Made by a program: the position numbers and the translations under genes
Shown here: positions 1 to 64,000 of the stretch, piece after piece
How positions within the stretch are numbered: position 1 is the stretch's first letter
How the letters are laid out: every line of letters begins with the position of its first letter
From: Mobula birostris
Lineage: Eukaryota
NCBI RefSeq assembly: GCF_030028105.1
Contig: NC_092374.1
Coordinates: forward strand, 8,484,998-8,548,997
DNA: 64,000 bases
Reading direction: 5' to 3'
Notes under the pieces: model-generated
The model's input: only the letters and a program-made list of their open reading frames with translations
The model's database searches: none
Told to the model about the DNA's origin: nothing

Positions 1-3
1 AGG

Positions 4-4
<1 letters not shown>

Positions 5-52
<48 letters not shown>
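5..52. repeat. (GA)n microsatellite
   Basis: Uninterrupted GA dinucleotide run at the window start. Confidence 0.97.
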
Positions 53-53
<1 letters not shown>

Positions 54-311
54 AGGAAAACATTTTCACTTGGAGAGTTTATGAGTGTTTTGGAATTTTC
101 TTCCTCAAAAGGATAGTGGATGCAAAGACTGTGAGTCATTTTTCTGGCAGAGACAGAAGAATTCTTGATAGAGAGGATGTTGAAAGGCCACCAGGAGGTA
201 GACAAAAATACAAAGTCAAGGTCACAATGACCAAACTGACCATGATCTTATACATATACTCCTTTATGTGTTTGGGTGACAGAATGTATGTATTTATGTA
301 GGTCATTTTTT

Positions 312-570
312 ATTTATTAGACATACAATGCAGCACAGGCCCTTCTGGCCTGCTGAGCCACACCACCCAGCAATCCCCGATATAACCTTAGCCTAATCCC
401 GGGACATTTACAAAGACCAAGTAACCTACTAATTGGTATGTAGTGTATGTCTTTAGTTTGTGCACGGAATCTGGAGCACCCGGAGGGAACGCACATGGGG
501 AGAATTCTAGCGACGCTGGAATTGAACTCCAAACTCTGGAACAGCCTGAACTGCAATAGTGTTGCTCTAA
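312..570 (-). mobile_element. tRNA-derived elasmobranch-type SINE (HE1-like), decayed
   Basis: Reverse complement of the recurrent SINE body (ggtttcctccgggtgctccgg...gaagggcctgt) seen many times in this window; boundaries approximate. Confidence 0.7.
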
Positions 571-810
571 CCGCTACACCATTCCTCTATTTCTCATTTG
601 ATGCTTTATTTTCTCTATTAAAGGTACCAGGTACGCACTCTGTTAAAGTGAATTGCCACCAAAACTTCCCAGCACCGTCTGTGGGCCTGACCTTGGTGAC
701 CACCCACCCACAGCTGTCTGAACATGGGGGGGATCTGTCTCATTCACTGTCCAGATTCCATGTCCGGGCAGCCAGATCCCAGTGCTAAGGGGAATCCTCT
801 GAAGAAGCAA

Positions 811-1400
811 CTGAGACACCTTTGACAGCTGACACGTTGGGGTTGGGGAGAACAGCACCTTTTGACAGCTGGCAAAGCGGGAAATGGGGGAGAGCAGCAC
901 CTGAGATGTCCTTGACACTTTTGACAGCTGGCAAAGCGGGAAATGGGGAGAACAGCACCGGACATCTTTGATAGCGGGCAGAGCAGGGGATGGGCAGGAA
1001 ATACCTGAGACATCCTTGACATGTTTGACAGCTGACAAAGCAGGGAATGGGAAGAACAGCACCTCAGATATCCTTGACACCTTTGACAGCTGGCACAGTG
1101 GGGGATGGCGAGGACGGCACCGGAAATCTTTGACAGCTGGCAGAGCAGGGGATGGGCAGGAAATACCTGAGACATATCTGACATGTTTAACAGCTGGAAA
1201 AACAGGCGATTGGGAGGACAGCACCAGAGACATCTTTGACATGTTTGACAGCTGACAAATCAGGGTATAAGGACGACAGCACCTGGGACATCTTTGACGT
1301 GTCTGACAGCTGGCAAAACAGGGGATGGGAAGGACAGCACCGGAGGCATCCTTGACATGTTTGACAGCTGACAGCAGGGTATGGGTCGGACAGTCAGCTG
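811..1400. repeat. Degenerate minisatellite, 11 units of about 40-59 bp, anchored on TTTGACAGCTG
   Basis: Unit starts at about 821, 861, 920, 967, 1024, 1082, 1129, 1186, 1244, 1302 and 1360. Confidence 0.92.
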
Positions 1401-2194
1401 TAAAACCTATCAGTGATTTTAATGAGGTTTCTGACATTTGGGAAATATTTAACAACAATTAGTAGTGAAACACAGGCCCTTCAGCCCAACCATGGTGCCC
1501 ACCCAGCTAGTCCCAATTTCCTGCATTTAACCCATATCCCCTTAAGCCTGGTCTCTCCATGTACCTGTTTTTAAATGATATTATTGTACCTGTCTCAACC
1601 AAATGCTCTGGCAGCTCGTTCCACACACTCACCACCCTCTGCATGGAAGGAACCCACCTCCCAAGGCCCTTTTAAAACTTTCCCCTCTCACCCTATATCA
1701 ATGTACGCTGGTTTTTGTCTCCCCTACCCTGTTCCCATTAACCTTCTCTATCACTCACAATTTTAAACATGAGTCATCCCTCATTCTCCTACGTTCCAAG
1801 GAATAAAGACCCAGCCTGGGCAACTTCTCCCTAGAGCCCAGTCCTGGCGACACTGCTGTAAATCTTTCCTGCACTCTTTCCAGTTTGACAGCATCTTTAC
1901 CCGACAACCATCAGGCTCCTGAACCAGCCTGGGTAACTTCACTCACCTCAACACCGGAATTATTCCACAACCTATGGACTCACTTTCAAGTCAATGCAAC
2001 TGATATCCTCAATATTATTTATTTACTTTTCTTTTGTATTTGCACTTTTTTTATTGCACATTGGTTCTTTCTTCAACCTTTGTGTGTAGTTTTTCATTGA
2101 TTCTGTTGTATTTGTTTGTTCTACTGTGAATGCCCACAAAAATATCAATCTGACGGTCGTATACTGTGACGTGTAAGTGTCTATTTATTTTACA

Positions 2195-2420
2195 TTTTTA
2201 TAATTAGAGATACAGCAGGGTAACAGGCCCTTCCATCCCAATGAGTCATGTGACCAATTAACCTACTAAAACACAAGTCCTTCAAACGTGGAAGGAAACG
2301 GGATCACCCAGAGAAAACCCATGAGTTCACAGGGAGAAGATACAAACTCCTTACAGACTGCAGCGGGAATCGAACCCGGGTCACTGGCACTTCAATAGTG
2401 TCACGCTACCACACCGCCCC
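2195..2420 (-). mobile_element. HE1-like SINE
   Basis: Same SINE family in reverse orientation, with tRNA-like head (gggaatcgaacccgggtc...cacgctaccac). Confidence 0.7.
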
Positions 2421-2777
2421 TGAACTATTTAGTAATGCGCCATACTTTGGTGATAAATTTACTTTGACCTGTAAGAGGGTGACCAAAGCTGTACACAGTC
2501 CTCCAGGTACACCCTTTAACCTGACTCTGCCAGGTGAGGGTTTAATCACGCCAACACCGCAGACCAGCCAACGTGCATTTCCGTCCTGCTCTTCCCATGT
2601 CTAACAGGTTGTCTCAGCCTGTGGCCAACCCAGGAATCAACTGCATGTGAAACAGTGGGCAGCACTGCAACCCTCTGCCACGTTACAAGACTGGCAAATA
2701 TCTCCAGTCACAGAACTTGCCCGCTACTCAAGAGCAATGCCAACCACCAGCACAGGGGACCACTCAAAGCCACCTAC

Positions 2778-2996
2778 CTTGAACACCTCAGAGAAGAATC
2801 CCGATCCGATCTTCTCGCAGTAGAAGTCGTCAATCCTGGCCAGGGTGGAGACGGCACTACGGAGGGCCCTGTACGACGAGGGGCGGAGGCAATTGCACCC
2901 GGACATCGAGCCCGACGCGGGAGCTGAGTGAGGTCCACAGTCAGGTACCAGGACGTCACTGGACAAGTCCAATCGGAGGGCTGGCTCCCGCGACAT
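2778..2996 (-). CDS. TESK1: First coding exon of a testis-specific kinase (TESK family, TESK1-type); the rest of the gene lies left of the window
   Basis: Translation [10 protein letters not shown]...[36 protein letters not shown] matches the TESK N-terminus plus kinase Gly-loop (IGSGFFSEV). [14 protein letters not shown] is TESK1-like and the conserved TESK2 start MDRSKRNSIAG is absent. Phase-0 donor AAG|GTAGGT at 2778/2777; candidate acceptor (pyrimidine tract + CAG) at about 3062. Confidence 0.88.
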
Positions 2997-3689
2997 TTTC
3001 CGCAAAGGTGAACCCCCTCCCACCCAAACTCAATCCAACCACAATTTACATCTTCCTCTGGCTGTCGACAGGGTGGTGGGAGGGAAAAGGGGCGTTCCCA
3101 TAAGCTTAGAGAAGAGTCTTCACACCATCAAGCCAGAGATTAGATCCACTCTGGGCATCCTCCGTATCAGCAGGGCCATTCACAGGCGACAGAAGACAGG
3201 CAGCAGATAATTATCCAGGACTGGCCTGGATTGGTTTGCAAATCATTTAGTTACCCAATAACAGATAATAATCCATCAGTCAATCAACAATCCGCCACTG
3301 GTTAATTGATAATCCAATTCTGATCAATCTGTGGCCCAGCAATGGTTCATCAATAATCCAATATTGATAAATCAGTAAAACGATGGTCCATTCATCAATA
3401 ACCTGGTCGTGATCAATACATAATCCAATAATGGTGAATTGGTAAGATTGTATCAAGTGAAAGTCCAGTCAATCTTCAAGCCCTCAAACTGAAGAGCAGT
3501 AGATGTCCTGAACTTGGATCAATAAACACCTCTCACCAGGGAGAAGGCCAAGAGTGTTCACTGTCCATGGACTCGCATCCTCTGGACACAGTCTGGGCAA
3601 CGCAAAGCAATGCTGGCGCCCGGGACTGGCACTGTTAGGGAAGGACCCCGCCCTTCAACGTGGTAGAGAAACAGAGCGATCAAAACAGA

Positions 3690-4385
3690 CTCCGGGTCCA
3701 ACCCAGTCCCCCGCTCGGGTCCCAATACCACTCAGCCTACTCCTGATTTTATTCTGGATTAAACTGCTCCTGGTCTGATCCCGCCCTGCCTGCTCCTGAC
3801 TCCTGGTTTTCTCAGCTGCCTTCCGATTTGATCCTGGTCCACCTGCTCCTAACTCCTGGTCTGATCCGGGTTTAACTGCTCCTGGTTTGATCCCAAATTA
3901 ACTGTTCCCTATTCCTAGCCCGAACCGAGTGTCCTCTGCCGGCTCATGGTCTGATCTCAATCTATCCCATCATGATTCCTGGTCTGATCCTTGTTTAACT
4001 GCTCCCCGTTCCTGACTGTCTCCTCCTTATTCCCTATGTAATCCCAGTCTATCTGCTCCTGGTCTGATCCCAGTTTCCCCTACTGGCTCTTGATCCATTC
4101 CCGGTGTATGTTCCTGATCCGATCTCGGTCTGTCTCCTCTGTTCCTGCTCTAATTCCAGTTTATTTACTCCTGTTCTGATCCCAGTTTCCCCTGATCCCG
4201 GTCTATCCAGTCCTGGTCTGATCCAGGTCTGTCGGCTCCCGATCTGATCCCGGTCTTATTCCTGGCCTGATCCCGGTTTAACTGCTCCCGGCTCCCGGTC
4301 CGATTCCGGTTTATCCGCCCGGGCTCTGCCGCCAGTATCTCCGCAGCCCGCTCTTGCTCCAGCTCCAGCTCCAGCTCCGGACGGG
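3690..4385. repeat. Degenerate pyrimidine-rich, GATC-rich tandem repeat (core ctcctggtctgatcc)
   Basis: Recurrent tgatcc / ctgctcc / ttaactg motifs, ending in (gctcca)n. Confidence 0.7.
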
Positions 4386-4875
4386 TCAGGCCTCCCGCTG
4401 TCGTCCCCACCCTCTCCTCCCGGGCTCCGCCTGCAGCGCCACCCGCTCTCGGGATCACGGAGCTGCCGCCCTGCGCACGCCGAAGGGCTCCCGTTCCTTA
4501 TGTGGAGCGGCGAGGGCGGAGAGGCTGCAGCGGGGCGGCGCTCCTGTCTCCGCCCGCCCCGCCGCCGCCCGCAGGCACCGGGCGCCGCCTGGGGGTCGCT
4601 GCTGAGCCCAGCAGCTTGTTACCTCTCACCCCCCCGCCCGTCAGGACAAAGCCAAGTCAGTGAGGGGCGCAGGCTCTCTCCCCCATCGGGGATCTGCTCC
4701 TTTCCTGTGCCGGGTTCCCGCTCGGTCGGCTGCAGCACCGTCCGCCGAGAGACCGAACAGAGGACCGTATCACCGAGAGAACTACCGGGGTCCCCTTCTC
4801 CCCTATCTGTGACATTCACCGGGAGCTTGCCGATGCATTGTTGGGGATCCCGACCGCTGGTCCCACCATCTCTCT
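4290..4875. promoter_or_regulatory. CpG island, probable TESK1 promoter / non-coding first exon
   Basis: Very GC- and CpG-rich with GC boxes (ccgccc) and lying upstream of the TESK1 coding exon. Minus-strand donor-like motifs G|GTGAGA and AG|GTAACA at about 4619-4630. Confidence 0.75.
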
Positions 4876-5178
4876 GACCCGCTGCCGTCAGGAAGGAGGT
4901 ACAGGAGCATCAGGGCTGTCAGACTGGGTAACAGCTTCTTCCCCCGGGCCGTGAGACTAATGCCAACACCGAGGTCTCCTTACCGGGACAGCGAGCGGTT
5001 CACTGTCCTGTTTACCTGTGCTGCACATTACATGCTTTTTTTGAATTATGTTTTACTAACTTATTTGTGGTGATATTTTGCTTTGTGTGCTCTGTGTGAT
5101 ATTATGTATTGTGGGTGCACCCTGGTCTGGAGGTAGGTACAGTGTTTCGTTTGGTTGCAAATATGTGCTGTCAGGTGA

Positions 5179-5750
5179 TGATAAACTTGGCAGGATCTCC
5201 CAGTGGCCACAGATTTTAATTCCACATCCCATTCCCATTCTGACATGTCTGTCCACAGCCTCCTCTACTGTCAAGATGAAGCCACACCCAGGTTGGAGGA
5301 ACAACACCTTATATTCCGTCTGGGTAGCCTCCAACCTGATGGAATTAACTTCCGCTAATGCCGCACCTCCCCCTCGTACCCCATCCGTTATTTATTTATA
5401 TACACACATTCTTTCTCTCTCTCTCCTTTTTCTCCCTCTGTCCCTCTCACTATACCCCTTGCCCATCGTCTGGGCTCCCCCCCCCTTTTCTTTCTCCCCA
5501 GGCCTCCTGTCCCATGATCCTCTCATATCCCTTTTGCCAATCACCTGTCCAGCTCTTGGCTCCATCCCTCCCCCTCCTGTCTTCTCCTATCATTTCAGAT
5601 CTTCCCTCCCCTCCCACTTTCAAATCTCTCACTAGCTCTTCCTTCAGTTAGTCCTGACGAAGGGTCTCGGCCCGAAACGTTGACTGTACCTCTTCCTAGA
5701 GATGCTGCCTGGCCTGCTGCGTTCACCAGCAACTTTGATGTGTGCTGCAA
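5179..5750 (+). mobile_element. Penelope-like element 3' remnant (GIY-YIG endonuclease C-terminus plus pseudo-LTR)
   Basis: Hand translation PVATDFNSTSHSHSDMSVHSLLYCQDEATPRLEEQHLIFRLGSLQPDGIN resembles the PLE GIY-YIG C-terminus; followed by a pyrimidine-rich tract and a hammerhead-like motif. Confidence 0.8.
5649..5686 (+). ncRNA. Minimal hammerhead ribozyme-like motif (PLE type, palindromic stem III)
   Basis: UAGUC-CUGACGA-A-GGG(UCUCGG)CCC-GAAA-CGUU-GACUG: core CUGANGA...GAAA, stem I UAGUC/GACUG, stem II GGG/CCC. Activity untested. Confidence 0.65.
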
Positions 5751-6145
5751 CAATAAACTTGAACTTGAATTTGTGGCGCTACGTCAATGCAGCTCATCCC
5801 CCTGGGCCTGTGGGGGTGGGGGGAGACCCACAGTGATAACCGTCCCTGCACCCCTTCAGGACATTAACCGGTTTGCTGATTGTCATACATTGGTGCTCAG
5901 AGAGCCATAACAGGCCACTTGGCTCATCACATCCAGTTGCAACCCATCCCTATTAATCCCGTCTTCCTGCACACGGCCTCAGGCCTCTGTAATGAGGCTT
6001 TAATCTATAAATCCATTCAGGGGCATAAACAAGGTGAATACACAACTGTCTTATTCCCAGGGAAAGGGAGCTAAAATTTAATAAATTAATTTATTAGCTC
6101 AGGAATTAAAGTACATTTATTATTGATGTATGTATACGGTGCCCT

Positions 6146-7310
6146 CTAAGAGGACCACAACCTTGTCATTGGGCTCAGAGGTCTGTGTGCCTCAATGACC
6201 CAGAAAGCTATGTTGGCTGGAGTCAGGGATTTATGCTTTGGCTCTTGGTAGGGTCACCCATGTCAAACAGGTCAAAGGGTAGAGGTCAGATGAAGAGTGT
6301 CCACCAGTCCTCCAGGTTCGGGGGATCAGCTCAGGGCTAACAACCCCGACTGGTCAAACAAGATAGTTATGAAAAAAAAGCAATGAATATTCATAGAAAC
6401 ATAGAAAATAGGTGCAGGAGTAGGCCATTCGGCCCTTCGAGCCTGCACCGTCATTCAGTATGATCATGGCTGATCATCCAACTCAGAACCCTGTACCAGC
6501 CTTCCCTCCATACCCCTTGATCCCTTTAGCCACAAGGGCCATATCCAACTCCCTCTTAAATATAGCCAATGAACTGGCCTCAACTGTTTCCTGTGGCAGA
6601 GAATTCCACAGATTCACCACTCTCTGTGTGAAGAAGTTTTTCCTCATCTCGGTCCTAAAAGGCTTCCCCTTTATCCTCAAACTGTGACCCCTCGTTCTGG
6701 ACTTCCCCAACATCGGGAACAATCTTCCTGCATCTAGCCTGTCCAATCCCTTTAGGATTTTATACATTTCAATAAGATCCCCCGATAATCTTCTAAATTC
6801 CAGAGAGTATAAGCCTAGTCAATCCAGTCTTTCCTCATATGAAAGTCCTGCTATTCCAGGAGTCAATCTGGTGAACTTTCTTTGTACTCCCTCTATGGCA
6901 AGAATGTCTTTCCTCAGATTAGAGGACCAAAACTGCACACAACTCTCCAGATGTGGTCTCACCAAGGCCTTGTACAACTGCAGTAGTACCTCCCTGCTCC
7001 TGTATTCGAATCCTCTCGCTATAAATGCCAGCATACCATTCGCCTTTTTCACCGCTTGCTGTACCTGCATGCCCACTTTCAATGACTGGTGTATAATGAC
7101 ACCCAGGTCTCGTTGCACCTCCCCTTTTCCTAATCGGACTCCATTCAGATTCCTTCTACATCTGTGTGTAATGGTATACCTGAGCCTCCACCTGGGACTT
7201 GCATGACTGACAGTAGTGAAAACTGAGAGGGAGCAACTGATATGATGAAGGAAGCTGTGAACAACGTCAGAGATGGAGGGCCTCCATCGCTGCCCGAAAC
7301 ATCTGCAGTG
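6146..7310 (+). mobile_element. Short non-autonomous RTE-derived element split by a CR1 insertion (parts about 6146-6385 and 7150-7310)
   Basis: The two parts join to match the uninterrupted copy at 28945-29390. Confidence 0.7.
6394..7148 (-). mobile_element. CR1 LINE 3' fragment
   Basis: Minus-strand ORFs with LYKALVRPHLESCVQFW and RTRGHSLRIKG...FFTQRVVNLWNSLP, the typical CR1 ORF2 C-terminus. Confidence 0.9.
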
Positions 7311-7959
7311 TAACAGGCAGTAAGTAAGAATGTATACAGTATACAACCTCGAGATTATATTCCTGCAGGCAGCCACTGAAACAAAGAAACACCATACAAC
7401 CCATTTAAAGACCACCTGAAACGTCTGTCCACACAACTTGACCATCAGACGAGTAAACAAATCGTGCCAACAGCACAAAGTGAACAAATAAGACAAAAAA
7501 AAATTAAACGTCAAACTGTGGAGTCCCCAAAAGTAGGTCGACAGCCACCAGCCGCCGAGGTGAGTGAGGCCAGTACAGGAGCCACGGCCGCGCCACACCA
7601 CGACCACAAATTGAAACCGGAATGAGTTTTGACATTGTCACATTTACGAGGTGCAGTGAAAAACTCGTCTTGGATTGGAGAGGTTTAAAAGGGACCCGAG
7701 GGGCAACTTCTTCACACAGAAGATGGTTAGTAAATGGAAAGAGCAGCCAGAGAAAGTCTTTGAGGCAGGTACATCAACGATGTTTAAAAAGACATTAGAT
7801 GAAGAGATAGAAGGGTTTCAGAGGAACATGAATGCAGCCAATTGGGGCCATCTTGGGTGTGCACCATGGTCACAGACAGTACAGCGCTGTCACAGGCCCT
7901 TCAGCAAATGATGTTGTGCCAAACTAATTAAGACAGAATTACATGCCTAACTTTGTAAA

Positions 7960-8410
7960 AAAAAATTCAAGAATGATGCCGGGACTTGAGTTTTAGAGAA
8001 AGGTTAAATATGTTATTCCCTGGAGAGCAGGAGATTGAGGAGAGATTTGATAGAGGCACACAAAATTATGACGGATATAGATAGGGTAAATGCAGGGAGG
8101 CTTTTTCCACTGGCATTGGGTGAGACGAGATCTAGAGGTCATAGTTTAGGGTGAAATGTAAAATATTTAAGGGGAGCCTCAAGGGGAATCTGCTTCACTC
8201 AGAGAGTAGTGTGTGGAATGAGCTGCCAGAGGAAGTGGTGGAGGCAAATTCAATTGGAAAATTTAAGAGAAGTTTGGATAAGTACAAGGATGAGAGGGGT
8301 TTGGTGGGGATAGTCTGGGTGCAGGTTGAAAAGACTAGGCAGAAAACTGGGTCAACATGGACTAGATGGGCCAAAGGGCTGGGTTTCCCTGTTGTAGTAC
8401 TCTATGGACT
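7960..8410 (+). mobile_element. CR1 LINE 3' fragment, decayed
   Basis: VWNELPEEVVEANSIGKFKRSLDKY motif. Confidence 0.8.
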
Positions 8411-8514
8411 AAGCCAGCAGCTTCTGCCTACATGATGTCCATACCCCTCAATTCTCTGCTTCCTTATGTGCATCTCTCAAAGCCTTTTAAACAACTCTGT
8501 TGAATTTGACTAGA

Positions 8515-9160
8515 GAGTATATTGGCCGGCTGCATCACAGCCTGGGATGGAAACACCGATGCCCTTGAGCAGAAGATCTTACAAAAAGTATTGGATACAG
8601 CCCAGTCCATCACAGGTAAAGCCCTCCCCACCATTGAGCACATAACATGGAGCACAGTCTTGGAAAGCACCATCCATCATCTAGAACGTCTACCATCCAG
8701 GCCATGCTCTCTTCCTGTCGCTTCCATCAGGAAGGAGGTACAGGAGCCTCAGGACCCACACCACCAGGTTCAGGAACCATTATTACCCCTCAACCATCAG
8801 GCAGGAGGTACAGGAGACTCAGGACACACACCGCCAGGTTCAGGAGCAGTTATTACCCTTCAACCATCAGGCTCCTGAACCAGAGGGGATAACTTCACTC
8901 ACCCCATCGCCGAACTGTTCCCACAACCTATGGACTCACTTTCAAGGGCTCCATTTCATGTTTATTTGTTATTTATTTACCTATGTATTTATTTGTTTGT
9001 TTGTTTTCTCTGTTTTTGTATTTGCAGTTTGTTGTCTTTTGCACGGTGTTTGTCCATCCTCTTGGTTCTTGGACTTATTGAGTATGTCCTCAAGCAGACA
9101 AATCTCGGTGATGTGTATGTGACGTATATGTCCTTTGATAACAAGTTTACTTTGAACTTT
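8515..9160 (+). mobile_element. Rex1/Babar- or L2-type LINE 3' fragment with an internal 70-bp duplication
   Basis: C-terminal ...HPGHALFSLLPSGRRYRSLRTHTTRFRNSYYPSTIRLLN-type motif; ccatcagg at 8724, 8794 and 8864. Confidence 0.75.
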
Positions 9161-9904
9161 GCCAATCTGACAGCCTTTAAAGCTCCCTTATTGTATAAGT
9201 CTCCTTTCTTGTATTCACCAATCATGGCAGATGGAGCCTGGAGTCTGTCTCCATGCAGTATAACTCAACAAATATACTTCCACCCTCTCTCTGACTACCT
9301 ATTCCAGGAACTCATCAATTCCTGGGTGAAGAAAGTCCCTTCTGGATTCCCTCTAAATCTGTCTGCGTGTCCGAATCTAAGTCTGCTGGAGGCCAGAGGC
9401 CGAAGACAGCCTGTCTTGGGGTTGTCGTGGACAGGCCTTGTTTTGCTGCTGTGGTTTTGTTGCTCGTTGTGATCTGCATTCTTCTGCCGAGCATCATGGG
9501 CATGCCATGTCGCAGCTGCAAACGTATGGCGATACTTGTGGGCTGCCCCCAGCCCTTGGGTGTGTCGGTTGTTCACAGAAACCACACGTCTCACTGTATG
9601 TTTCGGTGTACATGCGATAATTAAATTTGAATATCGAATACCTTCCCCCATACCTTGAATCTTTGTCCGGTGGGGAGAATCAGGATGAGATTCTGGGTTA
9701 GCATCGCTGAAGGTAACAATGAGAAGAGGGTGATTGGGGTCCTTAATGAAGGGTGCTGCCTTTTCGAGGTGTCCTTGATGCTGGAAACGCCAGTCGGAGC
9801 AGTCCCTGCAGTCTATCACCCAACGTTTTGCATTCCTCAGACATGTCCCCTTTGACCCTCCTCTGCTTCACGGAGAACAGACACAGCCTCTCCAAACTTC
9901 TAAG

Positions 9905-10480
9905 TTCAAGGTAAATTTATCAAAGTACACGTGTATATGTTACCATATACGAGCCTGAGATTCATTTTCTTGCAGGCATTCACAAAGAAATACGCTGGAA
10001 TCAATAAGAACTGCACACAACAAAGATGACAAGAACAATGTGCAAAAGACAACAGACTGCAAAACAATAAATAAATAGATAAATAAATAAATAAGCAGTA
10101 AATATTGAGAACATGAGATGGAGCCCTTGAAAGTGAGTCCATAGGTTGTGGGAACAGGTCGGTGATGGGGTGAGTGAAGTTATCCTCTCTGGTTCAGGAG
10201 CCTGATGGTTGAGGGGTAATAACTGTTCCTGAACCTGGTGGTGTGGGTCCTGAGGCTCCTGTACCTCCTGCCTGATGGTTGAGGGGTAATAACTGTTCCT
10301 GAACCTGGTGGTGTGGATCCTGAGGCTCCTGTACCATGTGCCTGATGGTTGAGGGGTAATAACTGTTCCTGAACCTGGTGGTGTGGGTCCTGAGGCTCCT
10401 GTATCTCCTTCCTGAAGGCAGCAGTGAGAAGAGAGCATGGCCTGGATGGTGGGGGTCCTTAATGATGCTCTCCTGCAACA
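9905..10480 (-). mobile_element. Same LINE family 3' fragment with an internal 70-bp triplication
   Basis: SIIKDPHHPGHALFSLLPSGRRYRSLRTHTTRFRNSYYPSTIR; cctgatggtt at 10201, 10271 and 10341. Confidence 0.75.
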
Positions 10481-10894
10481 GTGCTCCTTGTCAATGTGCT
10501 CAATGGAGGCATGACTGAACCACCCCAAGAAAAAAGACGGGTGAAAAAATCAGTCTGCTGGAGGGCAGGCTGTAGCAGAAAATGGACAGTCAACGTTTTG
10601 AGTCGATATCTTTCATCTGGACTGATCTTGACCTGGAAGGTAACGCAGTCATTCGACCCTCCCCCTTCCACTCACCCTTCCACAGATGCTGCCTGACCTC
10701 CTGAGTTTTTCACCCTGATTCCAGCCTGTGCAGTCCCTTCTGTCAACTTGCTGGTGAGTCTCCTCTGCACCCTCTCCAATACTATCACATCAAGTTATGT
10801 TCACTTGCTTCCAGCAGCGTCACAGGCATAGATGTACAAACACACGGAGACCTACATTACATGTATAAATTAGAGAAGACCGTGAAGAAAAGGA

Positions 10895-11125
10895 CTGCAT
10901 AATAAGACAGTTAGCCTAACGCTTTACAGTGCCAGTGACCCAGGTTCAATTCCTGCCGCTGACTGTAAGGAATTTATATGCTCTCCCCGTCACCGCACAG
11001 GTTCCTCCCAGATGCTCCGGTTTCCTCTCACAAAGACGTACGGGGTAGTAGGCTAATTGGTCATGTGGGTGTAGCTGGGCAGCGCAGGCTCGATGGGCTG
11101 GAGGGGCCTGTTACCATGCCGTACA
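10895..11125 (+). mobile_element. HE1-like SINE
   Basis: gacccaggttcaattcctgccgctgactgtaagg... family body. Confidence 0.7.
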
Positions 11126-11143
11126 TTTTTATTTTGTTCTTTA

Positions 11144-11853
11144 TGTAGTCCCCGGTAAGCCTCAGGCTCGCTCAGCTCCCTTTCGTTGAGGGGGAGCAGC
11201 CTTCAGCCCCGCCAAACTGGGTAATCACGTTTGTGTAGATGCTGTGTGATGTACCCCACCCCGCCAAATAACAGACAATACACCATATGCGATTAAATGA
11301 TTACACTTTATAAATCCTACTGGAACTATGTAATTAATAGAGATACAATATAAAAGGAAAAAGTAAAAGGCGCCAAATTTATCAGAGTTCAACCGCTTTG
11401 TGCACAACCATTGGAGCTCAATGAAGAGGGTCCTCTTTCCACCATGCAATCTCCTCTGACCCTCTCGACTGGCCGCCTGGGACCAACCACAGTGGTCGAC
11501 CAGAGCACGTCCAGCACGTCCAGCACGTCCAGTCCTCTTCCGTTTCTCCTCCCGAAAACTCTGGGCCTTGGAATCCCGCTCGGGGGCCCATCCTGTTACC
11601 CAGCTTACAGCATCGCACCTCCTCTCTCTGTCCCCATCCGCCTTCTGCCCCAAAGCCCGCGAAAACAATAGCTTACAGACACACAAGAAAGAATAACATC
11701 TATCCCAACCGGTTAGCAAAGGAATACAATTCTCTTATTAGTAATTATAACCCAAACAAGCTGCGAGACGGAAGCACTTTCTCAGCAGTTAACGTAACAA
11801 AGAGGCCATTTTTATTAGCCTTAGCAGTAACATAAAAGAAGAAACCTCTTACA
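11144..11853. mobile_element. Solo LTR (710 bp)
   Basis: TGTA...TACA termini flanked by a 4-bp direct repeat TTTA (11140-11143 and 11854-11857); CpG-rich, non-coding. Confidence 0.65.
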
Positions 11854-12160
11854 TTTATTTGGAGAGACAGTGCAGAACAGGCCCTTCCGGCACTTGGAGA
11901 CGTGCCACCCAGCATCCCTGGATTTTACCCGAGCCTAATCGCCGTCCAATTTACAATGACCAATTACCCTACTAGTCGGTACATCTTTGGACAGTGGGAG
12001 GAAACCAGAGCACCCGGAGGAAACCCACGCATTCCAAAGGGAGGACGTACAGACTCCTTATGGAGGACGCTGGGATTGAACTCTGAACTCTGAACTCTGA
12101 ACTCTGATGCCCCGAGCTGTAATAGCATCACACTAATCACCACTCCACTGTGGCCCCCAG
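11854..12160 (-). mobile_element. HE1-like SINE
   Basis: Reverse SINE body (ggaggaaaccagagcacccggaggaaaccc). Confidence 0.7.
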
Positions 12161-12794
12161 TTCAATAATTAATAGCAAATCTGAGACGAGTCCCTGGCAG
12201 TGCAAGGGGTGGTCTGCAGTGCTGGGTAGTGTTAGGGTGTGCCGGCTGGATCAAAAATCCGATGGTTGTAGGAACAAAGCTGTTCTTTGACCCAGAGGTG
12301 TGGGATTTCAGGCTCCTGTACCTCCTGATTTATGGTTGCAGTGAGGAGCTAGCATAGCCCAGATGGTGTGGATCTTTGATGACAGATCGTAAACACGAGA
12401 GATTCTGCAGATACTGGAAATCCAAAGCAACACACACAAACTGCTGGAGGAACTCAGCAGGGCCAGGTGGTGTCGATGGAAATGAATAAACAGTCGATGT
12501 TTCGGGCTGAGGTCCTTCATCAGTACTGACGCTAGATGCTATCTTTCTGAGGCCAAGCCTCTTGCAGATGCTGTCAGTGGTGGGGAGTTGTGCCTGTGAC
12601 AGACTGGGCTGTGCTTTGCCCACCACTCTCGGCAGCCTCTCACATTCCTTTATGTTGCAATTCCATTCTAGTCCACAAAGCAAGTAGTCAGTATACTTTC
12701 AGCAGTGCAGTACATCTATCGGTATTTCTTCGAGCATTTAGGGACATGCCAAACCCACTGAAGCTTCTAATAAAAGAAAAGGTGCTGGTGTGCT

Positions 12795-13275
12795 TTAGAA
12801 CATAGAATATGGAATATCGAAATCTACAGCACATTACAGGCCCTTTGGCCCACAATGTTGTACCGACCATGTAACCTACCCTAGAAACGTCCTAGAATTT
12901 TCCTACCGCATAGCCCTCCAATTTTCTAAGCTCCATGTACCTACCTAAGAGTCTCTTAAAAGATCCTGTTGTATCCTCATCCACCACCATCACTAGCAGT
13001 GCATTCCACGCACCCACCACTCTCTGTGTAAGAAACTTACCTCTGACATCCCCTCAATACCTATTTCCAAGCACCTTAAAACTGTGCCCCTCATGTTAGC
13101 CATTTCAGCCCTGGAACAAAGCCTCTGGCTACCCACACGATCAATGCCCCTCCTCATCTTATACACCTCTATCAGGTCACCTCTCATCCTCCATTGCTCC
13201 AAGGAGAAAAGGCCAAGTTCACCCAACCTATTTTCATGAGGCACACTTTCCAATCCAGGCAACATCTTTGTAAAT
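12795..13275 (-). mobile_element. CR1 LINE 3' fragment
   Basis: RFTKMLPGLE...MRGDLIEVYKM motif and (ATAGA)-type tail. Confidence 0.85.
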
Positions 13276-13299
13276 CTCTCTCTGCACTCTCTCCATAGT

Positions 13300-13950
13300 A
13301 CCCAAATGCTTCCTGCAATGAGGTGACTGGGACTGATCATAGTTCTCCATAGTTGCACCTGTGTTCTGAGCCTAGGACAGGTCACCCAGGATGTTAACAT
13401 CCAGGAATCTGAACTCTTCCCAGCTCTCCACTGAGAACAGGGAATTGGTCTCCCAACTTCCACTCTCTGAAGTTAACGACGAGCTCCTTGGTTTTGCTGA
13501 CGTTGAGTGAGAGGTTGTTATTGTGGCATCACTCAACCAGGTGTCCTGCCTCACTCCTGTGTGCTAACCCATCCCCACTGATTCAGCCAACACAGTGGTG
13601 TCGTCGGTGAATTTGTAGATGGTGTTGGAAATGTGCTCAGCCACATGGCCAAGGGTGTATACGGATCAGAGCAGGGGACTAAGCATGCAGCCCTGAGTGC
13701 GGCTGTGCTGGTGATCAGTGGGGAGGAGACATTCCCGATCCATACGGATTGAGGTCTGCTGATGAGGAAGTCAAGGATCCAGGTGCAAAGGCCCAGGTCT
13801 TGGAGGCTGGGGATGAAGTTGGGGTAGAACAGTTGTGTTGAATGCTGAGTTATAGTTGAAGAACAGCACGCTTCAGTTGTCAGGCGGTCCAGAGCAGAGC
13901 GGAGAGTCGGTGAGATTGTATCTGCCGCTGACCTGTTGTGGTGGTAGGCA
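13300..13950 (-). mobile_element. Rex1/L2-type RT fragment, frameshifted
   Basis: WILDFLISRPQSVWIGN...; SAYHHNRSAADTI. Confidence 0.7.
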
Positions 13951-14454
13951 GAATTAGAATCAGGTTTAATTTCACTGGCATACAGTCTGTATACATACAT
14001 ACAGTACTGTGCAAAAGTCTTTGGGCACATATACATAGCTAGGGTTCCTAAAACTTCTGCGCAGTACTACATTTGTTAAATTGAGCAGAGAGTGATTTTT
14101 TAAATCTGGCGGGAGCAAGGGATGTTGGGAATGCTGAGACTAGAGTGCCACAGGAGGGCTGTGGGACAGTTGGCAGAGAAGGAGTGCCAGGGGCGGTGGG
14201 GGGGGGGGAGGAGGTGACGTGGGTGCAGACACACCCAGTCCTGAGACACCAGGCAAGGTCATTTGATCCCAAACAATGGGTTTGTTGATCATTACAGAAA
14301 TGTCTCTCTGGTGCTTCCTGCTCCATCCCCTTTCCCCAACCATGATTCCCCTCTCCCTGCCCGCTTCCCACTCTCAGTCCACAACAGAGACCCATATCAG
14401 AATCAGGTTTATCATCACTCACCTAGGTCATGAAATTTGTTTGTTTTTGTGGTA

Positions 14455-15305
14455 GAACCATAGAAACTACAGCACAGAAACAGGCCTTTTGGCCCTTCTT
14501 GGCTGTGCCGAACCATTTTCTGCCTAGTCCCACTGACCTGCACACGGACCATATCCCTCCATACACCTCTCATCCATGTACCTGTCCAATTTTTTCTTAA
14601 ATGTTAAAAGTGAGCCCACATTTACCACTTCGTCTGGCAGCTCATTCCACACTCCCACCACTCTCTGTGTGAAGAAGCCCCCCCTAATGTTCCCTTTAAA
14701 CTTTCCCCCCCTCACCCTTAACCCATGTCCTCTGTTTTTTTCTCCCCTTGCCTCAGTGGAAAAAGCCTGCTTGCATTCACTCTATCTATACCCATCATAA
14801 TTTTATATACCTCTATCAAATCTCCCCTCATTCTTCTACGCTCCAGGGAATAAAGTCCTAACCTATTCAACCTTTCTCTGTAACTGAGTTTCTCAAGTCC
14901 CGGCAACATCCTCGTAAACCTTCTCTGCACTCTTTCAACCTTATTGATACCCTTCCTGTAATTTGGTGACCAAAATTGAACACAATACTCCAGATCCGAC
15001 CTCACCAATGCCTTATACAACCTCTCTATAACATTCCAGCTCTTATACTCAATACTTTGATTAATAAAGGCCAATGTACCGAAAGCTCTCTTTACGACCC
15101 TATCTATCTGTGACGACACTTTTAGGGAATTTTGTATCTGTATTCCCAGATCCCTCTGTTCTACTGCACTCCTCAGTGCCCTACCATTAACCCTGTATGT
15201 TCTACCTTGGTTTGTCCTTCCAACGTGTAATACCTCACACTTGTCTGTATTAAACTCCATCTGCCATTTTTCAGCCCATTTTTCCAGCTGGTCCAAGTCC
15301 CTCTG
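14455..15305 (-). mobile_element. CR1 LINE 3' fragment
   Basis: LDQLEKWAEKWQMEFNTDKCEVLH...LYKALVRSDLEYCVQFWSP...GGFFTQRVVGVWNELP. Confidence 0.92.
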
Positions 15306-15789
15306 CAGTACAGTGTAATACATGAAATTACTTCCGTACTGTTCAAAAGTCTCAGCCATATGTGCCCAAGACTTTAGCATAGTTCTGTACATACTTACAG
15401 TATAAATATTATATTGTATGTAATCAGCAGTGCAAAGAGAAGAAAATAAACAGTGAGGTAGTGTGCATTGATTGATTGTCCATTCAGAAATGTGATGGTG
15501 GAGGGGAGGGTGTTGACTGTGAGTCTTAAGGCTCCTGTGCCTCCTGACGGTAGCAACGAGTAGACGTCATGACCATGGTGGTGGGGTTCTTACTGACCGA
15601 TACAGACTTTCTGAGACCATCACCTTTTGCCTCAGCGCTGCAGAGGCCAGTTCCCACGATGGAGAGGGGTCCAAATGGAGGTGGAGTAACACACACAAAA
15701 TGCTGGAGGAACTCAGCAATTCAGGCAGCGTCTGTGGAGGGAAATAAGTCCAGGTTATCCCTGAAGCAGATCCGATTCACGCCAAAACC

Positions 15790-16920
15790 AACCTCTCGAA
15801 GCTCTTCGTTGGGGTGCATGTAAATGCCACCAGACGGTAGTTACAGAGGCAGGTCACCACCATGCTGTTCTTCAGCACTGATTTTATGAATACCCTTTTG
15901 AAGCAGGTGGTAACTTTAGACATCAGAAGTGAGTGGCTGTCGGCACCAAACTCCTCTGTCCCGGGCCAGTCTTTCAAGTTGTCCCCAATGAAGTCCATCA
16001 TTGAAGTTCCTTCCTCTCCCAGGAATAAGGTCTTTGGAGCTTCTGCAGGCATTTCTGGGTTTCTGGGTTTTTATGGGATGGGTTTGCTAGCCCTATTCCC
16101 AGCCCTCCCTCCTTTCACAGCCGGGATCGGGACTGTCCATGGGGAGTTCAATCCCAGACACCCCTTCACAGCCAGGATCGGGACTGTCCATGGGGAGTTC
16201 ATTCCCAACTTCCTCCTTTCACAGCTGGGATCGGGACTGTCCATGGGGAGTTCAATCCCAGACACCCCTTCACAGCCAGGATCGGGACTGTCCATGGGGA
16301 GTTCATTCCCAGACACCCCTTCACAGCCGGGATCGGGACCGTCCATGGGGAGTTCATTCCCAGACCCCCGCTCCTTTCACAGTGGGGATCGGGACTGTCC
16401 ATGGGGAGTTTATTCCCAATTACCCCGTTTTCACAGCCGGGATTGGGACTGTCCAGTGCTTTGATAGCATTGGTAAGAGTCGGGACAAGTTGAAATTCTT
16501 TAGTCTCCTGAGGAAGAGGAGGTGTTGGTGAACCACCTTGGCTGTGACAGAACACTGTCTGGCCTGGGTGCTATGCATGGGTTCACCCTATTGAAGGATG
16601 TTCTAAGTTCAGGCTCGGAGTCTGAGATCACAGGGGTATCGGGAGTTATGGGGGGTGGTGTAGGGGTGTCATTGCTCTGCCTTTCAAAGTGTACAAAAAA
16701 TCATTGAGTTCATCCGGAAGTGATGGGTTATTGCCACTAATGTTACCCGATCTCGGCTTGTAGGATGCAAACATGTAAACCCTGCCACAGCCGTCCAGCA
16801 TCATTTCTGATTCTAGCTTAGTGTAGAATTGTCTCTTGGCATGCAAGATTGTGTTCCAGAAAGCTCTATTGATGCACGATGGAGTGATTCCGAACTGGAT
16901 GCACTGCGGCCTGGTTTGGG
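15790..16920 (-). mobile_element. Decayed Rex1-like LINE fragment interrupted by a minisatellite
   Basis: NYRLVAFTCTPTKSFERLVL and SLPDELNDF motifs on the minus strand. Confidence 0.6.
16112..16454. repeat. Minisatellite, about 6.5 units of 51-56 bp
   Basis: Unit ttcacagccgggatcgggactgtccatggggagttcaatcccagacacccc. Confidence 0.95.
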
Positions 16921-17696
16921 GACACCAACACTCAGAAACGGAGAGGTCTACAGGACGTGGTGTACATAGCCCAGTTCATCATAAGCAAAGCCCTCCCCGC
17001 CATTGAGTAAATTTACGAGGAGCGCTACCACAAGAAAGCAGCATCCATGATGAAGACCACCCCCCGCCACCATCCAGATCATGCTCTCTTCTCACTACAC
17101 CCCCGGGCAGGAGATACAGGAGCCTTAGGTCCCACATCACCTGGCTCGGGAAGAGTTATTTCCCTTCAACCATCAGGCTCCTGAACTGGAGAGGAAATCT
17201 TCACTCGCCACTACTCTGAACTGATTCTCTGACCTCTGGGCTCACTCTCACGGACTCCTTACAACTCATGTTCACTTTTATTTGCTCAGTTTGTCTTCTT
17301 TGGTTGTTTGTCACTTTAAGCATAGATTTAGTCAGATTCTTGTGTGAAGCACAATGCTTTACAGCACTCGCGACTGTCCGTGAAGGGAGGAAACGGCTGA
17401 CACCACCCCCATCACCCAACACCCTTACTGGGGTACAGGCTGCTGAGTACAGCCCACCAGAGTCTTCTGTCCTAGGCCAGTCTTTCAAGTGTTCCCAGGC
17501 GTAGATGATCAAAGGTTCTTCCTCTCCCAGCGACAAGGTCTTCGGAGCTTCTGTTGGTATTTCTCTGTTTCTGGGTTTTTACAGGATGGGGTTGCCCATG
17601 CCCAACCTTTCAGAGCTGGGCTTGGGACCGTTCATGTCAGAGTTAAGCGAATAATACCAGGGGGCATAATTTAAGGGGGTGATATGGTAGCATAGC

Positions 17697-19052
17697 ACCA
17701 GCGGCCTCAATGACTACAGACCGGTGGCATTGACCTCCCACATCATGAAGACCCTGGAGAGACTTGTTCTGGAGCTGCTCCAGCCTATGGTCAGGCCACA
17801 CTTAGATCCCCTCCAGTTCGCCTACCAGCCCCGACTAGGAGTTGAGGATGCCATCGTCTACCTGCTGAACCGTGTCCATGCCCACCTGGACAAGCCAGCG
17901 AGCCCTGTGAGGGTCATGTTTTTTGACTTCTCCAGTGCATTCAACACAATCCGCCCTGCTCTGCTGGGGGAGAAGCTGACAGCGATGCAGGTGGATGCTT
18001 TCCTGGTGTCATGGATTCTTGATTACCTGACTGGCAGACCACAGTACGTGTGCTTGCAACACTGTGTGTCCGACAGAGTGATCAGCAGCACTGGGGCTCC
18101 ACAGGGGACTGTCTTGTCTCCCTTTCTCTTCACCATTTACACCTCGGACTTCAACTACTGCACAGAGTCTTGTCACCTACAGAAGTTTTCAGATGACTCT
18201 GCCATAGTTGGATGCATCAGCAAGGGAGAGGAGGCTGAGTACACGGCTACGGTAGGAAACTTTGTCACATGGTGTGAGCAGAATTATCTGCAGCTTAATG
18301 TGAAAAAGACTAAGGAGCTGGTGGTAGACCTGAGGAGAGCTAAGGCACCGTTGACCCCTGTTTCCATCCAGGGGGTCAGTGTGGACATGGTGGAGGATTA
18401 CAAATACCTGGGGATACGAATTGACAATAAACTGGACTGGTCAAAGAACACTGAGGCTGTCTACAAGAAGGGTCGGAGCCATCTCTATTTCCTGAAGAGA
18501 CTGAGGTCCTTTAACATCTGTCAGACGATGCTGAGGATGTTCTACGAGTCTGTGGGGGCCAGTGCGATCATGTTTGCTGTTGTGTGCTGGGGCAGCAGGC
18601 TGAGGGTAGCAGACACCAACAGAATCAACAAACTCATTCGTAAGGCCAGTGATGTTGTGGTGATGGAACTGGACTCTTTGACGGTGGTGTCTGGAAAGAG
18701 GATGCTGTCCAAGTTGCATGCCATCTTGGTCAATGTCTCCCATCCACTGAATAATGTACTGGGTGGGCACAGGAGTACATTCAGCCAGAGACTCATTCCC
18801 CCGAGATGCAGCACAGAGCGTCATAGGAAGTCATTCCTGCCTGTGGCCATCAAACTTTACAACTCCTCCCTTGGAGGGTCAGACATCCTGAGCCAATAGA
18901 CTGGTCCTGGAGTTATTTCCTGGCATAATTTACATATTATTATTTAATTATTTATGGTTTTATATTGCTATATTTATACTCTATTCTTGGTTGGTGCAAC
19001 TGTAACGAAACCCAGTTTCCCTCGGGATCAATAAAATATGACTATGACTATG
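17697..19052 (+). mobile_element. Rex1/Babar LINE, 5'-truncated, with an open RT C-half (17724-18899) and a (TATGAC)n tail
   Basis: 391-aa ORF with LQFAYQP, FFDFSSAFNTI, GAPQGTVLSPFLF and KFSDDS; AATAAA plus microsatellite tail. Confidence 0.92.
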
Positions 19053-19689
19053 TAACACTATTACAGCTCCATCCACTGGCCCAGGCTCAATTCCCACTGC
19101 TCCCTGTAAGGAGCTTGTACGTTCTCTCTGTGACCGCGTGGATTTCCGTTATTCCCGTGACCACACAGCGTTCCTTCGGGTGCTCCGGTTTCCTCGCACA
19201 TTCCAGAGGCGTGCGGATTAGTAGGTTAATTGGTCACATTGGTGTAACGGGGAATGGGGCGCTGACTCCTGGGGACAGACGGCCAGTTACTGTGCTGTAT
19301 CTCTAAATAAATTAAAAAAGCCCTATGTATTTTGATGATAAGGTTGCTTTGAATTTTGAACTTTCAGGTGGGAGGCTTACTGCTGTGCTCTGGGGGGATG
19401 GGAGTGGCATTGCTGGGCATAGACCTGTGACAGGAAGTGAAGGAGACTTTGCTGTGGCCCAGACCCACACAGCCACAGGGAAAACATCCACACACAGACA
19501 GCAACCGAGCTCAGGACTGGACCTGGGTCATCAGTACTAACCACTGCAGCGTTGAGTCTCTGCTAAAACAGGAAACATTAAGCAGCTACACATCTTCAAA
19601 TGTGAAGAAGTTTCCACATCTGGATGAAGTGCACCACAGGCCGTTAAAGGAAGCACAAGAGGAAATTGCGAGAGCTCCAACCACAATTG

Positions 19690-21665
19690 TCCAACCCCCT
19701 CCAACGGCAGGATGTTGGCTATGGTCAGAAGATAGAGGATTGGGAAGCTTATAAAAACTAGCAGAAGGAAACTAAGAAGGTCATTAGGGAGGAAAAGATG
19801 AATTATGAAAGGAAGCTGGTGACTAATATCAAAAAAGACACTAAAAGCTTTTTAAAGTATATAAAGGGTAAAAGAGAGTTGAGGGTAGATATAAGACCAA
19901 CAGAAAATGACGCTGGAGATATTGTAGTGAGAGACGCAGAGATGGCAGAGGAACTGAATGTGTATTTTGCATTATTCTTCACAGTGGAAGACACCTGCAA
20001 TATACCTGACATTCAAGAGGGTCAGGGAAGTGAAGTATGTGCAGTGAAAATTATGACTGAGAAGCTGCTCAGGAAGCTTAATGGTCTGAGGCTGGATAAA
20101 TCTCCTGGACCTGATGGGATGCACCGTCAGGTTCTGAAGGAAGTAGTTGGAGAGATTGCAGAGACATTAACAATGATCTTTCAAGAACTGATTTCATTTT
20201 GGCATTGTACTGGATGACTGGAAAATTGCAAATGTTACTCTGCTATTTAAGAAAGGTGGGAGGCAGCAGAAAGGAAACTAGAGGCCTGTTAGCCTGTCAG
20301 TGGTTGGGAGTTGTTGGAATCGATTGTTAGGGATGAGATTACAGAATATCTGGAGGCACATGACAAGATAGGCCAAAGCCAGCATGGTTTCCTGAAAGGA
20401 AAATCCTGCCTGACTAACCTACTGCAGGTTTTTGAGGAAAATACAAGCAGTGTAGACAAAGGAGATGCAGGAGGTATTGTGTACTTGGATTTTCAGAAGG
20501 CCTTTGACAAAGTGCTGCAAATGAGGCTGCTTAGCAAGATAAGAGCCCATGGAATTACAGGGGAGTTACTAGCATGGGTGGAGCATTGGCTGATCGGCAG
20601 AAAACAGAGAGTGGGAATAAAGGGATCCTATTCTGGCTGGCTGCTGGTTACCAGTGGAGTTCCACAGGGGTCGGTGCTGGGACCACTGCTGTTTACTATG
20701 GATGTCAATGACTTGGGCTAAGGGATTAATGGATTTGTGGCTAAATTTGCTGATGATACAAAGATAGGTGGAGGAGCAGGTAGTGTTGAGGTAACAGAGA
20801 GCCTGCAGAAAGACTTAGATAGTTTAGGGGAATGGGCAAAGAAGTGGCAAATGAAGTACAATGTTGGAAAGTGTATGGCCATGCACTTTGGTGGAAGAAA
20901 TAAATGGGCAGACTATTATTTAGATGGGGAGAGAATTCAAAATGCAGAGATGCAAAGGGACTTTGGAGTCCTTGTGCAGGATACCCTAAAGGTTAACCTC
21001 CAGGTTGAGTCGGTTGTGAAGAAGGTGAATGCAATGTTGGCATTCATTTCTAGATGTATAGAATATAAAGCTTATGTGATGTTGAGGCTCTATAAGGCAC
21101 TCGTGAGACCACACTTGGAGTATTGTGTGCAGTTTTGGGCTCCTTATTTTAGGAAGGATATACTGACATTGGAGGGAGTTCTAGAAGATTCACGAGAATG
21201 ATTCCAGGAATGAAAGGGTTACTGTATGAGGAACGTCTGGCAGCTCTTGGGCTGTATTCCCTGGAGTTCAGGAGAATGAGGGGGGATCTCATAGAAATAT
21301 TCCGAATGTTAAAAGGCCTGAACAGATTAGATATGGCAAAGTTATTTCCCATGGTAGGGGATTCTTGGTCAAGAGTGCATTACTTCAGGATTGAAGGACG
21401 TCCATTTAGAACAACGATGCAGAGAAATTAGAGGGTGGTAAATCTGTGGAATTTGTTGCCATGAGTGGCTGTGGAGGCCAAGTCATTGGGTGCCTTTAAG
21501 GCAGAGATAGATAGGTGCTTGATTAACCAGGGCATCAAATGGTGTGGAGAAAAGGCAGGTGAGTGGGGATGACTGGAAAAATTGAACCAGCACATGATTG
21601 AATGGTGGAGAGACTCGATGGACTGAATGGCCTACTTCTGCTCCTATATCGTATGGACTTATGGT
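19690..21665 (+). mobile_element. CR1 LINE ORF2 fragment (RT domain), frameshifted
   Basis: SQHGFLKGKSCLTNL, YLDFQKAFDKV, GVPQGSVLGP, AKFADDTKIG, LYKALVRPHLEYCVQFW. Confidence 0.93.
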
Positions 21666-22867
21666 CTTAAGACAGTATGACAACAGAGCAGAGGCCATTC
21701 AGTCCATCAGATACATGCAGACTCCCAGCATATTAACCCCATCGCCCCCTTCAAGTGATTCGCACTCTCATTATTTCCCTGTAATTGGGTTCATTATTGT
21801 CACATGTCCTGAGCTATGGTGAAAATCTTTGTTTTACAAGCCATCCATACAGATTATTTCATCACATCAGCACATCGAGGCAGTGTCAGGGAATGCAGAA
21901 TAAGGGGCAGTCCTGATATGAAGGGTCTCAGCAGGAAGTGTCGTCTCTTTATTCCCCTCTCTAGATGCTGGCTGACCTGCTGAATTCCTCCAGCATTTTG
22001 TGTGTGTTACACGGAATCAACTGTTACAGCCATGCCGAAAGAGCCGTGTGGGTAGGCAATAAGGTCCAAGATGACGGCGAGGTAGATTGTGAGGGCATCA
22101 GTCCCTCTCTCTCGCAGAGGCTACAGACGGTTGTAGATTCCGCCAGATCCACCATGGGCACAAGCCCAGGCACATCTATGGATGAAGGAAAAATGGATGG
22201 CTTTGGAGGGAAGGGTTAGACTTACCTTAGAGTAGGTTAGGTTGGCACATTGTGGGCCAAAGTGCCTCTACTGGTCTATGTTCCAAACTTCCCTGCCAAC
22301 GAGGATATTTTCAAAGGGTGGTGTCTCAGAAAGGTGGCTTCCATCATTAAGGACCTCCATCACCCAGGATATGCTCTCTTCTCATTGCCACCATCGGGGA
22401 GGAGGCACAGGAGCCTTAAGACTCCTTAACATTTTCCCCTCCACTGTCGTGAGCACTACCTCACTACTCCTCTTTTGCACCGGAGGGGATTTAGAGGAGA
22501 TCCAAGAGGGTGTGCCAATATCATGGCTGGGAAACCAGCAGGGCAAATATGAGATTCTGTAGATGCTGGGAATCTTGAGCAACCCACACAAGTAACTGGA
22601 GGAACGCAGAATGTCCACAAGACCATGAAACATGGGAGCAAAATTGGGCTATTCAGCCCATCGAGTCTCCTCCGTCATTCCATATTTTCCCTCTCCTGTC
22701 CAACCCCATTCTCCTGCCTTCTCCCTGTAACCTTTGACACCCTGACTAATCAGGAATCTACTATATTTAACTATACCCAATGACTTGGCCTCTACAGCTG
22801 TCTGAATTCCACCAATTCACCACCCTCTGGCTAAAGAAATTCCTCCTAATTTCTGTTCTAAATGTCT

Positions 22868-23525
22868 TGTTGCTGTGGAAACGGGGACAGGAGTTAGTAG
22901 CGAAGAGTGGAAAGGACTGGTGGGGGGAACGTAGAAAAGTTCTCCCTGAGGGCTGGCCACTGGGGGGTGGGGGTGGGGGTGGGGATTGTCCGGAACTCAC
23001 TCTCCGAGGGCGTGGGAGAGGTAGCAATCCTCCCCATATTTCCCTGAAGAGGACGATAGGCGCAATGCTGGTAGGTGAGATCAGTCCGGATAGATAGTCC
23101 TTGTTTTGGCTGGCACAACCGAGACGGTCCAAATGGCCTGCTGCGTACTAAATTTTGAGCGAGCCTACAAAACGCGCAGTATAGCAGGAGAGGCCACACA
23201 CCAGTAAAAACAGGACCATTTCTAGCAAAGCGGCTGTGGGTTCCATAGCTGCTTATAAGGCTGCGACATTTTTTTTAGCGGTAAATCAATTGTAGACGTA
23301 TTAACCATAGCAACTCCATCTAGGTGTAGTTTCCAAGGATACAGTAGCTATGGATACTCGCTCAGTAGTTGGTTTCTTGGGATGTGTGCTCTCGGGACAG
23401 TTTCCCCGGCTCCACTATAATAATCAATCACACCGACGCGAGAGGGACTATAGCCCCCTCTAGTGATGTACCTCGGGAACTGCACCGCGCAGGCTCTGGT
23501 TTCATCAGTCGTTGGCGTTGGAGCG
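22868..23525. other. Unclassified CpG-rich insert
   Basis: About 30 CpGs in 660 bp between a CR1 tail and a LINE 3' remnant; no similarity to any other repeat in the window. Confidence 0.45.
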
Positions 23526-23679
23526 AATTCAAGATAGTTTAATGTCATTTCCAACATACAGCTGTAAAGGAGGACAAAATAATTGTTACTCCGGATCCGA
23601 AGCAGCACAAAAACGCAATAAGATAAAGAACACAATAATAATGTAAACCACTATAAATTTAAATAAATAAGATTGTAAA

Positions 23680-23860
23680 CACGAGGAATTCTGCAGATGC
23701 TGGAAATTCAAGCAACACACATCAAAGTTGCTGGTGAACGCAGCAGGCCAGGCAGCATCTCTAGGAAGAGGTACAGTCGACGTTTCGGGCTGAGACCCTT
23801 CGTCAGGACTAACTGAAGGAAGAGCTAGTAAGAGATTTGAAAGTGGGAGGGGGCGGGGGA
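23680..23860 (-). mobile_element. Penelope-like pseudo-LTR remnant
   Basis: Reverse-complement near-copy of about 5610-5750. Confidence 0.8.
23774..23811 (-). ncRNA. Minimal hammerhead ribozyme-like motif (PLE type) with GUC triplet
   Basis: Minus strand UAGUC-CUGACGA-A-GGG(UCUCAG)CCC-GAAA-CGUC-GACUG. Activity untested. Confidence 0.68.
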
Positions 23861-26800
23861 GATCCAATAAATAAGATTGATTGTGCGCCCATAAATTGAC
23901 ACAGGGCACAGGAGTGTCTGTACACAAGGTGACTGACAGGAAATGATAATGTAGTGGTGGGGGAGTGGTGTGGAGAGCTGGGCTAGTGGGTGGACGTGTT
24001 GGTCAGCCTTACTGCTTGGGGAAACTAGGTGCCTGGTGGTCCTGGTGTGGCTGTAGCTAATGGGAATGGGACTCACAATCCACGGGCAGGGTGTGTGGGA
24101 TCCTTTATGAAGTTACTAGCCCTTTGCTGGCAACTTTCTGTATGCACGCCCTTGATGGTGGGCCAGCTGGTGCCAGTGATGCATTGGGCAGTTTTGACCA
24201 GCCGTAGTCGAGCCCTCCTGCAGCGCAGTTTCCATTCCATACAGTGATGCAGCTTGTGGGGATGCTCTCCACTGCACATCTGTCAAATGAATCTCTTCGT
24301 AGGAGTTAAGACAATTAATTAGTCAATGTTAACAGTTGGACACTGAGAGCAAACCGAACTGTTAGACATGGAGAGCAAACCGAGGTTGCAAACTGAACAG
24401 GAATCCAATGATCAATCACCAACGTAAGGATGGAGTTCCATTAAATCAAAGCTGACACAGTACTGTGGCAGTTAGTGTAACTCTTTACAGTGTTAGTTAT
24501 CAGGGTTCAATTCCCGCCACTGCCCGTAAGGAGCTTGTACATTCGCCCCGTGACCGTGTAAGTTTCCTCCGGATGATCTGGTCTCCTCCCACATTCCAAA
24601 GGCGCACGGATAAGGGTCAGTAAGCTGGGTCAGCTATGTTGGTGCCAGAAGTGTGGCAATACTTGCAGACTGCCCCCAGCACATTCTCAACTCGAACGAC
24701 ATTCAATACTTTGATGTACATGTGACAAATAAAGCTGATCTCTAAACTTTAGGAGACAGCAGACATGGGAATCGGGAACAAGCAAACTGCAGAAGGAATT
24801 CGGCGGGTCGAGCAGCATCTGATACGGGAGAAGGAATCACAAACAAGAGAAAGTCTGCAGATGCTGGAAATCAAAGCAATGCTCACAAAAATCTGGAGGA
24901 ACTTCATAGGTCAGGTGGCATCCATGGGAAAGAGTGAACAGATGGCGTTTTGAGCCAAGATGCACAACACAGTACATATAACTCACACAATACATAAAGT
25001 AATATTACTATAAAATAACAAATAATAAAAATAGATTCCTTCTCTTTACTCTGCCCATCTACCCTCTCCACTCTCCAGGGTTTTGACTGGAAACACCAAC
25101 AGTTCATTTCCCCCCACAGATGCTGTCTGACCTGTTGAGTTCCTCCCACACTTTACTGTTGAAGTCATATTTAAGTCCTTCCTGATGCCACCCAGATCTC
25201 ATCACAAAAGAAGGGCCAGTAGTTATACCGTGTCATAAATGCACCTTATGCTAAATGTCAACCTTCTGGAATCTGACTGGCTTGCCGAATTCCTCTAGCT
25301 TTCTGTGTGTGTTGCACTGGGGGAGAAATGGTCAACATTTCAGGTGGACAACCTGCATTGGGACTGACAGTAGAGAGGTGAGATGACCAAGTTAAAGGGA
25401 GGGTTGAGATGGGGGCCAGTATGCTTCTTGCCCAACTCCTTAGTCCACTAAATACCGACCAGCCCGTCCACTCTCTGCACTTCTCTTTACTTTGCGCATC
25501 TACCCCCTCACTCTCTCAGGTTTTGATTGGAAACACCAAGAGTTCATTTCCTCCCACAGATGCTGTCTGACCTGTTGAATTCCTCCCACTCTTTACTTTT
25601 GAAGTCACATTTAAGTCCTCCCTGATGCCACCCATCACGAAAGAAGCACCAGTAGCATTATACTGTTTACTTTTTAACTTGTGTTGTAATTGCACCTTAT
25701 GCTAAATGCCAGTCTTCTGGAATCTATTTTTATTATTTGTTAATTTATTTATTGTAATATTACTTTATGTGCTGTGTGTGTGAGTTATATGTATGGTGTT
25801 GTGCCCTTTGGTCCGGAAGAATATTGTTTTGTTTAACAGTGTACATGTGTACAGTTGAATGAAAATAAACTTGAACATTCTTAGAGGGATTTAACTTCCA
25901 GGTCAACAGTGAACAGAGGTCAGGGTTTTATCATCATAGTGACACAAGCCCTTCAGCCTGTCAAACACCCATGTAAAGAATTTTTAGTTTATTGACATCA
26001 TTTGCGTCAATGTTCAACACAGTCCAAAAATGTGCTGGGGGCAGCCCACGAGTGTCACCTTGCTTCTAGCACCAACATAGCATGCCTATAATTTACTAAC
26101 CCAAGCCCATACATCTTTGGAATTTGGAAGGAAATCAGAGCACCCAGAGAAACCCTATGTGGTTATTATTTATGATTTATATATTTCTTGTGAGCGCTGC
26201 TTATCTGATGATCCGGGCCTGTGATGCTGCTGTAAGTTTTTCATTGCACCTGTGTCCGTGATAATAAACTCAACTTTGACTTTGACACATCAGCATCTTA
26301 ACTTCCCTCTGAAGTTCAAAGTTCAAGGTACAGTTATTACCAAAGTTTGTCGATATTATGCAACCTTTAGATTCGTCTCCTTACAGGCAGCCACAAAACA
26401 GAGAAACTCAGTGGAAATAATTAAAACAAAAAAGACCATCAAACACCCATTGTGCAGAGAGAAAATAACAAATTGTGCAAACAATAAAAGTAAGCAAATA
26501 GCATTCAGAACTAAAATGCTCTGGGAAGCCACTCAGTTCAACGGAGGTTGGAACGGTTGATAAATTTTTGCTTTCTCAATGATCTTGTGAAAGGAACTTG
26601 GATTTCATGATTGCATAGGCTAATGCAGTAGGAAGTTATCAGGTCAAGCAGTACGTTTGACGCAAGAAGTCGAGTTTAACAAGGGTTTAAGAATACTTCT
26701 GTGTTGCCTTACTACTGCACTTCATTAGTATAATATCTCTTAACAACTCTGCTTTTCAAAGTTCAAAGTAAATTTATTATCAAAGTACATATATGTCACC

Positions 26801-27087
26801 ACAAACAAACCAGAGATTCGTTTTCCTGTGGGCACTCTCAATAAATAGAATAATAATTACAACAGAATCAGTAAAGGATCTCCCAACCAGAGTGCAGACA
26901 GCAACAAACGTGCAATTACAAAAACACAGTGTACAGTTCTGATTTTGCCAAGAATCTTGGGTGTGGTAATTAGGAAAGTAATCATTATTTATATCAAAGT
27001 TCAAATAGGTTAAAGCTCAAAGTAAATCTATTATCGAAGTACATACAGTATATGTCACCATATACTATCTGAAGATTCATTTATGTT

Positions 27088-27560
27088 ATCTATATGTTGT
27101 GGAATTGACAGTACCATGGGAAGATGGTCAAAGAAGTTTATGAGAGGAAAAAGACCAAGCACTCTGAACTGGCAACTGAAGCAGCCCAGAATGGCTGGAA
27201 GACCAAGATTTTCCCTGTAGAAGTGGGATGCAGGGGATTCGTTGCTACATCTACGACCAGTCTATTGAAGAAGATGGGGGTGAGGGGTCACTCCCTCCAA
27301 CAAGCAATCAAGTCCTTGTCAAATGCAGCAGAAGAAAGCAGCAATTGGATTTGGATTAAAAGGAAAGACAACAACTGGGCTGCAAGATGAAGACAGGAGG
27401 GTATGGAACTGAAGGGGGTGTATCTGGGACGCCAGGTAGCACCGTTGAGACCTCTGGAGATGTTGTGGGCTTATTAATGAAACGTCAAAGAAGGAGGGTG
27501 CCCACCTGATGACCCCGATGACGTACCTACCCTCCCTCCTTGTCACCACTCCAAAACCAC
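27088..27560 (+). mobile_element. 3' fragment of an RLE-type non-LTR retrotransposon (HERO-like)
   Basis: VELTVPWED...YERKKTKHSEL...GWKTKIFPVEVGCRGFVATST...SNWIWIKR, the restriction-like endonuclease C-terminus; frameshift near 27123. Confidence 0.75.
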
Positions 27561-28944
27561 TGCCAACATCGAGAATGCCAACTTACCATAGGGATTGAAA
27601 CATCAAGTCCTAGTAGCTCTACTCTAAAACTTGGAAAAGCTTCTATAGATGAGTAATGGAGAGTATTTTGACTGGTTCCATCACTGCCTGGTATGGAAAT
27701 GCCAATGCCCTCGAACTGAAAATCCTACAAAACGTAGTGGACACAGCCCAGTTCTTCTTTGGTAAAGCCCTCCTCACCTTTGAACATATCTACACAGAGC
27801 ATAGTCGCAGGAAAACAGCATCTGACATCGGGGACCCCTTACCACCCGGGATGTGTTTACCTCTAGCTTCTGCCATTGGGAAGAAGATACAGGAGCACCA
27901 GGATCCACACAACCAGGGTCAGGAACAGTTACTACCCCTCAGCCATCAGGCTCTTTAACCAAAGGGGATAACTTCATGCATCCCATCACTGAGCTGTTCC
28001 CATAGTCCATGGACTCACTTTCAAGGACTCTTCATCCCATGTTCTTCATTTATTGCTTGAATGGCGTGGTCTTTCATTGATTCTATTATGGTTTTTGGAT
28101 TTACTGAGTACAGCCACAAGAAAACAAATCTCCGAATCTCAGGGTTGCTTATGGTGACATGTACTGTATGTACTTTGATAGTAAATTTACTTTGAAGTTT
28201 AAATTTTCTTGCAGGCATTCCCAGTAGAACAAAGAAGTACGATGCAATGAATGAAGACTGACACACAAAGCCAATGTGCAAAAGAAGACAAAGCTGTAGA
28301 AATACAAAAAAAACCCCAGAATAATGAATAATAAATAAATAGACAAACAAAAGATGGATAAGAAATGAATACATAACTAAATAAATAAAGCTGATACCAA
28401 GAGTCGTAACATCCTAGAAAGTGAATCATTTAAACCCTGAGCAACTTGTCAGATAGTGGAACAGAATCATATAGGTACTTTGCTTTGTTAATAAGTTTAC
28501 TTTGAAATCAGGCACCATTTAATTCCACCTCAAGGACAACCTCAGCCTCAGGAGGTCGGACAGGCAGAAGCTGCTTTCTTTTGAGTGGCAAAGGCTGAGG
28601 GGAGAAGTTTATACAGATTAGAGTACACGGCTGGTATCTTGAGCAACACACATGAAATGCTGGAGGAACTCTACAAGTTAGGCAACATCTATAGAGGGGA
28701 ATGAACTGTTACTGTTTCAAGCCGAAATCCATCATCAGGCCTGAAATGTTGACTGTTTATTTCATCCATAGCTGCTGGCTGACTTGCTGAGTTCCTCCTG
28801 CACTTTGCGTGTGGGCGTTGCTGCACATTTTCAGCTCCCGCAGAATTTCTTATGCCATCTGGTATCTTCTTGACACAAGTGACAGGTTTCACTGTATGTT
28901 TTTGATCTAGACGTGACAAATAAAAGTTATCCTTTTGCCCCCAC

Positions 28945-29390
28945 CTCTAAAAGGACCACAACCTTGCCGTAGGGTTTGGAGGCCTGTGTGCCTCAATGAC
29001 CCGGAGAGCTACGTTGGCTGGAGTCAGGGCTTTATGCTTTGGCTCTTGGTAGGGTCACCCATGCCAAGCAGGTCAAAGGGTAGAGAATAGACTAAGAGTG
29101 TCCACCGGTCCTCCGGGTTCGGGGGTTCAGCTCAGGGCTAACAACCCTGAATGGTCAAACAAAACTGTTAAGGAAACAGCAATGAAGAAGCCTTCGACAT
29201 CTGAGTGTGATGGTATTCCTGATCTTCCACCCGGGACCTGCATGACTGACAGTAGTGAAAACTGAGAGGAAGCTACTGGCACGATGAAGGAAGCTCTGAC
29301 ACTGCCAGAGACAGAGGGCCTTCGTTGCTGCCCGAAACACCAGTGGCATAATGGGAACAGCCAGCCTGCCCTTTTATCCCCAGGATTATA
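28945..29390 (+). mobile_element. Short non-autonomous RTE-derived element
   Basis: Matches the split copy at 6146-7310; ggtagggtcacccatgccaagcagg resembles an RTE 5' UTR. Confidence 0.65.
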
Positions 29391-29393
29391 ATA

Positions 29394-30247
29394 ACTCTGC
29401 CATAGTTGGATGCATCAGCAAGGGAGATGAGGTTGAGTACAGGGCTATGATAGGAAACTTTGTCACATGGTGTGAGCAGAATTACCTGCAGCTTAATGTG
29501 AAAAAGACTAAGGAGCTGGTGGTAGACCTGAGGAGAGCTAAGGTACCGGTGACCCCTGTTTCCATCCAGGGGGTCAGTGTGGACATGGTGGAGGATTACA
29601 AATACCTGGGGATACGAATTGATAATAAACTGGACTGGTCAAAGAACACTGAGGCTGTCTACAAGAAGGGTCAGAGCCGTCTCTATTTCCTGAGGAGACT
29701 GAGGTCCTTTAACACCTGCCGGACGATGCTGAGGATGTTCTACGAGTCTGTGGTGGCCAGTGCGATCATGTTTGCTGTTGTGTGCTGGGGCAGCAGGCTG
29801 AGGGTGACAGACACCAACAGAATCAACAAACTCATTCGTAAGGCCAGTGATGTTGTGGGGATGGAACTGGACTCTCTGACGGTGGTGTCTGAAAAGGGGA
29901 TGCTGTCTAAGTTGCATGCCATCTTGGACAATGTCTCCCATCCACTACATAATGTATTGGTGGGGCACAGGAGTACATTCAGCCAGAGACTCATTCCACC
30001 GAGATGCAACACAGAGCGTCATAGGAAGTCATTCCTGCCTGTGGCCATCAAACTTTACAACTCCTCCCTTGGAGGGTCAGACACCCTGAGCCAATAGGCT
30101 GGTCCTGGACATTTATCCTGGCATAATTTACATATTACTATTTAACTATTTATGGTTCTATTACTATTTATTATTTACGGTGCAACTGTAACGAAAACCA
30201 ATTTCCCCCAGGATCAATAAAGTATGACTATGACTGTGACTATGACT
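29394..30247 (+). mobile_element. Rex1/Babar LINE 3' fragment with a (TATGAC)n tail
   Basis: Near-identical to 18195-19052. Confidence 0.92.
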
Positions 30248-30564
30248 GTAATGTCCAGCAATGGAAGCATATGTTAAAAGGTGAGAGGGGGCCAGTTCGA
30301 AGGCGGTGTGCTGTGTCAGATTTTTTTTCACGGAGAGTGTCTGATGCCAGGAAAGCGCTGTCAGGGTGGTGGTGGAGGTAGGTGACATGGCAGCATTGAG
30401 GAGACTCCCAGATATGCACATGGATGTGCAGAGAAAGAGGGATACGGTCAATGTGAGATGAAGGTGGATTCGATTCATCAGGAGTCATCGGTTTAATTGG
30501 ATCAGCACAACAGATCAGGCACAAAATGAAAGAAAAATGGAGGCTGTGTAGGAGGGAATGGTTA

Positions 30565-31070
30565 GATTCATGGAAACATAGAAAACCTACAGCACAATAC
30601 AGGCCCTTCAGCCCACAAAGCTGTGCCGAACACGTCCCTACCTTAGAAATGTCCTATATAGCTGCAACATTACATCTCGGCTCCTAAACTCAATCCGATG
30701 ATTGATGAAGGCCAATGCACTGTATGCTTTCTTAACAACAAAGTCAACCTGCGTAGCAGCTTTGGGTGTCCTAAGGAATCGGACTCCAAGATCCCCCTGA
30801 TCCTCCACACTACCAAGAGTCTTACCATTAATACTATATTCTGCCATCGTATTTGACCTACCAAAATGAACCACCTCACACTTATCTGGGTTGAACTCCA
30901 TCTGCCACTTCTCAACCCAGTTTTGCATCCTATCAATGTCTCTCTGTAAGCCCTGACAGCCCTCCACACTATCCACAACATTCCCAACCTTTGTGTCATC
31001 AGCAAATTTACTAACCCATCCCTCCGCTTCCTCATCCATATCATTTATGAAAATCATGAAGAGCAGAAGT
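30565..31070 (-). mobile_element. CR1 LINE fragment
   Basis: IFINDMDEEAEGWVSKFADDTKVG. Confidence 0.88.
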
Positions 31071-31080
31071 CCCAGACAGA

Positions 31081-31458
31081 TCAGGCTCGGAGTCTGAGAT
31101 CACAGGGTTATCGGGAGTTATGGGGGGTGGTGTAGGGGTATCATTGCTCTGCCTTTCAAAGAGTCCATAAAATCATTGAGTTCATCCGGAAGTGATGGGT
31201 TATTGCCACTAATGTTACCCGATCTCGGCTTGTAGGATGCAAACATGTAAACCCTGCCACAGCCGTCCAGCATCATTTCTGATTCTAGCTTAGTGTAGAA
31301 TTGTCCCTTGGCATGCAAGATTGTGTTCCAGAAAGCTCTATTGATGCACGATGGAGTGATTCCGAACTGGATGCACTGCGGCCTGGTTTGGGTCCATGAC
31401 CGAAGGCCACCATCCAGGTCATGATCTCTTCTCACTACACTCCCGGGCAGGAGATACA
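31081..31458 (-). repeat. Near-identical duplicate of 16609-16920 plus part of its downstream neighbour
   Basis: 312-bp match with only a handful of substitutions. Confidence 0.9.
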
Positions 31459-33095
31459 TACTATATACTTTATTGTCACCAGACAATTGATACTAGAACG
31501 TACAACCCTGTTATTACTGCGTCTTTCCAGAATCTGTCTCCCTATCTGCTCCTCGATGTCCGTGTTACTATTGGGTGATCTATAAAAAACACCCAGTAGA
31601 GTTATTGACCCCTTTCTGTTCCTGACTTCCACCCACAGAGACTCTGCAGACAATCCCTCCATGTCTTCCTCCTTTTCTGCAGCCATGACACTATCTCTGA
31701 TCAACAGTGCCACGCCCACACCATCTTAGACTAGGTTAAAGGGTTGACACAACATTGCAGGCCGAGGGGCCTGTCCTGTACTGTGGTGTTCTGTGTGACA
31801 ATTCCATGTAACAGAGTGGGCCCGGGGCCTATCTGTGCTGTAGTGTTCTGTGTGACAATTCTACATAACAGAATGGGCTGAGGGGCCTGTCTGTGCTGTC
31901 ATGTTCTGTTTCAGCTAGCAAAGAGCTTTATATGCTTGTCTTGCCAGAAACCTGAGTAACATTCTTTTAAAGTTCTTTGACAGAAGGATTAGCCACAGGA
32001 ACAGAGCATTGAAGTAGAGGTCATCGAAGAGCGATGAGAAGACTGTTTTTTTTAGGTAGTATTTTCTTCGCAATCCATCTCCTAAGGGGCTTGAAGTAGT
32101 GACAGAAGTTCTACTTCTTTTGGAGTTTCAGATTTGGTTTGTCACTAAATTTCCACTGAATTACAGTGGAGAACATTCTGATGGGTTGCACCACAGTCTG
32201 GTGTGGAGCCTCCCGTGCACTGGGCTGCAAGAAGCTGCAGAGGTTTACAGACAACTCTGTGCCGGGCACAACCCTCCCTCCCTACGTCCAACGGGATCTT
32301 CAATGGGCGGTGCCTCAGGAAGGCAGCGATGTCACTAATCACCCTCGCTGCTAGGGGCATGTCATCGGGGAGTAGATACAGGGGTCTGAGGACCCACAAT
32401 CAATGATCAAGGAGGTTCATGCCCATCTGAATGGTCCGTTAACCCATGAACACTACCTTGTTTTTGCAATATTTCTGAAATTTATGGATTTTTATGTATT
32501 GCAGCTACTGGTTGCAATGCCTGAAAATCCATGTATTGTGGTATGTATCTTGCTTGGGTGGTGGGGTGGAGAGATGTCTATACAGAAGGAGATGTAAGGC
32601 TCTCCTTCCCTCCGCTAGCCTGCAGATCACCCTTGGGCAAGGTGCAGCACCTGCTTACCACACCACCCTCACACCACCCCTGATTAGGGCCACATGCAAC
32701 CGTGGGAACAGGTGATGGATGGTCGTATGAACAGCCAGAGCAGATCACAAGTCCTGGTTATGTGACCACTGACACCAGGCAGACAATCTCTGAACAGTAT
32801 TAATAATGGCTGGGGTCATCATCTTGAGAAGACACTGTCCAGAAGAAGGCAATGACAAACCACTTCAGTAGAAGAATTTGCCAAGGACAATCCTGGTCAA
32901 AGACCATGATCGCCCACGTCATACGACTCGGCACACAATGAACGGACGCACTCTACTGCTGCTGTTAAGCAACACATTTTGCGACGTATATCTGGTGATT
33001 CTGACTCTGAAATCTGATTCTGATTCTTGTTGTAATTGACCTGTTTGTAAGTCTTTGCAGTATTGGTGGCTCAAGGCAACAATTTTCACATCTTA

Positions 33096-34260
33096 TAGAA
33101 ACCATAGAAAAACTACAGCACAGAAACAGGCCTTTTGGCCCTTCTTGGCTGTGCCGAACCATTTTCTGCCTAGTCCCACTGACCTGCACACGGGCCATTT
33201 CCCTCCATACACCTCCCATCCATGTATCTGTCCAATTTATTCTTAAATGTTAAAAAAGAACCAACATTTACCACCCCGTCTGGCAGCTCATTCCATACTC
33301 CCACCACTCTCTGTGTGAAGAAGCCTCCCCTAATGTTCCCTTTAAACTTTTCCCCCCTCACCCTTAACCCATGTCCTCTGGTTTTTTTCTCCCCTTGCCT
33401 CAGTGGAAAAAGCCTGCTTGCATTCACTCTATCTATACCCGTCATAATTTTATATACCTCTGTCAAATCTCCCCTTATTCTTCTACGCTCCAGGGAATAA
33501 AGTCCTAACCTATTCAACCTTTCTCTGTAACTGAGTTTCTCAAGTCCTGGCAACATCCTTGTAAACCTCCTCTACACTCTTTCAACCTTACTTATATCCT
33601 TCCTGTAATTTGGTGACCAAAACTGAACACAGTATTCCAGATTCGGCCTCACCAATGCCATATACAACCTCATCATAACATTCCAGCTCTTATACTCAAT
33701 ACTTTGATTAATAAAGGCCAATGTACCAAAAGCTCCCTTTACGACCCTATCTACCTGTGACGACACTTTTAGGGAATGTTGTATCTGTATTCCCAGATCC
33801 CTCTGTTCCACTGCACTCCTCAGTGCCTTACCATTTACCCTGTATGTTCTACCTTGGTTTGTCCTTCCAAAGTGCAATACCTCTCACTTGTCTGTATTAA
33901 ACTCCGTCTGCCATTTTTCAGCCCATTTTTCCAGCTGGTCCAAATCCCCCTGCAAGCTTTGAAAACCTTCCTCACTGTCTACTACACCTCCAATCTTTGT
34001 ATCATCAGCAAACTTGCTGATCCAATTTGCCACATTATCATCCAGATCATTGATATAGATGACAAATAACAATGGAACCAGCACTGATCCCTGTGGCACA
34101 CCACTGGTCACAGGCCTCCACTCAGAGAAGCAATTCTCTACTACCACTCTTTGGCTTCTTCCATTGAGCCAATGTCTAATCCAATTTACTACCTCTCCGT
34201 GTTACCTAGCAACTGAATTTTCCTAACTAACCTTCCATGCGGGACCTTGTCAAAGGCCTT
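33096..34260 (-). mobile_element. CR1 LINE 3' fragment
   Basis: GVPQGSVLVPLLFVIYINDLDD...KFADDTKIG...RGGFFTQRVVGVWNELP; same subfamily as 14455-15305. Confidence 0.92.
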
Positions 34261-34874
34261 ATATCAGTGATAATAATCCTGATACTGATACAGATACAAT
34301 CGTGGTGAATGGAAAACCCCGAGGAGTTCCTCTTGCCAAGAGTCACCTTGTGACTTTATCATCTGCTGTCAGAATCACCTTGTGTTCAGACACTCCAGCA
34401 ACTAGCGTCACCTCATGTACTTTATTCAGTCTATGTATATAAGCTAAGCGCATGTATTTAAGGTCACACTAAAACAGTTACTTGTGCATTGTGTTTTATA
34501 GAGTTGCTTTTATATTTATATTTATTATATTTTTGTTGTGTTCTTTATCTTATTGTGTTTTTTTTGTGCTGCATCAGATCTGGAGTAACAATTAATTTGT
34601 TCTCCTTGCACTCATGTACTGAGGCATGACTATAAACGATCTTGGATCTTGAAGGGAGACAATGGGCCGAGTGGCCTGCTCCAATGGTGCTTTGTGATAA
34701 TGGGCGTGTAGTGACTGTTGGGGCCATGTCTGCTGATGTATAGAAAGTTGCTTCCCTTGTTTGTTGTTGAAATCACGGTGGGACGGGAATATGTCAGGAA
34801 ATGAAGCAACCCTTACCGAAACTTCTGCATTTTATTGTCCAGAGACAAACAGGACACTGAGGATAGAGTCGGAG

Positions 34875-34935
34875 ATGAGCTTACTGGGTTCCTGGCTGCC
34901 TGCTGCCCTGTTGTTGGGCTCTGTACTCAGTGACA
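34875..34935 (+). CDS. Ig-superfamily receptor exon 1: signal peptide MSLLGSWLPAALLLGSVLSD
   Basis: Hydrophobic leader ending at a phase-1 consensus donor A|GTAAGT; frame-compatible with exon 2. An in-frame upstream ATG exists at 34791. Confidence 0.8.
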
Positions 34936-35473
34936 GTAAGTGCTTTTTATTTTTCTCAGACTGACTTAGCTGTGTGAGTTTTCACTTCATCTCCACGGGC
35001 AGGGTCAGCATCTGGGAAACTGAGAGGTGGAGCTATCGGAGCAGGTTGTGGCAGCCTTTTGTCCAGTGGCAGCACGGTGAATACTGGTCGGGATAGTTGG
35101 AGCTGATAGCTGGCTTGACCTTACTTTATACTTTATACCTTATTGTCGCCAAACAGTTGATACTGGAACATACAATCATCACAGCGATATTTGATTCTGC
35201 GCTTCCCGCTCCCTGGATTACAAATCGATAGTAAATATTAAAAATTTAAATTATAAATCATAAATAAAAAATAGAAAAATGGAAAGTAAAGTTAGTGCAA
35301 AAAAACCGAGAGGCTGGATATTAGACAATAGACAATAGGTGCAGAAGTAGACCATTTGGCCCTTCGAGCCTGCACCGCCATTCTGAGATCATGGCTGATC
35401 ATCTGCTATCAATACCCGGTTCCTGCCTTGTCCCCATAACCCTTAATTCCCCTATCCATAAGATATCTATCTA

Positions 35474-36255
35474 GGGTACGGCCCAGATCCGGGTCAGGAT
35501 CTGTTCAGCAGTCTTATCACGGTTGGAAAGAAGCTGTTCACAAATCTGGCCGTACGAGTCTTCAAGCTCCTGAGCCTTCTCCCAGAGGGAAGAGGGACGA
35601 AAAGTGTGTTGGCTGGGTGGGTCATGTCCTTGATTATCCTGGCAGCACTGCTCCGACAGCGTGCGGTGTAAAGTGAGTCCACGGATGGAAGATTGGTTTG
35701 TGTGATGTGCTGCGCCGTGTTCACGATCTTCTGCAGCTTTTTCCGGTCTTGGACAGGATAACTTACATACCAGGCTGTGATGCACCCTGGAAGAATGCTT
35801 TCTACGGTGCATCTATAAAAATTAGTGAGGGTTTTAAGGAACGGGCCAAATTTCTTTAGTTTTCTCAGGAAGTAAAGGCGCTGGTGGGCCTTCTTGGCAG
35901 TGGACTCTGCTTGGTTGGATCAAGCCAGGTCATTTGTGATATTGACCCCGAGGCACTTAAAGCTTTTGACCTGTTCCACTTGCGCACCACCAATGTAAAT
36001 TGGGTCGTGCGGTCCGCTACTCCTTCTGAAGTCAACAAACAATTCTTTCGTCTTGCTGACATTGAGGGATAGGTTATTGTCTTCGCACCATGCCACCAGG
36101 TTCTTAATTTCCTCTCTGTACTCAAACTCATCATTACCCAAGATACAGCCTACAATTGTTGTGTCATCAGCAAACTTATATATTGAGTTTGATGGAAACT
36201 TGGCTACACAATCATGGGTGTACAGTGAGTACAGCAGGGGGCTGAGTACACAGCG
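35474..36255 (-). mobile_element. Rex1/L2-type LINE 3' fragment
   Basis: LSPLLYSLYTHDC...IYKFADDTTIVG...LSLNVSKTKEL. Confidence 0.85.
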
Positions 36256-38634
36256 CAGAACAGGCCTACTTGAAGAACCTACGATCAACACCCCAGATGT
36301 GGTATCTACAGGAGGAGCTGCCTCAGGGAGACAATGTCCATCAACAAAGATCCCCACCATCCAGGCCATGCCACCTCCTAGCAGATATTCTTTCAGATGT
36401 TTATCTGTGGCTCCTTTGGAAAGTTATAGGAATGTGCGAAGCTGCAGAGAGCAGTGGATTCTGCCCAAAGCATCACCGGTACACCCCTCCCCACCATCGG
36501 TTGTATCGACGGGAGGCAGAGATCCCCACCATACAGGCTATTTTCATCTTCTCACAGCTCGGCGGCACGGTAACATAGTGGTTAGCACAACACTTTACTG
36601 TACCAGTAACCCGGGTTCAACTCCTGTCACTGCCTGTACGTTCTCCCTGTGACTGCATGGGTTTCCTCCAGGTGCTCCCGTTTCCTCCCACAGTGCAAAG
36701 ACCTGCCAGTTGGCAGACTAATTGATCATTGTAAATTGTCCTCTGATTAGGTTAGGGTTAAATCAGGGATTGCTGGGCGGCAGTGGACAGGCCTGTTCAG
36801 TGCTGTATCTCAATAAATAAATAAAACATTAAAAAACAAAAATTCTGAAGTCCCACACCACTGGATCAGTAACAACTGCTTCTCCTCGACCATTCAGTTG
36901 TTGAACCGACTGACACAACTCTGATCACCGCAGTTCAGGAACACAAATAGGCTTTATCTGTCACATGTACATCGAAATTACCTATGGGTAACCCCAGGTA
37001 ATTTCTAAAGTACATGTTCAGCACAGCATCGTGGGCTGAAGGGCCTGTATTGTGCTGTAGGTTTTCTGTGTTTTTGTGAAACATACAGTGAGATGTGTCG
37101 TTTGCGTTAATGACCAACGCAGTCCGAGGATGTGCTGAGGTCAGCCTACAAGTGTCTCTGTACTTGCAGTGCCAACGTAATGTGGCCACAGCTCACTAAC
37201 TCTAACCCCACCGTATGTCTTTGGACTGTGGGAGGAAACCAGAGCACCCAGAGGAAACCCACACAGACGCAGGGAGAAGGTACAAACTCCTTCGAGACAG
37301 TGGCAGGAATTGAACCCCGATCCTACAGCTGACGCACTGTGAAGCTTTCCGCTAACCGCGATTACCACACTAACCACACTGTAAAACTTTGCACTAACTG
37401 CGATGCTACTACAAGTCATGAATGCCAGGAAAGTAGAGCAATGGACTAGCCACCAATGTTCTCTCTAAGGTCACACACATGCACACACATTCTTTTGCTA
37501 CTAGTGCGCAAAGGAATTTAAACTACACACTACAGGTTGTCACAAGATCACAAGATCACTAGACAAAGGAGCAGAATTAGGCCATTTGGCCCATCAAGTC
37601 TGCTCCGCAACTCCCCCATGAGCTAACTAATTCTCCCATCTAGTTCCAATTTCCGGCTTTTCTCCATATCCCTTGATACCCTGACTAATTAGATATCTAT
37701 CAATCTCCTCCTTAAACACCCTCAATGATCGGGCCTCCACAACTGTATGTGCAAATCCACGACCCTCTGGCTAAAAAAATTTCTCCTCATCTCTGTTTTA
37801 ACTGGGTACCCTCTAATTCTAAGACTATGTCCTCTTGTCCTGGACTCACCCACCAAGGGAAACAGCCTTTCCACATCTACTCTGTCCAACCCTTTCAACA
37901 TTAAACATTGTCACCTTCAACCTCGCTTATTAAGCTTAAGTTAAGCTTATTTCACTATCATACACAATCACAGTTCCTTTTCCGGTTTCTGATGCGGACG
38001 GCGTTGACAACATGGAGTTTGAGATGATTTGTCTGCAGATTTTAGAACTGACTTATTTATGCTGTTTTTATTGAAGAAATTATTCAGTGTGCATATGTTG
38101 TTGTCATTGGGCAAAAAATTGCGCACACTGGTCATTACAAATGAGAGGAAACATCGCCCAGCGGGCACCTTTGAGGTTCACCTGTGTTTATTGTCAGGGA
38201 GGTGGAGATGTTATCTTTGACCTGCACTGACAGTGGTCTCCCGATGACAAAGTCAAGGATCTAGTTGCAGAGGTACAAGAGGCTCAGGATTTGAGGCTAA
38301 TAAGGGAAAGAGATACAGGAGCCTTAGGTCCCACTCCTCCAGGTTCAGGAACAGTTATTATCCCTCAACCATTAGGCTCTTGACCCAGTGTGGTTAACTT
38401 CGCTCACCTCAACCCTGAATTAATTCCATAACCAGTGGAATCACATTTAAGGACTCTACAACTCATGTTCTTAGTATTATTTATCAATATATAACTTCTA
38501 TATTTGTACACATTGTCTTCGTACATTGTCATTTGCCAGTCTTTGTGTGTCACTAACTACACAATAGTCATTGTTCAAGTTGAAGTTTATTGTCATTCAA
38601 CCGCACACATTTATACAGCCAAAGAAAGCAACTT

Positions 38635-39870
38635 TGTTTTGCCCCAGCTTTGTTCACCATCTTTATTGTGACAATCATCCACGTCATCAGGGATGACCCA
38701 CTCCCAGGAATTGGAATTGTCTACAGAACAGTTGGCAGACTTTTCAATCTTGCCCGTCTCAAATCCAGAAACAAGACATCCACGAGTTCCCTCATCGAGT
38801 TCCAATACGCAGATGACAACAGTGTTGCAGCTCTTTCAGAAAACCACCTACGACAGATTCTGACTGCCTTCAACCGTGCATACATGAAACTTGGACTTAC
38901 CATCAATTCCAAGAAGACTCAGATCATCTATCAACCGTCACCAACTGAGACAAATTGGATAGAACCATCAATTCAACTTGGCGAAACAACCCTGGAAAAC
39001 GTGGACCACTTTCCGTATCTTGGAAGTCACCTCTCCTCCAATGTCGACTTTAATGACGAGATCCAACGTCGTCTTCCAAGGTTCAATGTCCATTTAGGAA
39101 TTGGATGGCAGAGGGGAAGAAGCTGTTCCTGAATCGCTGAATCTGTGCCTTCAGGCTTCTGTATCTCCTACCTGATGTTAACAGTGAGATCCAACAATAC
39201 GCTGGAACAGCTTTTGGATGTCTCCGAACAAGAGTCTTTCATGATCGTGCCATCTGAACAGACACCAAAATGTTATTGTACAAAGCAGTGGTGATCCCAA
39301 CTCTCCTGTATGCATCAGAAACCTGGACAACATACCAATGACATCTGAAGGCACTTGAAAAGTTCCATCAACGTTGTCTTCGAAACATCTTAAATATCAG
39401 CTGGGAAGATAGAAGAACCAACGTCAGTGTGCTAAATAAAGCAAAAACAACAAGCATTGAAGCCTACGTCATCAAAAACCAACTAAGATGGAGCGATCAA
39501 AAACGTTCGGATGAAAAACGAACATCTGCCGAAACAAATCTTCTACTCCCAGCTTAAAGAAGGCAAACGTAAAAGAGGCGGACAACAGAAGAGATTCAAA
39601 GACGTCTTAAAACCCAACATGAAGAAATGTAACATCAACGTCAACAATTGGGAAACCAGTGCCAAGGACAGGAAACTCTGGCAAGGCATCATCCGAGAAG
39701 GAACAGCAACTTTCCAAGCCAACAGATGTGCAGAATTAGAAGAAAAGAGAAGAAAATGGAGAGAGAGGCAGCAACAACCAAAGTCCGATCTGCCATCTGG
39801 AACTACCTGTCCTGAATGCGGAAGAACTTTCAAAGCCAAGATTGGACTCATAAGCCACTTGAGAGCCCAT
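38635..39870 (+). mobile_element. RTE-clade LINE 3' fragment with a short internal insert at about 39080-39190
   Basis: APALFTIF, EFQYADD, FPYLGSHLSS, ...CPECGRTFKAKIGLISHLRAH. Confidence 0.88.
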
Positions 39871-39875
39871 AAATA

Positions 39876-40195
39876 CAAGGGGTGATTGATAAGTTCGTGG
39901 CCTAAGGTAGAAGGCGATGAGTTATACAGCTCTCGTTATGTGCACATGCAGTTCAACTCTTTGATTGATTATGCAGAAAGTTTGAAGTTAATATCTTATT
40001 TCCTTCTACCTTAGGCCACAAACTTATCAATCACCCCTGCTGTGGACACTTTCAGGAGGTCCAAGATCCATATGCTCCACGAGCGCTGGACTAAGTGTGT
40101 AAATGTAGGAGGGGACTATGTTGAAAACAAATGTGCTGGGTTTTCTAAAATGGACTCCTTCTACCTTAGGACACGAACTTATCAATCACTCCTCG
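39876..40195. mobile_element. Non-autonomous mariner-type MITE
   Basis: TA-flanked TIR caaggggtgattgataagttcgtggcctaaggtagaagg and its inverse at about 40158-40195; internal ERWTKCVNVGGDYVE matches a mariner transposase C-terminus. Confidence 0.85.
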
Positions 40196-41529
40196 CACTT
40201 ACTTTGAACTTTGAACTTGATCTCCCACTATTTAACAAATACTCTGCATTTCTGTTTTGTTCAGCCCTGTAGGTTCCCTCACACTTCTCTGTAGTATATT
40301 GCACCTGACCCCAGGCTGATATTTCATCCCCTCAGCGGAATCATCGATGTAGATCTCGATTGCTGCCATATTCCAAGCAAACCCTAACCCTTGGAATATT
40401 CTCCTCTTTCTGGATGTGGGAGTTTGCAGGTCTGTAACTGAGGTTTCTCTTCGCCGAGTTTCAGAACACCAGAGGGGATTCTGCCTGCTCTCGAAGCCGT
40501 TTTGTTATTTTGTTTCTCACTCAGGGGCGGGCACTAGTAAACGCAGCCTAAAAAGTTGCTCTGTGTTAAAGCACTCACGGCCAGGACAGAGGCAAGGCTG
40601 CTAAAGTCTCCAACGTCCTCGCTTTGCCTCCTACAGTGCAGGGAAGTGTATGGTCATCCACCTTGGCAGAAAGAATAAAGGTGTAACACATGCAAAATTC
40701 TGGAGCAACTCAGCAGACCAGGCAGCATCCATGCAGATGAGTAAACAGTCAAAGTTTCGGGCCAAGACCCTTCATCAGCACTCTTTACTCTTTTCCACAG
40801 ATGCTGTCTGACCTGCTGAGTTCCTCCAGCATTTTGTCAGAATCAGAATCAGGTTTATTATCACCGGCATGTGTCGTGAAATTTGTTAACTTAGCAGCAG
40901 CAGTTCAATGCAATACATAATCTAGAAGAAGTAGAAATAATAAATAAATAAATGACAGGATGCATGTATTTAATAGATTAAATGCACATATATATTTAAA
41001 AAGTGAGGTAGTGTTCACAGGTTCAATGTCCATTTAGGAACCAGATGGCAGAGGGAAGAAGCTGTTCCTGAATTGCTGAGTGTGTGCCTTCAGGCTTCTG
41101 TACCTCCTATCTGATGGTAACAGTGAGAAAAGGGCATGCCCTGGGTGCTGGAGGTCCTTAATAATGAACGCTGCCTTTCTGAGACACTGCTCCCTGAAGT
41201 TCTCCTGGGTACTTTGCTGGCTAGTACCCAAGATGGAGCTGACTAGATTTCCAATCCTCTGCAGCTTCTTTCAGTCCTGTGCAGTAACCCTTCCATACCA
41301 GACAGTGATGCAGCCTGTCAGAATGCTCTCCACGGCACGACTATAGAAGATTTTGAGTATATTTGTTGACATGCCAAATCTTTTCAAACTCCTAATGAAG
41401 TGTAGCCACTGTCTTGCCTTCTTTATAGCGGCATCGATATGTCGGGAGTAGGTGAGATCCTCAGCGATTACTCCGGATTTCCAGCACCTGCAGATTTCCT
41501 CATGATGTAGATTATTTTCTAAATGGGGA

Positions 41530-42200
41530 GCAAATTCAGAAACCAAAGGTGCAAAGAGACCTGAGAGCCCCAGTGCAGGATTCCCAAATTTGCAGTGGTG
41601 AGGAAGGCAAATGCAATGTTAGCATTCATTTTGAGAGGACTAGAATATAAAAGCAAGACTGTAATGCTGAAGCTTTCCAAAGCAATGGTCAGAGCACATT
41701 TGGAGTATTATGAGCAGTTTTAGGCCTCAGGATGTGTTAGAGTCCAAAGGAGTTCACGAGAATGATCCCAGGAATGAAAAGGTTAACATACGAGGTGACT
41801 CTGAGCCTGTGCTTACTGGTGTTGAAAAGAATGAATGGTGATCTCATTAAAACCTATCAAATATTGAAGGGCCTAGATTGAGTGGATATGGAGAGGATGT
41901 TTCCTATCGTGGGGTAGGCTAGCACCAGCGGGCACAGCCTCAGAATAGAAGGACTTCTCTTTAGAACAGAGATGAGGAGGTATTTCTTGAGCCAGGGGTT
42001 GGTCAATCTGTGGAATTCATTGCCACAGACAGTCATTTAGTATATTTAAAGCAGAGGTTGATAGGTTCTTGATTAGTCAGGGTGTCAAAGGTTACGGGAA
42101 GAAGGCAGGAGAGGGATAATAAATCAGCCATAATGGGCAGGTGGAGCAGACTTGATGGGCTGAATGGCCTAATCCTGCTCCTCTGTTGTATGGTCATATG
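41530..42200 (+). mobile_element. CR1 LINE 3' fragment, decayed
   Basis: gcaaatgcaatgttagcattcatt...ggcacagcctcagaatagaagg CR1 tail sequence. Confidence 0.8.
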
Positions 42201-42914
42201 GTCTTTGTTCATTTAAAAAGAAAGTGATAGGATTCTGGACATTAAGAGCATTGAGAGGCAAGGGAGATGGTATTGAGATAAAGGATTGGGCGTGGTCTCG
42301 ATGAATGGCAGACAGGGCTTAAGGAGATGAATTGCCTTGACCTCTCATTTCCTAAGTTCTTGTGAAAGCAATGTCAACATTGGCTGCAGAAGTGATGAAA
42401 TATCGAAGTTCAGTCTACAACGGGAACTGGCACGAATGTTCTGGAGACTGCTCACCGAGCAGCTTGTGCCTCACACCCCACAAAGGCTCAGAGCTACAGG
42501 GTGGCTTTTAATGTCAATTGGCTCATTGTCATTAGAGTCAGAGAACCATAAAGTATAATAGCACACAAACAGGCCCTTTGGCCCATCTAGTATGTGTTGA
42601 ACTGATACTCTACCTTGTCCCATCTGCACCCTACTGCTCTGTACCCCTCCCATCCATGTATTTATCCAAATTTTTCTTAAATATTGCAATCAAGCCCAAT
42701 TCATCACTTCTGCTGACAGCTCATTCCACACTCTCACCACGCTCTGAGTGAAGACATTCCACCTTCAATATTTTATACCTTTCATGTGTTTTTTTTTAGA
42801 TATAGGAGCAGAATTAGGCCATTTGGCCCATCAAGTCTGTTCTGCCATTTCAACATGGCTGATCCATTTTTTCCTCTCAGCTCCAGTTTCCTGCCTTCTC
42901 CCCATATAAACATA

Positions 42915-43385
42915 GATTTACAAGGATGTTGCCTGGATTGGGGAGCAGGCCTTATGAGAATAGGTGAAGTGAACTTGGCCTTTTCTCCTTGGAGTGACGG
43001 AAGATGAGAGGTTACCTGACAGAGGTGTATAAGATGATAAGAAGCATTGATCGTGTGGATAGTCAGAGGCTTTTTCCCAGGGCTGAAATGGCTAGCACGA
43101 GAGGGCACAGTTTTAAGGTGCTTGGAAGTAGGTACAGAGGAGATGTCAGGGGCACGCTTTTTACACAGAGAGTTGTGAGTGCGTGGAGTGGGCAGCCACC
43201 AACTGTGGTGGCAGCAGATACGATAGGGTCTTTTAAGAGGCTCCTGGATAGGTACATGGAGCTTAGAAAAATAAAGGGCTGTTGGTAACCCTAGGTAATT
43301 TCTGAAGTAAGTACATGTTCGGCACAGCATTGTGGTCCGAAAGGCTTGTATTGTGCTGTAGGTTTTCAATGTTTCTATGTTTCTA
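42915..43385 (+). mobile_element. CR1 LINE 3' fragment
   Basis: MRGYLTEVYKM...RGHSFKV...LFTQRVVSAW. Confidence 0.85.
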
Positions 43386-46196
43386 TATCCCTTCATGCCC
43401 TGACTTATCAATTTCTGTCTTAAGTATACCCAGTTACTTGGTCTCCACAGCCGTCTGTGGCAATGAATTCCACAGATTCACCACCCTCTTGCTAAAGAAA
43501 TTCCTCCTTATCTCTTAGTCGTCCTTCTATTCAGCGGCTGTCCCCTCTGGTCTTAGATTCCTGCACCAAAGGAAACATCTTCTCCACATCCACAGCCCAG
43601 CTCATCTGTAGTTGTGAACTTCCCATGATTCAGGACATTTACAAAGACAGGTGTGAAGAAAGGGCCCAAAGGATCATTGGGGACCCGAGTCACCCCAACC
43701 ATGGTCCGGTCCAGGTGCTACCATCTGGGAAACGGTACTGCAGCATAAAAGCCAGAAACAACAGGCTCCAGGACAGCTTCTTCCACCAGGCCATCACACT
43801 GATTAACTCACACTGATTTGAGTGTATTTCTATATTACATTAACTGTTTTAATTATTATGAAGTATTATAAATTACTATGGTTCCACATTGCATATTTAG
43901 ACAGAGACATAATGTAAAGATTTTTACTCCTCATGTATGTGAAGGTTGTAAGAAATAAAATCAATTCAATTCAATTCTATCGAGGCCTTTCAACATTCGA
44001 TAGGTTTTAATGAGCTTCCTTCCTCATTCTTCTGAATTCCAGTGAACACAGCCCCAGGGCCATCAAACTCTCCTTAAACGATAACTTTTCAATTGGAAAT
44101 CATTTTCATGAACCTCCTTTGAATCCTCTCCCATGTCAGCACATCTTTTCTTAGATAAGGGAACCAAAACTGCTCACAATACTCCAAGACTAGAACTAGT
44201 GAGTTCTCATTTCACCCAGCCTTGGTGGAAAAAGTCTGCTTGCATTTACCCTACATATACCCACATAAACTTCTGTCAAATCTCCCCTCATTCTTCTGTG
44301 CTCCAGGGAATATAGTCCTAAACTACTCAGCCTTTCCCTATAACTCAGGTCCTCAAGCCCCAGCATCATCCTTATAAGTTGTCTCTGAACTCTTTCAGTC
44401 TCCTTGACATCTTCCCTGTAGGCGGGTAACCTGGAACTATTCACAATACTCACACAAATCTGAACCCGGTCTCAAAACTGTTTTCCACTTCCATTAATGT
44501 TCAACCGGTGATTGGGCAGGGGACTTTCATTATTGATCATTGTAACTGCTTTGCTACCATGCCTCTCTTAAAGATTTAAACTTAAAGAATGAAAGATTAG
44601 CCTTACTTGTCGCACGTGCATCGAAACATACAGTGAAATGCATTGCTTGCGGCAACGACCGACGCAGTCCAAGCATGTTCTGGAGGCAGCCCGCAAGTGT
44701 GACTATGCTTCCGCTACCAAAGCAACATGCCCACAGTTTACTAACTCTAACTTTGGTTTATTACTGTCACATCTACCAAGCTGTAATGAAAACCTTGTCT
44801 CGCCGACAGTTCCTGCAGATCAAGTCATAACACAGTGCATTGAGGTAGAACGAAGTAAAACAAGAACAGAATGCAGAATAAAGTGTAACAGCTACAGAGA
44901 AGGTGCAGTGCAGGTAAACAATGAAGTGCAGGATCATAATGAGTTAGATTGTGAGGCCAAGTGTCCATCGTATCGTGCAGGATGTTGTCCATATTATCAA
45001 ACACCCATGTGTCAGATTCAAGTGGAACAGTCTAATCTCCTGCTCTGCATCTTATCGTACCAGAGTCTTACATCACAGTGCACAATGAGCAATTGATAGG
45101 AGCTGTCCTCGAGCCTGGTGGGACGTACTTCCAGGCTTTTGTATCTTCTGCTCAGTGGGAGGAGGGAGACGAGAGAATGTCTGGGATGTTTGGGGGTCTT
45201 TGATTATTATTGAGGAGTGACAAGTACAGATAGAGTCCACGGAGGTGGGCTGGGAGGGGGCAGGGGGGGACGTTGGTTCCTGTGATGTGTTGATGTGTTT
45301 CTGCGGTTTCTGATACAGCTTACAGAGGTGTATGAAATCATTAGGGGCATAGACAGTGTGTATGTTCACCGTATGCTTTTCCCAGGGCACGGCTTGCTTC
45401 TCTGTATAGGCTATGCGTAAGTCAGGTGTTTGCCACCTGGCAAGGACTTGTATTCAAAGGTCTTGCCCTTGTCTGTAGTTCTTTATTTGTAGCACCTGAC
45501 ACGCAAAGTGCTTGAAGTCTGACTCCTCCTGCAAAATTGATAAACCCCAACATGGACAGAAGGCCTGATGATGGGTTTCTTAGTCAGTGTGCACTCTGTT
45601 ATCATCATCATTACGGCATGTCCTATGATGTGGGTGATCGCGGACTTTGACCATGATTGCTCTTGGCAAATTTTTCCACACAGGTGGTTTGCCATTGGCC
45701 CCGCCCCGCCGCATCCCAGGGTTGTAGCGAGGAAACTGGAGACTGGAGGCGGGGAGAGTGTGCAGACAGTGCCGGAATCCAGGATTGGACCTGGGTGACT
45801 GGAGCTGTGATGCAGTGTCTCTGTTCACCACATGACTGAGCTGTCACCACTGGTCATCCGGTTGCGAGAATTGGGGGGGGAGTGGGGGGGGGGGCGCCAC
45901 GGTAACGCGGCAGCTAATGCAACGTCATCACAGCTCAGGGCGTCGGAGTTCAGAGGTCAGTGCCAGTGGCGGCTGTGAGGAGTTTGTACGCTCTTCCCGT
46001 GTGCGCGTGGGTTTCCTCCGGGTGCTCCAGTTTCCTCCCACACCCCACAGTTAATAGGTGAATTGGTCATTCCAAATTTTCCTGTGTTTAGGCCAGGGTT
46101 AAATTGATGGGTTGCTGGGCAACGAAGGGCCTGGTTCACGATGCATCTCTAAATTTAAGCATAGCAATTAAAACCCGTTGTTCTCCCCTCTTTCAG

Positions 46197-46562
46197 CCTC
46201 CACTGTTTGGACCATTCCCTATGCCGACGACGTGTTTGCGATGGAAGGAGGCTCTGCGCTGTTGCCGTGTACTGTCATCGACCTCACTCTCCCCTACACT
46301 GTGACATGGTTAAAAAGCGACCTGTGGGGTTACAATGCCGTGGCCAAGTGTACGTACCACAGTCCCTTCCACTCCCAGTGCAGCAACATGATTCAGGAGG
46401 CAGAAGGCGGCCGGATCATATTCGTGGGGGACCTCAGCAAGGGGGATGCCTCAATCATGGTGCAGCGTCTGAAGCGGAGTGACGGTGGTCAGTATCAGTG
46501 TTACATTCCAGACATCAGTGGGATGTTTGTAACAATGGGCTATACACAACTGACGGTCAGAG
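46197..46562 (+). CDS. Ig-superfamily receptor exon 2: V-set Ig domain 1
   Basis: Acceptor ttctcccctctttcag|, donor G|GTAAGG, both phase 1. Canonical V-set residues: LLPC, VTWL, GRIIFVGDLSKGDASIMV, SDGGQYQC. Confidence 0.92.
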
Positions 46563-46926
46563 GTAAGGAGCAATGTTCAGGTTTAAAACTAAAGCTTATT
46601 TTTTGTTCTTATTTATTTAGAGGGACAGTGTAGAACTGGTCTTTCCAGCCCAACGAGCTGCCCACTCAGCAGCCCCCTGATTTAACCCCAGCCTAATCAC
46701 AGGATGACCAACTAGCATACATGTGGACCTACAGGGGTAACCCCTCTGTAGTGGTCTGTAATTACGATGACCAACGAGCCTGTAAGCAGCATGTCATTGC
46801 AGTGAGGGAGGAAACAGTGGCTCCCGGAGGAAACCTGCTCACTCACAGAGAGAACGTGCAAACTTTCTGACAGGGGACGCTGGAACTGAGCTCTGAACTC
46901 TGACGCCTCGAGCTGTTAGGGTATCT

Positions 46927-47245
46927 AGTAAAGTAAAGGCATCTGTTAGTCTTCTGAGACCATGGATCTGCGCCTGGAAAGTCTTCACCCTCCAGGGCGC
47001 AGGCCTAGGCAGGGTTGTATGGAAGACCGGCAGTTGCCCATGCTGCAAGTCTCCCCTCTCCACGACACCAATGTTGTCCAAGGGAAGGGCATTAGGACCC
47101 ATACAGCTTGGCACCAGTGTCATCGCAGAGCAATGTGTGATTAAGTGCCTTGCTCAAGGACACACCACGTTGCCTCGGCTGGGGCTCGAACTCACGACCT
47201 TCAGGTCACTAGTCCAATGCCTTAACCACTTGGCCACGTGCCCAC
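46927..47245 (-). mobile_element. tRNA-derived SINE (second family) with a (TTTAC)n tail
   Basis: Minus-strand head gtggccaagtggttaaggcattggactagtgacctgaaggtcgtgagttcgag (A/B boxes); near-identical to 63630-63943. Confidence 0.85.
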
Positions 47246-47255
47246 ATCACAAACT

Positions 47256-47690
47256 CAACAAACGCATTCGTAAGGCCAGTGATGTTGTGGGGTTGGAACT
47301 GGACTCTCTGACGGCGGTGTCTGAAAAGAGGATGCTGTCCAAGTTGCATGCCATCTTGGACAATGTCTCCCATCCACTACATAATGTACTGGGTGGGCAC
47401 AGGAGTACATTCAGCCAGAGACTCCTTCCACCGAGATGCAACACTGAGAGTCATAGGAAGTCATTCCTGCCTGTGGCCATCAAACTTTACAACTCTTCCC
47501 TTGGAGGGTCGGACACCCTGAGCCAATAGGCTGGTCCTGGACTTATTTCCATCTGGCATAATTTACATATCATTATTTAATTATTTATGGTTTTATATTG
47601 CTATATTTATACTCTACTCTTGGTTGGTGCAGCTGTAATGAAACTAAATTTCCCTCGGGATCAATGAAGTATGACTATGACTATGACTAT
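47256..47690 (+). mobile_element. Rex1/Babar LINE 3' fragment with a (TATGAC)n tail
   Basis: Third copy of the family at 17697-19052. Confidence 0.9.
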
Positions 47691-50189
47691 AACTACACAG
47701 ACCACTAACCTACCGTGGTGCCCAAACTTAGCTTCGTTTGTCCCACGTACATGGAAACAGGCAGCAAGATTTCACATTTGCATCAGCAACCAATACGGTC
47801 CGAGGAGTCTTTGGAGGCAACTCGCATGCTTTCAGCACCCACATAGCATGCCCACAACCTGCTAATCTGCCCACCTGCACGTCTTTGGAGTGTGGAAGGA
47901 AACCGAGGCACCCGCCATCACAAGGAGTACGTACAGACTCCACATAGACAGCAGAAGAAGTCCAGCACGAACCTGTACGTCTGGCCTACAGAACTAACCC
48001 CTCTGTAGCGAAACCCGCTGGAAGTTGCGTTCCCGCAAACAGGGGCTGTCTGACATACTCCCACAGTTAAGTAAGCCACTGCTTGTTCAAAGTTGAAGTT
48101 ACACAGAAGAGCAATGAAAAACTGACTTGTGCAGCATCCCAAGCAGAGAGCGTGGCAGTTAGTGGAATGCCCTTACAGCTTGGGATGTTGGAGCTCGGAG
48201 TTTATTCCAGTGCTGTCCGTAAGGAGTTTGTACGTTCTCCCCGTGAGCGCATGGGCTTCCTCCGGGTGCTCTGGTTTCCTCCCACAGTCCAAAGACGTAC
48301 CAGTTAGCGGGATAATTGGTCATTGTAAATTGTCCTGTGATTAGGCTGGGGTTAAATAGGTGGGTTGCAGCTCAAAGTGCCGGAAGGGCCTGTTCCATGC
48401 TGCTGTGTCTCTCAATAAATAAATACATTTATTAATTAAACAGCATTGGATCAGCAGCTTTCACAAGGGAAGTGTTGGTGTTGGCCAGGCCGCTAAAAGA
48501 AAGGGCATTGGCTGAAACCATGAGGTTGTGTCATCAATCAAGGGAACGTGAGTCCATATCATTCCAGGGTTTTAAATGTAACATTGAAATAAAATTGTCA
48601 TGGAAACTAAAATTAATCCTAGTTAGGATGAATTGTGGAAATGCAGAGTTAGTCAAACCAAATCTACTTCATTGCTATAGTCTGGGAAGGAAGTCTATCT
48701 TGCTTACCTTGTCCGGCAGGGCCTGAGTCTGCGAGTGAGGAATGACCCCAGGTTTGGATGATTGAAGCACTGGGCCAGATTGAAAACTCATGGTATCAGG
48801 ACCAGGGGCGAGGGACGACTTGGTTCAGATCGCTGCTCCACGAGGTTTACTGGTCTTTGCACTGAACTGAGGCTGTGGCCTGCACCTAACTGGCTTCTGA
48901 ATCATGAACTTCAGTTCTGAATGCCATTTACTTACTTTTATTGTTTTTCTTCTCACTGTAACTTGGGTGTTCGATGGTCTTCTTCTGTTTTGATGAGTTC
49001 TATTGGGATTTCTTTGTTTTGTGGCTGCCTCCAAGGAGACGAATCTCAAAGTTATGTAAAGTATACATACTTTGATAAGTTAAGTTTGAACTTTGGCTTA
49101 CATGTGACAACGGACATGCCAGCGTGGTGCACCCATAACAGCCACCACAGTTCAGAGGCAAATAGGGGTGGGCTGTGGTTGTGTAGCAGTTCGCACAACA
49201 CTTTACAGTGCCAGCCATCCTGCTTCAATTCCCACCACTGTCTGTAAGGAGTTTTGTACATCCCCCTGGTGACTGCACGGGAGGTTAGATCAGATTAGCT
49301 TTAATTGTCACGCCAAAGCATACAGCGAAATGTGTCATTTACGTCAGCGACCAACACAGTCCAAAGATGTTCTGGAGAGCATCCCACAAGTGTCGTCATG
49401 CTTCTGGCACCAACGTAGCACGCCCACAACTTACTGACCCCAACCCGTATATCTGACTGAGTAAAACTGAGAAAGTACAGAATCAGCTGTACCCTAATCA
49501 CTAGAAAATTTACTGAACAATTAAGTCTACATACGGTGATTATATAAAAATTAAAAGCAAGCACAGAAGACTAAATTACTAGAAAAATAACAATTCTACA
49601 CTCCAATCCAACAGAGTGCAGCAGATGCTTTTGGACACCAAGTCCCTCAGCCACCTGCTGAGGAGATGTCCCCTGGGCTGACCTGGGTTGAGGAATGCCA
49701 GTATCTGAGCTGGTGGCTGACCACACCTTCTCAAGTGACAGCTGCCTTCGTAGACCTGTCCTCTTGCTAAATAGCGGCTCCCTGAACGGCTGGGTGTCCC
49801 AGGACACTGGAACGAAGAAAGGCACCCAGGCAATGTGAGAGGTTGCGGCCCAAAGCCAACTGTATCAACCAGCTGTTGATGGTAGTGGGTGGACTGGTCT
49901 TACCTGTGCGGTCACCGGACAGTGTCTCCCAGCACCATCACTGTCATTGTCACATCCAAAGGGTCTCCCACCACTGGACAGTGTCTCCCACCACCACCGT
50001 CACTGTCACTATCACATCTGAAGGCTGTCACTGGCTCACGAGTACATTTGAGTGGGAAGTGCCTCGGTGAGACATGCGTGCAGTGAGATCAGCCAGAAGG
50101 GTGTGGAAGTCTGAAGTGTGGTAATGGTACAAGAAGGAGCGATGTGTGGGTTTGTGTTTGTTTGTGAGTACATACACGTGTGGGAGGAA

Positions 50190-50193
50190 TGTG

Positions 50194-50262
<69 letters not shown>
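50190..50262. repeat. (TG)n microsatellite
   Basis: Long TG run. Confidence 0.97.
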
Positions 50263-50267
<5 letters not shown>

Positions 50268-50288
50268 GGGGTGGTGGTTCTGTGTATG

Positions 50289-53271
50289 TGGGAGTCGCAT
50301 TGGCCATCAAGAACACCTCTCTACCAAGTCTCACAGAAACACCTGTTGGCATTACTGAAAGACTAATGACCCTCCGTATCCCCCTGGCAAAGAAACGTCA
50401 TGCCATGCTTCTCAGTGCCTAGCACCAACTTTGCCTTCTGAGAATGAGGCCAAGGAATGCTTTTATCAGACATTGGATGAAGCTCTTTGCCGGATCCCTA
50501 AGAATGATAAGATCCTTTTGCTTGGGAACTTCAACAGGATATGGAGTGGAGTGCTAGGTAGGCATGGTATTGGCAAGGTGAATGCAGATGGCAGGAGACT
50601 GCTTACTCTTTGCTCTGAGCATAACCAGCACCATCTTCCAGCAGAAGGCAGAATATAAGACCTCGTGGATGCACCCTCACTCTAAACATTGGCACATGAT
50701 CGACTTCGTCATTGTGAGACGTAGTGACATCAAGGATGTTCTCATCACCCGTGCCATGAGAGGTGCAGGGTGCTGGACTGACCACCGTATGATTGTGGCC
50801 AAAAGCTCCATATGAAAGTGCGTCCCCCCTTGCGGCTGCAAAAACCCAATAAAAAGCAGCCAAATTGCAATTGCCTGAGAAACACAGAAGCAAGAAGTGA
50901 GTTTCAACACATCCTAGCTGAGAAACTAAGAGAGCTGGAACCTTATCTAAGCTCAGAAAATACCATGGAACAACAGTGGACCTACGTTTGTATATCAGCT
51001 CTGCGCTCTATGAGGCAGCAGCCCAATCCATTGGCCATAACAGCAGGATCCACCAAGACTGGTTTGATGATAACTCAGACACCATCCACAACTTGCTAAA
51101 GGACATGCTCAAAGCACATCAGGCAACTTTAGACAACCCTTCATTCACCAGCATCAGACAGCATTGGCAGGCAGCTCGGAGGAAAGTGCAAAAGGCAATA
51201 CGGGCCATACAAAATGAGTGGTGGACTGAAAAGGCACATGAAATCCAGTCCTTTGCCGATAATAATGACATGCATAATTTTTACAATGCTGTCAAAACCA
51301 TCTATGGCCCGATAAATCGATGAGTTACTCCCCTGAAAACAGCAGATGGTCTAACACTTCTAAAGAATCAGAATACCATTCTGCTGAGGTGGGCTGAGCA
51401 TTTTAACACCCTGCTTAATCAGGACTCTGACGCAAACCCCACCATCCCGGACGACCTGCCTGAACTTCCTCCTATCCACGACCTCAGACTACCACCAACC
51501 TTCCAGGAGGTTCAATCCCTTAAGAACAACAAGTCCCCCGGCACTGACAATATCCCTACTGAGTTACTGAAGAACGGAGGGTACATGTGTATGCGCACCC
51601 TCTACCAGTACATCGCCAAGGCCTGGACTGATGAGAACATCCCACAGCAATGGAGAAATTCAAACACTGTTGTCATTTATAAGAACAAGGGTAACAAGGC
51701 CATCTGCGGCAATAGTAGGGGCATATCACTCCTTTCTGTTGCTGGAAAGTCCTGGCTAAGGTGATGCTTCAGAGACTGATTAGCAAAATCACCGAGTCAA
51801 TGCTGCCTGAATCGCAGTGTGGATTTAGGAAGAACAGGATCACGATCGACATAATCTTCACAGCCAGGCAGCTTCAAGAAAAGTGCCGGGAGCAACATCA
51901 GGACCTGCTTATGGCCTTTGTCGACCTCTCCAAAGCATTCGACACCGTGCAAAGAGAGCTCTTATGGGATGTCCTCCTTAGGTTTGGCTGTCCCAATAAA
52001 TTGTTAACATCCTCCGCCAGTTCCACAATGGGATGATTGCTCGGGTGACAATAGGAGGACAAGAGTCTGAGCCCTTCCTTGTACGCACAGGGGTGAGGCA
52101 GGGGTGTGTACTAGCACCTGTGCTCTTTAACATCTTCCTCTTGTGTGTTACCAAGCTTCTCCACAACGAGACTGAAGACAGCAGCAGGGTGGCAGTGGAC
52201 GTCAGATTAGATGGCAAACTCTTTGACATCAGGAGGCTTCACGCAGCCAGCAAACTCGATAGAGAGCGGGTTCTGGAGCTGCAGTATGCAGACGACTGTG
52301 CTCTGTGGCCCATACTCCGGAGGATCTTCAGACTGTCCTTGCCGTGGCGGTGAGAGTGTACAGCAGGATGGGGCTGACTGTCAATACCACCAAGACAGAA
52401 GTGGTTTGCCAATGGAGTACCAGTGTCCCACCCACTCTACCTGCCTTCACTGTTGGTGATGAAAAGCTATCAGTAGTGCCATCTTTCAAATATCTGGGGA
52501 GCATTCTCTCTGGGGATAGCGGCATTGACAACGACATCCTGAGCCGCATTAAACAGGCATCAGCTGCCTTTGGGAGACTTCGGCGTAGAGTCTTTCAGAA
52601 CAGGAGCCTTCGTCCCTCCGCAAAGGTCGCCGTATACCAAGCGGTCTGTGTCACCACCCTCCTTTATAGCTGTGAAGCTTGGGTAACCTACAGCCGTCAC
52701 ATCAAGTCCTTGGAGCGCTTCCACATAAGCTGCCTCCAGCGCATCCTGGGAATTACCTGGCGTGAGCGGGTGCCTCACACTGAAATACTTGTAAAGACCA
52801 ACTGCAGAAGTATTGAGGCCATGATCACCCAGCGCCAGCTGCAGTGGCTGGGGCAGGTGATAAGGACGCCCCCATGTCGGCTACCCCGCAGAGTGTTATA
52901 CGGCCAGCTACATCATGGTCGGCGCTCAGCTGGAGGGCCGAAGAAGCGCTATAAGGATCAGATGAAGAATGCTTTGAGGAAGTGCAACATCAGACCCAAG
53001 GACCTGGAGGATGTTGCTGCTGACCGTACCACTTGGCGACGGCTGTGTAGGGACGGGGTTCGTATTCTGGAGATGGAAAGAACAACCAGAAGACAGCAGA
53101 AGAGAGCCAGGAGAAATGCAGTCATGGTTGTCACCACCACCACATATACATGTCCCACCTGCAATAGAGCTTGTGGGTCCAGGATAGGACTGTATAGTCA
53201 TCAAAGATCTCACCATTAAAGGAGTGGACGTCGTCATCAGATTTCGATGGACAACTGACCAACCGAAGAAG
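50289..53271 (+). mobile_element. Near full-length RTE-clade LINE (APE + RT + C-terminal zinc finger), frameshifted
   Basis: GVALAIK...TERLMTLRI (APE); LPESQCGFR, AFVDLSKAFDTV, GVRQGCVLAP, LQYADD (RT); CPTCNRACGSRIGLYSHQRSH; short GAAGAAG tail. Confidence 0.92.
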
Positions 53272-53719
53272 GTGTGTGTGTGTGTGTTTGTGTGAGTGTG
53301 AGTGTGTGTGTGTGTGTGTGTGGGGGGGATGTATTATGTATGGGGGTAACATGTGTGTGCGTTGGGCACCAACTGCGACAGGGATCTTCTGGGATGTAGA
53401 TGATTGAGTTACTGACCAACCACATCTTTGCTGACCTTCAACACCAGTGTGAGACCTCAGATCCCACCACCAAGAGTATGGGCTCCGATCCCTGGGGGGA
53501 GATTTTCACCACATGGCTAGATCTCTATAGGCATTGGGCCTCTGTTCTCTCTACCCTTCCTACTGGGATGTCCAGTGTTGTGTCTAAAACTTATTCAGTG
53601 TGATACAAGGCATCGGTTCACATTTCCAAGTTTGTCTAAGAAACCTCCCTCTTTTCTCCTCACTCTTTGCTTGGAGCCATTCGTGAATCAATACTGTCTG
53701 GTGTCTGTCCTCCTCTCAG

Positions 53720-54094
53720 CTTCCGATGGGAAAGACCTGGAGGTGACTGGAACCGAGGGAGCTTCGGCCACGTTACCCTGTGAGTTCACACGGCCTCCAC
53801 AGAGCCTTATCTCACTCACGGTGACGTGGATGAGGAAGACTCCTTACCGACACATCGTCACCTTCAGGCGCCAAGCAAGTGGATCGTGGGCAGCGGAAAA
53901 CGGGGTGACTCGGTACGAGCTCGTCGGGGATCCAGAGCTGGGGAATGCCTCGACCAGGATAAAGCAGCTGAGTGTGGAGGACAGTCACAGCTACCTGTGT
54001 CTGGCTGAGTTGAAGATCAGGACTGACAATGAATTTACTTCGTCCTTGATCATCCATCTGTCCCTGTATGAGGCCCACCTGCGGATGAGAGCTG
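53720..54094 (+). CDS. Ig-superfamily receptor exon 3: V-set Ig domain 2
   Basis: Acceptor gtcctcctctcag|, donor G|GTGAGA, both phase 1. ATLPC, VTWM, RYELVGDPELGNAS, VEDSHSYLC; N-glycosylation sequon NAS. Confidence 0.9.
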
Positions 54095-54229
54095 GTGAGA
54101 AATCGCACCCTGGGGTGTACACGGAGGGTGAGGGAGGAAGGGGAGCAAGCAACGCTGCACCGTACAGCCCAGTACAGGCCCTTCGGCCAACGATGTTGTG
54201 TCAACCTCATAACCTACCCAAAGATCAGT

Positions 54230-54830
54230 CTAACTCTTCTGTCCCACATTGCCTCCATTTTTCTGCCATGCATTCACTTGCCTATCCAGGAGTATCTTAA
54301 ATGTCCCTAACGTATCTGCCTGTACCACCACCCCTGCTGGGTGTGTTCCTAGCATCCACCGCTCTGTGTGTAAAGACCTACCTCTGACATTCCCCCCCAC
54401 TCCATACTTCCCTCCAGTCACTTTAAAACTGTGCTTTGACTTATTAGTCATTTCAGCCCTTATCATCTTATCATCTTGTATGCCTCTTATCATCTTGTAC
54501 GCCTCTGTCAAGTCAGCCCTCAACTCCTTTGCTCCAAAGACAAAAGCCCAAGCTCGCTCAATCTATCCTCATGAGACATGCTCACTAATCCAGGCAGCAT
54601 CCTGGTAAATCTCCTCTGTACCCTCTCTGGATCTTCCACATCCTTCCTGTAATGAAGTGATCGGAAGTGAACACGGTACTCTAAGTGTGGTCTAAATAGG
54701 ATTTTGTAGAGTTGCAACTCTTGTGGTTCTTGAATTCAATCCCTCGACTAATGAATTCAAACACACCATTCGCTTTCCGAACCACCCTATCAAGTAGAAC
54801 AGCAATTTTGATTTATCTGTGGATGTGAAC
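54230..54830 (-). mobile_element. CR1 LINE 3' fragment
   Basis: LYKILFRPHLEYRVHF...RRFTRMLPGL. Confidence 0.85.
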
Positions 54831-55064
54831 CCCAATCACTAGAGATCTGTGTGTTCAGTGCTGACCACCAGCACCAGCTGTGTGGAGTTTGTACTATCTC
54901 CCTGTGAATGCCTGTATTTCTCTGACACTCTGGTGCTTCCTTTCACACCCCAGAGGCGTGCAAGTCAGCGGGTTAATCGGGTTATGTAAAATGCCCCTAG
55001 TTGGGGTGATTGATAGAATCTACGTTGGTGTGGGAAGAACATGAAAATGGGTTTAACAAATCAG

Positions 55065-55745
55065 AGGTACAAAGGGATTTGGGAGTCCTCATGCAGGACT
55101 TCCTATAGGTTAACTTGCAGGTTGAGTCAGTGAGGAAGGCAAATGCAATGTTAGCATTCATTTTGACGGGAGTCGAATATAAAAGCAAGGATGTGATGAT
55201 GTGGCTTTATAAGGCATTAGGAGTATTGTGCGCAGTTTTGAGCCCCTTATCTAAGAAAAGATATGCCGGCATTGGAGAGGGTCCAGGGGAGGTTCATGGG
55301 ACTGATTCCAGAAATGAAGGGGTTAACTGGCCATTGGCCCGTACCCTCTGGAGTTTAGAATAATGGTGGGGGGGGGGGGGCGGCGGAACCTTATTCAAAG
55401 CTATTGAATATTGAAAAGCCTAGATAGGTTCGATGTGGAGAGGATGTTTCCTATCGTAGGAGAGTCTAGGACCAGAGGGCACAGCCTCACAATAGAGGGA
55501 TGTCCCTTTAGAACAGAGATGAGAAGGAGTTTCTCTAGGCAGAGGGTGGTGAATCTGTGGAACTCATTGCCACAGACAGCTGTGGAGGCCAAGTCATTGC
55601 AGAAATTTAAAGTGGAGATTAATAAGATCTTGATTAGTCACGTTGGCAAGGGTTATGGGAAGAAGACAGGAGTATGGAGTTGAGAGGGTTAATAGATCAG
55701 CCATGATGGAATGTCAGATTGGCCTTATTCTGCTCTGTGTCTTAT
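55065..55745 (+). mobile_element. CR1 LINE 3' fragment
   Basis: ESRTRGHSL...QRVVNLWNSLPQTAVEA. Confidence 0.85.
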
Positions 55746-55995
55746 GATCTAAATTCTCATCATTATTAAGGTTTCTTGCTGCCTCAGTCTTAGGGGAAAT
55801 CCTGTGACCAACCTACTCGGTTCTCTCCACTTTGTTTGTCCTTTGCCGATCCCACCTCCCTTCTGACAATTGCCACTTGCTTCTGAGTTACACACTCTTC
55901 AGTCTGCCCACAGAGTTTACTTAAATGTCCCTGCATTTTTGGGCTCTCTCCCACTTTGTTGGAATCTAGTTTGACCTCTCTCACTTTCTCTTCAG

Positions 55996-56095
55996 TCAAG
56001 CAGATGTCCCCCGTTATGCTGTTGTGTATCCCACTCGGAATGAAAATTTTCACCTTGTTAGTGATGGGCATCATTTTATACAAGATCAAACCCAG
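55996..56095 (+). CDS. Ig-superfamily receptor exon 4: transmembrane exon with an intramembrane Lys (VKQMSPVMLLCIPLGMKIFTLLVMGIILYKIKP); not in the ORF track
   Basis: Strong acceptor ctctctcactttctcttcag|, phase-1 compatible with exon 3; donor AG|GTATGT (phase 2). About 23-aa hydrophobic stretch with a central Lys (AAA 56043-56045) and a basic stop-transfer segment KIK. Confidence 0.85.
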
Positions 56096-56145
56096 GTATG
56101 TAAAGGTGCTGGGAGATTTGCCTTTAAATGCCTGAGTTGTGACTT

Positions 56146-56663
56146 ACACACTCGGTAGCCTCTTTATCAGGGACACCTGTTCATTCATAATCTAATCAGC
56201 CAATAATATGGCAGCAATGCAATGCATAAAAGCATGCAGACATGGTCAAGAAGTTCAGATATTGTTAAGGCCAAACATCAGAATGGGGAAGAAATTTGAT
56301 CTAAGTGACTTTGACTGTGCAATGACTGCTGTTGCAAGACACGCTGGTTTGAGTATCTCAGAAACTGCTGATCTTCTGGGATTTTCACACACCACAGGTA
56401 GTAGAATTTACGGAGAATAGTGCAACAATCAAAAAGCATCCAGTGAGCAGCAGTTCTGTGGGTGAAAACACCTTGTTATTGAGAGATGTCAGAGGAGAAT
56501 GGCCCGATTGGCTCAAGGTGAGATTAACTTAAATAACCACATGTTACACCAGTAGTGTGCAGAAGAGCATCTCTGAACACACAACATGTTGATCCTTGAA
56601 GTGGATGGGCAACAGCAGCAGAAGACCACACATTTATCCTCAGTGGCCACTTTATTAGGTACA
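56146..56663 (+). mobile_element. Decayed Tc1-like DNA transposon remnant
   Basis: MGKKFDLSDFD...ARHAGLSISETADLLGFSHTT resembles the Tc1 transposase N-terminal HTH; terminal motif cagtggccactttattaggtaca. Confidence 0.8.
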
Positions 56664-57904
56664 GGAGGTACAGCCCAGAATTTATTTGTCACATGTACAC
56701 TGAAACATACAGTGAAGTGCATCACTTGCACCAAATCCAATCAGTGAGGATGGTGCAGGGGGCAGCCCACAGTCCCATGCTTCCAGCGCCAACATAGTGC
56801 GCCCACAACTACCAACCCTCAACACATGTTTTTGCAATGAAGGGAGGATTGGGAAGAAAACTGAGCACCTGGAGGAAACCCATGTGGTCACAGGGGGAAC
56901 ATACAGACAGCGGGGATAATTGAACCCCGCTCACTGCTGTAAAGTGATTGCACGAACCACTACACCACCATGTCACCCCAATACTCCAGTTGCATATAAT
57001 ACTCGGCAACCCAATCAAAGTTCTACATGGCTGCAATATGACTTTTTGAATCTTATACTCAATGTCCGGACCAACGAACGTAGGCATTGAGGAGGAATAT
57101 CTTTAGCCAGAGAGTGATGAATCTGTGAAGTTCTTTGCCAGACGGCCGTGGAGGCCAAGTCATTGGGTATATTTAAAGTGGAAGTTGATAGGTTCTTGAT
57201 TAGTCAGGGTGCCAAAGGTTACAAGGAGAAGGCAGGAAAATTGGACTAAGAAGGGTAATAAATCAGCCATAATGGAGCAGACTCAATGGGCCGAATGGCC
57301 TCATTCCATCCCTAAGCCTTATAGACTTCTTTACTATCCCATCTACTTGCATAGATTCTCCTGCCATAACCAGCATTTTCAATTACCCGAATGCCACAGG
57401 CCCACTGCCAAAGTCTGCATGGTCTCTCTTTATAATCCATTCCCAGGTTATCACTTTGTTAGGCCTACCACTTGCCTGCCCCTCCAGCACCCAATCCGTG
57501 TCTCTTCACCTTCTATTGCTATCCTTGTTGCTTTGCAAGCTTTGTGTCATTTGCAAATTTAGAAGTGTCTACGTGTCTAGGAGCCCAAAATAAAATTGGA
57601 CCCAGCTCGGTGCCTCAGGGACATCACTGTTCATTATCCTCCAGCCTGAGGAACACACAGATTCTCCCTCCCATCCATAAATTCTCAGTGTACCCCTCAC
57701 TCCAACCTCTTACCTTCTGTCATTGATCTATCCATTGCTAATTAGCAATATGGTGTTAACTGTCTTGGCTCATCCAGTCCCTTCTCACAGTCTACTTTTC
57801 CCCGCTCTAAACTTGCAGTTATTAGTAACTGGAATAAGCAATTGCATAAGTTGGTGAGGCCTAATTTGGAGTACTGTGTGCAGCTTAGCTACCTACCTAC
57901 AGGA

Positions 57905-58073
57905 AAGACTCGACTATGGATAAAGCAGTGGCTGATTGGCAGGAGGCAAAGAGTGGGAATAAACGGAGCCTTTTCTAGTTGGCTGCCGGTGACTAGTGGT
58001 GTACGACAGGGATCTGTGTTGGGACCGATTCTTTTTACATTATATATCAATGACGGAATTGATGGCTTTGTTG
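57905..58073 (+). mobile_element. CR1 RT fragment, left half of the element interrupted by the Gypsy insertion
   Basis: WIKQWLIGRRQRVGING...GVRQGSVLGP...YINDGIDGFV; continues at 62996. Confidence 0.88.
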
Positions 58074-58922
58074 TGTTACGTACCCGTAACTGGGTTGCCA
58101 AACCAGCAGAAATAGACCACTTAGTTGGAGTCTGGATTACTGGAACTAAGAAAGTTTTATTAAAGAAATAAGTAACACAGTACTCTAAATGTAAGGATAT
58201 AAATGCAACGGGTTAGCAATGATAAAACACACATGTACACAGAACTAGGATAATAGGATCAATCAAGCTCTATCCCAGTCTAGGGGTAAAATGATCAGTC
58301 TCAAGTGACACAGAGTTCAGTTCAGTTCAGTTCGCAGTAATTGCTGTTGTGCCGTTGGGGGGAGAAAGAGAGAGCGAATGATGATATTCAAATCGGATTC
58401 AACAGACCTTTGATATTCCTCGCAGTTAGCTTTCGGGCGAGCCCTTTGTAATGTCTTCTGAGGTCACCGACTGTGACCCCTCCGTTCCGGATACAATCGT
58501 TCTTCTGCAGTGAACCCGGCCCCCAGGCAAGGGTGGACACACACACACACCAGGTTCTCGCCGACCGTACCGTCTCCCCCTGTGCATCTATGGTTGGTCC
58601 AGCGATCAGACCTCCAAAACTCCCACCAGCTTGTGGGGGCACACCACTTTTCCAGGGTCTCATTATCTCGTGGTGTCGTGGTGTGTGTTCCTTGCCTTAG
58701 CGAACCTGTTCCTTTTATTCCCCTGCTGGGGTATCGCCTGTCCATCAAACTTCAAACAGTTCAGGTTCAAAGCAACCAGTGTAAACAATACTCAGAACTG
58801 TGTCTCTTTTCGTTAATCTCTCTCGTCTCTCTCTGATTAGCATTTTGAATGTTTCCCCCATTTGTCTCTCTCTTATCTCTCTTATCGGCATCAATCTTCT
58901 GATAACTTGGTATTTTGTCACA
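58074..58922 (-). repeat. 3' LTR of the Gypsy element (849 bp)
   Basis: Direct repeat of 62153-62995. Confidence 0.95.
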
Positions 58923-59094
58923 TACCCCTATCCTTCAAGGATTTTTACCGAGGTAAAAATTATAGGCATGAATACACTATTAGATACACACAAATATACA
59001 TGTTCATCAGCTATTTGGCTAATACAGAGAACTTTAAGTTGCCAACACCTTGACAGACAGTCAGCAATCACATTTTCCATTCCTTTTATATGTG

Positions 59095-59610
59095 TTATTT
59101 TAATAATCCTCTAAGACCAGGCTCCAATTTAGCAAACTTCATAGTGGCCAAAAACACCAATAAGTTGTGATCCTTGTAACTTCTCAGTGGTTTTCGTCCC
59201 GGACCAAGATAACAAGGGTCGTCCCATACCAATTTAGCATTCTTTGGCAAGAGCTTAGTAAGAGGGTGGGTAATATCCGCAAAGTTCTTGCAAAACTTCC
59301 TATAGTACCCCACCATCTCCAAGAACCTTCTCAGGGCTCTCTTGTCTGTCGGGGTTAGGACGTCAGAGATAGTCCGCACCTTAACTTGCATCGGGGCCAG
59401 CTGCCCCTGTCTTACCACAAATCCCAGATAAGTGATTTTCGCGTGGCCGAATTCACTTTTTGCGAGGTTCACTGTCAGGTTGGCTTCGGACAGCCGTTTA
59501 AACAACTCCTCTACTGCCACAATGTGCTCCTCCCACGTGTCACTCCAGACCACTACATTCCCAATATACACTTCTGTGTTCTTTAGCCTTTTTGTCACTG
59601 AATTAATCAT
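59095..59610 (-). pseudogene. Gypsy RT C-half fused to the RNase H end; catalytic motif decayed (YIGN for YIDD)
   Basis: EVYIGNVVVWSDTWEEH...LTVNLAKSEF...LRRFLEMVGYYRKF...; ends with YKDHNLLVFL. Confidence 0.85.
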
Positions 59611-59944
59611 TCTATAGGGGTGTTGCTCACTAGGCTGACCTGATGTGACAGCAACACCATGTTCCAGCTCTTTGCATCACCTCGGGACATTCGGACATAT
59701 GTGTGCGTGCCGTTTAATTAGTTCTCGTAATGGGTCGCTTTGTTCAGGGATTAAGTGAGAGAACTCATCAGCAAAGTTGGTCAACACAATAGAGTTCTCC
59801 CATCTGGTCAGCACCACATTTATCTTTTCAAAATGGGTCCTCCCTTTATCAGGTGGCACCCTAGCCTCATTAATTTTCATGATATCACCAGCTAGATCTG
59901 TTTTCTGATCATGGTGAGCTTTTAACATGTTAATAGCCTCTAAC

Positions 59945-61133
59945 TGTGTTAACTCACGTCTACAATAGTCAATATCATCCTTACTCCTGTGCAGCTAGTA
60001 AAACTCTTTCATGATTCCGCTGACTGTTTTCCTCCCCGCAAAATGTCCACTGAGGGGTATCTTGTGGGCCAGGTTAAGAATCTCATCCCCATAAATTTTT
60101 GGCACCACCCCGCATTCCTCATCTGCGGGCATGGTACTTGGTCTCCATTTCTTCCTTAGTACTCCCTCCTCCACACAATAGCCTACTGGCTCCCTTTTTA
60201 ATTCTGCTTCAGAGAGAGCTGTGTCCGCTGAAACCATCAGCTCCTCGTCTCGCTCCTGTGCCTGTACAAATTCCTTCCTGGCTAATGCTAAGTCTGCCTC
60301 AGCTCCCTCACTTCCTCCTGTTCCACCACACTCCTTCTTTTCACTTTCTACCTCCCCCTGGTACAAGGCTGGTAGAAACATCTCAGCCAATTCTATAGTT
60401 ACTTCGGCAGCCTTTCTGGGCATGCAGTGAGTCACTGCACAAACAGGATAAACCTGTGAGTCCATAGGCGGGGCCTCAATGCTGGCAAGCTGGCCTGTCA
60501 GTTTTACTGCTGAGAACACATTTCCACCGGCGAGGTCATTACCGAGTAAGACCTCCACGGTAGTTCGGGCCTCACCCCGATCGTGACCGGTCCAGAGACC
60601 AAGTCACTTTTTAGGTGTATCTGGTGCAAAGGTGCTGCCTCAGTCCCTTTCCCAATGCCCTTTATCACCCTGACCTCCCCATTCTGGGTCTCTGAACTAA
60701 AGTCTAACACACTCTTTAATATCGATGACTGACAAGCTCCAGTGTCTCTCCAGATCCGTACTGGAACTGGGTTTAACCCCTCCTTCACCGACACCAATCC
60801 GGCCGAGATAAACCTCTTGCACCCTTCCTGAACTTTATCAGACCTCTTCTCTCCTAGCGGTTTGCTTACCAGCTCAATACAGCCAGTCGGAACCGCCGTT
60901 TTCCCTTTTCCTGTCTCCTTCTTTGGGGCAAAGCACCTGGATGCAAAGTGTCCGACTTTCCCACAATTATAGCATACGACTCCAGGAGACTTCCTACCAG
61001 ACTGCTTCCGGTCTACCTTATCCTTCTCACTAGTCCCCGGCTTACTTCCTGACTTTTCTGGCGGACTCTCCCCGCCCTCTTGACTACCCTTCTGGTAGCT
61101 TTTACTCGGGGCAAACTTCATTTTATGCGTCAA
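59945..61133 (-). pseudogene. Gypsy zinc knuckle, aspartic protease and integrase N-terminus
   Basis: CYNCGKVGHFASRC; RDTGACQS; LLGNDL; LAHKIPLSGHF (IN zinc-binding His pair). Confidence 0.85.
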
Positions 61134-61178
61134 CGCGTACTCATCCGCTAACTTAGCAGTTGCGGCTAAAGTGTCTGC

Positions 61179-62054
61179 CTATTTCTCATCTAGGTAGGGT
61201 CTCATACCTTCAGGGATACAACCTTTAAACTGCTCAATCAGGATTAGCTGTAGCAGTCTGTCATAATCCCCATCCACCCCCTTCGAGGCGCACCAACACT
61301 CACAATATGTCTGCATCTCACGGGCAAACTCTAAATACGTGTGGTCCCACTGCTTCCTCGCATTCCAGAACCTCTGCCAGTATGCCTCTGGGACCAACTC
61401 GTAAATCCTGAGTATGGCCTCTTTCACCACCTCATACCTCTGGGCATCTTCTGCGGACAAAGCCGAGTAAGCTTGTTGGGCTTTTCCTTTAAGTACACTC
61501 TGAAGCAAAACAGCCCACTTATCCCTCGGCCAGTCCTGACTTGCAGCAACTTTTTCAAAATGGAGAAAGTACTGATCAACATCGGTCTCGTCAAATGGGG
61601 GAACCAGCCTAACATCCTGGGTCACCCTGAACCCTCCACCTTGGTTCGGCATGGGCCCCTGCGCTGCCGTCATCCTTAACCTCTCCAGCTCAAATTCCCT
61701 TTCCCTCTGTTTCCCTTCTCACTCCAACTGCCTCTCTTCTCGTTGTCATTCTAACTGTTTCTCTTCGTGTTCTAGCTGTCTTACCCAGAACTCGTGCTTG
61801 AGTCTCAGTTTTTCAGGCTGCAGCTGTACTGCGTCTCCATCAGGTTTTTCAATAGATATCACCTCCAGCTCCCCTTGGGGAAACACACCTTTAGATACAT
61901 AATGCTCTATGATAGCTCTGTGCATCTCTTCTCTCCTCATGGTCGACTTCCCCTTAAAAAGATTCAACTGTTTAGCCACAGCTGCCAATTCTACTTTCCT
62001 GGCATCCTCTAATGCCTCCAAGGTCGGCGCCTTTAGAAATTCCTCAATCTCCAT
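61179..62054 (-). pseudogene. Gypsy Gag with a SCAN-like capsid domain; in-frame stops
   Basis: LVPPFDETDVDQYFLHFEKVA...LKGKAQQAY...YELVPEAYWQRF...LLQLILIEQFKGCIP. Confidence 0.88.
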
Positions 62055-62130
62055 TTCTGCTGTTTGCCTTTTCTTTCTTTCGGGAATTTTAACCCAATCA
62101 ATTTACCCTGTCCCAAATTTAGCATTTAAA

Positions 62131-62148
62131 ATCCCGGACGAGCCCCCA
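62131..62148 (-). promoter_or_regulatory. Primer-binding site complementary to the tRNA-Pro 3' end
   Basis: Minus strand TGGGGGCTCGTCCGGGAT, 4 nt after the 5' LTR; identical to the classical MLV Pro PBS. Confidence 0.93.
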
Positions 62149-62152
62149 CTTA

Positions 62153-62995
62153 TGTTACGTACCCCATAACTGGGTTGCCAAACCAGCAGAAATGGACCAC
62201 TTAGTTGGAGTCTGGATTACTGGAACTAAGAAAGTTTTATTAAAGAAATAAGTAACACAGTACTCTAAACGTAAGGATATAAATGCAATCGGTTAGCAAT
62301 GATAAAACACACATGTACACAGAACTAGGATTATAGGATCAATCAAGCTCTATCCCAGTCTAGGGGTAAAATGATCAGTCTCAAGTGACACAGAGTTCAG
62401 TTCAGTTCAGTTCGTAGTAATCGCTGTTGTGCCGATGGGGGAGAGAGAGAGCGAATGATGATATTCAAATTGGATTCAACAGACCTTTGATATTCCTCGC
62501 AGTTAGCTTTCGGGCGAGCCCTTTGTAATGTCTTCTGAGGTCACCGACTGTGACCCCTCCGTTCCGGATACAATCGTTCTTCTGCGGTGAACCCGACACC
62601 CAGGCAAGGGCGGACACACACACCATGTTCCCGCCGATCGTACCTTCTCACCCTGTGCGTCTACGGTTGGTCCCGTGACCAGACCTCCACAACTCCCACC
62701 AACTTGTGGGGGCACACCGCTCTTCTAGGGTCTCGTTATCTCGTGGTGTCATAGTGTGTGTTCCTCGCCTTAGCGAACCTGTTCCTTTTATCCTCCTGCT
62801 GGAGTATCGCCTGTCCATCAAACTTCAAACAGTTCAGGTTCAAAGCAACCGGTCTAAACAATACTCGGAACTGTGTCTCTTTTCGTTAATATCTCTCGTC
62901 TCTCTCTGATTAGCATTTTGAATGTTTCCCCCATTTGTCTCTCTCTTAACTCTCTTATTGGCATCAATCTTCTGATAACTTGGTATTTTATCACA
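62153..62995 (-). repeat. 5' LTR of the Gypsy element (843 bp)
   Basis: Direct repeat of 58074-58922, adjacent to the PBS. Confidence 0.95.
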
Positions 62996-64000
62996 GTTGC
63001 AAAGTTTGCAGATGATATGAAGGTAGGTGGAGAGGTAGGTCAATTTGAGGAAGTAGAGAGGCTACAGAAGGACTTAGACAGATTAGGAGAATGGGCAAAG
63101 AAATGGCAAATGGAATACAGTGTCAGGAAGTGTATGGTCATGGGTTGACTGTTTTCTAAATGGAGAGAAAATACAGAAAACTGAGGTGCAAAGGGAAGAG
63201 AGTCCTTGTGCAGGATTCTCTCAAGGTTAATTTGCAGGTTGAGTCTGTGGTGAAGAAGGCAAATGCAACGTTAGCATCCATTTCAAGAGGACTAGAATAT
63301 AAAAGCAAGGATGTAATGTTGAAACTTTATAAAGCCCTGGTGAGGCCTCACGGAGTATTGTGAGCAGGTTTGGGCCCCTTATCTTAGAAAGGAAGTGCTG
63401 AAACTGTAGAGGATTCAAAGGAGGTTCACAAAAATGATTCCAGGATTGAATGGCTTGTCATATGAAGAATGTTTGATGGCTCTGGGCCTTTATTCACTGG
63501 AATTCAGAAGAGTGAGCAGTGACCTAATTGAAACCTATTGAACGGTGAAAGGCCTTGATAGAGTGGATGTGGAGAGGTTGTTTCCGAATGTAGGAGAGTC
63601 TAAGACCAGAAGACATAGCCCCACAATAGTAAAGTAAAGGCATCGGTTAGTCTTGTGAGACCATGGATCTGCACCTGGAAAGCCTTCACTCTCCAGGGCA
63701 CAGGCCTGGGCAAGGTTGTATGGAAGACCAGCAGTTGCCCAAGCTGCAAGTCTCCCCTCTCTACAACACCAATGTTGTCCAAGGAAAGGGCATTAGGACC
63801 CATACAGCTTGGCACCAGTGTCGTCACAGAGCAATGTGTGATTAAGTGCCTTGCTCAAGGACACAACACGCTGCCTCGGCTGGGGCTCGAACTCACGACC
63901 TTCAGATCCCTAGTCCAATGCCTTAACCACTTGGCCATGTGCTCACAATAGAGGGGAGTCCTTTTAGTACGGAGATGAGGAGGAATTTCTTTAACCAGAG
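62996..64000 (+). mobile_element. CR1 fragment, right half of the interrupted element (itself interrupted by a SINE)
   Basis: VAKFADDMKVGG...LQKDLDRLGEWAKKWQMEY...LYKALVRPH. Confidence 0.88.
63630..63943 (-). mobile_element. tRNA-derived SINE inserted in CR1
   Basis: 8-bp TSD CACAATAG at 63622-63629 and 63944-63951; same family as 46927-47245. Confidence 0.9.

Follow-up and report, generated by a model that had tools for sequence, protein, structure and literature searches.

The four exons described here are the 5' part of a true gene of the giant manta ray (Mobula birostris). As judged from its domains, its exon homologies and the trees, the gene is a member of a large shark, ray and chimaera multigene family related to Siglec-15. 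It was analysed within a window of 64,000 nucleotides, the whole stretch of DNA under study. The product is probably a Siglec-15-related receptor with two V-set domains (D1 and D2) and a lysine-bearing transmembrane (TM) segment, which is predicted to pair with an adaptor and has lost the arginine of the lectin site. An earlier note on this DNA had presented the gene as hidden and as impossible to place in a named family. Neither view holds: the gene is already annotated in RefSeq, and it is a relative of Siglec-15, not TREM-, CD300- or pIgR-like. The RefSeq annotation is an automatic one.

The exons are listed in the table with the other features of the locus. GT donors follow all four exons (that of exon 1 at 34936) and polypyrimidine/AG acceptors precede exons 2-4. 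The exons join in phases 1,1,1 into a stop-free frame of 300 codons, and exon 4 ends in phase 2. The spliced product is identical to residues 1-300 of RefSeq XP_072113662.1 (P0216), a 305-aa Mobula birostris protein titled "uncharacterized protein isoform X1", and because of this identity the four-exon model is beyond chance. The splice sites, phases, open frame and intactness proposed in the earlier note are thereby borne out. The exon junctions have RefSeq predicted models as their basis. Exon 1 encodes a segment identical to the N-terminus of the RefSeq protein, with a hydrophobic helix at residues 7-15 in the structural model.

Features of the locus (positions are those of the window)
Feature	Start	End	Strand	Description
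Coding exon 1	34875	34935	+	61 nt; ATG and signal peptide, residues 1-20 and first base of codon 21
Coding exon 2 (D1)	46197	46562	+	366 nt; Siglec-15-type V-set domain, residues 21-142
Alternative donor of isoform X3	46488	46493	+	GTCAGT; shortens the product by 25 residues, the F-strand Cys among them
Coding exon 3 (D2)	53720	54094	+	375 nt; second V-set domain, residues 143-267
Coding exon 4	55996	56095	+	100 nt; short stalk, TM helix with Lys284 and start of the tail (KIKP)
LTR retroelement	58341	62990	-	in the last intron, with the TM exon on one side and the tail exon (outside the window) on the other; does not belong to the gene

The missing end of the protein consists of five residues, RDDPD, followed by the stop codon, on a fifth exon past the end of the window. 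No match to this tail exon was found inside the window by DNA pattern or tblastn, and the exon is located beyond 64000. The gene spans 32,721 bp and, with the annotated range taken to start at the ATG, is expected to end at ~67.6 kb in window coordinates; the span of the orthologue in Mobula hypostoma is comparable (32,563 bp). Three isoforms are annotated in RefSeq. Isoform X2 lacks the TM exon, and its product would be soluble. Comparison of isoform X3 (P0002) with the splice model shows use of an internal donor after 46487. The earlier note had considered that the TM exon might be skipped in all transcripts; it is present in two of the three isoforms. The gene was also said to be spread over transposon debris, and this agrees with the places that were checked, with RT fragments in intron 1 and the LTR element after the TM exon. 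The putative LTRs of this element are marked by near-identical ORF translations that start at 58341 and 62427, and the minus-strand ORFs between them are Gag-like, CCHC zinc-knuckle and RT-like. No additional family exons, Ig exons or paralogues were found within the 64-kb window, where a weak D1-like match at 10618-10692 (25 residues, E 0.011) is the sole candidate.

Pfam recognizes a V-set domain in both large exons (D1, 7.8e-10; D2, 4.1e-13), which together with K284 confirms the proposed leader-V-V-TM layout with an intramembrane lysine. D1 contains the canonical Cys45-Cys122 and an extra pair, Cys72/Cys82. D2 contains Cys163-Cys236 and a conserved glycosylation sequon at N218. The AF2 model (mean pLDDT 77.6) shows two V sandwiches, each of nine strands, together with a TM helix. 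The N-terminal V-set domain of the Siglec family is present; the C2-set domain that should follow is absent, the second domain being a V-set whose modelled fold has C' and C'' strands. The best Foldseek matches of the model are V-V proteins: JAML, pIgR and scFv. JAML, the first of these (E 4.5e-16), likewise has two tandem V-set domains and then a TM segment, but at ~19% identity the resemblance is structural only, and JAML lacks the Siglec-15-type TM motif and carries a long signalling tail.

The closest V domain among characterised proteins is that of Siglec-15, which is the top match of the D2 exon among solved structures (7zoz, 4.7e-9). Gull Siglec-15 is matched by D2 at 3e-14 and by D1 at 8e-7. 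Among solved structures the match of D1 to Siglec-15 is weak (0.008) and SCN2B is placed on top (1e-6). The SCN2B likeness involves a shared small extra disulfide region and is taken as a generic V-set resemblance, because the family context and the tree put D1 with Siglec-15-type domains. A rival reading would assign the gene to another activating Ig family (TREM, CD300/pIgR-like, NITR or skate MDIR), the likeness to Siglec-15 being generic to V-sets. Such an assignment is highly unlikely. It can draw on pIgR, TIM-3, CD33 and SCN2B as weaker solved-structure matches, on the pIgR entry in the Foldseek list and on one Narcine paralogue automatically named pIgR-like, many other paralogues being automatically named Siglec-15. 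On the other hand, the D2 match to Siglec-15 exceeds that to pIgR (~1e-3) by roughly five orders of magnitude, and no TREM or CD300 chain appears among the 60 solved-structure matches listed per domain. The match of the TM exon is specific to Siglec-15. The homologues were obtained by an exhaustive HMMER search of 1.84 billion proteins with D2, and all eight named single-V matches of ~300 aa in it, from bird, frog, axolotl, teleost, sharks and skate, are called Siglec-15.

The trees place the two domains separately. The family D1 domains form a clade (100/99) that is sister to the first V of the cartilaginous-fish V-V-C2 Siglec-15-like proteins (97/87), and the family D2 domains form another (100/99), sister to the second V of the same proteins (98/89). 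Among the D1 domains, the orthogroup of the manta gene is recovered at 99/99. The attachment of the bony-vertebrate Siglec-15 V relative to the two cartilaginous-fish V types varies with rooting. The manta protein aligns colinearly (E 1e-23) with LOC134346377 of M. hypostoma, a Siglec-15 isoform laid out as V-V-C2-TM(Lys). Since D1 and D2 match the two V domains in order, the family arose most simply by loss of the C2 domain. Proteins of the V-V-C2-TM(Lys) type (for example LOC134346377 and Callorhinchus LOC103174418) share with the manta gene sister V domains and the lysine TM, whereas the manta gene lacks the C2 domain and lies in a separate, expanded clade.

The manta gene resembles Siglec-15 itself in several respects: a V-set of the same type, including (in D1) the additional Cys pair that follows strand C, a homologous TM exon with the lysine in PLGxK, a short stalk from ectodomain to TM, and a type I membrane protein without a signalling motif of its own. 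The agreement of TM motif and V domains could suggest that the gene is the manta orthologue of Siglec-15 under an uninformative name, which is nevertheless very improbable. Siglec-15 is V-C2-TM, whereas the manta protein has a second V-set in place of the C2-set, Tyr in place of the essential F-strand Arg and a far shorter tail. LOC134346377 is a separate gene in M. hypostoma, and its TM matches that of whale-shark Siglec-15. D1 and D2 stand in their own clades, apart from both the V-V-C2 proteins and bony-vertebrate Siglec-15, and one-to-one orthology with SIGLEC15 or another well-characterised gene, an outcome that the earlier note had allowed for, was not found. Finally, Siglec-15 is regarded as a conserved, single-copy and purely activating receptor, whereas the manta gene is one of many paralogues, with many family members per species and ITIM forms among them.

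The features of the TM exon support a receptor built like the activating type. Its single TM lysine is the central K284 (codon 56043-56045) in the motif PLGMK, inside the model helix 273-298, and the tail, KIKPRDDPD, has ~nine residues with no tyrosine or signalling motif. The corresponding motifs are PLGIK in gull, LGAK in frog, LGIK in lungfish and PLIK in whale shark. The TM is 62% identical to that of whale-shark Siglec-15 (BLASTP E 2e-4) and matches that of gull Siglec-15 with a BLASTP E of 1e-5; by these matches the TM exon is a homologue of the Siglec-15 TM exon. Intramembrane lysines are able to pair with DAP10 or other adaptors. In Siglec-15, DAP12 binding requires the lysine K274 (PMC6941304), and conservation of the TM lysine extends from fish to mammals (PMC7226832). 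By homology, the manta protein is predicted to act as a type I membrane receptor with a signal peptide, two V-set domains and a very short stalk, in which K284 would form an intramembrane salt bridge with an aspartate of a DAP12-type ITAM adaptor. Ligand binding would then lead to signalling through Syk, and an opposing signal would come from those relatives in the family that carry ITIM tails.

There is a small chance that the TM lysine serves another partner (DAP10-like, FcR-gamma/CD3-zeta-like or another adaptor) or receptor assembly, and not DAP12 signalling. Weak binding of DAP10 by Siglec-15 has been seen in over-expression (PMC6941304). A 2014 survey did not find the FcR-gamma chain in sharks and says nothing on DAP12 there (PMC4016189). 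Literature searches on DAP12 in cartilaginous fish returned nothing relevant. The stingray orthologues have PLEMK, with a Glu two residues ahead of the Lys that could alter the pairing. DAP12-type pairing is nevertheless favoured by the conservation of the entire TM motif with Siglec-15, for which dependence on DAP12 is experimentally established (PMC6941304, PMC7226832).

The sialic-acid site of D1 is changed. The position of the essential arginine of Siglec-15 (human R143) is occupied by Tyr123 (46502-46504) in D1 and by Leu237 in D2, and the VEL motif that follows it is IPD in the manta gene. Within the orthogroup, the manta Tyr corresponds to Asn, His and His in the orthologues. The arginine is kept in most family D1 domains and in all but two of the sampled V domains named Siglec-15. 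Certain lectins can do without the canonical Arg in binding sialic acid. In Siglec-15, the R143A change abolishes sialic-acid binding (PMC7226832). Because D1 of the gene and of its ray orthologues has lost the F-strand Arg, the manta protein is probably not a canonical sialic-acid lectin. Among the relatives, the arginine is kept in five of the five sampled ITIM forms, and the TM-bearing losses all occur in lysine-TM forms; an independent-pairs sign test of arginine loss against activating type gives p = 1, with only 5 changes per trait, which leaves it unpowered.

The replacement of the arginine by Tyr123 and of VEL by IPD could also be taken as the mark of a decaying or functionless family member, as could the non-canonical look of isoforms X2 and X3, which lose the TM or an Ig-fold Cys, the location among transposons and the long branch (0.46) of the D1 clade. 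Decay is improbable all the same. Four species belonging to two ray families have an intact frame, and the family-invariant residues are all retained (G38, A41, L43, P44, W58, L112, C122, L139, W179, C236 and others), as are the two Ig disulfide pairs and the additional Cys pair. The orthologues share the TM Lys and the RDDPD tail. The arginine-less state is common to Narcine and Leucoraja relatives (6-row set, 99/92) and is therefore old and maintained.

The orthologues of this Siglec-15-related gene, 301-305 aa long, occur in M. hypostoma (93% identical to X1 in the A1 alignment and 87% to X3) and in the stingrays Hemitrygon akajei and Hypanus sabinus (70% identical); the closest paralogues are 41-55% identical. 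The earlier note had considered the receptor possibly specific to cartilaginous fish. This stands for the orthogroup, which is found in rays only, but not for the broader family, since two-V Siglec-15-like proteins are also found in lungfish, gar, salamanders and lampreys. The relatives exist in two forms, one with a lysine TM and a short tail and the other with ITIMs and a long tail. The latter (P0004, P0014, P0202, P0091 and others) have an uncharged TM and V/I-x-Y-A/S-x-V motifs, so that activating and inhibitory types appear to be paired at the family level. An inhibitory twin of the manta gene with a near-identical ectodomain was not found among the relatives.

A similar combination, in which related ectodomains occur on ITIM forms and on TM-charge/DAP12-type forms, is known from the paired Siglecs of primates (Siglec-5/14, Siglec-11/16), and the arginine-mutated human Siglec-XII shows that individual members without the lectin arginine occur in both families. 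These primate proteins belong to the CD33-related branch, not to the Siglec-15 branch. A broader reading can be offered tentatively: rays, sharks and chimaeras may possess a clustered, two-V family of paired receptors that separated from Siglec-15 through loss of the C2 domain, and in which an old, ray-wide activating lineage switched from sialic acid to a new ligand such as a pathogen or a self ligand other than a glycan. The LOC numbers hint at a cluster that includes the V-V-C2 Siglec-15-like gene and the paralogues. If the reading is right, the Siglec-15 branch would have evolved in a way so far known only for mammalian CD33-related Siglecs. It would also go against the view that the Siglecs of fish are limited to four types, Siglec-1, CD22, MAG and Siglec-15 (PMC7226832). 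Literature searches found no paper describing a two-V Siglec-15-like family.

In cartilaginous fish, the Siglec-15 lineage has grown into a multigene family with a V-V layout, lysine and ITIM forms and arginine-less members, which adds a second and independent example of how paired receptors evolve among Siglecs. The manta gene and its orthologues may offer a natural test of the role of a Siglec-15-type receptor that no longer binds sialic acid. The placement also provides a family name for dozens of ray and shark proteins that are labelled uncharacterized or mislabelled as IGSF3-like, JAML, HAVCR1-like or pIgR-like.

The four exons (61, 366, 375 and 100 nt), joined by script from the sequence of the window, which contains 0 N bases, give a stop-free frame of 300 residues with phases 1,1,1. 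The donors are, in order, GTAAGT, GTAAGG, GTGAGA and GTATGT, and the acceptors of exons 2-4 consist of a pyrimidine-rich tract followed by CAG. Exons 2 and 3 are both V-set by Pfam (7.8e-10 for the first domain, D1, and 4.1e-13 for the second, D2), and exon 4 encodes a hydrophobic segment with a single lysine, K284 (codon 56043-56045). The GT-AG sites, the phases, the open frame, the two V-set domains and the transmembrane (TM) lysine of the earlier note are thus all seen in the sequence and by Pfam. The gene is not hidden, as that note had it, since RefSeq already annotates it without a name. A 280-aa M. birostris protein is among the HMMER matches to the D2 exon (exhaustive search, 1.84 billion representative proteins), and cluster look-ups returned three RefSeq isoforms of one M. 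birostris "uncharacterized protein". Residues 1-300 of isoform X1 (XP_072113662.1, P0216, 305 aa) are identical to the spliced exons, whose proposed boundaries are exactly those of RefSeq, and are followed by RDDPD.

The tail of the product is short and motif-less. The exon for its last five residues gave 0 DNA pattern matches and no tblastn match in the window. The recorded gene range is 32,721 bp; if this range begins at the ATG, the gene ends at ~67.6 kb in window coordinates, beyond the window, which would be why the tail exon was not found earlier. Because isoform X2 (P0176) skips the TM exon and ends, through another frame of the tail exon, in 31 non-membrane residues, it would yield a soluble form. 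In isoform X3 (P0002) splicing is at an internal donor, GTCAGT, after 46487, so that 25 residues are missing, among them the D1 F-strand Cys. To our knowledge, the RefSeq pipeline proposes alternative isoforms solely from transcript alignments. Skipping of the TM exon in all transcripts, which had been considered as a possible refutation, is not seen in the RefSeq models: X2 skips the exon and X1 contains the TM.

The receptor, which could not initially be placed in a named family, is related to Siglec-15. D1 and D2 are 31% identical. The best solved-structure match of D2 is the Siglec-15 V domain (7zoz, 4.7e-9), with pIgR, TIM and nectin structures at ~1e-3; TREM and CD300 chains are absent from the 60 matches listed. 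D1 best matches SCN2B (1e-6), with Siglec-15 at 0.008. The named single-V matches of ~300 aa in the D2 search are Siglec-15 in eight of eight cases (gull, frog, axolotl, characin, whale, white and basking sharks, skate). Two-V proteins with D1/D2-like domains also occur in chimaera, cow shark, lungfish, gar, salamanders and lampreys. The orthologues returned by the full-length search are LOC134346383 of Mobula hypostoma (87% identical) and, each at 70%, a Hemitrygon akajei protein auto-named IGSF3-like and LOC132396280 of Hypanus sabinus. The search also gave more than 40 paralogues (40-55% identity) from rays, skates, sawfish and the electric ray. In M. hypostoma the LOC numbers are consecutive, which would fit a gene cluster. 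No description of a two-V Siglec-15-related cartilaginous-fish family was found in the papers searched; in the literature on fish Siglecs only four types are listed (PMC7226832).

A quick and a careful tree were built from 83 V domains cut out by a seed HMM. A branch at 100/99 separates family D1 (28 rows) from the remaining domains in the careful tree, and another at 100/99 does so for family D2 (27 rows); the orthogroup (two Mobula species, Hemitrygon, Hypanus) is recovered at 99/99 for D1 and 100/96 for D2. The first and second V domains of cartilaginous-fish V-V-C2 proteins group at 100/92 and 99/94; the former join family D1 (97/87) and the latter family D2 (98/89). P0216 is also colinear with the V-V-C2-TM(Lys) protein of M. 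hypostoma LOC134346377 (P0028) across both domains (28% over 234 residues, E 1e-23). On the simplest reading, the V-V-TM family and the V-V-C2-TM(Lys) Siglec-15-like genes go back to a common ancestor, and the C2 domain was lost in the former. P0028, P0037 (Callorhinchus) and P0027 (Heptranchias) are named Siglec-15 or Siglec-12 by NCBI, and their layout is V-V-C2, not V-C2.

The bony-vertebrate Siglec-15 V domains group at 98/86 in the careful tree, and the position of the root decides which of the two cartilaginous-fish V types is their orthologue. With a conger BTN-like protein as root, the quick tree places them with the first type (97). An extra Cys pair is common to them and family D1 and is not found in the V-V-C2 first V. 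In two-V Siglec-15-like proteins of lamprey, gar, lungfish and salamander (P0050, P0068, P0029, P0033, P0041, P0063) both V domains cluster together within each protein or lineage, which suggests independent internal duplications or homogenisation, whereas the D1/D2 split of cartilaginous fish is ancient. An AF2 model from a 30-sequence family alignment (mean pLDDT 77.6, pTM 0.70) folds into two V-type sandwiches of nine strands each (32-142 and 150-266), with K284 in a helix at 273-298. Its best Foldseek PDB match is JAML (4.5e-16), then pIgR and scFvs, all two-V proteins like the model, which supports a predicted V-V rather than V-C2 ectodomain.

The TM exon also matches Siglec-15. TM-region BLASTP gave 62% identity to the whale-shark protein (E 2e-4) and E 1e-5 to that of gull. 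The motif CIPLG[LM]K is common to the lysine-bearing relatives; Siglec-15 has VPLGIK in gull, LGAK in frog, LGIK in lungfish, and IPLIK then GIILFMKIK in whale shark. Siglec-15 couples through K274 to the TM Asp of DAP12, whose ITAM recruits Syk (PMC6941304), and by homology K284 would pair with a ray DAP12-type adaptor. A 2014 survey did not find the FcR-gamma chain in sharks and gave no report on DAP12 there (PMC4016189). The stingray orthologues (P0177, Hemitrygon; P0178, Hypanus) have PLEMK where Mobula has PLGMK; this Glu stands two positions ahead of the TM Lys, so that an acidic and a basic residue share one TM helix. Other relatives have an uncharged TM and ~100-residue tails bearing V/I-x-Y-A/S-x-V motifs. 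Judged by sequence, the lysine-TM and ITIM-tailed relatives are paired activating and inhibitory receptors at the family level; for this gene, the full-length search returned no inhibitory counterpart whose ectodomain is nearly identical.

In human Siglec-15, R143 lies in the F strand directly after the Ig-fold Cys, and the R143A mutant no longer binds sialic acid (PMC7226832). In the alignment, C-R-V/L/M-E/D-L is present in all but two sampled Siglec-15-named V domains and in most family D1 domains; D2 has Leu at this position in all family members. D1 of the present gene reads C-Y-I-P-D, with Tyr123 (46502-46504) at the Arg position; this residue is N, H and H in its orthologues, and the Narcine and Leucoraja proteins grouped with it (6-row set, 99/92, careful tree) have S and N. 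Because its fold-defining residues are all retained, the loss looks like a maintained binding-site change and not decay, and the arginine-less D1 would probably lack canonical sialic-acid binding. The Arg is kept in D1 of five of five sampled ITIM-tailed relatives, and among the sampled TM-bearing members only lysine-TM (activating-type) forms have lost it. This pattern is suggestive of primate paired Siglecs but is not statistically supported, since at five changes per trait the test is without power. The Mobula V-V-C2 protein (P0028) has Leu and Cys in the Arg column, with no Arg in either V.

"Transposon debris" was a fair description of the surroundings, since there are reverse-transcriptase fragments in intron 1 (RVT_1, 3.6e-9 and 9.2e-8) and an LTR retroelement after exon 4, whose internal region seems shorter than a complete element would need.

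Exons and transposon-related features of the locus (window coordinates)
Feature	Position	Strand	Evidence
Exon 1 (leader)	34875-34935	+	
Exon 2 (D1)	46197-46562	+	
Exon 3 (D2)	53720-54094	+	
Exon 4 (TM)	55996-56095	+	
Reverse-transcriptase fragment, intron 1	35920-36369	-	Pfam RVT_1
Reverse-transcriptase fragment, intron 1	38590-39132	+	Pfam RVT_1
ORF ending in C2H2 zinc finger, intron 1	39511-39885	+	1.1e-4, below Pfam cut-off
LTR retroelement, last intron, past TM exon	58341-62990	-	repeated ends and ORFs
Putative LTRs of this element	58341-58451 and 62427-62528		near-identical ORF translations
RT-like ORF of this element	59095-59610	-	
CCHC-knuckle/protease-like ORF of this element	60504-61133	-	
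Gag-like ORF of this element	61179-61673	-	

Queried by tblastn with both domains of this gene and with eleven family proteins, the 64-kb window gave no other family exons. At 10618-10692 (+) there is a weak tblastn match of 25 residues to the D1 C-strand region (E 0.011; also with P0176, E 0.15), which may be chance or the relic of an Ig exon. A 304-codon mechanical ORF immediately upstream of exon 3 (52305-53219, +) is without a Pfam match.
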